Below are positions 1 to 24,000 of a stretch of DNA of 24,000 nucleotides, piece after piece; positions within the stretch are counted from its first letter, which is position 1; every line of letters starts with the position of its first letter. The notes below the pieces were generated by a model. It saw nothing but the letters and a program-made list of their open reading frames with translations, did no database searches and was not told where the DNA came from. The stretch covers positions 1 through 24,000 of the forward strand of contig JAZTZZ010000002.1 of NCBI GenBank assembly GCA_045637765.1, written 5' to 3'. The stretch comes from Anaerovoracaceae bacterium. Its GTDB lineage: Bacteria > Bacillota > Clostridia > Peptostreptococcales > Anaerovoracaceae. The translations under genes and the position numbers were made by a program.

Positions 1-2291
1 ATGATAATTACCACCTGCGGCATAACCTTGTCATCTTCACCATCCGCACGCATTGCTTCGTTATAGGACTCCAAGTCACGGACACCGTTTTCTGCAAACT
101 TTCTGTAACGGTCGGTCATTTCTGCCACCGCCCAGTTCAGAGCAGCAGCAGCCTTGGACGGATCTGTTACAACCGGAATCAGCAGATGCGGAATTCCGTT
201 ATAGTTACCCAGTTCAACCACCTTAGGGTCAACCAGAATCAGTTTCACTTCATCCGGATTTGCCTTATAAAGCAAGCTCAGGATAATACTATTGATGCAG
301 ACGGACTTACCAGAACCGGTAGAACCTGCAATCAGCAGATGCGGCATACTCTTCAGGTCTGCTACAATATTATTTCCGCTGATGTCCTTACCGACTGCAA
401 AGGTAATTTTAGACTTGGCGTTCTTAAAATCTTTGGATTCAATGATATCACGAAGTTTTACCATGGTGATGGCATCATTTTCCACTTCAATGCCCACGGC
501 CGCCTTCCCCGGAATCGGAGCTTCGATTCGGATACTTCTTGCTTCCAGGTTCAAAGCAATATCATCAGACAGACGCACAATACTGCTGACTTTTACACCT
601 ACAGCAGGCTGTACTTCATATCTTGTAACGGTCGGCCCCTGGGTTACCTGAACCACACGGGCGTCAACATGGAAGTTCTTCAAAGTCTCTTCCAGCTTCA
701 TTGCCTTGGCCTGCAGTGCGCTGCTGCTGGTTCTTGCAGCTGCCGCAGATCGGGTCAGCAGGTCGATTGGGGGCATTTCATAAACCTTTACAGGTTTCGC
801 AGCTGCTTCCAGTTCTTCTTCAGTCAGCATGGCTTCCCTTGCTTCCTTGTTTGACATAACTTTCTGCACTTCCGCAGCAGGAGTTCCCGCTGGTGCCTTC
901 GGTGCATTTGGATCCACCTTTTCGCCTGCACGGTTCACGAAAGAGTTGCTGCCGCTGACAGGGTTTACAGGTTTCACCGCTTCCGGCATTTCCATCTGAA
1001 TACCACGTTCCAATACAGAGTTTTCAGAAGATGCAGCATCTGCAGCCTTCTGGATTTTATCAGAGTTGGCAGGGATACCAAATCCAAGCGTTCTTGCATC
1101 GCCGCCCAGTCCAACTGTACCTGAACCGGTTACAGGACGTCCATCCAGACCAAATCCCTCACCGTAGTCCACCTTATCTTCCAGCCCCACAGATCCGCCG
1201 CCTGAAGTCTTTCTTCCAAAAAGACTGTCATCATTCATATACTTGAGAATGCTGTTTTTCTTCTCAGGAGAAAGAGGCTCTACCTGACTTGGAGGTGTAT
1301 AAGTACGCTTCGGAGTTTCTTCTTCCATTGTTACAGGGTCTGCTTCAGCAACAATATTCATACCGTTGACGATAAGCGCCGGAGGTTCGGAAGCAGCAGG
1401 AACAGAGATATTTTGCTCAGGAGCAGCCGGCAGCGAAGGCTGAATATTGCCTTTCTTCCGTTCTTCCAGCACACTGCTGTTAATTACAGTAACCTTCTTT
1501 TCCGGAACCGGTTTCTTCAAAGGTTTGTTTCTTATCTCATTCATGGCCAGCTGAACACCCTGCTCGTCTTCATTCATGTAATCCAGATGAGCATGTTCCT
1601 TCATCAGCTTGCGTTCTTCCATCTTTTCGAAGATTTTACTGATAAAGCGGGATACCGGCGTGTTAATCAGCAGGAGGCCGGAAATCAGAATCATTACAAT
1701 GGCGAAAATCCAGCATCCGGCTTTGCCAAACCACTTAATCAACATGGATGCACAGATCATGCCGATAAAACCGCCGCTCTGCAGCTCCACACCGGAAGCA
1801 TAATATGATTTCATCAGTTCCCATGAGAATTCAGGACTTACTGCAGGTACAAAACGCACAGAATTGATAATGGTCAGCATAATCAGCAGCACGAACACAA
1901 GAGCCGCTGATTTAAAGGAAATATGTACAGTCTTCTTTGCAAACAGAAGCACACCATAAAGGATGATGTAAAACGGGAAGGCATAGGCCACATGTCCCAG
2001 AATCCCTTTCAGAACGGTACCAATGATGGCACCGAACTCGCCCGCTCCGTTTGTCAGAGTTGCTATGATCAGGAATACACCGATGGCAATGGCGATAATC
2101 GCCCAGATTTCGTCCATAACACGGCGGTCAGCCTTCTTCTTGGCCTGAATCTGTTCAACCTTTGCTTTGGCCTTAGATTTATTTCCGGATCCGCTGCCGG
2201 AGCCGGACTTGCTGTTTTTCTTGCTTTCAGTACTGCTGTTTTTATTCTTAGAACCAGGGGGTCTGCCCGGTTTCTTCTTGGCTTCTGCCAT
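1..2291 (-). CDS. ftsK: DNA translocase FtsK/SpoIIIE, N-terminal 763 codons (3' end lies beyond the left edge of the window)
   Basis: Absent from the ORF track because it has no in-window stop. The frame from ATG (complement of 2289-2291), preceded by a GGGAGG RBS, stays open to position 1. No other minus-strand ORF is listed in 1..2068. My translation gives [20 protein letters not shown]..., several hydrophobic membrane segments ([51 protein letters not shown]), a long Pro/Ala/Ser/Gly linker, then the motor-domain start with Walker [20 protein letters not shown] (codons ~300-347) and [11 protein letters not shown]. Confidence 0.9.
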
Positions 2292-2314
2292 GTCAAAACC
2301 TCCCTATCTGTCTT

Positions 2315-3151
2315 CTACGCACCGAAAATGCCGTACAGAATTACTGCCGCTCCGACAATCCAGACATAGTATGAGAAATAACTTAATTTTTTATCTGAAA
2401 CAATTTTTATCATGGTTTTAATGGCAATCAGACCGGAAACAGCCGCTACCATCATTCCAACCAGTACAGGACCCAGCAGGCTCATATCAAAACCTGCTTC
2501 CAGAGCATCCGGAATTTCCAGCACTGCAGATCCCAGAATGGATGGAATGGAAATTAAAAACACGAATTTTACTGCGAATGATCTTTCTAAATTGCATATC
2601 AGGCTTCCGAACAGAGTGGAACCGGAACGGGAAATTCCCGGACAGATAGCGATACCCTGCACCAGACCGATGAAAAATGCATTGCGGAAGTTCATTTTTT
2701 CCAGTCCCCTTCTGGAATTGCCCATGCGTTCCGCTGCCATGAGCAGAAAACCTGTGATAATCAGGCCTACGCCGATTGGAATCACAGAATTATACAGTGA
2801 ATCGAAGAAATCACCGCCCACAATTCCGATTATACCTGTAGGAATGGTGGCAATGATAATCAGCACTCCAAGTTTACGTACCGGACGTTCATCCAGACGG
2901 AGCCCCTTTCCCGTGCACAGATCTTTAATGGTAATGCACAGCTCCACTACCAGTTCCCAAATATCTTTCCAGTATACGATAAATACGGAAATCAGCGTTC
3001 CCACATGGAGAAGAACCGCAAAAAGCAGTACATTATCTTCTCTGATTCCGAAGAACTGCTGCAGCAGAGCCAGGTGACCGGAGCTGCTGATTGGCAGGAA
3101 TTCCGCCAGGCCCTGTACCAGACCTAAAACAATTGCCTCTAAGTATGTCAT
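2315..3151 (-). CDS. uppP: undecaprenyl-diphosphate phosphatase (UppP/BacA)
   Basis: The track ORF is 2315..3232. I prefer the internal ATG at 3151 (MTYLEAIVLGLVQGLAEFLPISSSGHL...) because an AAGGGAGAG RBS sits about 5 nt upstream, and the 27-aa extension runs through the asd terminator hairpin. The EFLPISSSGH motif and the polytopic hydrophobic profile are typical of UppP. Confidence 0.9.
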   Translation of the reverse strand: MTYLEAIVLGLVQGLAEFLPISSSGHLALLQQFFGIREDNVLLFAVLLHVGTLISVFIVYWKDIWELVVELCITIKDLCTGKGLRLDERPVRKLGVLIIIATIPTGIIGIVGGDFFDSLYNSVIPIGVGLIITGFLLMAAERMGNSRRGLEKMNFRNAFFIGLVQGIAICPGISRSGSTLFGSLICNLERSFAVKFVFLISIPSILGSAVLEIPDALEAGFDMSLLGPVLVGMMVAAVSGLIAIKTMIKIVSDKKLSYFSYYVWIVGAAVILYGIFGA

Positions 3152-3182
3152 AATCTCTCCCTTTCTTTTTTCAGTGTTATTT

Positions 3183-3226
3183 AAAAAAATGCATGGAAAC
3201 GAAGCCGACTGCTGCGGCTCCGTTTC
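3183..3226 (-). terminator. putative rho-independent terminator after asd
   Basis: Minus-strand RNA reads GAAACGGAGCCG-cagcagt-CGGCTTCGTTTC (12-bp stem with one G-U pair), followed by CATGCATTTTTTT. The 6-nt spacer before the U-run is atypical, so confidence is moderate. Confidence 0.5.
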
Positions 3227-3250
3227 TGCCATATTATGTCATATTGAAAA

Positions 3251-4336
3251 TTACTTTTTAGTAATATACCCCATTGCCTTCAGGGTTTCTGCGCAGAGAA
3301 CTGCACCGCCTGCAGCACCTCTTACAGTATTATGGGACAGGCCCACAAACTTATAGTCGTAAACAGAATCTTCTCTCAGACGGCCGATATTGATACCCAT
3401 GCCCTTATCTCTGTCTACGTCTGCCTTAACCTGAGGACGGTTGTCTTCTTCGAAGTACTTGATGAACTGTTCCGGTGCCATAGGAAGCTTTTCTTCCTGT
3501 GGGAATCCCTTATAATTCACCAGCTTTTCGATCAGCTGTTCCTTCGTTGGCTTCTTTCTGAACTTAACAAATGCAGCCGCAGTATGTCCGTTCAGTACAG
3601 GTACACGGAGGCACTGGCAGGTAATCTTCGGTTCCTCTGCCTTTACAATCACATCACCTTCGATGTGACCCCAGATTCTCAGCGGTTCCTGTTCACTCTT
3701 TTCTTCTTCACCGCCGATATATGGGATAATATTCTCAACCATTTCAGGCCAGGACTTAAAGTCTTTACCTGCCCCGGAAATCGCCTGATAAGTTGTAATT
3801 ACACATTCGTATGGTTCGAATTCCTTCCAGGCATTCAGAGCAGGAACATAACTCTGAATGGAACAGTTTGGCTTTACTGCAATGAACCCGCGGGTTGTAC
3901 CCAGTCTCTTCTTCTGGCTTTCAATCACGGCAAAATGTTCCGGATTGATTTCAGGAATTACCATAGGCACATCAGGAGTCCAGCGGTGTGCGCTGTTATT
4001 GGAAACCACCGGAGTTTCAGTTTTCGCATATGCTTCTTCGATGGCCTGGATTTCTTCTTTCGTCATATCTACGGCACTGAAAACAAAGTCAACAGTAGCA
4101 GCAACCTTTTCTACTTCATTGACATTCATGACTTTTATATTCTTAACTGCTTCAGGAACTGGTGTATCCATCTTCCATCTTCCTTCTACAGCTTCTGCAT
4201 AGGTTAAACCTTCACTTCTGCCGCTTGCTGCGATCGTAACCACTTCAAACCATGGATGATTATCCAACAGGGAGATGAATCTCTGACCGACCATTCCAGT
4301 GCCGCCCAGAATACCTACTTTTAATTTTTCTGACAT
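3251..4336 (-). CDS. asd: aspartate-semialdehyde dehydrogenase
   Basis: 361 aa. It has the N-terminal Rossmann motif KVGILGGTGMVGQRF and the active-site Cys context VKPNCSIQSY, and ends ...SHNTVRGAAGGAVLCAE. It is divergently paired with dapA, in the same lysine/DAP pathway. Confidence 0.9.
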   Translation of the reverse strand: MSEKLKVGILGGTGMVGQRFISLLDNHPWFEVVTIAASGRSEGLTYAEAVEGRWKMDTPVPEAVKNIKVMNVNEVEKVAATVDFVFSAVDMTKEEIQAIEEAYAKTETPVVSNNSAHRWTPDVPMVIPEINPEHFAVIESQKKRLGTTRGFIAVKPNCSIQSYVPALNAWKEFEPYECVITTYQAISGAGKDFKSWPEMVENIIPYIGGEEEKSEQEPLRIWGHIEGDVIVKAEEPKITCQCLRVPVLNGHTAAAFVKFRKKPTKEQLIEKLVNYKGFPQEEKLPMAPEQFIKYFEEDNRPQVKADVDRDKGMGINIGRLREDSVYDYKFVGLSHNTVRGAAGGAVLCAETLKAMGYITKK

Positions 4337-4375
4337 TTCAATCAGCTCCTCTCTAAGATATTTTATGTGTATTTA

Positions 4376-4387
4376 ACAATTAATTGT
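4376..4387. promoter_or_regulatory. perfect 12-bp palindrome ACAATTAATTGT overlapping the asd -10 box (possible operator)
   Basis: Read directly from the sequence. It is AT-rich, so chance occurrence is not negligible. Confidence 0.3.
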
Positions 4388-4411
4388 ATCACTTTTCCAC
4401 GTATTTTTCAA
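4383..4411 (-). promoter_or_regulatory. putative SigA-type promoter of asd
   Basis: The minus strand reads TTGAAA (complement of 4406-4411), a 17-nt spacer, then TACAAT (complement of 4383-4388), with TG 2 nt upstream of the -10 (gTGaTACAAT). An AGAGAGGAG RBS precedes the ATG at 4336. Confidence 0.45.
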
Positions 4412-4436
4412 CAAATTCCAGTGTTCAGAATATAAT
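4407..4436 (+). promoter_or_regulatory. putative SigA-type promoter of dapA
   Basis: TTCAAC (4407-4412), an 18-nt spacer, then consensus TATAAT (4431-4436). An AAAGGTGG RBS at 4446-4453 precedes the ATG at 4460. The -35 box overlaps the asd -35 on the opposite strand. Confidence 0.4.
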
Positions 4437-4459
4437 ATTTTAAGAAAGGTGGTGTCACT

Positions 4460-5344
4460 ATGACGTTGTTTAAAGGAACAGCCACAGCACTGATCACGCC
4501 GTTCCGCAATGAAAAAATAGATTATCCTGCCATGGGAAAATTAGTGGAATGGCAGCTGAAAAATGATGCAGATGCCCTTGTTGTCTGCGGTACTACCGGA
4601 GAAGCATCAACACTTTCAGGAAAAGAAAGAGTCCAGCTTACACATTTTGTGGTAGATCTGGTCAAGGGGCGTGTGCCGGTTATCGCAGGAACAGGAAGCA
4701 ACAATACAAAATTCACAACGGAACTTTCCAAAGAAATGGAAGAAATCGGAGCGGATGGACTGCTCGTTGTAACGCCCTATTACAACAAATGCACAGAATC
4801 CGGAATGATATCACACTATGAAAAAATTGCTGATAATGTTGATATTCCAATGATTCTCTACTCTGTGAAAAGCCGGACCGGTGTAAATATTTCACCAGAG
4901 GTTATCCGGATATTAAGCAGACATCCCCGGATTGCAGGAATTAAAGAAGCCAGCGGAGATATTGGCCAGATCTGTGAGATGGCCGCATACATCAACGATG
5001 ATTTCAGTATTTACAGCGGAAATGACGATATGACAATTCCGATTATGTCTTTGGGCGGCCTGGGCTGTATTTCCACCGTTTCCAATATCATTCCAAAGCA
5101 GTATTCACAAATGACACATGATTATCTGGCAGGCAACATCAAAGAAGCCTGCCGTCAGCAGATTGCTTTAAAGCCGCTGATTGACGCGGTTTTCACCGAA
5201 ATAAATCCGATACCGGTAAAAGCAGCACTGAATATGATGGGTATGTGTGAACTGGAATACCGTCTGCCGCTCTGTCCTCCGACCAATAAAACGCAGTACC
5301 TGCTGTACAATGTTCTGAGAGAATGCGGGCTGGTACAGAAATAA
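4460..5344 (+). CDS. dapA: 4-hydroxy-tetrahydrodipicolinate synthase
   Basis: 294 aa. Motifs TALITPF, VVCGTTGEASTLS and TPYYNK, plus the catalytic Lys context (IAGIKEASGD), are typical of DapA. Confidence 0.93.
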   Translation: MTLFKGTATALITPFRNEKIDYPAMGKLVEWQLKNDADALVVCGTTGEASTLSGKERVQLTHFVVDLVKGRVPVIAGTGSNNTKFTTELSKEMEEIGADGLLVVTPYYNKCTESGMISHYEKIADNVDIPMILYSVKSRTGVNISPEVIRILSRHPRIAGIKEASGDIGQICEMAAYINDDFSIYSGNDDMTIPIMSLGGLGCISTVSNIIPKQYSQMTHDYLAGNIKEACRQQIALKPLIDAVFTEINPIPVKAALNMMGMCELEYRLPLCPPTNKTQYLLYNVLRECGLVQK

Positions 5345-5354
5345 AACCGGTATT

Positions 5355-5390
5355 AAAAAAACACTGAGACATGTATGTCTCAGTGTTTTT
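5355..5390. terminator. bidirectional rho-independent terminator (ends dapA on + and the nucleoside operon on -)
   Basis: AAAAAAA-CACTGAGACAT-gt-ATGTCTCAGTG-TTTTT. The stem is perfect at 10-11 bp and is flanked by an A7 tract and a T5 tract, so it gives a U-run in both orientations. It lies between convergent genes. Confidence 0.8.
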
Positions 5391-5433
5391 AGTTCATTGC
5401 ATAGTAAACCTTTCGGTCTAATTCATATGAAAA

Positions 5434-6351
5434 CTAGTCCTTGATATCCCCTGCAGCCTGTGGACCCTGAACTCGTCTTCCGAATCCAATCAGAACTACC
5501 AGAGTCAGCAGATATGGAACCATCTGCAGAATTCTCTGCGGCAGTGCCATCTCCACGTTGATTCTCAGTGCCTGTGCAAAAGCAAACAGCAGGCTGGCCA
5601 GCAGAGATCCTGCCGGATTCCATCCGCCGAAAATTGTAGCCGCCATCGCCATAAATCCACGTCCGGCAACCATATCCTTAACGAACAGGTTACTCTGTAC
5701 GATGGACAGATAAGCACCTGCCAGACCGCACAGCATACCGCACAGAATTACACAGACATAACGATACTTGGTTACATTTACACCAGCTGTCGCAGCAGCC
5801 TTTGGATGGTCACCGATGGTACGCAGACGCAGACCAATATTGGACTTATACATCACATACCAGGACGCTGCAACAATAATCGCAGTAATATAAAGGAATG
5901 GTGACTGGTTATCAAACAGCTGACCGATTACAGGAATCTGGTTCAGTCCTGGAACAGTCATATTAGGAACCTGTTCAACAGTTCCGCTGCTGCCGTCAGA
6001 ATCCCAGATTGCACGGCAAAGTACAATGGTCAGACCGGAAGCGAAGATGTTAATACCAACCCCGCTTACAGACTGGTTCGTACGGAACTTAATGCATAAG
6101 GTAGCATGCAGAAGTCCAAACAGACCGCCTACAATTACGCCAAAGAGAACACCCATCCATGCACTGCCTGTAAAGTGAGCACCAACTACTGCACCGAATG
6201 CACCTATCAGCATCATACCTTCGATACCCAGATTGATGATACCGCTTCGTTCACACAAAACACCACCGATAGAAGCAAGTACCAGTGGAACTGCCATACG
6301 AATGGTAGCCATAAGCATATTCATAGAGAAGATACTTTCTAAAATTTCCAT
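5434..6351 (-). CDS. ABC transporter permease, BMP/nucleoside-type (NupQ/RnsD-like)
   Basis: 305 aa and polytopic. It is the last gene of the BMP-family importer and starts 1 nt after the upstream permease stop (GGAGGC RBS inside the upstream gene). Confidence 0.85.
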   Translation of the reverse strand: MEILESIFSMNMLMATIRMAVPLVLASIGGVLCERSGIINLGIEGMMLIGAFGAVVGAHFTGSAWMGVLFGVIVGGLFGLLHATLCIKFRTNQSVSGVGINIFASGLTIVLCRAIWDSDGSSGTVEQVPNMTVPGLNQIPVIGQLFDNQSPFLYITAIIVAASWYVMYKSNIGLRLRTIGDHPKAAATAGVNVTKYRYVCVILCGMLCGLAGAYLSIVQSNLFVKDMVAGRGFMAMAATIFGGWNPAGSLLASLLFAFAQALRINVEMALPQRILQMVPYLLTLVVLIGFGRRVQGPQAAGDIKD

Positions 6352-6352
6352 A

Positions 6353-7405
6353 TTACTTGCCTCCTTTCTTTACTTTAAACATCTTAACAAGAGCAGGTGT
6401 TGCTACGAACAGAATTACCAGACCCTGCATTACACTGATCATGCTGGTAGAAACGCCGGCCTCATAACTCATCTTCATGGAACCGGATTCAATCACACCG
6501 AACAGCAGTGCACTGAGCAGTACTGCAAACGGATTGTTACGTCCCAGAACAGCTACTGCAATACCGGTAAAACCATATCCAGGTGAGAACAGGTCGATGA
6601 AACGTCCGCCCATCTTACCGAATACTTCAGTTGCTCCTGCCAGACCAGCTAATGCACCACTGATGCCCATAGTCAGAACTACAGTACTGGACATTGCAAT
6701 ACCAGCTGCCTGTGCTGCCTTTGGATTTTCACCTACTGCACGGATGTTGTAACCCATACGTGTCTTCTCAAAGAAGAAATAAATAATTACAACCAGAACA
6801 ATTGCGATAATAAACGCAGTTGTCAGCTGTGTCTTCGGAATAATCTGTGTCAGAAGATATTCATCAGCCAGTGCAACAGTTTTTGCAGTCTGGCTGCCTT
6901 CTTCCTTCAGCGGACCATTTACAAAGTGGCTGGTCAGGAACTTACAGATATAGTTCAGCATGATAGCCACGATAACTTCGTTAATCTGCAGTTTTGCTTT
7001 CAGGAACCCGTTAAACGCACCTACCAGACCGCCTGCGAGTGCACCAATCAGAAGGCTTCCCCCGATAACAACCAGACGAGGGCTGCCCTGAAGTGCCAGA
7101 CCGGCTACTGCAGCGAAGAATGCACCCATGTACAGCTGACCTTCGCCCCCGATGTTAAAGATGCCGCCCTTATTGGCAAAAGCACAGGCCAGACCAACCA
7201 GGATCAGCGGTGTGGATTTTGCCAGGGTGTTAGCGATGGAGTTTGCAGAACCAAAGGCACCATCCAGCATTGCGGAATATGCAGCAATCGGATTATAACC
7301 TGCCATCACCATAATTAAAGCAGCCAGCACAAGAGAAAGTATGATAGCCGCAACAGAAACCCCTAAATCACCCAGGTTCTGTTTCAGATTCAGTTTATTT
7401 TTCAT
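6353..7405 (-). CDS. ABC transporter permease, BMP/nucleoside-type (NupP/RnsC-like)
   Basis: 350 aa and polytopic. It starts 2 nt after the ATPase stop, with a GGGAGAG RBS. Confidence 0.85.
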   Translation of the reverse strand: MKNKLNLKQNLGDLGVSVAAIILSLVLAALIMVMAGYNPIAAYSAMLDGAFGSANSIANTLAKSTPLILVGLACAFANKGGIFNIGGEGQLYMGAFFAAVAGLALQGSPRLVVIGGSLLIGALAGGLVGAFNGFLKAKLQINEVIVAIMLNYICKFLTSHFVNGPLKEEGSQTAKTVALADEYLLTQIIPKTQLTTAFIIAIVLVVIIYFFFEKTRMGYNIRAVGENPKAAQAAGIAMSSTVVLTMGISGALAGLAGATEVFGKMGGRFIDLFSPGYGFTGIAVAVLGRNNPFAVLLSALLFGVIESGSMKMSYEAGVSTSMISVMQGLVILFVATPALVKMFKVKKGGK

Positions 7406-7407
7406 GT

Positions 7408-8904
7408 TTACTCACTCTCCCTCTGTCCAGCCATCAGCAAGCCAATTGCTTCAGTGGAAAAATCTTCATTCTTCTTCAATGCCAGTACTTCACCCTTATA
7501 CAGAACTGCAATACGGTCACTGAGCTGACGGATGTCTGTTAATTCTGCAGAAATCAGCAGAACTGCCTTACCCTGGCTGCGCAGATCCATCAGAATTCTA
7601 TGAATATACTGAATTGCACCGATGTCCAGACCACGAACCGGCTGACATGCAATTACCAGGTCCGCATCCTTGTCTACTTCACGGCTGAGTACCATCTTCT
7701 GCTGGTTACCACCGGAAAGAGATCCGATATTCTGCTTGGAGCTGATTGCACGCACGTCAAAGTGTCCCATCAGGTAATCAGTCTGCTCATTCAGTTTCTT
7801 ATGATTGATAATGCCCTTCTTAACATACTTGTCAGAGAACTGGGTTCCCAGCAGGTAATTGTCAGTAATGGAGAAGCCAGGAAGAATCGCTCTTTCGTGA
7901 CGGTCAGAAGGAATATATCCAATTCCCTTCGCACAGCGCTTCTTAGTGCTCCAATGAGTGATATCATCGCCCAGGAACAGAATCTTGCCTTCACGGCACT
8001 TCATCAGACCCATAATCATTTCTTCCAGCTGCTGCTGGCCATTGCCTTCTACACCAGCAATACCGACGATTTCGCCTGCATGAATGTCAAAGGATACAGT
8101 GTCCTGAGCATTCGGCAGCAGGCGGACATTCTGAAGGGATAATACTACATCGCCCTTTGGAACTTCCGGACGTTCCATTTCGAAAGATACTTCACGGCCA
8201 ACCATCAGGTTTGCAAAATCGGATGTTTCTCTTCCTTCAACATCAATTGTGCAGACAGACTGTCCGGTACGGAGTACAGTAACACGGTCTGCAACCGCCT
8301 TAGTTTCATTCAGCTTATGAGTAATAAATACGATGGTCTTGCCCTCATTTTTCATATCCCTCAGGATATCCAGAAGCTGGAGAACTTCCGGAGGAGACAG
8401 AACCGCTGTCGGTTCGTCCAGAATAATGATATTGGCACCACGGTACAGGGTTTTTAAGATTTCCACTCTCTGTTTCATACCCACAGACAGTTCGGATACC
8501 TTTTGCGTTACATCCAGGTCAAAGTTGTACTGATCGGCCAGTTTCTGCACTGCTTCAATACTTTCTTTTTTTGGGATGCTGAATTTACCAAGTTCATTTC
8601 CAACTACTACATTTTCCCACACAGTCAAAGCATCTACCAGCATAAAATGCTGATGTACCATGCCCAGGCCCATGTGGAATGCATTACGGGAGGAATGATT
8701 GGTTACTTCCTGACCGTTGATTCGAATGGTACCGGCTTCCGGTTTGTACAGGCCGAACAGCACATTCATCAGAGTGGTTTTGCCCGCACCGTTTTCGCCC
8801 AGCAGGCAGTGAATTTCACCTTTTTTCACCTGCAGGTTAATATCTTTATTGGCATAGAAATCACCGAATTTTTTCGTGATTCCCAGCATTTCTACTGCAT
8901 ACAT
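7408..8904 (-). CDS. ABC transporter ATP-binding protein with two fused ATPase domains (NupO/RnsB-like)
   Basis: Walker A GENGAGKTT, signature LSVGMKQR and Walker B IIILDEPT are present, plus a second degenerate domain (LSGGNQQK, LLISAEL). The track start at 8913 is a GTG that lies inside the AAGAGGTG RBS. I call the ATG at 8904 (MYAVEMLGITKKF). Confidence 0.9.
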   Translation of the reverse strand: MYAVEMLGITKKFGDFYANKDINLQVKKGEIHCLLGENGAGKTTLMNVLFGLYKPEAGTIRINGQEVTNHSSRNAFHMGLGMVHQHFMLVDALTVWENVVVGNELGKFSIPKKESIEAVQKLADQYNFDLDVTQKVSELSVGMKQRVEILKTLYRGANIIILDEPTAVLSPPEVLQLLDILRDMKNEGKTIVFITHKLNETKAVADRVTVLRTGQSVCTIDVEGRETSDFANLMVGREVSFEMERPEVPKGDVVLSLQNVRLLPNAQDTVSFDIHAGEIVGIAGVEGNGQQQLEEMIMGLMKCREGKILFLGDDITHWSTKKRCAKGIGYIPSDRHERAILPGFSITDNYLLGTQFSDKYVKKGIINHKKLNEQTDYLMGHFDVRAISSKQNIGSLSGGNQQKMVLSREVDKDADLVIACQPVRGLDIGAIQYIHRILMDLRSQGKAVLLISAELTDIRQLSDRIAVLYKGEVLALKKNEDFSTEAIGLLMAGQRESE

Positions 8905-8913
8905 TTGTAACAC

Positions 8914-9081
8914 CTCTTATGCATTGATCTAGTCCGTATCTCATAAAAGACTTCAATACGGCTTCTTAATCATAATTCAAATAATGACTAAGAAGCAGCA
9001 TCGAAGGGACGCTGCCTCTGTAGTAAAGCGGCGTTACAGCCCCTGCCGGAACAGGAACTGTAACCCACTGTAGATTATGAA
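8914..9081 (-). other. structured 168-nt intercistronic spacer between the SBP and ATPase genes
   Basis: Minus-strand RNA hairpins are visible. One is GTTACAG..CCTG-ttccgg-CAGG..CTGTAAC (complement of 9033-9064). Another is GCTTCTTAGTCAT-tatttgaatt-ATGATTAAGAAGC (complement of 8961-8996; 13 bp, one G-U pair). A weaker CCGTAT...ATACGG follows. No U-run follows any of them. Confidence 0.4.
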
Positions 9082-10119
9082 TTAGTTAAAGTTAGCAGGA
9101 ACTGCGATTTCACCGCTGATAACCTTAGCTTCCAGGTCAGTCAGCTGTGCAACGATGTCTTCGGAAACCTGGATGTTGGAACCTTCCAGAGTGTAACCGA
9201 TACCGCCCTGTTCCAGACCCAGAACTACTTCTTCGCCCAGTGCCAGAGTGCCTTCTGCAGCGTTCTTAACGATTTCGAATGCAGCAGTGTCTACTCTCTT
9301 CAGCATGGAAGCAACGATGTGATCAGGGTCGATGATGTTCTGGTTGGAGTTGCAGCCGATAGCCATGAAACCAGCTTCCTTAGCTGCAGTGAATACGCCC
9401 AGACCGGAACCACCAGCTGCGTGGTAGATAATGTCGGAACCCTTGTTGAACTGGCTCAGAGCAATTTCCTTAGCAGTAGTAGTGTCGCCGAATGGGTTGT
9501 CACCAGCTACGTACTGAATATCAACGTTGATATCAGGGTTGATGTACTTAGCACCAGCATCGTAACCAGCTGCGAAACGCAGAATAGTGTCATTTTCCAT
9601 AGCGCCAACGAAACCGATGGAACCGTTGTCAGCCAGACCGTAAGTAGCAGCATCTTCCTTCATCAGAGCTGCCATAGCACCTACCAGGAAGGAACCTTCC
9701 TGTTCACGGCAAGTGTAGTTTACAATGTTGTCAGCATCGATGAAACCGTCGATGAATGCATAGTTCTGTTCAGGATAGTCTGGAGCTACAGCCATCAGAG
9801 CATCCATCTGGTCGAAACCAACGCAAACGATTACGCAGTATTCGCCGGAGTCGGACATGTCACGCATAATCTGTTCGAATTCAGTAACCTGCTTAGGTTC
9901 TGCATAGTCGAAATCGATGCCCAGTTCAGTCTTGGCACGTTCCATACCAGCGTAAATCAGGTCGTTGTAGCCCTGGTCACCCAGACCGCCAACACCCAGA
10001 ATGCAAGCTGCCTTCAGAGCAGCATCGCCTGCAGGATCTTCAGTAGTTTCGGAACCGCCGCATGCTGCCAGAGACAGCACCATAGCCAGAACCATAATCA
10101 GTGTTAATAATTTCTTCAT
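9082..10119 (-). CDS. BMP-family (basic membrane protein, PnrA/NupN/RnsA-like) nucleoside-binding lipoprotein
   Basis: 345 aa. The signal peptide carries the lipobox LSLAAC-GG. Motifs GGLGDQGYND and GFVGAMENDTILRFAAGY are typical of BMP/Med/TmpC substrate-binding proteins. RBS is AGGAGGAG. Confidence 0.9.
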   Translation of the reverse strand: MKKLLTLIMVLAMVLSLAACGGSETTEDPAGDAALKAACILGVGGLGDQGYNDLIYAGMERAKTELGIDFDYAEPKQVTEFEQIMRDMSDSGEYCVIVCVGFDQMDALMAVAPDYPEQNYAFIDGFIDADNIVNYTCREQEGSFLVGAMAALMKEDAATYGLADNGSIGFVGAMENDTILRFAAGYDAGAKYINPDINVDIQYVAGDNPFGDTTTAKEIALSQFNKGSDIIYHAAGGSGLGVFTAAKEAGFMAIGCNSNQNIIDPDHIVASMLKRVDTAAFEIVKNAAEGTLALGEEVVLGLEQGGIGYTLEGSNIQVSEDIVAQLTDLEAKVISGEIAVPANFN

Positions 10120-10170
10120 GTTAATCTCCTCCTGTCTTACAGCTTCTTAAGCTGCATGTATGGACTTTTT

Positions 10171-11115
10171 TTAATTTTGGAATGCTGCGAACAGAATGTT
10201 CAGTGCCTTTCTGGAGTCAACTTCCAGAGCATGCTCTACAAATCTGCCCTCGATAGGCTGCTCGCGAAGGTCAACTACGACCTTACCACGGCACCAGGTG
10301 CCGCCACATTCCACGCGGGTCACCATTTTGCGTGTATTGACTACACTTGGGTCAACTGCCACAACCATAGCCAACGGATCATGCAGAGGACTATACTCCA
10401 TGGTGTAGTTCTGTCTGCGGCTGCCGTCCATGTAATACTTCAGTTCCTCGGAAATAAAGGAAACCATTTCTTTCTTTTCCGGCAGACAGCAACGCAGAAG
10501 CTTATCCACGTCGTTTCTGGTTAAATGAGTCTTCAGAGTTACATCAAGACCAACCAGCGTCATATCCCAATCCGCCAACATAGCAATATCAGCTGCCTCC
10601 GGATCGCCGCCGATATTCGCCTCGACAACCGGGCTGACATTTCCGTGAGAATAAATAGTTCCTCCCATGGAAACAACACGTTTGATCTTTTTTGCATAGT
10701 CCGGATATTTTGTCAGCGTATTTGCCAGATTGGTCATACGGCCTAAAGATACCAGAACCAGTTCACCTTCATATTCACAGGCCTTCTGATACATGAAATC
10801 GCAGACATCCATATCCACAACCTTCTGTTCGGTTGCCGGAAGTTCCACATCTCCCATACCATTCTTTCCGTGAATAAAATCAGGGAAACCATCCACCTCA
10901 CCAACCAGTGGTTTTTCTGCACCGACACATACAGGAATTTTACCTTCCTTACCTGCCAGTTTCAGAATGCGTAAAGTATTTTCCGCACCCTGTGCAGCTG
11001 ACACGTTACCGGTACTGGTAGAAATACCTACGATTTCCACGTCAGGACGATTCAGTGCAAAAAGAATTGCAACGGAATCATCTACACCCGGATCACAGTC
11101 AATAAACATTTTCAT
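10171..11115 (-). CDS. nucleoside hydrolase (IUNH / Rih family)
   Basis: It carries the N-terminal fingerprint DCDPGVDDSVAILFAL (DxDxxxDD). The track start at 11124 is a GTG inside the AGAGGTG RBS. I call the ATG at 11115 (MKMFIDCDPG...). Confidence 0.9.
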   Translation of the reverse strand: MKMFIDCDPGVDDSVAILFALNRPDVEIVGISTSTGNVSAAQGAENTLRILKLAGKEGKIPVCVGAEKPLVGEVDGFPDFIHGKNGMGDVELPATEQKVVDMDVCDFMYQKACEYEGELVLVSLGRMTNLANTLTKYPDYAKKIKRVVSMGGTIYSHGNVSPVVEANIGGDPEAADIAMLADWDMTLVGLDVTLKTHLTRNDVDKLLRCCLPEKKEMVSFISEELKYYMDGSRRQNYTMEYSPLHDPLAMVVAVDPSVVNTRKMVTRVECGGTWCRGKVVVDLREQPIEGRFVEHALEVDSRKALNILFAAFQN

Positions 11116-11162
11116 AGTTATCACCTCTTCGCATGATGCTATCTATCATCAAGCGTTTCCGC

Positions 11163-12005
11163 TTAAATGATCACAATATCTGTAATTCCGTTCTTTCTCG
11201 CAATCTCTGCCAGTTCCTCCAGCTCTTCACGGGAAGGACTGCACATCTCACTGCGATATGGTTCACGGACACCAAAAGGACGGTAAGCACTGATCCGGTA
11301 ACGGATTGGCTTTTCTCCCTGCAGCGGTGCCAGAAGCTTTGTAATCCGGTCCACAGTTTCACAGTTGTCCAGATAACCTGGAACAACGACGGTGCGAATT
11401 TCTTCAAGCTTTCCGGCTTTTGCCAGTTTAACAGCATTTTCAATAACAGGACTGCTGCTCATTCCTGTCAGTTTCATATGTTCGGCCTCATTCCAGGCTT
11501 TCACATCCAGCATAACTCCATCACAGACAGCCATAAGTTCTTCGTCTGCAGTATAGTCATAGCTGCCGTTGCTGTCCATCAGTGCGGTCTTTCTTTTTTC
11601 CTTTACAAGACGGAACAGTTCCACCAGAAAATCTCTCTGAAGAGAACATTCTCCTCCGGAAACAGTGATTCCCCGGATAAACGGAATATCTTTTTTCAAA
11701 ATATCCATGATTTCCTGTGCAGAATACTCTTTTGTTTTCGGTGTGGACATATTCCGGCAGGCACTCAGACATGCATCGCACTGACAGCATGCATCTTCAT
11801 TCCATACTACTTTTCCATCTGCCATAGACAGAGCTCCTGCAGGACATGCACTGATGCATGCACCGCAGTGGCCGCAAAGATTGATGGTCTCAGGATTGTG
11901 GCAGTATCCACAGGTATAATTACATCCCTGCAGAAAAATTGCCGCCCGGTTTCCCGGTCCATCCACTACACTGCTGTGGATGATTTTATTTACAACAGCC
12001 TTCAT
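11163..12005 (-). CDS. yjjW: glycyl-radical enzyme activating protein, YjjW-like (radical SAM)
   Basis: 280 aa. It has GPGNRAAIFLQGCNYTCGYCHNPE (CxxxCxxC radical-SAM cluster) followed by two ferredoxin-type motifs, CGHCGACISACP and CCQCDACLSAC. It starts 2 nt after the GRE stop. Confidence 0.85.
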   Translation of the reverse strand: MKAVVNKIIHSSVVDGPGNRAAIFLQGCNYTCGYCHNPETINLCGHCGACISACPAGALSMADGKVVWNEDACCQCDACLSACRNMSTPKTKEYSAQEIMDILKKDIPFIRGITVSGGECSLQRDFLVELFRLVKEKRKTALMDSNGSYDYTADEELMAVCDGVMLDVKAWNEAEHMKLTGMSSSPVIENAVKLAKAGKLEEIRTVVVPGYLDNCETVDRITKLLAPLQGEKPIRYRISAYRPFGVREPYRSEMCSPSREELEELAEIARKNGITDIVII

Positions 12006-12007
12006 GG

Positions 12008-13528
12008 TTACTCCAGAGAACGAACCTTACGTTCCAGAATCTTACTGTTCTTTACTTCACCCAGACCCCACATAGCATTTGCCTGAGGTACTGCCTTACC
12101 TGCATCCAGCTTTTCAATATCAGACTTCTTCACCAGATAACCGGTGATACGAATGACATCTGCATCATCACCATATGTAGAGAAGTAACGCATACCCATA
12201 TCAAATCCACCCTTGATTATATCCAGCAGAGCTTCAGAATTGCGTTTTGCAGTTTCATCAAATGGGAAGATATCACCAACACCGGACTTGAAGTACGGAT
12301 GGAACTGGCTGGCATGAATCAGATGTTCATGGAGCGGCAGTTCGCTTCCAATCGCAATACGAACACCGGGGCTGATGGTGCAGTCTTCGGAAATGCCTAC
12401 CTGTGCATGGAGGGAGAAGTGATGGTCAGTTACTTCACAGTAACGGCTTTCGTAGCTTTCCACACATTCAGTCATCTTGTCCAGGATGCGCTTGGCCAGT
12501 GCGTCAGCCTCTTCGCTGTAACCGTAAGTACCGGTCTTGCCATCCTTCACCATCAGGGTGTTTACACACTCATTCATACCTACCATACCGAACATACCGG
12601 TAAAGCGGTCCAGATGCAGGAATCCTTCTGTTACCAGGAAGTTGGACTTGAAGAAATGAGTTTCTTCTACCAGGAAAGTAATCTTCTTTTCAATATATCC
12701 ACACAGTTCAGCCACTGCTTCAGGCAGCAGAGTCTCAATCAGGTGTTCACTGTTGTAAGCACGGTCTGCCATGTGACTTAATACCACACGGGACAGAGTA
12801 AACGCACCGCCGCCAACCGGCAGAGCATTGTAGCAGCTTGCGATGCCATAAGGTACATCGTACAGCTGATTGTATTCTTTATGATTTGCAAAGCTTGGCT
12901 TCGCACATGCCAGTGCACATTCCACGCTGGATACTGCAAAATCATCCGGAGTAATATCAGGATCATACTTCAGGGTAATCGCAGGCATTGCATTATCCTT
13001 GAATTCCTTCTGCACTTCCAGGATGATTCTGCCTGCACGGGTTGCTTCAGGTCCCAGATTCATGTGGCAGTAAGAGTCAGGAATGGTTCTGTCAAGGAAG
13101 AACATGAAGTGACGGATCAGCTTCTTAGCTTCTTCTTCATCTTCAATAAATGGTTCCAGCATCTTGTCCACATTGCCCAGGTATACAGGATAATGTGTTA
13201 CAGACGGAACATGACGGTAGATAACTAACAGTGCAGTGATTGCTTCCCACAGGTTTGTAACAGGCTCCAGACGCAGGAATTTACATCCTTCACGCAGCAT
13301 CTTTTCATAGTCCGGACAAATATAGCGCGGACAGTAAGTCGCGTTGCCTTCTGTCATAGTACAGAGAACACCGGCTTCCACCAGTTCTCTGAACTTCGGA
13401 GTCGTTTCAAAAAATTCAACATGATTCATCGGGATGGATGACAGACAAGTCATAGCCTGCTCGTGAGTCAGTGCACAATTATTGATAACAGACATTACGT
13501 CATTTTTCAGATTTCCAATAGTCAGCAT
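12008..13528 (-). CDS. yjjI: YjjI-family glycyl-radical enzyme (function unknown)
   Basis: 506 aa. The C-terminal glycyl-radical fingerprint is DADVIRITGYLVKK (Gly463, codon complement of 12140-12142). The length, the overall sequence and the adjacent YjjW-like activase match my memory of the short YjjI GRE family. RBS is AAGGAGAG. Confidence 0.85.
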   Translation of the reverse strand: MLTIGNLKNDVMSVINNCALTHEQAMTCLSSIPMNHVEFFETTPKFRELVEAGVLCTMTEGNATYCPRYICPDYEKMLREGCKFLRLEPVTNLWEAITALLVIYRHVPSVTHYPVYLGNVDKMLEPFIEDEEEAKKLIRHFMFFLDRTIPDSYCHMNLGPEATRAGRIILEVQKEFKDNAMPAITLKYDPDITPDDFAVSSVECALACAKPSFANHKEYNQLYDVPYGIASCYNALPVGGGAFTLSRVVLSHMADRAYNSEHLIETLLPEAVAELCGYIEKKITFLVEETHFFKSNFLVTEGFLHLDRFTGMFGMVGMNECVNTLMVKDGKTGTYGYSEEADALAKRILDKMTECVESYESRYCEVTDHHFSLHAQVGISEDCTISPGVRIAIGSELPLHEHLIHASQFHPYFKSGVGDIFPFDETAKRNSEALLDIIKGGFDMGMRYFSTYGDDADVIRITGYLVKKSDIEKLDAGKAVPQANAMWGLGEVKNSKILERKVRSLE

Positions 13529-13549
13529 TGTCGATTGTCTCTCCTTTTC

Positions 13550-14470
13550 TTATAATTCCGGCACGTAATTGACTACTTCTTCCAGAGATGGAATGGAAGT
13601 CTGTGCGCCCTTTCGTGTTACTGCAATTGCAGATGCTTTCTGACCGAAACGAATCGCATCATCCACAGACTCGCCCTTGCTCAGAGCCAGCGCAAAAGAT
13701 GCAGTGAAACAGTCACCGGCAGCGGTTGTATCCACCGCAGTGACCTTATTAGCAGGGAAGAAACGGCATCCGGCCTCATTCACCAGCAATAAGCCATCTC
13801 CACCTAAAGATACCATAACGTTCTTAACGCCCTTGGCACGCAGCTCTTCTGCAGCGCCACGGCGTTCTTCCTCCCCATTCAGGGAACGTCCCACCAGAAT
13901 TTCCAGTTCTGTTTCATTAGGTTTGATATAGTCAACACCATTCCAGATAGAATCCGGAAGATTTGATTTTGCAGGTGCAGGGTCCAGAATCACCATCTTA
14001 CCCAGGGAAACCGCCAGATCCTTGGCATATTCCACCACTTCAGGATCAATTTCCAGCTGCATCATCAGAATATCGCAATCTTCGATGAGCCCACGGTTTT
14101 CGTCAACAAGATTCCTTGTTACCAGTGCATTGGTTCCACCAATGAGAATGATGGAATTCGCACCGGAGCTGTCTACTGTAATAAAAGCCTGTCCGGTTGT
14201 TTCACCTTTCATAACCTCAATTCCGCTGGTGTTTACACCGACGGACTCCAGGTTATCTCTCAGCATCTGACCAAAGCTGTCATCTGCAACGGCACCGATC
14301 ATGCTTACGTTTCCCCCCATTTTACCTGCAGCATAGGCCTGATTAGCACCCTTACCTCCAGGCACCAGAAATACACCTGTACCTGTCAAAGTCTCACCGG
14401 ATTTCGGCATGTAAGGTGTTTCAATTACGGTATCCATGTTTAAGCTACCAATTACTAATATTTTTTTCAT
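13550..14470 (-). CDS. rbsK: ribokinase
   Basis: 306 aa. The N-terminus ILVIGSLNMDTV...GETL.G..F...PGGKGANQA and the C-terminal PfkB signature VDTTAAGDCF are both present. Confidence 0.9.
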   Translation of the reverse strand: MKKILVIGSLNMDTVIETPYMPKSGETLTGTGVFLVPGGKGANQAYAAGKMGGNVSMIGAVADDSFGQMLRDNLESVGVNTSGIEVMKGETTGQAFITVDSSGANSIILIGGTNALVTRNLVDENRGLIEDCDILMMQLEIDPEVVEYAKDLAVSLGKMVILDPAPAKSNLPDSIWNGVDYIKPNETELEILVGRSLNGEEERRGAAEELRAKGVKNVMVSLGGDGLLLVNEAGCRFFPANKVTAVDTTAAGDCFTASFALALSKGESVDDAIRFGQKASAIAVTRKGAQTSIPSLEEVVNYVPEL

Positions 14471-14542
14471 ATTCCTCTTCTATGTGTTCAACGTAAAATG
14501 CAATAATTTGTCGAAAAATATTTCAGCATATAGCTACACTAC

Positions 14543-14571
14543 ATTTTACAAGAACAAACATAAAAAGTCAA
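14543..14571 (-). promoter_or_regulatory. putative SigA-type promoter of the rbsK-yjjI-yjjW-rih-ABC operon
   Basis: The minus strand reads TTGACT (complement of 14566-14571), a 17-nt spacer, then TAAAAT (complement of 14543-14548), about 72 nt upstream of the rbsK ATG. It lies in the only AT-rich gap (14471-14596) of the long minus-strand gene run. Confidence 0.55.
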
Positions 14572-14596
14572 TCTCTGCCAATCTAATTTACCGAAT

Positions 14597-16015
14597 TTAC
14601 TCAATTTCCCATACGGTTAAAGGAATAAATATCACTTTTATAACGCCTCCACAGATCATTCCGGGATCATCAGAAGTTGTTACATTCAAATCGTATTGTT
14701 CCAGTCTGTATCCATTCATGTTTCTTGCACGTTCGATTGCCATATATTCAGCCTGTCCGCCGCCGATACTGCCAAGAATCCGCTCGTGGCCTACCAGCAT
14801 CATGCTTCCTGCCCCTCTCGGTGCGGACCCGTGCTTTTCCGTGATAATGCACAGTACTCCCGAATCTTTCGCAGTCAAAAGCTCCATGTCAGCAGATGCC
14901 GCATGGCTTACATTTTTAACCTGAATAATCTGTGCCAGAATACTGATAGCAATCTCTGCAGGTGTCACGGCACCGATGGAAAGTCCAATCGGCGCAAAGA
15001 TGGAATCAATCTGCTCTTTCTTAAAGCCATCTTCTTCAAGCATCTGTCTTGTCTTCGCTACCTTCGTCCTGCTGCCGATCATTCCCAGATACCGGTAATC
15101 TGACAGCAGAATGGTGTGTACACACTGATAATCCGCATTATGGTTCGGTGTAACCACTACATAATAAGCATCCGGTTCCAGATACTGTGCCAGATTATCA
15201 AAGGAATCGCAGATTCGTTCCGCAGCAGATGGAAATCGTTCTTCTGTTACCAGATCCTCACGGTCATCGATGACTTTCACAGAAAAGTCCAGATTGGATG
15301 CAAATGCTGCCACCTCTCTGGCCACATGGCCTCCCCCACAGATAATCAGTTTCGGCTGCGGACAGAACCATTCTTCTCTCAGGAAAGAGACATCCTGCTC
15401 CTGGGTCAGAATTGAGGCAACTGCTCTCTGGTACAGGGAACCGACATGAGTCAGATGCAGTCTCACCGGCACTCCAGGATACTGCAAACGAAGCGGAGTA
15501 AGGTAACCCTCAGTCAGAAGTTTCTGCACATGAACCGGCGTCATAATGGTGTCATCCTCAATGCCCAGACATTCCTTTACCAGTTCCAGACGGTGACAGA
15601 CCTCTCCCGCAGGTTTGCCCAAGCCATGGAGTCCGCATACCACGATAATTTCATCAACATTTTCCGGAATCACCGGCTCATTGTCGGCAGGATATTTCAG
15701 CGGCAGACGTCTGGATCCATCCGCCTCTACCAGGACTGCATCTGCATAGCGGCAGACCTCTTCATACACATCATTTGGCAATGCCGTCATCTTTCTGTCC
15801 GGATCTGCATCCGCACGGTTTCCCGCCATAGCATACCCCTGGTCCTTCAACTGACGAATAATTGTATCTGCATCCGCATCCAGCAGAGTATCCTCTTCTA
15901 TAAACATATGGGTAGTAGTGGTAATCAGAACTGATTTTCCCTCGCTGCGATACTGCTGTGCCATGGTATTAATTAATGTGGTTTTTCCTCCGGAACCAAC
16001 TACTGCTGTAATCAT
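14597..16015 (-). CDS. fusion protein: YqeC-like selenium-cofactor biosynthesis domain + XdhC-family domains (Rossmann part preceding the XdhC/CoxI part)
   Basis: 472 aa. Residues 1-~212 are YqeC-like (MITAVVGSGGKTTLINTMA...VLITTTTHMF...LVEADGSR). Residues ~221-367 form the XdhC C-terminal Rossmann-like domain (LIICGGGHVAREVAAFASNLDFSVKVIDDRE...IGLSIGAVTPAEIAISILAQII). Residues ~377-466 form the XdhC/CoxI N-type domain (HGSAPRGAGSMMLVGHERILGSIGGGQAE...ICGGVIKVIFIP). An ATGA overlap joins it to the upstream gene. Confidence 0.75.
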   Translation of the reverse strand: MITAVVGSGGKTTLINTMAQQYRSEGKSVLITTTTHMFIEEDTLLDADADTIIRQLKDQGYAMAGNRADADPDRKMTALPNDVYEEVCRYADAVLVEADGSRRLPLKYPADNEPVIPENVDEIIVVCGLHGLGKPAGEVCHRLELVKECLGIEDDTIMTPVHVQKLLTEGYLTPLRLQYPGVPVRLHLTHVGSLYQRAVASILTQEQDVSFLREEWFCPQPKLIICGGGHVAREVAAFASNLDFSVKVIDDREDLVTEERFPSAAERICDSFDNLAQYLEPDAYYVVVTPNHNADYQCVHTILLSDYRYLGMIGSRTKVAKTRQMLEEDGFKKEQIDSIFAPIGLSIGAVTPAEIAISILAQIIQVKNVSHAASADMELLTAKDSGVLCIITEKHGSAPRGAGSMMLVGHERILGSIGGGQAEYMAIERARNMNGYRLEQYDLNVTTSDDPGMICGGVIKVIFIPLTVWEIE

Positions 16016-16827
16016 AAGCCCAGCCGTCCTTTCTCATGGAGAATTGCTTCAATTACACCTCCGGCAATACATCTTGCCTTATCTGAAATGGTGAAGCAGT
16101 TTTCATATTCATCCAGACGCGGATCAATGTCTGCGATTTTAAATCCCCTGGTTACCGGATACCCATCACGGATCAGTCCGCGGAGAAGACCGTCTAAAGA
16201 AGCCTCTACAGGCACCGGACCCTCTGCAGTTTCAACCAGCGCAATAACCTCACCTTTCGTTACGGTATCCGTAATCTTCTTTACATTCCGAAGAATGCCT
16301 TCAGCAGGACAGTGAATCACACGTTCCTTCCCGAAACCGCCAATGATCCCAGGAACGCCCGTATTGGGCGCAGCAGAGCCGGTCCACAATACTTTGCCAA
16401 GGTTATGGCCCCGCTTCGTTTCGACAACGCAGGTCACATCCCTGCCCGCCTCAAAGCCAGGCCCCAGAGCAACCGTAACAGGTGCCATATCCTTATGAGT
16501 TCCCAGGTTCTTTTTCGCCAGAATCCCATCGACCACTGCCAGCGGTTTCATGGCTTCGATTGTATTGCCGGAAGGATCCACCAGCACCGTCAGCTTTCCT
16601 TCTGCAAGGAAAGCCTTGGCTTCTTCCAGAGAAGCTGCCAGCCAGCAGGTCATGTCCTCCACTGTGTGCTGCCCTGAATATACCGCTTCCGAAAATGCCA
16701 CATTTCTGCGGATAGCAGAAGGACTTTCCGTTTCCAGAATCAGTACCGGAAATCCACACTTTTTCAGTTTATAAATGGTTCCGGTGGCAAGATCGCCGCC
16801 GCCGCGTACAATAATCAGATTATTCAT
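16012..16827 (-). CDS. yqeB: selenium-dependent molybdenum hydroxylase system protein, YqeB / EF2563 family
   Basis: 271 aa. The N-terminus IIVRGGGDLATGTIYKLKKCGFPVLILETESPSAIRRNVAFSEAVY matches my memory of the EF2563/YqeB-C-terminal family. The context (selD, yedF, yqeC) supports the call. Confidence 0.75.
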   Translation of the reverse strand: MNNLIIVRGGGDLATGTIYKLKKCGFPVLILETESPSAIRRNVAFSEAVYSGQHTVEDMTCWLAASLEEAKAFLAEGKLTVLVDPSGNTIEAMKPLAVVDGILAKKNLGTHKDMAPVTVALGPGFEAGRDVTCVVETKRGHNLGKVLWTGSAAPNTGVPGIIGGFGKERVIHCPAEGILRNVKKITDTVTKGEVIALVETAEGPVPVEASLDGLLRGLIRDGYPVTRGFKIADIDPRLDEYENCFTISDKARCIAGGVIEAILHEKGRLGL

Positions 16828-16839
16828 CCCATTCTCCAG

Positions 16840-17883
16840 TTACTCTAAAATAATGTCTTTTTCTTCCTTTTCGGTCACATATCCGATGATTGCAGCCTGA
16901 GGAATCTGTTCCTTCAGCTCCGCAGCACACTGCTCTGCATACTTCTGCGGCAATGCAAACAGCAAACCGCCGCTGGTCTGCGGGTCATACAAGATATCCT
17001 CCATGGCCAGTGTGATCTGCCCGCGTTTTTCTACACCGTTCTGAGCATACTCTCGGTTCCGGTAAGCGCCGGCAGGAACCAGTCCCATGGACGCAAGTTC
17101 CAGCGCTTCCTTATGATACGGCACCTGATCCACCTGAATGTGCAGGCTGCATCCGCTTCCCTGGGCCATTTCATAACTGTGACCCATGAGTCCGAAACCA
17201 GTCACATCAGTACAGCTGTTTACCGGATATTTTACCATAATGTCTCTGGCGGCCCGGTTCAGTGTAGCCATCTGCTGATAGATGCGTTCCATCACCTCTT
17301 CACAGGTCATGTCCGCCTTGGCACCGGTGGTCAGAATCCCCACACCAAGAGGTTTTGTCAGAATCAGAACATCGCCTGGCTTGGCATTGGAATTGGTCAG
17401 AACCTTATCCGGGTGTACAAATCCGGACACTGCCAGGCCGTAAATAGGTTCCGCCCCCTTGATCGTATGGCCCCCTGTTATAATCGCCCCAGCATCATAT
17501 GCGGCATCGTAGCCGCCCCGCAGAATCTCACGAATGACAGAGTCCGCCATTCCCTCCACTGCGCAAAGTATATTCAGTGCCAGCTTCGGCTCCCCACCCA
17601 TGGCATACACATCGCTGAGAGCATTTGTTGCAGCAATTTTTCCGTACAGGTACGGTTCATCTACAATCGGCGGGAAGAAATCGGTGGTCTGAATCAGGGC
17701 CGTGTTTTCATCAATTACATATACGCTTGCATCATCACTCTTTTCATATCCCACAATCAGGTTGGGGTCGGAATGAGTACGGAAGCCCTCCAGCATACGT
17801 GCCAGTGTGCCGGCCCCCATTTTCGCACCGCATCCGGCACAGTTTGCCAGTTTGGTCAGTTTTACATCATTTTCCTTCGTCAT
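16840..17883 (-). CDS. selD: selenide, water dikinase (selenophosphate synthetase), Cys-type
   Basis: 347 aa. The N-terminal LTKLANCAGCGAKMG aligns with the E. coli SelD GAGCGCK loop. The catalytic position is a TGC Cys codon (complement of 17830-17832), not TGA. AIR-synthase-like motifs (DDASV, TTDFF) are present. Confidence 0.92.
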   Translation of the reverse strand: MTKENDVKLTKLANCAGCGAKMGAGTLARMLEGFRTHSDPNLIVGYEKSDDASVYVIDENTALIQTTDFFPPIVDEPYLYGKIAATNALSDVYAMGGEPKLALNILCAVEGMADSVIREILRGGYDAAYDAGAIITGGHTIKGAEPIYGLAVSGFVHPDKVLTNSNAKPGDVLILTKPLGVGILTTGAKADMTCEEVMERIYQQMATLNRAARDIMVKYPVNSCTDVTGFGLMGHSYEMAQGSGCSLHIQVDQVPYHKEALELASMGLVPAGAYRNREYAQNGVEKRGQITLAMEDILYDPQTSGGLLFALPQKYAEQCAAELKEQIPQAAIIGYVTEKEEKDIILE

Positions 17884-18515
17884 TACGGTCTCACCACACT
17901 GCGGGCAGTTTCCATCCGCTCTACGATATCATACATATTAGTTACGCCGCCAACCGCCAGCTTTTCTTTCAGGCCATAGAAGTCCAGGCAGGTGCCGCAG
18001 GTAAGAATGGTAACACCTTCGGATTCCAGCAGCTTCAGGTCTTCCAGTGTGTCTGCACCTTCACAGGTCAGGTACGCACCGGTGTTATAGCAGAGAATGG
18101 TTTTCGGCAGGTAGTCCTGTCTGGTCAGAGCGAAAACAAAGGCTTTCATCAGAGAAGTTCCCAGCTTTTCATCACCGGTGCCCATCACATTGGCAGGCAG
18201 TACCACCAGCATGCCCTTCTTTCTGCGGTCTGCTTCGCAGGAAATTTCTTCTTCTGCGGTTTCATCTTCCGCTTCTGTCACAGGTGCGGATGCAGCAATA
18301 TTCATAATCACTGCAAAATCTTTCTCCCCGTCCTTCTCAGCGGATGCAGTGAATCCCTTATGCTCTGCAAATCTGCAGAGATTCTGCACTGCGATTTCGT
18401 TGTCCACCAGAACAGTCAGCACATCGCCTTCCTTCAGTTCTTCTGCTGCCTTCTTTGCATTTACTACAGGCAGAGGACATGCCATACCTCTGCAGTCAAT
18501 CTTCTTTTCCATCAT
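17883..18515 (-). CDS. yedF: sulfurtransferase-like selenium metabolism protein YedF (TusA/SirA domain + DsrE-like domain)
   Basis: 210 aa. The N-terminus is IDCRGMACPLPVVNAKKA (CPxP TusA motif). The C-terminus is GTGDEKLGTSLMKAF...LTCGTCLDFYG...GGVTNMYDI. Its stop overlaps the selD start by 1 nt (TAATG). Confidence 0.8.
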   Translation of the reverse strand: MMEKKIDCRGMACPLPVVNAKKAAEELKEGDVLTVLVDNEIAVQNLCRFAEHKGFTASAEKDGEKDFAVIMNIAASAPVTEAEDETAEEEISCEADRRKKGMLVVLPANVMGTGDEKLGTSLMKAFVFALTRQDYLPKTILCYNTGAYLTCEGADTLEDLKLLESEGVTILTCGTCLDFYGLKEKLAVGGVTNMYDIVERMETARSVVRP

Positions 18516-19654
18516 TCTTCCTCCTGTGCCAGTTCCTGCAGGGCAGAAACTGCAATCTTGATTTCTTCCATTGTGTTATAGTGTGAAAAGCTGAAACGGA
18601 CCGCCCCTTGTTTTACTGTCCCCAGGGCCTGGTGCATCAGCGGTGCACAGTGAGCTCCCGGCCTGGTGGCGATTCCGTACTGTGCCGATAGCACATCGCT
18701 GACTTCACCCGAATCGTAATTCCTCACATTGAGTGTCACGATGCCGCATCTGTTTTTCGTTTCAAAATCCCCATACACGGTGATTCCGTCAATCTGACGG
18801 ACCCGGTTATAAAACTCCCACATCAGATTCTGTTCCGTCTCCCGGATAGTATCCAGCCCGGATTCCTGTATATATTTCACTGCCGCAGCCAGTCCGGCGA
18901 TGCCGTGTCCGTTTAAGGTACCGGCTTCCAGTGCCGTCGGCATCTGGGGCGGGTGTTCCTTCAGATACGTCTGCACACCGCTTCCTCCTGAGAGCAGCGG
19001 ACGTATACGAAGACCTTCTCTCACATAGATACCGCCTGTTCCCTGTGGTCCCAGAAGTCCCTTATGGCCTGTAAAGCAGAGAATATCGATGTTCATCTTC
19101 TGCACATCAATGTCGAATACCCCTGCAGTCTGAGACGCATCGACGATATAGATCAGTCCATGTTTCCTCGCTATTGTACCAATGCGTATCAGGTCCAGCA
19201 GGTTTCCGGTCAGATTGGATCCATGCGTCGTAATCAGAACTTTCGTATTGGGCCGAATGTTTTTTTCAATATCCTCATAGTTTATATTCCCCTGCTGATC
19301 TGCCGGCAGAATCGTCAGCTGAACTCCTGCCTTTTCCATTTCGTACAGGGGCCGCAGAACAGAGTTATGTTCCAGCGCTGTAGTGATCACATGGTCCCCT
19401 GGACTCAGAGTTCCCTTGATGGCGATATTCAGACTTTGAGTGGAATTGGCAGTAAAGGCAATCTGTTCGGGGCTTTCTGCATGAAACAGTTCCGCCAGAG
19501 CAAGTCTTGCATCATAAATCACCCTGGAGGTACTCAGTGCATTGCTGTGTGCTCCCCGTCCCGAGTTGCCCATGGTATATAGCGCGTCTGTTATGGCCTG
19601 AATCACACATTCCGGTTTGCGAAGTGTTGTCGCCGCATTATCGAAATAAATCAT
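18512..19654 (-). CDS. class-V aminotransferase-fold cysteine desulfurase / selenocysteine lyase-like enzyme
   Basis: 380 aa. It begins IYFDNAATT, carries the PLP-Lys context LCFTGHKGLLGPQGTGG, and has GAHCAP near the C-terminus. An ATGA overlap joins it to yedF. Confidence 0.85.
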   Translation of the reverse strand: MIYFDNAATTLRKPECVIQAITDALYTMGNSGRGAHSNALSTSRVIYDARLALAELFHAESPEQIAFTANSTQSLNIAIKGTLSPGDHVITTALEHNSVLRPLYEMEKAGVQLTILPADQQGNINYEDIEKNIRPNTKVLITTHGSNLTGNLLDLIRIGTIARKHGLIYIVDASQTAGVFDIDVQKMNIDILCFTGHKGLLGPQGTGGIYVREGLRIRPLLSGGSGVQTYLKEHPPQMPTALEAGTLNGHGIAGLAAAVKYIQESGLDTIRETEQNLMWEFYNRVRQIDGITVYGDFETKNRCGIVTLNVRNYDSGEVSDVLSAQYGIATRPGAHCAPLMHQALGTVKQGAVRFSFSHYNTMEEIKIAVSALQELAQEEE

Positions 19655-19665
19655 ATTTTTTCACC

Positions 19666-19902
19666 TCACACCATACAGAGGCAGCAGCCCTGATGCTGAA
19701 TGCTGTGGCGCTGCATCAGATCCAGCAGCGCAGCCTGACTTTCCGGCTTTGCACACCAGGCCAGACCACAGTCTGCCGTAATGCTTCCCGGTACCGGAAT
19801 AATTCTTCCTTCTGCCCCTTCTTCCTTACAGGCCTGTTCCATGGCCATTGCGGCCGTAGTCGTATAGAATGTAATTACAAGTTTTTCTGTTCGCTTAATC
19901 AT
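19666..19902 (-). CDS. DUF3343-like small protein (putative Se/S carrier)
   Basis: The track ORF extends to 19944. I prefer the ATG at 19902 (MIKRTEKLVITFYTTTAAMAMEQACKEEG...IPVPGSITADCGLAW), whose length and beta-alpha start are typical of DUF3343. This start overlaps the upstream stop (cTATGATTAA). Confidence 0.7.
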   Translation of the reverse strand: MIKRTEKLVITFYTTTAAMAMEQACKEEGAEGRIIPVPGSITADCGLAWCAKPESQAALLDLMQRHSIQHQGCCLCMV

Positions 19903-20989
19903 AGTAGTGTTCCAATTCTTCCATAGCTTCCCGCGTATCCACATCCATCAGCTCATGAAGATCTTCTACCTGCATCATGGATACTTTTTCTGGATACTTC
20001 TTAAGAATCCAGCTGCCGCCTTTTCCTTCCGGAAGGGTCTTCAGTGCTTCTTTACTCCAGGTTGGGAAGATAACCGGAGATCCCGGAAACTCATCATGGC
20101 AGGTCCGCCAGATTTTATCTTTTTCGTTCACCGCACAGTGAAGCAGCGCCGCCACCGTCTCCCTTCGAAGGAGAGGCTGGTCCGCCGGACAGAACATATA
20201 ACCATCTGCATCCCCCAGAGCCTCCATTCCCAGTCTGACCGTGTCACTGCGGTGCGGCAGATCATGAAAAACAACCTCCACTCCTCTGTCTCTGCACAGC
20301 TTTACCACATCTTCATGTCTTGTCACCACCACACGCCGTCCGAATAAGCCTTCTGTAGCATCCAATACATAAGAAATCATTGGTTTACCCATAAAATTTA
20401 TCATCAACTTATTTCCGCCAAACCGTTTTCCCAGGCCTGATGCCATAATAACGCATCCCACATTTCCAAAAGGTTCGTCCAGATCGATGACGAAGGCATC
20501 TTCTCTGCTGCACAGTAACTGCAGGAAGGCCAGATCCTGCTTTCTTACCACTGCAGCCACCTGCTTTGCTTCCATAAGCTGCAAAATCGCCTCACAGTAG
20601 GCCTCACATTCCGTTTCCAGGTATCCGATTTCATCGATGCTGACCCAGGGACTGTCAGAGTCTGCAGCACGCTGCAGTGCTTCGATGCCAAGGTGAAGGA
20701 ATCCATCCTGCACAACTTTCATACGGTTTTCACATCCCTGGCGCGTTTCGTCGAAGATTCCCGCCTGTGCAGTTTCTCCCGTGACAGAATCCTTTAACCA
20801 TACGGATTTTCCCGGTTCTGCCCAAGTTGTAATTCCGGGAAGAGGCTGATCAAATAAGGCATTCAGCAGTGTGGTCTTTCCGCTTCCCCGGCCGCCTGTC
20901 AGGATCAGGTGACGTTTACCGCTGCTCTGAAAAGAATTCCAGATAGAGCTGGCTGTTGGCCTGTATGCAGGCGTTCCGATATGCTTCAT
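19895..20989 (-). CDS. fusion protein: THEP1-like P-loop NTPase + MocA/MobA-like molybdenum-cofactor nucleotidyltransferase
   Basis: 364 aa. Residues ~25-175 give HLILTGGRGSGKTTLLNAL (Walker A) and WVSIDEIGYLE (Walker B-like, as in the NTPase_1/THEP1 family). Residues ~177-364 give CVIMASGLGKRFGGNKL, CPADQPLL and a C-terminal MDVDTREAMEEL, all typical of MocA/MobA. The start is uncertain: the only ATG (20989) lies 74 nt inside the upstream gene. Confidence 0.75.
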   Translation of the reverse strand: MKHIGTPAYRPTASSIWNSFQSSGKRHLILTGGRGSGKTTLLNALFDQPLPGITTWAEPGKSVWLKDSVTGETAQAGIFDETRQGCENRMKVVQDGFLHLGIEALQRAADSDSPWVSIDEIGYLETECEAYCEAILQLMEAKQVAAVVRKQDLAFLQLLCSREDAFVIDLDEPFGNVGCVIMASGLGKRFGGNKLMINFMGKPMISYVLDATEGLFGRRVVVTRHEDVVKLCRDRGVEVVFHDLPHRSDTVRLGMEALGDADGYMFCPADQPLLRRETVAALLHCAVNEKDKIWRTCHDEFPGSPVIFPTWSKEALKTLPEGKGGSWILKKYPEKVSMMQVEDLHELMDVDTREAMEELEHYYD

Positions 20990-21257
20990 AACGCGTCATC
21001 CATTCCTTTCCCTCTGTTGTCAGCTGGCTTCCTCCTCCATCTTTTCCGCCTGTCATGCGGGAAGTCAGCGGAAATCCCAGAGCAGTTTCCGCATTCTTCA
21101 ATACTTTCAAAGCCTTGGTATAGGCCATGTTCATAGACATGGCAGCTGCACGCAGTGACCCTGTTTCTTCTACCGCACGTAAAAGTCTGAACGGTCCTTC
21201 CCCAAAAAACTTTTCCTCGTTGTCATCGAGAAAAACAATCTTTGTCACGGCCTTCAT
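20916..21257 (-). CDS. ModE N-terminal-domain-like winged-helix regulator (short LysR/ModE-type HTH, no Mop domains)
   Basis: 113 aa. GSLRAAAMSMNMAYTKALKVLKNAETALGFPLTSRMTGGKDGGGSQLTTEGKEWMTRY matches the ModE N-domain pattern (GS...AA..L..SY..AW..I..LN......L......GG..GGG..LT..G). An ATGA overlap joins it to the upstream ATPase gene. Confidence 0.75.
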   Translation of the reverse strand: MKAVTKIVFLDDNEEKFFGEGPFRLLRAVEETGSLRAAAMSMNMAYTKALKVLKNAETALGFPLTSRMTGGKDGGGSQLTTEGKEWMTRYEAYRNACIQANSQLYLEFFSEQR

Positions 21258-22048
21258 TGGTCATCCTCCCTGAGCATGATTAACTGCTCCCCACCATTTC
21301 GCATTCTGCAGCTCTGCAAATTAACGGGACCATATATTTTGCTGAGCAATTGCTCCATTTTATCGAGATTATCTGTCTTTGGCCGGATTATTTCCAATAC
21401 GTTACCATCCGACAGAAGCAGAAGTTTATCACAGTAATTCAGTGCCAGCGCAGGATCATGGAGGGTAACAATGGCCCCCCGTCCACCTTCCTGTACCCAG
21501 CTTCGGATCATCTTCAGCATCTGGTAACGATACCGGAAATCCAGTGCACTTTCCGGTTCATCTAAAAGCAGAAGTCTGCTGTCCGATACCAGCGTACGGG
21601 CCAGAACGCACATCTGCTTCTGTCCCTCACTGAGATTCAGGTAATTGACCTCTTCCATTCCACCAAGCCCTACCTGCTTCAGCATCTGCCGTGAACGTTC
21701 TATCATAGTCCCATCCGGATGCTGCAAAAGCTTCAGCTGAGGATTAAAGCCCATCAGTACCACATCCATTGCTGAAATATCAATGCCGATGCCGCTGCGC
21801 TGCGGAATATAGCTGCATAATCCGGCAAGCCGCCGAGGCGGCAGATTCTCAAGCAGCTCACTCTGCAGTATGCAGGAACCTTCGTGAGGCAGAATTCCGC
21901 AGATGGCTTTCAGCAGTGTAGTTTTTCCGCTGCCGTTTGCCCCCAAAATCCCCAGAACAGAACCTTCCTCCAGATCAAAGGACAGATTATGAACCACCTT
22001 CTTCGTATGATACCCTGCGGTTATATTTTTTGCAGAGAAGAAAGTCAT
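21254..22048 (-). CDS. ABC transporter ATP-binding protein, FecE/FepC/BtuD-type
   Basis: 264 aa. Walker A GANGSGKTT, signature LSEGQKQ and Walker B LLLLDEPES are present. An ATGA overlap joins it to the permease gene. Confidence 0.9.
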   Translation of the reverse strand: MTFFSAKNITAGYHTKKVVHNLSFDLEEGSVLGILGANGSGKTTLLKAICGILPHEGSCILQSELLENLPPRRLAGLCSYIPQRSGIGIDISAMDVVLMGFNPQLKLLQHPDGTMIERSRQMLKQVGLGGMEEVNYLNLSEGQKQMCVLARTLVSDSRLLLLDEPESALDFRYRYQMLKMIRSWVQEGGRGAIVTLHDPALALNYCDKLLLLSDGNVLEIIRPKTDNLDKMEQLLSKIYGPVNLQSCRMRNGGEQLIMLREDDQ

Positions 22049-23055
22049 ACGCCTCTCCTTTCTCTTACAATGAGATACACTAAAAATGGTGCGCCCAGAA
22101 GGCTGGTAAAAATGCTGACCGGAAGTTCCGTCTGGGCCACGCTGCGTGCCAGAATATCAGCACTGCAAAGCAGAATGCCTCCTGCAATTCCGCTGAGCAT
22201 CATAGTACCCAGCCGATTGTTTTTCGTCAGAAGGCGGGCACTGTGAGGTGCCAGAAGTCCCACAAAGCTGATTAAGCCGGACAGGCTGACCACCGATGCC
22301 ACAACCAGAGTCGCCAGAAGCAAAATGATCAGCCGCATCTTTGCCACATCAACACCCAGCATCCGTGCTTCTCCCTCTTCCGCTGACAGCATAATCAGCT
22401 GGCGATGCAGAAGAAAAAGCACCACAAGGCAGATTACACATAAAGCCAGATTCCAGCCGATGGAGTACGCGCTGATTCCGTTGAGACTTCCCATAATCCA
22501 GTACTCGATGGATGCCAGTTCCCGTTCCGGATCTGCAGTGAGCTTCAGACACATGAGAAGGGTCTGAGCCAGAGAATGTACCGCAATTCCGGCTAAAACG
22601 ATAGTGCTGTTTTTTCCGCTTCGATCCAGTGAAGATAAAAGCAATGCAAGGCTTACTGCAGTCAGCGCCCCTGCAAAAGCAGAGATTGTCACCGCCGCTG
22701 CACCGGACAGAAACAGAATGCCTGCTGCAGCACCGGCGCTGGCACCGGAGGATACACCGATAATATCCGGAGCAGCCAATGGGTTGCGAAAGACTGTCTG
22801 ATAGACGAATCCTGATACTCCCAGAGCAAAGCCGCCGAAGACACCAACTACAATACGGCTCAGACGGAGAGTCAGAAATACCCTCCACTGCATTTCATCT
22901 CCTGCCAGAAGCAGCTTAAGGCTCAACGGGTATTTCCCCACAAACAAACTAAAAGCAGCCAGGGCAAGCAAAAGAACCGCCCCGGCTGTGCAATATAATT
23001 TCGTTGTATTAGTTTTCGCTGTATTTAAAACCATAGAATGTTTCATAATATTCAT
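22045..23055 (-). CDS. FecCD/BtuC-family (type II importer) ABC permease
   Basis: 336 aa and polytopic. FecCD-like motifs include RNPLAAPDIIGVSSGA, EEGEARMLGVDV and LPVSIFTSLLGAPFLVYLI. The start is uncertain (ATGs at 23055, 23046 and 23034); all of them overlap the end of the SBP gene. Confidence 0.85.
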   Translation of the reverse strand: MNIMKHSMVLNTAKTNTTKLYCTAGAVLLLALAAFSLFVGKYPLSLKLLLAGDEMQWRVFLTLRLSRIVVGVFGGFALGVSGFVYQTVFRNPLAAPDIIGVSSGASAGAAAGILFLSGAAAVTISAFAGALTAVSLALLLSSLDRSGKNSTIVLAGIAVHSLAQTLLMCLKLTADPERELASIEYWIMGSLNGISAYSIGWNLALCVICLVVLFLLHRQLIMLSAEEGEARMLGVDVAKMRLIILLLATLVVASVVSLSGLISFVGLLAPHSARLLTKNNRLGTMMLSGIAGGILLCSADILARSVAQTELPVSIFTSLLGAPFLVYLIVRERRGV

Positions 23056-24000
23056 CCATAACTGCTGTGCAGTCTTCTTCAGCCATCAGATCCGGATGGA
23101 GCACACTCGCCAGCCATAATGATCCCAGAATGCTTCCTGGAACCGGGCTGTCCCACGCTTCTGCATTTCCCGGAACCTGGAACACCTGCTTCTTTTCTAC
23201 TGCTGCACATCCTGCCAGATTTGGATCAGCCAGAACATCTTCCACTGTGTAAGTTGCATCGGAAGCCAGAATAATGTATTCCGGATTCCAGGTCAGCAGC
23301 TGTTCGTAGTCGATTTCTACCCAGTAAGTGTCGGTCAGTTCTGCTGCCACATTGGTTCCGCCCGCCATGCGGATCATATCAGACTGATACATGGCATCCC
23401 CTGCTGTAGACAGCATGCTGGAGTTGCCTGCCAGATATACAGTTGGTGTTTCCACATCCTTCAGTACTTCTTCCAGCAGTGCTTCCTGATCTCCAATAAA
23501 ACCAATCAGCGTTTCTGCTCTTTCCTGTGTACCGGTTGCCTGTGCAATCAGGTTCACCATTTCTTCCAGCAGTTCTCCGTTTTCAGGATTTACCAGCAAA
23601 ACATCGATACCCAGGCCTTCCAGCTGTTCGGCTGCTGCTTTTAACTTCAGCGGCAGAATTACCAGATCCGGACTCAATGCAGCACAGCCTTCCAGGTCAA
23701 ATTCCTTGGCAGTGCCCACGTTCTTCATGGTAGTCAGCTGCGGTGCACTTACCTTGTACAGGAATCTGTTTTCATTCTTCGCTTCCACACCAACCATCTT
23801 TTCATCCAGGTCCAGTGCAATCAGCAGACTTGTGGAGATATAGTAGCCACTCACAAGCTTTTCCGGCTGTGCTTCGATTGTTACCTCACGGCCTGCCTGG
23901 TCAGTTACCGTAACAGGATAGTTTCCAGTGCTGTCAGCACCGCCGTTTTCTGTACCGGCGCTCTGACCGCATGCTGCCATGGACAGAATCATGACCAGAA
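23009..24000 (-). CDS. periplasmic-binding-protein type 2 (FhuD/BtuF-like) ABC substrate-binding lipoprotein, 5' end beyond the right edge
   Basis: The frame is open to 24000 (..LVMILSMAAC-GQSAG, lipobox MAAC). The ATG at 23992 in the track therefore falls inside the signal peptide. The body (YYISTSLLIALD, LSPDLVIL, NPEYIILAS, AWDSPVPGSILGSLWLA) is typical of chelate-binding SBPs. Confidence 0.8.
   Translation of the reverse strand, partial: LVMILSMAACGQSAGTENGGADSTGNYPVTVTDQAGREVTIEAQPEKLVSGYYISTSLLIALDLDEKMVGVEAKNENRFLYKVSAPQLTTMKNVGTAKEFDLEGCAALSPDLVILPLKLKAAAEQLEGLGIDVLLVNPENGELLEEMVNLIAQATGTQERAETLIGFIGDQEALLEEVLKDVETPTVYLAGNSSMLSTAGDAMYQSDMIRMAGGTNVAAELTDTYWVEIDYEQLLTWNPEYIILASDATYTVEDVLADPNLAGCAAVEKKQVFQVPGNAEAWDSPVPGSILGSLWLASVLHPDLMAEEDCTAVMDEYYETFYGFKYSEN

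Follow-up and report, generated by a model that had tools for sequence, protein, structure and literature searches.

An eight-gene operon that joins an oxygen-sensitive glycyl radical enzyme of the YjjI family and its YjjW activase to genes for nucleoside import and cleavage is best explained as an anaerobic unit for nucleoside uptake and breakdown. It lies in the 24,000-nucleotide stretch of DNA analysed here (the window), where eight open reading frames, all on the minus strand between 5434 and 14470, encode ribokinase, YjjI, YjjW, an IUNH nucleoside hydrolase and a BMP-type ABC importer. An ORF check bore out all eight frames with the coordinates claimed in the original prediction. The pairing of yjjI with nucleoside genes recurs in Firmicutes, Fusobacteriota, Spirochaetota and Proteobacteria.

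From rbsK to the last permease, the intergenic gaps are 21, 2, 38, 51, 168, 2 and 1 nt. The ribokinase RbsK (13550-14470, 306 aa) scores 349.5 bits against TIGR02152 (cut-off 299.65) and 237.6 bits against PfkB. Beyond yjjI and yjjW, which the ribokinase gene precedes by 21 nt as predicted, lies the gene for the IUNH-family hydrolase (10171-11124; PF01156, 283 bits; N-terminal DCDPGVDD). Its distance from yjjW is 38 nt, or the predicted 47 nt if translation starts at ATG 11115, which is the probable start. In the profile search the hydrolase fell below the cut-off of each specific Rih/UriH equivalog model. The importer is complete, as proposed: a BMP/PnrA-family substrate-binding lipoprotein (9082-10119; PF02608, 203.8 bits; N-terminal lipobox LAAC), a 501-aa ATPase with two ATP-binding domains (7408-8913; ABC_tran matched in two stretches) and two BPD_transp_2 permeases (6353-7405, 160 bits; 5434-6351, 144 bits).

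The claim that one promoter and one terminator serve all eight genes fared less evenly. A promoter-like site on the minus strand is predicted upstream of rbsK (14543-14571; TTGACT, 17 nt, TAAAAT; 10/12 consensus match), and an intrinsic terminator on the same strand (5355-5390; 15-bp perfect stem and U-tract, z = -6.3 versus shuffles) is probably bidirectional and common to the operon and the convergent dapA. Nonetheless, the scheme may be too simple, because the 168-nt spacer between the BMP and ATPase genes (8914-9081, minus strand) is predicted to be strongly structured (MFE -63.3 kcal/mol, z = -5.3), with a 14-bp hairpin directly 3' of the BMP stop codon; the spacer matched no Rfam family. 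The operon behaves as a cassette: the block 5435-14485 is 90.2% identical to a locus in another genome (L013), and the flanks are unrelated. The promoter-like region is not conserved there, as similarity stops at 14485.

Both proteins of the radical system far exceed their curated family cut-offs, in agreement with the identities first assigned to them. YjjI (12008-13528, 506 aa) scores 661 bits against PF11230 (cut-off 23) and 642.6 against TIGR04040 (cut-off 498.3); against PF13597 and PF02901 it stays below threshold (23.7 versus a gathering score of 26.2, and 20.7 versus 24.3). Its VIRITGYLV motif contains Gly463 (codon 12140-12142, RITGY), the predicted glycyl-radical site, which is invariant and sits at the tip of a hairpin (458-460/465-467) in an AF2 model (pLDDT 93, pTM 0.92). 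The equivalent residue of E. coli YjjI, Gly465, has been labelled in vivo. The predicted thiyl-radical residue is Cys232 (codon 12833-12835, SCYN motif), the sole invariant cysteine of the family, at the tip of a modelled beta-hairpin (227-230/234-237). Around 17 polar residues are invariant in essentially all of some 20 full-length clade representatives, the exceptions being truncated or aberrant sequences; they include R68, Y69, H155, N157, S231-C232-Y233-N234, R247, E301, H374, Q376, D382 and R390. These residues hold down to 34% identity and therefore argue for one substrate across the family.

The YjjW activase (11163-12005, minus strand, 280 aa; TIGR04041 367.5, cut-off 250.2) begins 2 nt after yjjI. 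It carries the predicted CX3CX2C motif (CNYTCGYC at residue 28; 11901-11924) and two ferredoxin-type cysteine motifs, CGHCGACISAC (11844-11876) and CCQCDACLSAC (11757-11789). It scores 149 bits against the HypD activase model and 150 against TIGR02494, and 51-84 bits against the NrdG models, under their cut-offs of 126-131. Its sequence, ferredoxin-type motifs included, places YjjW among activases of the PflC/dehydratase type rather than with NrdG.

Structurally, YjjI resembles the class III ribonucleotide reductase NrdD more than any other enzyme: NrdD structures fill the first 31 places among the PDB matches of the model (E values as low as 1.9e-19, TMq 0.59-0.76), ahead of glycyl radical dehydratases (2e-13) and pyruvate formate-lyase (2e-12). 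The two enzymes have in common the 10-stranded alpha/beta barrel, a catalytic cysteine at the finger-loop tip with a C-terminal glycyl-radical hairpin (in YjjI as modelled), a G-x-x-G-x-x-E-x-x-N stretch (YjjI 314-323; GYIGIHETIN in E. coli NrdD) and a setting of ribosyl compounds. Residues were mapped between them by a low-probability profile alignment (29%), not by structural superposition. Unlike NrdD, YjjI stands in a catabolic context with transport genes, is about 200 residues shorter than the E. coli enzyme (712 aa), and lacks the ATP cone and any cysteine matching the reducing cysteine (E. coli C175, T4 C79, T. maritima C125). Family alignments contain no second invariant cysteine, and the C-terminal Zn(Cys)4 site is missing, since the YjjI sequence has no cysteine after residue 383.

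The glycyl radical 1,2-eliminases (B12-independent glycerol and propanediol dehydratases, HypD and CutC) rank below NrdD, though they also match YjjI significantly (E 2e-13 to 1e-11). They have a single catalytic cysteine, redox-neutral chemistry of the kind proposed for YjjI, activases with additional ferredoxin-type clusters, as the YjjW motifs suggest, and genes within catabolic operons. Their length (about 780-850 aa versus 506) sets them apart, as does the cysteine loop, which has a C-x-E arrangement in the eliminases and reads S-C-Y-N in YjjI.

The enrichment of nucleoside genes near yjjI is real. Among 79 homologous loci from different species, a core nucleoside gene lies within 1.5 kb in 26 and within 5 kb in 36. 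Counts fall steeply with distance, from 9 through 3, 4, 0, 0, 2, 0 and 0 per successive 1-kb bin for IUNH, and from 12 through 7 and 3 to zero for BMP. The association appears in 12 of 20 YjjI lineages clustered at 70% identity and in 23/26 loci of the window's own clade. Associated loci show at least six gene arrangements, including yjjI-yjjW between the BMP and ATPase genes (L064, L075), and bring in nucleoside transporters from two unrelated families, BMP-ABC and NupC, as well as three systems for sugar-base cleavage (IUNH, a Udp-like phosphorylase and deoCABD). Kinases adjoining yjjI exceed the ribokinase equivalog cut-off in four lineages. A divergent-clade locus holds an adenosine-deaminase fragment, PfkB, the activase and YjjI.

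In Proteobacteria the partners differ. The originally stated placement of E. coli K-12 yjjI-yjjW (b4380/b4379) beside deoCABD is correct: the two are divergent across a 257-bp gap, whereas the window has rbsK, IUNH and BMP-ABC in one operon. E. coli YjjI is 36% identical to the window protein, retains every listed invariant residue and likewise has its activase gene directly downstream; its expression is anaerobic, as in Yersinia, where yjjI and yjjW are induced anaerobically. No transporter adjoins the E. coli pair. In Edwardsiella, deoDBAC is divergent from yjjI-yjjW with NupC downstream, and one proteobacterium (L090) has the order NupC, YjjI, YjjW. Proteus and Providencia lack the deo neighbours, and neither they nor two further loci in the sample carry nucleoside genes close to yjjI. 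Ordinary scavenging operons, with BMP/PnrA-type importers, Rih-type hydrolases and RbsK, draw on the same gene families as the window operon. To our knowledge, described nucleoside and ribose scavenging systems lack a glycyl radical enzyme with its activase, and a literature search found no such system that has them.

We propose that the lipoprotein and ABC importer would bring in a nucleoside or related riboside, the hydrolase would cleave it to base and ribose, and ribokinase would convert the ribose to ribose-5-phosphate. YjjW would activate YjjI, a minimal enzyme of the glycyl radical class built on the class III reductase fold, by generating a radical at Gly463. From there the radical would move to Cys232 at the finger-loop tip, and this residue would remove a hydrogen atom from the imported compound, in its ribosyl or pentose-phosphate portion. 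The substrate is probably nucleoside-derived. That it is the pentose rather than the base is plausible, if somewhat short of probable; the contexts of yjjI would all converge on a pentose phosphate, and the released bases differ. Since YjjI has no second conserved cysteine for reducing equivalents, the outcome would most likely be a redox-neutral elimination, like the first half of the reductase reaction or a glycyl radical diol dehydratase, not a reduction; as a specific assignment, elimination is tentative. Counting against this best explanation, ribose-5-phosphate is already routed through the pentose phosphate pathway, which leaves the need for a radical step unexplained. Among the examined loci there is no conserved neighbour able to handle the predicted keto-deoxy product, and just 3 loci have deoC beside yjjI.

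The need for a radical step would be accounted for if YjjI acted not on ordinary nucleoside-derived ribose but on a specialised riboside, for instance a modified one from RNA or cofactor turnover (2'-O-methyl, 5'-deoxy and ADP-ribose-derived ribosides are examples), with a radical elimination removing the blocking group; importer, hydrolase and kinase alone could not feed such compounds into central metabolism. Neither the IUNH nor the BMP protein matches a specific characterised equivalog. A co-directional divergent-clade operon (L097) encodes IUNH, ADP-ribosylglycohydrolase, PfkB, PNP, a sulfatase/phosphodiesterase-family protein, YjjI, YjjW, MFS and Bmp, and some loci have TRZ/ATZ-type deaminases that resemble 5'-deoxyadenosine/MTA deaminases, below cut-offs. 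We nevertheless consider such a substrate unlikely: no single modified-nucleoside marker is conserved across loci, the adjoining kinases score as plain ribokinases, and the Enterobacterales partner is the ordinary deoCABD operon.

It is similarly improbable that the nucleoside context is of limited relevance or secondary, with the core role of YjjI elsewhere in anaerobic physiology (nitrate, nitrite, NO stress or general fermentation) and the Firmicutes clustering a product of co-regulation or shared cassette history. The nucleoside context reaches NupC and deoCABD in Proteobacteria, but about half of the loci, chiefly Clostridium, have yjjI-yjjW alone. In 41/79 loci no nucleoside gene lies within 8 kb, and the large Clostridium-type clade has one in just 12/50. 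In E. coli and Salmonella, a bicluster places yjjI alongside narG and nitrate-nitrite genes bearing FNR and NarL motifs, which a 2011 study read as nitrogen metabolism. The regulators near yjjI are not nucleoside repressors but Crp/Fnr types (in 12 loci divergent and no more than 300 bp away) and Rrf2 (adjoining in L088), and hydEGF lies downstream in C. sporogenes. These observations weigh on the nucleoside reading too. Counter to a secondary context are the spread over four phyla with non-homologous transporters and varied arrangements, and the steep fall of counts with distance. The Crp/Fnr regulator also accompanies nucleoside-gene loci (for example L004, L006 and L009), so a nucleoside role is compatible with anaerobic control.

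The NrdD fold could instead point to a cryptic reductase that converts a ribonucleoside or ribose-5-phosphate to the 2-deoxy form, with formate or another donor, for cleavage by DeoC to glyceraldehyde-3-phosphate and acetaldehyde or for deoxynucleoside salvage. The invariant Tyr69 adjoins the NrdD reducing-cysteine position in the 29% alignment, which might allow another hydrogen donor, and deoC is divergent from or adjoins yjjI in E. coli, Edwardsiella and L012. These are, however, just 3 of about 90 loci examined; together with the missing second cysteine and Zn(Cys)4 site, and a hydrolase and ribokinase that indicate catabolism of ribose itself, this makes reduction quite unlikely. Equally improbable is anaerobic degradation of the released base or a deaminated derivative: deaminase-type amidohydrolases occur near 12 loci (one above the 8-oxoguanine deaminase cut-off) and a selenium/molybdenum-hydroxylase maturation cluster lies directly upstream in the window, but that cluster is not conserved even beside the L013 block, the nearest fold binds a ribose, and IUNH, Udp-like phosphorylase and DeoA with DeoD release different bases, yet the YjjI active-site residues are invariant.

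The view that the family has no assigned substrate or reaction agrees with the searchable literature, where we found no function for YjjI up to an August 2026 preprint that calls it uncharacterized, and with NCBIfam (June 2026), which lists the YjjI model as a hypothetical equivalog. The recurrent pairing of YjjI with nucleoside genes in distant bacteria makes its substrate testable from a short list of candidates.

The window holds a single cassette in which a glycyl radical enzyme (GRE), YjjI, and its radical-SAM activase, YjjW, are encoded between a ribokinase on one side and a nucleoside hydrolase and predicted nucleoside importer on the other. The eight minus-strand open reading frames between 14470 and 5434 were found as first described: rbsK (13550..14470), yjjI (12008..13528), yjjW (11163..12005), an IUNH gene (10171..11124), a BMP lipoprotein gene (9082..10119), an ABC ATPase gene (7408..8913) and two permease genes (6353..7405 and 5434..6351). 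Recomputed intergenic gaps are 21, 2, 38 (or 47), 51, 168, 2 and 1 nt, and the first of the 2-nt gaps separates yjjI from yjjW. Profile-HMM searches placed both radical proteins above curated cut-offs, in agreement with the family identity originally proposed. YjjI (506 aa) matches TIGR04040 with 642.6 bits (cut-off 498.3; model positions 2-497 of 497) and Pfam family PF11230 with 661 bits (positions 1-485 of 485), and its VIRITGYLV motif, also noted originally, contains G463. YjjW (280 aa) matches TIGR04041 with 367.5 bits (cut-off 250.2); its CX3CX2C radical-SAM motif reads CNYTCGYC at residue 28, and Cys motifs of ferredoxin type occur twice, at residues 44 and 73.

The remaining genes were assigned with differing precision. 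The kinase exceeds the TIGR02152 ribokinase equivalog cut-off (349.5 against 299.65 bits). The IUNH protein matches PF01156 with 283 bits and reads DCDPGVDD at the N-terminal DXDXXXDD metal-binding motif; its scores against the RihA, RihB, RihC and UriH models all fall under their cut-offs. Every part of a BMP/PnrA-type importer is present: a Bmp lipoprotein with a lipobox, a double-domain ATPase and two BPD_transp_2 permeases. Its predicted ligand, judged from the adjoining IUNH and ribokinase genes, is a nucleoside, and the nearest NCBIfam models, named 'putative B6 ABC transporter', score far under their cut-offs.

The proposal of one promoter and one terminator may oversimplify the operon. 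A perfect hairpin of 15 bp plus a U-tract forms the terminator at 5355-5390 (z = -6.3), and the promoter-like site at 14571-14543 agrees with the consensus at 10/12 positions. A single unprocessed transcript is plausible but not established, because the 168-nt spacer between the BMP and ATPase genes (8914-9081, minus strand) is itself strongly structured (MFE -63.3 kcal/mol, z = -5.3). Its first hairpin, with a 14-bp stem, lies directly 3' of the BMP stop codon, and an Rfam search of the spacer returned no family. This element may stabilise mRNA or terminate transcription partially, boosting expression of the binding protein. A search for a riboswitch or leader that would name the inducing ligand gave no Rfam match at the gathering threshold and one chance-level miRNA match.

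Comparison with homologous yjjI loci from other genomes (designated by L numbers) suggests that the whole operon has moved by cassette-like transfer or relocation. Window positions 5435-14485 align at 90.2% nucleotide identity with 9043-18094 of L013, from an Anaerovoracaceae MAG; the block is bounded by the last permease stop codon and a point 15 nt upstream of where rbsK starts, and the flanks of the two loci have no detectable similarity on either side. Since the block is kept between unrelated flanks, the eight genes travel as a cassette, and this behaviour independently supports their being a functional unit. In L002 (Anaerotignum) the block lacks rbsK and is about 80% identical to the window.

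Immediately upstream, on the minus strand, lies a tightly packed gene set (14597-20989). It encodes a YqeC+XdhC fusion (14597-16015), a 271-aa protein without a Pfam match (16012-16827), a SelD-like AIRS protein (16840-17883), a TusA-domain protein (17883-18515), a class-V aminotransferase of cysteine-desulfurase or selenocysteine-lyase type (18512-19654) and an NTPase+MobA-like protein (19895-20989). The set looks like a cluster for selenium-dependent molybdenum-hydroxylase cofactor maturation. It is not conserved beside the operon in L013, and we exclude it from the system, given that the block common to both loci stops at 14485. Beyond it is a FecCD/Peripla_BP_2-type ABC importer of the iron-siderophore or cobalamin class (21254-23992, minus strand). 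On the other side, dapA (4460-5344, plus strand) converges on the terminator, which it probably shares with the operon, followed by asd (3251-4336) and a BacA/UppP gene (2315-3232), both on the minus strand. Antisense frames as long as 317 aa overlap yjjW and the genes for BMP and the ATPase (11133-12086, 9319-10107 and 7600-8142, plus strand, among others). They have equivalents in homologous loci, where they form sizeable clusters, and no Pfam matches; they are best read as codon-usage by-products.

To examine the neighbourhood of yjjI more widely, each species was represented by one genome in a pattern scan. At least 596 loci resulted, and those 80 nearest to the query, a sample skewed to Firmicutes, were retained. 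All ORFs within 8 kb of yjjI were clustered without reference labels; clusters 2, 3, 5, 6, 8, 13 and 15 were dropped as antisense shadows of yjjI, yjjW, BMP and ATPase genes. YjjW adjoins yjjI in 77 of the 80 loci. Within 8 kb, the all-ORF clustering places an ABC ATPase in 31 loci, a Bmp binding protein in 22, permeases in 18, IUNH in 16, PNP_UDP_1 phosphorylases in 14, PfkB kinases in 13, amidohydrolases in 12 and GntR regulators in 10. A core nucleoside gene occurs within 1.5 kb in 26/79 loci and within 5 kb in 36/79. Counts fall steeply with distance in successive 1-kb bins, for IUNH (9, 3, 4, 0, 0, 2, 0, 0) and for Bmp (12, 7, 3, 0, 0, 0, 0, 0), while the availability of flank sequence is nearly flat over the same bins (141 to 105 flanks). 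Corrected for relatedness at 70% identity, 12 of 20 YjjI lineages contain at least one associated locus. The association is uneven: 23/26 loci in the clade of the window are nucleoside-associated, against only 12/50 in a large Clostridium-type clade. Kinases adjacent to yjjI exceed the TIGR02152 ribokinase cut-off in four lineages (the window, L034, L011 and L082).

Regulators form a separate observation. A Crp/Fnr protein (cNMP_binding plus HTH_Crp_2) is encoded in 14-15 loci, in 12 of them divergently and within 300 bp upstream of yjjI (for example L004, L005, L006, L009, L021 and L025); some such loci also bear nucleoside genes. An Rrf2-family regulator adjoins yjjI in L088. The window has neither type beside yjjI.

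At least six arrangements of yjjI with nucleoside genes were found among the census loci. The window type is rbsK-yjjI-yjjW-IUNH-BMP-ABC. A second is IUNH-IUNH-rbsK-yjjI-yjjW with a transporter downstream (Youngiibacter), or the shorter IUNH-rbsK-yjjI-yjjW (Leptotrichia). In a third, a transporter-deaminase-phosphorylase operon is divergent from yjjI-yjjW (Christensenellaceae and others); in a fourth, yjjI-yjjW lies between the BMP and ATPase genes (L064, L075); in a fifth, BMP-ABC follows directly; and in the sixth, deoC is directly upstream of yjjI (L012). Three further homologues with Pfam-annotated contexts show the order rbsK-yjjI-yjjW-IUNH again (52% identity), a PTS EIIC gene followed by yjjI-yjjW-IUNH-GntR, and, in one proteobacterium, NupC-yjjI-yjjW. 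Among representatives of divergent clades, one has an adenosine-deaminase fragment, PfkB, activase and YjjI; one has a BPD_transp_2 permease directly 5' of YjjI; and one has no relevant gene around YjjI. Across these varied contexts, in four phyla, yjjI-yjjW thus clusters with nucleoside transporters of two non-homologous families and with three different systems that split sugar from base. L097 (195-11720) is a ten-gene co-directional operon whose YjjI is 39% identical; it encodes IUNH, an ADP-ribosylglycohydrolase, PfkB, a PNP_UDP_1-type PNP, a sulfatase/phosphodiesterase-family protein, YjjI, YjjW, an MFS protein, Bmp and an ABC component, and hints at a ribosyl substrate wider than the standard nucleosides.

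Two database proteins join YjjI to a neighbour's domain: P0053 (653 aa) to Bmp and P0124 (574 aa) to DeoC. Both are probably gene-call or assembly fusions of adjoining genes, echoing the same adjacencies.

The deo neighbourhood given in the original prediction is correct for E. coli K-12, where yjjI-yjjW is divergent from deoCABD across 257 bp. Edwardsiella piscicida shares it and adds a NupC-type nucleoside transporter immediately 3'. Proteus and Providencia have yjjI-yjjW and no deo genes; deo adjacency is therefore confined to some lineages and is not a family-wide trait.

Six census loci have a PsuG-like gene and a kinase of PsuK type near yjjI, and pseudouridine catabolism was weighed as a possible third independent context. 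In five Clostridium loci (L043, L046, L052, L076, L081) an HTH-PfkB kinase resembling PsuK and an Indigoidine_A protein resembling PsuG are encoded 3.5-6.4 kb downstream of yjjI; an ECF S-component belongs to the downstream cluster in five loci, and in L043 genes for a 513-aa protein without a Pfam match and a YbaK-like protein intervene. In L050, a Bacillales MAG, the pair is 2.5-3.6 kb upstream on the opposite strand. This context was down-weighted, because the genes are 3-6 kb off with unrelated genes between and because five of the six loci are Clostridium sharing one co-directional arrangement.

The YjjI family itself is compact. A profile search of 1.84 billion cluster representatives gave 622 matches, of which only about 20 are full-length clusters (at 50% identity); conservation is high all the way from Firmicutes of the gut to Enterobacterales. 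Both the window protein and about 20 clade representatives have the S-C-Y-N and R-x-T-G-Y motifs. Across the full-length clusters, down to 34% identity, E60, R68, Y69, H155, N157, S231, C232, Y233, N234, R247, E301, H374, Q376, D382, R390, R460 and G463 are near-invariant. Such conservation in the alignment argues for what would be one substrate throughout the family, and context evidence may therefore be pooled across clades. No solved structure was significant in a profile search of PDB sequences, where the best match, class III ribonucleotide reductase (RNR) NrdD, had E = 0.23. In a confident AlphaFold2 model (pLDDT 93, pTM 0.92), YjjI is predicted to adopt the 10-stranded alpha/beta barrel of the GRE superfamily with Cys and Gly finger loops, C232 and G463 each lying at a beta-hairpin tip as is typical of these enzymes. 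The best 31 Foldseek matches in the PDB are all class III RNRs (E down to 1.9e-19, TMq up to 0.76), followed by GRE dehydratases (2e-13) and PFL (2e-12).

Two marks of NrdD are an activase of NrdG type and, ahead of the Gly loop, a C-terminal Zn(Cys)4 site. YjjI differs on both counts: it has no Cys beyond residue 383, so a zinc site is impossible, and YjjW is a dehydratase/PflC-type activase, unlike NrdG, scoring 51-84 bits against NrdG models with cut-offs of 126-131. The Pfam model of NrdD, PF13597, matches YjjI with 23.7 bits, under its gathering score of 26.2, and over residues 270-363 only. The bottom-face reducing cysteine is conserved in all known RNRs. YjjI lacks it: C232 is the sole invariant Cys of the family, and NrdD C175 falls opposite a gap at the PRY..PDY motif in a low-probability alignment.

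To our knowledge, YjjI is one of the last E. coli glycyl radical enzymes without a known reaction. As originally stated, YjjI/YjjW is not known to have been assigned a function, and in NCBIfam of June 2026 the two models still stand as hypothetical equivalogs. Literature searched under alternative names and chemistries, a coverage that takes in few subscription journals, likewise assigned none to YjjI. A 2011 biclustering paper proposed a nitrogen-metabolic role for YjjI from co-expression with narG and FNR/NarL motifs, and other papers on yjjI/yjjW go no further than induction under anaerobic conditions or shifts in abundance. A radical-trapping probe applied to living cells labelled Gly465 of the E. 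coli protein, the equivalent of G463 (bioRxiv 10.64898/2026.08.13.742689), and from this a glycyl radical on G463 of the window protein is indirectly predicted.

The cautious form of the original prediction, a radical step on a nucleoside-derived substrate, is supported by the recurrent clustering with nucleoside genes, and we consider such a substrate probable. The bases released differ between contexts, all contexts reach a pentose (phosphate), and the active site is invariant; a ribosyl group is therefore a more economical candidate than the base, and action on the pentose comes close to an even chance in our estimation. As YjjI lacks a second Cys for reducing equivalents, redox-neutral elimination is likelier than reduction; that the reaction is an elimination is nonetheless a tentative proposal. 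Such a step would be akin to what a diol dehydratase does, or to the opening half of RNR catalysis.

Weaknesses attach to this reading. About half of the loci lack nucleoside neighbours, enterobacterial expression data indicate nitrate and nitrite conditions, and the loci examined contain no conserved neighbour to process the predicted product. There is also no evident need for a radical route on ribose-5-phosphate, which leaves room for the variant with a modified or blocked riboside as the true substrate. Held more loosely, and in our view doubtful, is that YjjI is the catabolic counterpart of RNR, a minimal NrdD-fold enzyme performing solely the opening half of its reaction: abstraction of the 3-hydrogen would be followed by elimination of the 2-substituent from ribose-5-phosphate, a ribonucleoside or a blocked riboside. 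YjjI is not itself an RNR, given its PF13597 score, missing reducing cysteine, absent zinc site and activase type.

The YjjI gene family is already catalogued. New are a well-supported functional context and a constraint on mechanism, namely that the RNR fold comes here without its reducing cysteine; jointly they open the function of an orphan E. coli enzyme family to direct testing. Where the substrate could have been 'anything anaerobic', the context leaves a short panel of ribosides and pentose phosphates that can be bought, and the absent cysteine yields a specific prediction, elimination and not reduction. If YjjI is the catabolic counterpart of RNR, nucleoside pentose carbon would have an oxygen-sensitive route independent of the pentose-phosphate pathway, and the enzyme would be a still-extant intermediate linking class III RNR to the glycyl radical dehydratases. 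If the prediction of elimination is confirmed, the anaerobic breakdown of nucleosides by gut bacteria would gain a radical step, and the finding would bear on the kinship of ribonucleotide reductases with other glycyl radical enzymes.

Follow-up and report, generated by a model that had tools for sequence, protein, structure and literature searches.

A FecCD-type importer divergent from an XDH-type hydroxylase is a candidate for uptake of preformed molybdenum cofactor

A 24,000-nucleotide stretch of contig JAZTZZ010000002.1 from an Anaerovoracaceae bacterium, referred to here as the window, ends within an operon that encodes an ABC importer together with a ModE-N-type regulator and a MocA-like protein. 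The locus raises the question of what such a transporter supplies to the cell when its genes are joined to those of molybdenum cofactor tailoring. The original prediction, made from the window alone, proposed a substrate needed by the hydroxylase cofactor pathway: a chelated molybdenum or tungsten species, a selenium compound or a pterin-like molecule. Of these the pterin-like molecule fits best with the evidence presented below.

Layout of the locus and the conserved island

The features of the locus are listed in Table 1. Successive genes of the five-gene importer cassette overlap by 47, 4 (ATGA), 4 (ATGA) and 74 nt, as originally described and as confirmed when the junctions were rechecked. 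The ATPase gene thus has an ATGA overlap on either side, while the long overlaps join the binding-protein and permease genes (47 nt) and the ModE-N and NTPase-MocA genes (74 nt). These long overlaps are real, with homologues aligning from residue 1 in 28 loci for the permease and in 37 loci for NTPase-MocA. The true start of the binding-protein gene is contig position 24028, which gives a protein of 339 amino acids with the lipoprotein signal MKKIISVLLILVMILSMAAC. The control region was expected to lie upstream of the window, and both promoter and operator are found just past its edge. In the other direction the cassette runs, again as first described, into the selD, yqeB and yqeC maturation genes of this genome, and no predicted promoter or convincing terminator was found before position 14571. 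The remainder of the window encodes mainly purine and nucleoside catabolism, including a PnrA-type nucleoside ABC importer.

Table 1. Features of the importer locus in contig numbering
Feature	Position	Strand	Evidence
Substrate-binding lipoprotein, class III (Peripla_BP_2)	23009..24000, gene cut by window end	-	PF01497 at 3.3e-35, 122 bits
FecCD/BtuC-type (type II) ABC permease	22045..23055	-	PF01032 at 2.3e-80, 270 bits
ABC ATPase of importer	21254..22048	-	PF00005
113-aa winged-helix protein, probably of ModE-N type	20916..21257	-	TIGR00637 59.4 bits, HTH_1
NTPase_1 + MocA-like fusion	19895..20989	-	PF03266, PF12804, TIGR03310
Se/S-carrier, SclA-like selenocysteine lyase, YedF, SelD, YqeB, YqeC-XdhC fusion	14597..19944	-	Pfam + NCBIfam
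Three-subunit XDH-type hydroxylase operon	24176-27733, outside window, same contig numbering	+	Pfam + NCBIfam, promoter
-10 of importer operon, TGCTATAAT	24065-24073, outside window		
ModE-box-like operator, 24 bp, CGTTATACTTTAAAAACAACAACG	24039-24062, outside window		

The cassette is kept in ∼50 of 57 loci, and an XDH-type hydroxylase stands back to back with it in all 51 loci that extend far enough upstream; practically every cassette of sufficient extent includes NTPase-MocA. The conserved unit is an island of eight genes, with three hydroxylase subunit genes pointing one way and the five-gene importer cassette the other, and it is self-contained and probably mobile. The hydroxylase, lying immediately beyond the window, is the conserved partner that the original prediction overlooked. 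The central claim of that prediction, a functional link between the importer and the cofactor pathway of the Mo hydroxylase, is nevertheless borne out: all family members examined, down to 37% identity, adjoin XDH, MocA, ModE-N, YqeB/SelD or MoaC genes. Moreover, in an independent sample of 399 genomes of the class, each at least 90% complete, the importer family was confined to XDH-bearing genomes (11 of 11, versus 0 of 322 genomes without XDH).

This distribution bears on the possibility that an ordinary importer of iron chelates, heme or corrinoids lies here by chance. Public annotation points that way, with names like 'iron complex transport system substrate-binding protein', and the hydroxylase requires two 2Fe-2S clusters. 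The reading is nonetheless very improbable: the iron names are structural-genomics labels only, every NCBIfam equivalog for iron, heme or B12 import scores far under its cut-off, the family is found always in Mo-cofactor contexts, and the conserved operator resembles a ModE box, not a Fur site.

The selenium genes are distributed differently. They adjoin the cassette in 5 of ∼45 loci (L001, L033, L040, L047 and the present genome), and YqeB, whose co-occurrence with the importer family the original prediction had proposed as a check together with that of SelD, is present in 6 of 42 host genomes. The coupling to selenium genes is hence particular to one lineage and not a general feature of the importer; these genes are a lineage-specific add-on for maturing the hydroxylase in a selenium-dependent way. 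An importer of a selenium compound would suit the present operon, which leads straight into genes for the Se-carrier, SclA, YedF, SelD, YqeB and YqeC, but in view of these counts such a substrate is extremely improbable.

The transporter and its binding pocket

A FecCD permease, a Peripla_BP_2 protein and an ABC ATPase encoded together place the importer in type II (the BtuCD/FecCD class). Among proteins of solved structure, the binding protein matches 4hn9 (1e-108), the Haemophilus influenzae protein MolA (3psa/3psh; 2.6e-26 by phmmer) and BtuF (4e-9). Its AlphaFold2 model (pLDDT 83.8) has the fold typical of class III binding proteins, and Foldseek matched the model to 4hn9 with a TM score of 0.83 and to MolA with 0.78 at 27% identity, making MolA the closest characterised homologue by both sequence and structure. 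The permease matches FhuB (2e-54), HmuU (2e-39), MolB (HI1471; 1e-37) and BtuC (3e-29), and the NCBIfam models nearest to the ATPase are those of heme, Fe-dicitrate and corrinoid ATPases, all under cut-off.

The original prediction took the known molybdenum importers to be all of type I and knew of no characterised parallel. However, MolBC-A of H. influenzae (HI1470/HI1471/HI1472) is a type II importer of molybdate and tungstate (PMC4031551, PMC4245157), which shares with the present system a class III binding protein, a FecCD-type permease, an ATPase and a link to molybdenum metabolism. It differs in that the importer described here shares its operon with the predicted repressor ModE-N and with MocA and is transcribed divergently from an XDH-type enzyme, and also in the binding pocket. 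In MolA the oxyanion is coordinated by K221 and R264, with Y114 and Y301 in the pocket (bioRxiv 10.64898/2026.10.15.759412). These residues, taken from the text of this one preprint, were mapped onto the PDB chain by a sequence offset of 21 and not by coordinates, with all four residue identities matching. All four are replaced across the family: the K221 position is Met in 66 of 66 members, the R264 position is Asp in 53 of 66 and Arg or Lys in none, the Y301 position is Ser in 62 of 66, and the Y114 position is Leu, Ile or Met in 58 of 66. Family-specific invariant aromatic and charged residues are found instead. The structural comparison suggested at the outset thus supports the fold, and the MolA pocket ligands are not kept.

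Host genomes and the source of the cofactor

The capacity to make Moco was surveyed in 42 host genomes, using curated cut-offs for MoaA, ModA and TupA; they are mostly MAGs, and related ones among them do not count as independent observations. MoaA scored above cut-off in five carriers, the same five contain MoaC and MoeA, and MoaE was found in two; ModA exceeded its cut-off in one and TupA-like genes occur in three. MoaA, MoaC and MoeA are absent from the other 37, so that neither molybdopterin synthesis nor molybdenum insertion is possible there, and ModA and TupA matches that exceed the curated cut-offs are likewise lacking from all of them. These 37 still keep the hydroxylase, at 75–92% identity, and NTPase-MocA is the sole cofactor-handling enzyme remaining. 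Three of them are isolates (Acetatifactor aquisgranensis DSM 110981, Lachnoclostridium sp. An131 and Gemmiger formicilis An812), in each of which the island hydroxylase is the sole MoCoBD enzyme; PF00384 enzymes, XdhC and molbindins were not found in these three. The present genome, by contrast with the 37, can use molybdate, with molybdopterin synthesis and Mo insertase genes and a Moco-riboswitch-controlled tupABC within its moa/moe cluster.

Both MoaC and MoeA are missing from 19 of the 77 XDH-bearing genomes in the class sample. Either the importer or an uncharacterised 6-TM protein (TM208) lies in the XDH locus of 15 of these 19, compared with 9 of 58 cofactor-proficient genomes (Fisher's exact test, 8e-7 by genome and 2.7e-4 by genus). 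The binding protein by itself is not significantly enriched in the cofactor-less genomes of the sample (5 of 19 versus 6 of 58, p = 0.13), and in some cofactor-less genomes TM208 adjoins XDH in place of the importer. Since 4 of the 19 have neither transporter, some other route must exist.

These counts weigh on a MolBC-A-like function, in which molybdate or tungstate would be imported for cofactor synthesis under repression by the ModE-type regulator. This is a serious alternative, though an unlikely one. It agrees with MolA as the closest characterised homologue, with MolB among the solved relatives of the permease, with a regulator and operator both of ModE type, and with the two molybdate systems likewise kept by H. 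influenzae (PMC4031551). Relatives at 45–48% identity (L072 and L073) lie in cofactor-proficient genomes beside moaC and a Moco riboswitch, a context that fits an oxyanion importer equally well. However, most hosts, unlike H. influenzae, lack MPT synthesis and MoeA and could not convert molybdate to cofactor, both cationic ligands of MolA are gone in 66 of 66 members (Lys to Met; Arg to Asp or another non-basic residue), the regulator has no Mop domain and the present genome no molbindin, and this genome already has its riboswitch-controlled TupABC.

Another possibility, that the importer takes up the organic compound on which the hydroxylase acts (a purine, urate or another N-heterocycle) or some other small molecule, with MocA linked only through operon economy, is improbable. 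Substrate transporters are common in catabolic enzyme operons, at one locus (L076) a single run of genes in the same direction contains both importer and hydroxylase, and the window is otherwise one of purine and nucleoside catabolism. Nevertheless, such a substrate would leave the cofactor source of the 37 hosts unexplained and gives no reason for XDH-linked transporters to be enriched where the cofactor genes are missing. The importer genes are also translationally coupled to those for ModE-N and the cofactor-tailoring MocA and not to those for the hydroxylase, the operator is of the ModE-box type, and the window already encodes the PnrA-type importer. To our knowledge, purines are not among the known ligands of class III binding proteins.

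Because most hosts are unable to make Moco, we propose that the importer scavenges the ready-made cofactor, a ligand assignment drawn from distribution for which we judge the chances to be about even. The lipoprotein would bind Mo-molybdopterin or a close derivative shed by other anaerobes, and the permease and ATPase would bring it into the cell as BtuCD-F does corrinoids. The MocA domain would then attach CMP, giving the MCD form required by XDH-family enzymes, and the fused P-loop NTPase domain may aid cofactor handling or insertion. In the present genome, with its de novo cofactor synthesis and TupABC, the selenium-maturation genes would have been appended to the operon. The presence of that second, riboswitch-controlled system argues for Moco import, as does the tendency of type II importers to transport large, scarce cofactors (PMC4245157). 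The molybdate/tungstate specificity of MolA, the molybdate-regulon type of the regulator and operator and the chemical lability of free Moco argue against it.

The NTPase-MocA fusion has an NTPase_1 domain (PF03266 at 1.1e-10, residues 27-171) followed by a MobA-like NTP transferase domain (PF12804 at 9.7e-31, residues 179-332) that is nearest to MocA (YgfJ). TIGR03310 MocA is the top-scoring family and is matched over model positions 1-186 of 188, although its 121.6 bits are under the equivalog cut-off of 186.45. The P-loop NTPase partner recalls MobB in MobA-MobB fusions (NF011056 match), but the N-terminal domain is NTPase_1 (THEP1-like) and not MobB.

BtuCD-F likewise belongs to type II, has a binding protein of class III and, if our proposal is correct, would provide a parallel in the salvage of a costly complex metal cofactor from the community followed by intracellular tailoring. 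The substrates are unrelated, the cofactor ligand here being a proposal, and control is by a DNA-binding ModE-N protein instead of a cobalamin riboswitch. Transfer between organisms has a precedent in Caenorhabditis elegans, where mature dietary Moco supports Moco enzymes without synthesis by the recipient (PMC7849362, PMC9793310), although this is an animal system. For bacteria, the searchable literature describes no comparable Moco uptake. We tentatively suggest, with confidence a little short of even, that the importer is the first recognised bacterial system for uptake of preformed Moco and that the unrelated TM208 family does the same job in other lineages. If so, gut anaerobes without a molybdopterin pathway run a Mo hydroxylase on their neighbours' cofactor, and Moco is a shared 'vitamin' like B12.

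The ModE-N regulator and its operator

The 113-residue protein scores 59.4 bits against TIGR00637 ModE_repress (cut-off 98.5) and 35.9 bits, above cut-off, against HTH_1; among solved structures it matches PDB 2ijl best (1.4e-9), with ModE 1b9m at 1.2e-3. It probably has a winged-helix fold like that of the N-terminal domain of ModE, but the 262-residue E. coli protein also has Mop/TOBE domains. As originally noted, these molybdate-binding domains are missing: the protein has no TOBE match, and a search of its genome for TOBE/molbindin genes found none. Single-domain ModE-N proteins, the sensing of which is unknown, were noted earlier in Desulfovibrio (PMC545781).

A palindrome, CGTTRTA-N10-TAYAACG, starts 2 nt past the -10 element in 45 of 48 loci. 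Its layout agrees with the E. coli ModE-box consensus, ATCGNTATATA-N6-TATATANCGAT (PMC545781), in its 24-bp length, CG ends 20 nt apart, TATA-like half-sites and N6 centre, and like the modABC operator it extends across the site where transcription of a transporter operon begins; the half-sites are TTRTA here and TATATA in E. coli. A dimer of the ModE-N protein is predicted to act as an autorepressor at the palindrome, and it may additionally influence the divergent hydroxylase promoter. The palindrome is common to both divergent operons and unique in the present genome, and it co-varies with the regulator gene, 45 loci having both and two (L014 and L020) neither.

Arrangement and conservation of the importer island

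The genes for the binding protein, FecCD permease, ATPase, ModE-N protein and NTPase-MocA fusion (the cassette) overlap by 47, 4 (ATGA), 4 (ATGA) and 74 nt, exactly as originally claimed, and both long overlaps (47 and 74 nt) are conserved, since alignments with homologues begin at residue 1. The window covers the first 24 kb of a 42.8 kb contig from a 2.4 Mb genome that is 94% complete, and its end truncates the binding protein gene. Directly past this end lies a divergent control region of 147 nt, followed by the operon of a three-subunit XDH-family molybdenum hydroxylase with FAD, 2Fe-2S and 765-residue Mo subunits, for which the closest NCBIfam model is XdhA, with a score below its cut-off. 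That the cassette forms one unit with selenium maturation genes also held: Se/S-carrier, SclA-like lyase, YedF, SelD, YqeB and YqeC-XdhC fusion genes follow downstream, and no convincing promoter or terminator was found in the operon downstream of the cassette before position 14571. In the last of these genes YqeC and XdhC are joined in a single 472-residue protein; no XdhC at all was found in the cofactor-less island carriers checked.

Features of the importer island and related loci
Feature	Location	Strand	Remarks
Peripla_BP_2 binding protein	23009 to past window end; start contig 24028	-	lipoprotein signal
FecCD permease	22045..23055	-	
ABC ATPase	21254..22048	-	
ModE-N-like winged-helix protein, 113 aa	20916..21257	-	
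Fusion of NTPase_1 P-loop domain and MocA-like nucleotidyltransferase	19895..20989	-	
YqeC-XdhC fusion	window 14597-16015	-	PF19842 + PF13478 + PF02625
YjjI-like glycyl radical enzyme and radical SAM activase	window 11163-13528	-	661 bits
Palindrome	contig 24039-24062		
De novo Moco cluster, own genome	C37:53959-61898		L066, L070
Moco/Tuco riboswitch RF01055	C37:56925-57053		68.7 bits; ahead of tupA-like gene
471-aa FAD-dependent protein	L059:7742-9157; contig C2:27742-29157	+	Pyr_redox_2, FAD-depend_C
TM208	L084:10374-11000 (G076:C2:878373-878996)		homologues L083, L085-L089, L091-L093

Fifty-seven loci were fetched from species-representative genomes of Lachnospiraceae, Oscillospiraceae, Acutalibacteraceae, Gemmiger, Faecalibacterium and others, the nearest relative of our locus being that of an Anaerovoracaceae MAG. 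The five-gene cassette is kept in about 50 of the 57, and the divergent hydroxylase operon lies upstream in all 51 that reach far enough, with 75–92% identity of the Mo subunit across these loci. Selenium genes stand 3′ of the cassette in only five loci, our own included. Since cassette and hydroxylase are conserved and selenium genes are rare, the conserved unit is therefore an eight-gene island, and the selenium genes are an addition specific to our lineage. The high identity across bacterial families suggests that the island has spread laterally. The suggested check of co-occurrence with yqeB/yqeC/selD found YqeB in just 6 of the 42 genomes that carry the importer family; given this and the rarity of adjoining selenium genes, import of a selenium compound is hardly credible.

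Molybdenum hydroxylases in genomes lacking a cofactor pathway

MoaA scored above its cut-off in 5 of the 42 carrier genomes, and MoeA and MoaC were found in the same five; MoaE was present in two, ModA above cut-off in one and a TupA-like protein in three. Four pathway markers are concordant genome by genome. Hence 37 of the 42 carriers have no cofactor pathway at all (MAGs make up most of the genomes, and relatives among them do not count as independent observations), three isolates among them: Acetatifactor aquisgranensis DSM 110981, Lachnoclostridium sp. An131 and Gemmiger formicilis An812. In each isolate the island hydroxylase is the sole MoCoBD enzyme, and searches of the three for bis-MGD enzymes, XdhC and stand-alone molbindin found none. 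The pathway-less carriers retain a well-conserved hydroxylase together with the enzyme for turning Mo-MPT into MCD. Incompleteness of MAGs was rejected as an explanation for the pathway's absence on the evidence of these isolates, of the agreement among the markers and of the class sample described below. Four carriers (G006, G025, G030 and G034, the genomes of loci L007, L033, L040 and L047) have YqeB and lack MoaA, MoaC and MoeA; in these, the cofactor subject to selenium-dependent maturation would be an acquired one.

Our own genome belongs to the five carriers in which the de novo pathway is complete. Its molybdenum cofactor (Moco) cluster, on contig C37, has the order moaC, mogA/moaB, moeB-like, moaA, riboswitch, tupA-like, tupB, tupC, moeA and moaE-like. 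ModA is absent from this genome, which has one MoCoBD enzyme only and no PF00384 enzyme. The TupA-like gene behind the Moco riboswitch rules out the importer as the genome's sole molybdate importer; by analogy with BtuCD-F in corrinoid producers, it would here be a supplement.

The analysis also covered an independent sample of 399 genomes of this class, all with a completeness of 90% or more. An XDH-family Mo subunit occurs in 77 of these genomes and MoaC in 85, and MoaC and MoeA are both absent from 19 of the 77 XDH-bearing genomes (13 genera), about a quarter, so that molybdenum hydroxylases without a cofactor pathway seem to be common in the class. The binding protein family, with membership set at E of at most 1e-60, was found in 11 genomes, all XDH-bearing, and in 0 of the 322 others. 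The predicted link of the importer to a molybdenum hydroxylase context was borne out, as all ten loci outside our own genome adjoin XDH, MocA, ModE-N, YqeB/SelD or MoaC. Taken alone, the binding protein is present in 5 of 19 cofactor-less and 6 of 58 cofactor-proficient XDH genomes, an enrichment that is not significant (p = 0.13).

None of the 13 XDH loci fetched from the other 14 cofactor-less genomes has the cassette, and in 10 of these 14 searched genome-wide no family member was found elsewhere, only generic relatives of 25–28% identity. Ten of the 13 cassette-less loci encode a membrane protein of about 208 residues and about six transmembrane helices, termed TM208, which matches no Pfam or NCBIfam family. 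Its gene directly adjoins the hydroxylase genes, and most of the loci also have MocA, XdhC or a stand-alone NTPase_1 of the same kind as the domain fused to MocA in the window. TM208 occurs in 15 of the 399 genomes, 14 of which are XDH-bearing, and 11 of these 14 are cofactor-less (without MoaC); it may stand in for the ABC importer as a non-orthologous substitute. Importer or TM208 is present in 15 of 19 cofactor-less XDH genomes (10 of 13 genera) versus 9 of 58 cofactor-proficient ones (6 of 34 genera), with Fisher's exact test giving 8e-7 by genome and 2.7e-4 by genus. Two unrelated candidate transporters occupy one operon niche, with preference for genomes unable to make the cofactor, a pattern that vitamin salvage systems also have.

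The binding protein and its likely ligand

The original prediction took known molybdate importers all to be type I systems, which is incorrect: MolBC-A of Haemophilus influenzae, which takes up molybdate and tungstate, belongs to type II (PMC4031551, PMC4245157). MolA is also the nearest characterised relative of our binding protein (E 2.6e-26), and the predicted structure (pLDDT 83.8) matches it with a TM-score of 0.78; an uncharacterised structural-genomics entry from E. eligens, 4HN9, is closer. MolA coordinates molybdate through K221 and R264, and its pocket also contains Y114 and Y301 (bioRxiv 10.64898/2026.10.15.759412). These residues were placed on the PDB chain by a constant offset of 21, with matching identities for all four, and compared with 66 family members of 36–100% identity. 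The position of K221 is Met in all 66 and that of R264 is Asp in 53 and basic in none, while Y301 is replaced by Ser in 62 and Y114 by an aliphatic residue or Met in 58. The family has an invariant set of its own instead: Y62, Y63, E82, R88, K108, C115, E149, M213, Q215, W236 and D293. Pocket residues and host gene content therefore count against a simple MolA-like function. We regard the import of molybdate or tungstate as possible and rather doubtful: it would accord with the homology to MolA, with ModE-type regulation and with relatives in cofactor-proficient genomes that adjoin moaC and a Moco riboswitch (loci L072 and L073), but it conflicts with the loss of both coordinating residues and with the 37 pathway-less carriers, to which molybdate is useless because they are without molybdopterin synthesis and metal insertion. 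Were molybdate the substrate, type II oxyanion importers would have a second, divergent branch in this family, with another pocket, and the cofactor-less hydroxylase hosts would still need explanation.

We propose, with about even confidence, that the importer brings in preformed Moco, as Mo-molybdopterin (Mo-MPT) or a close derivative, which would then be cytidylylated by the MocA domain and inserted into the hydroxylase. As a ligand, cPMP or metal-free MPT would be insufficient because MoaD/E and MoeA are missing, and MCD is disfavoured because MocA would then be superfluous. Against Moco salvage stand, besides the homology, the regulation and the cofactor-proficient relatives that speak for molybdate, four cofactor-less genomes with neither transporter and the lability of Moco. 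An iron-type importer is very unlikely, since curated equivalogs for iron, heme and B12 all score far under their cut-offs and none of the contexts is related to iron; import of the hydroxylase substrate or of another small molecule we consider improbable.

To our knowledge, Moco is commonly held to be too labile for exchange and to be made by every organism that uses it. A full-text literature search found no description of a bacterial importer of Moco or molybdopterin. Between organisms, Moco transfer is documented only for C. elegans feeding on bacteria, without a known transporter (PMC7849362, PMC9793310), and the one other mention is a speculative sentence on type 11 secretion. Nor is the importer mentioned in papers on selenium-dependent hydroxylases and gut purine degradation. 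Moco import, if true, would mean that gut organisms cross-feed one another the cofactor of molybdenum enzymes, would give a handle on the membrane passage of Moco and would bear on the microbiota's anaerobic breakdown of purines and urate, for which these hydroxylases are needed.

Control region, regulator and flanking genes

The aligned control regions contain an extended -10 element (TGCTATAAT) of the hydroxylase operon and an importer operon promoter with a TTG-type -35 and an extended -10 (TGnTATAAT). Beginning 2 nt past the importer -10 is a 24-bp palindrome, CGTTRTA-N10-TAYAACG, present in 45 of the 48 loci whose sequence covers both the regulator position and the region upstream. In loci L014 and L020, and likewise in L023, the ModE-N gene and the palindrome are both gone and the promoter hexamers are kept, a natural co-variation of regulator and operator. 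The palindrome occurs exactly once in our genome (0.6 expected from composition). Its layout is like that of the E. coli ModE consensus ATCGNTATATA-N6-TATATANCGAT (PMC545781): both have CG ends 20 nt apart, half-sites resembling TATA and six nucleotides at the centre. The 113-residue protein is predicted to bind the palindrome and to repress its own operon. As noted in the original prediction it lacks Mop domains, and a separate Mop or molbindin partner was rejected, as no molbindin gene is encoded in our genome. TOBE matches in other carriers fall inside 370–385-residue frames, which are probably ABC ATPases, and are not stand-alone molbindins. Single-domain ModE-N proteins of Desulfovibrio pose the same sensing puzzle (PMC545781), and a ModE gene near selD was noted in E. 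faecalis by Zhang et al. 2008 (PMC2432076). A riboswitch ahead of the importer was sought in the window and in locus L059 and none was found; the Moco riboswitches of L072 and L073 govern other genes.

The YjjI-like enzyme and its activase, co-directional with the Se/Mo maturation genes, have a ribokinase, a nucleoside hydrolase and a PnrA-type nucleoside ABC importer as neighbours. In L059 the 471-residue FAD-dependent protein is encoded after the hydroxylase Mo subunit and is followed by a purine nucleoside phosphorylase and a phosphoribosyltransferase, neighbours that suggest a purine as substrate of the hydroxylase.
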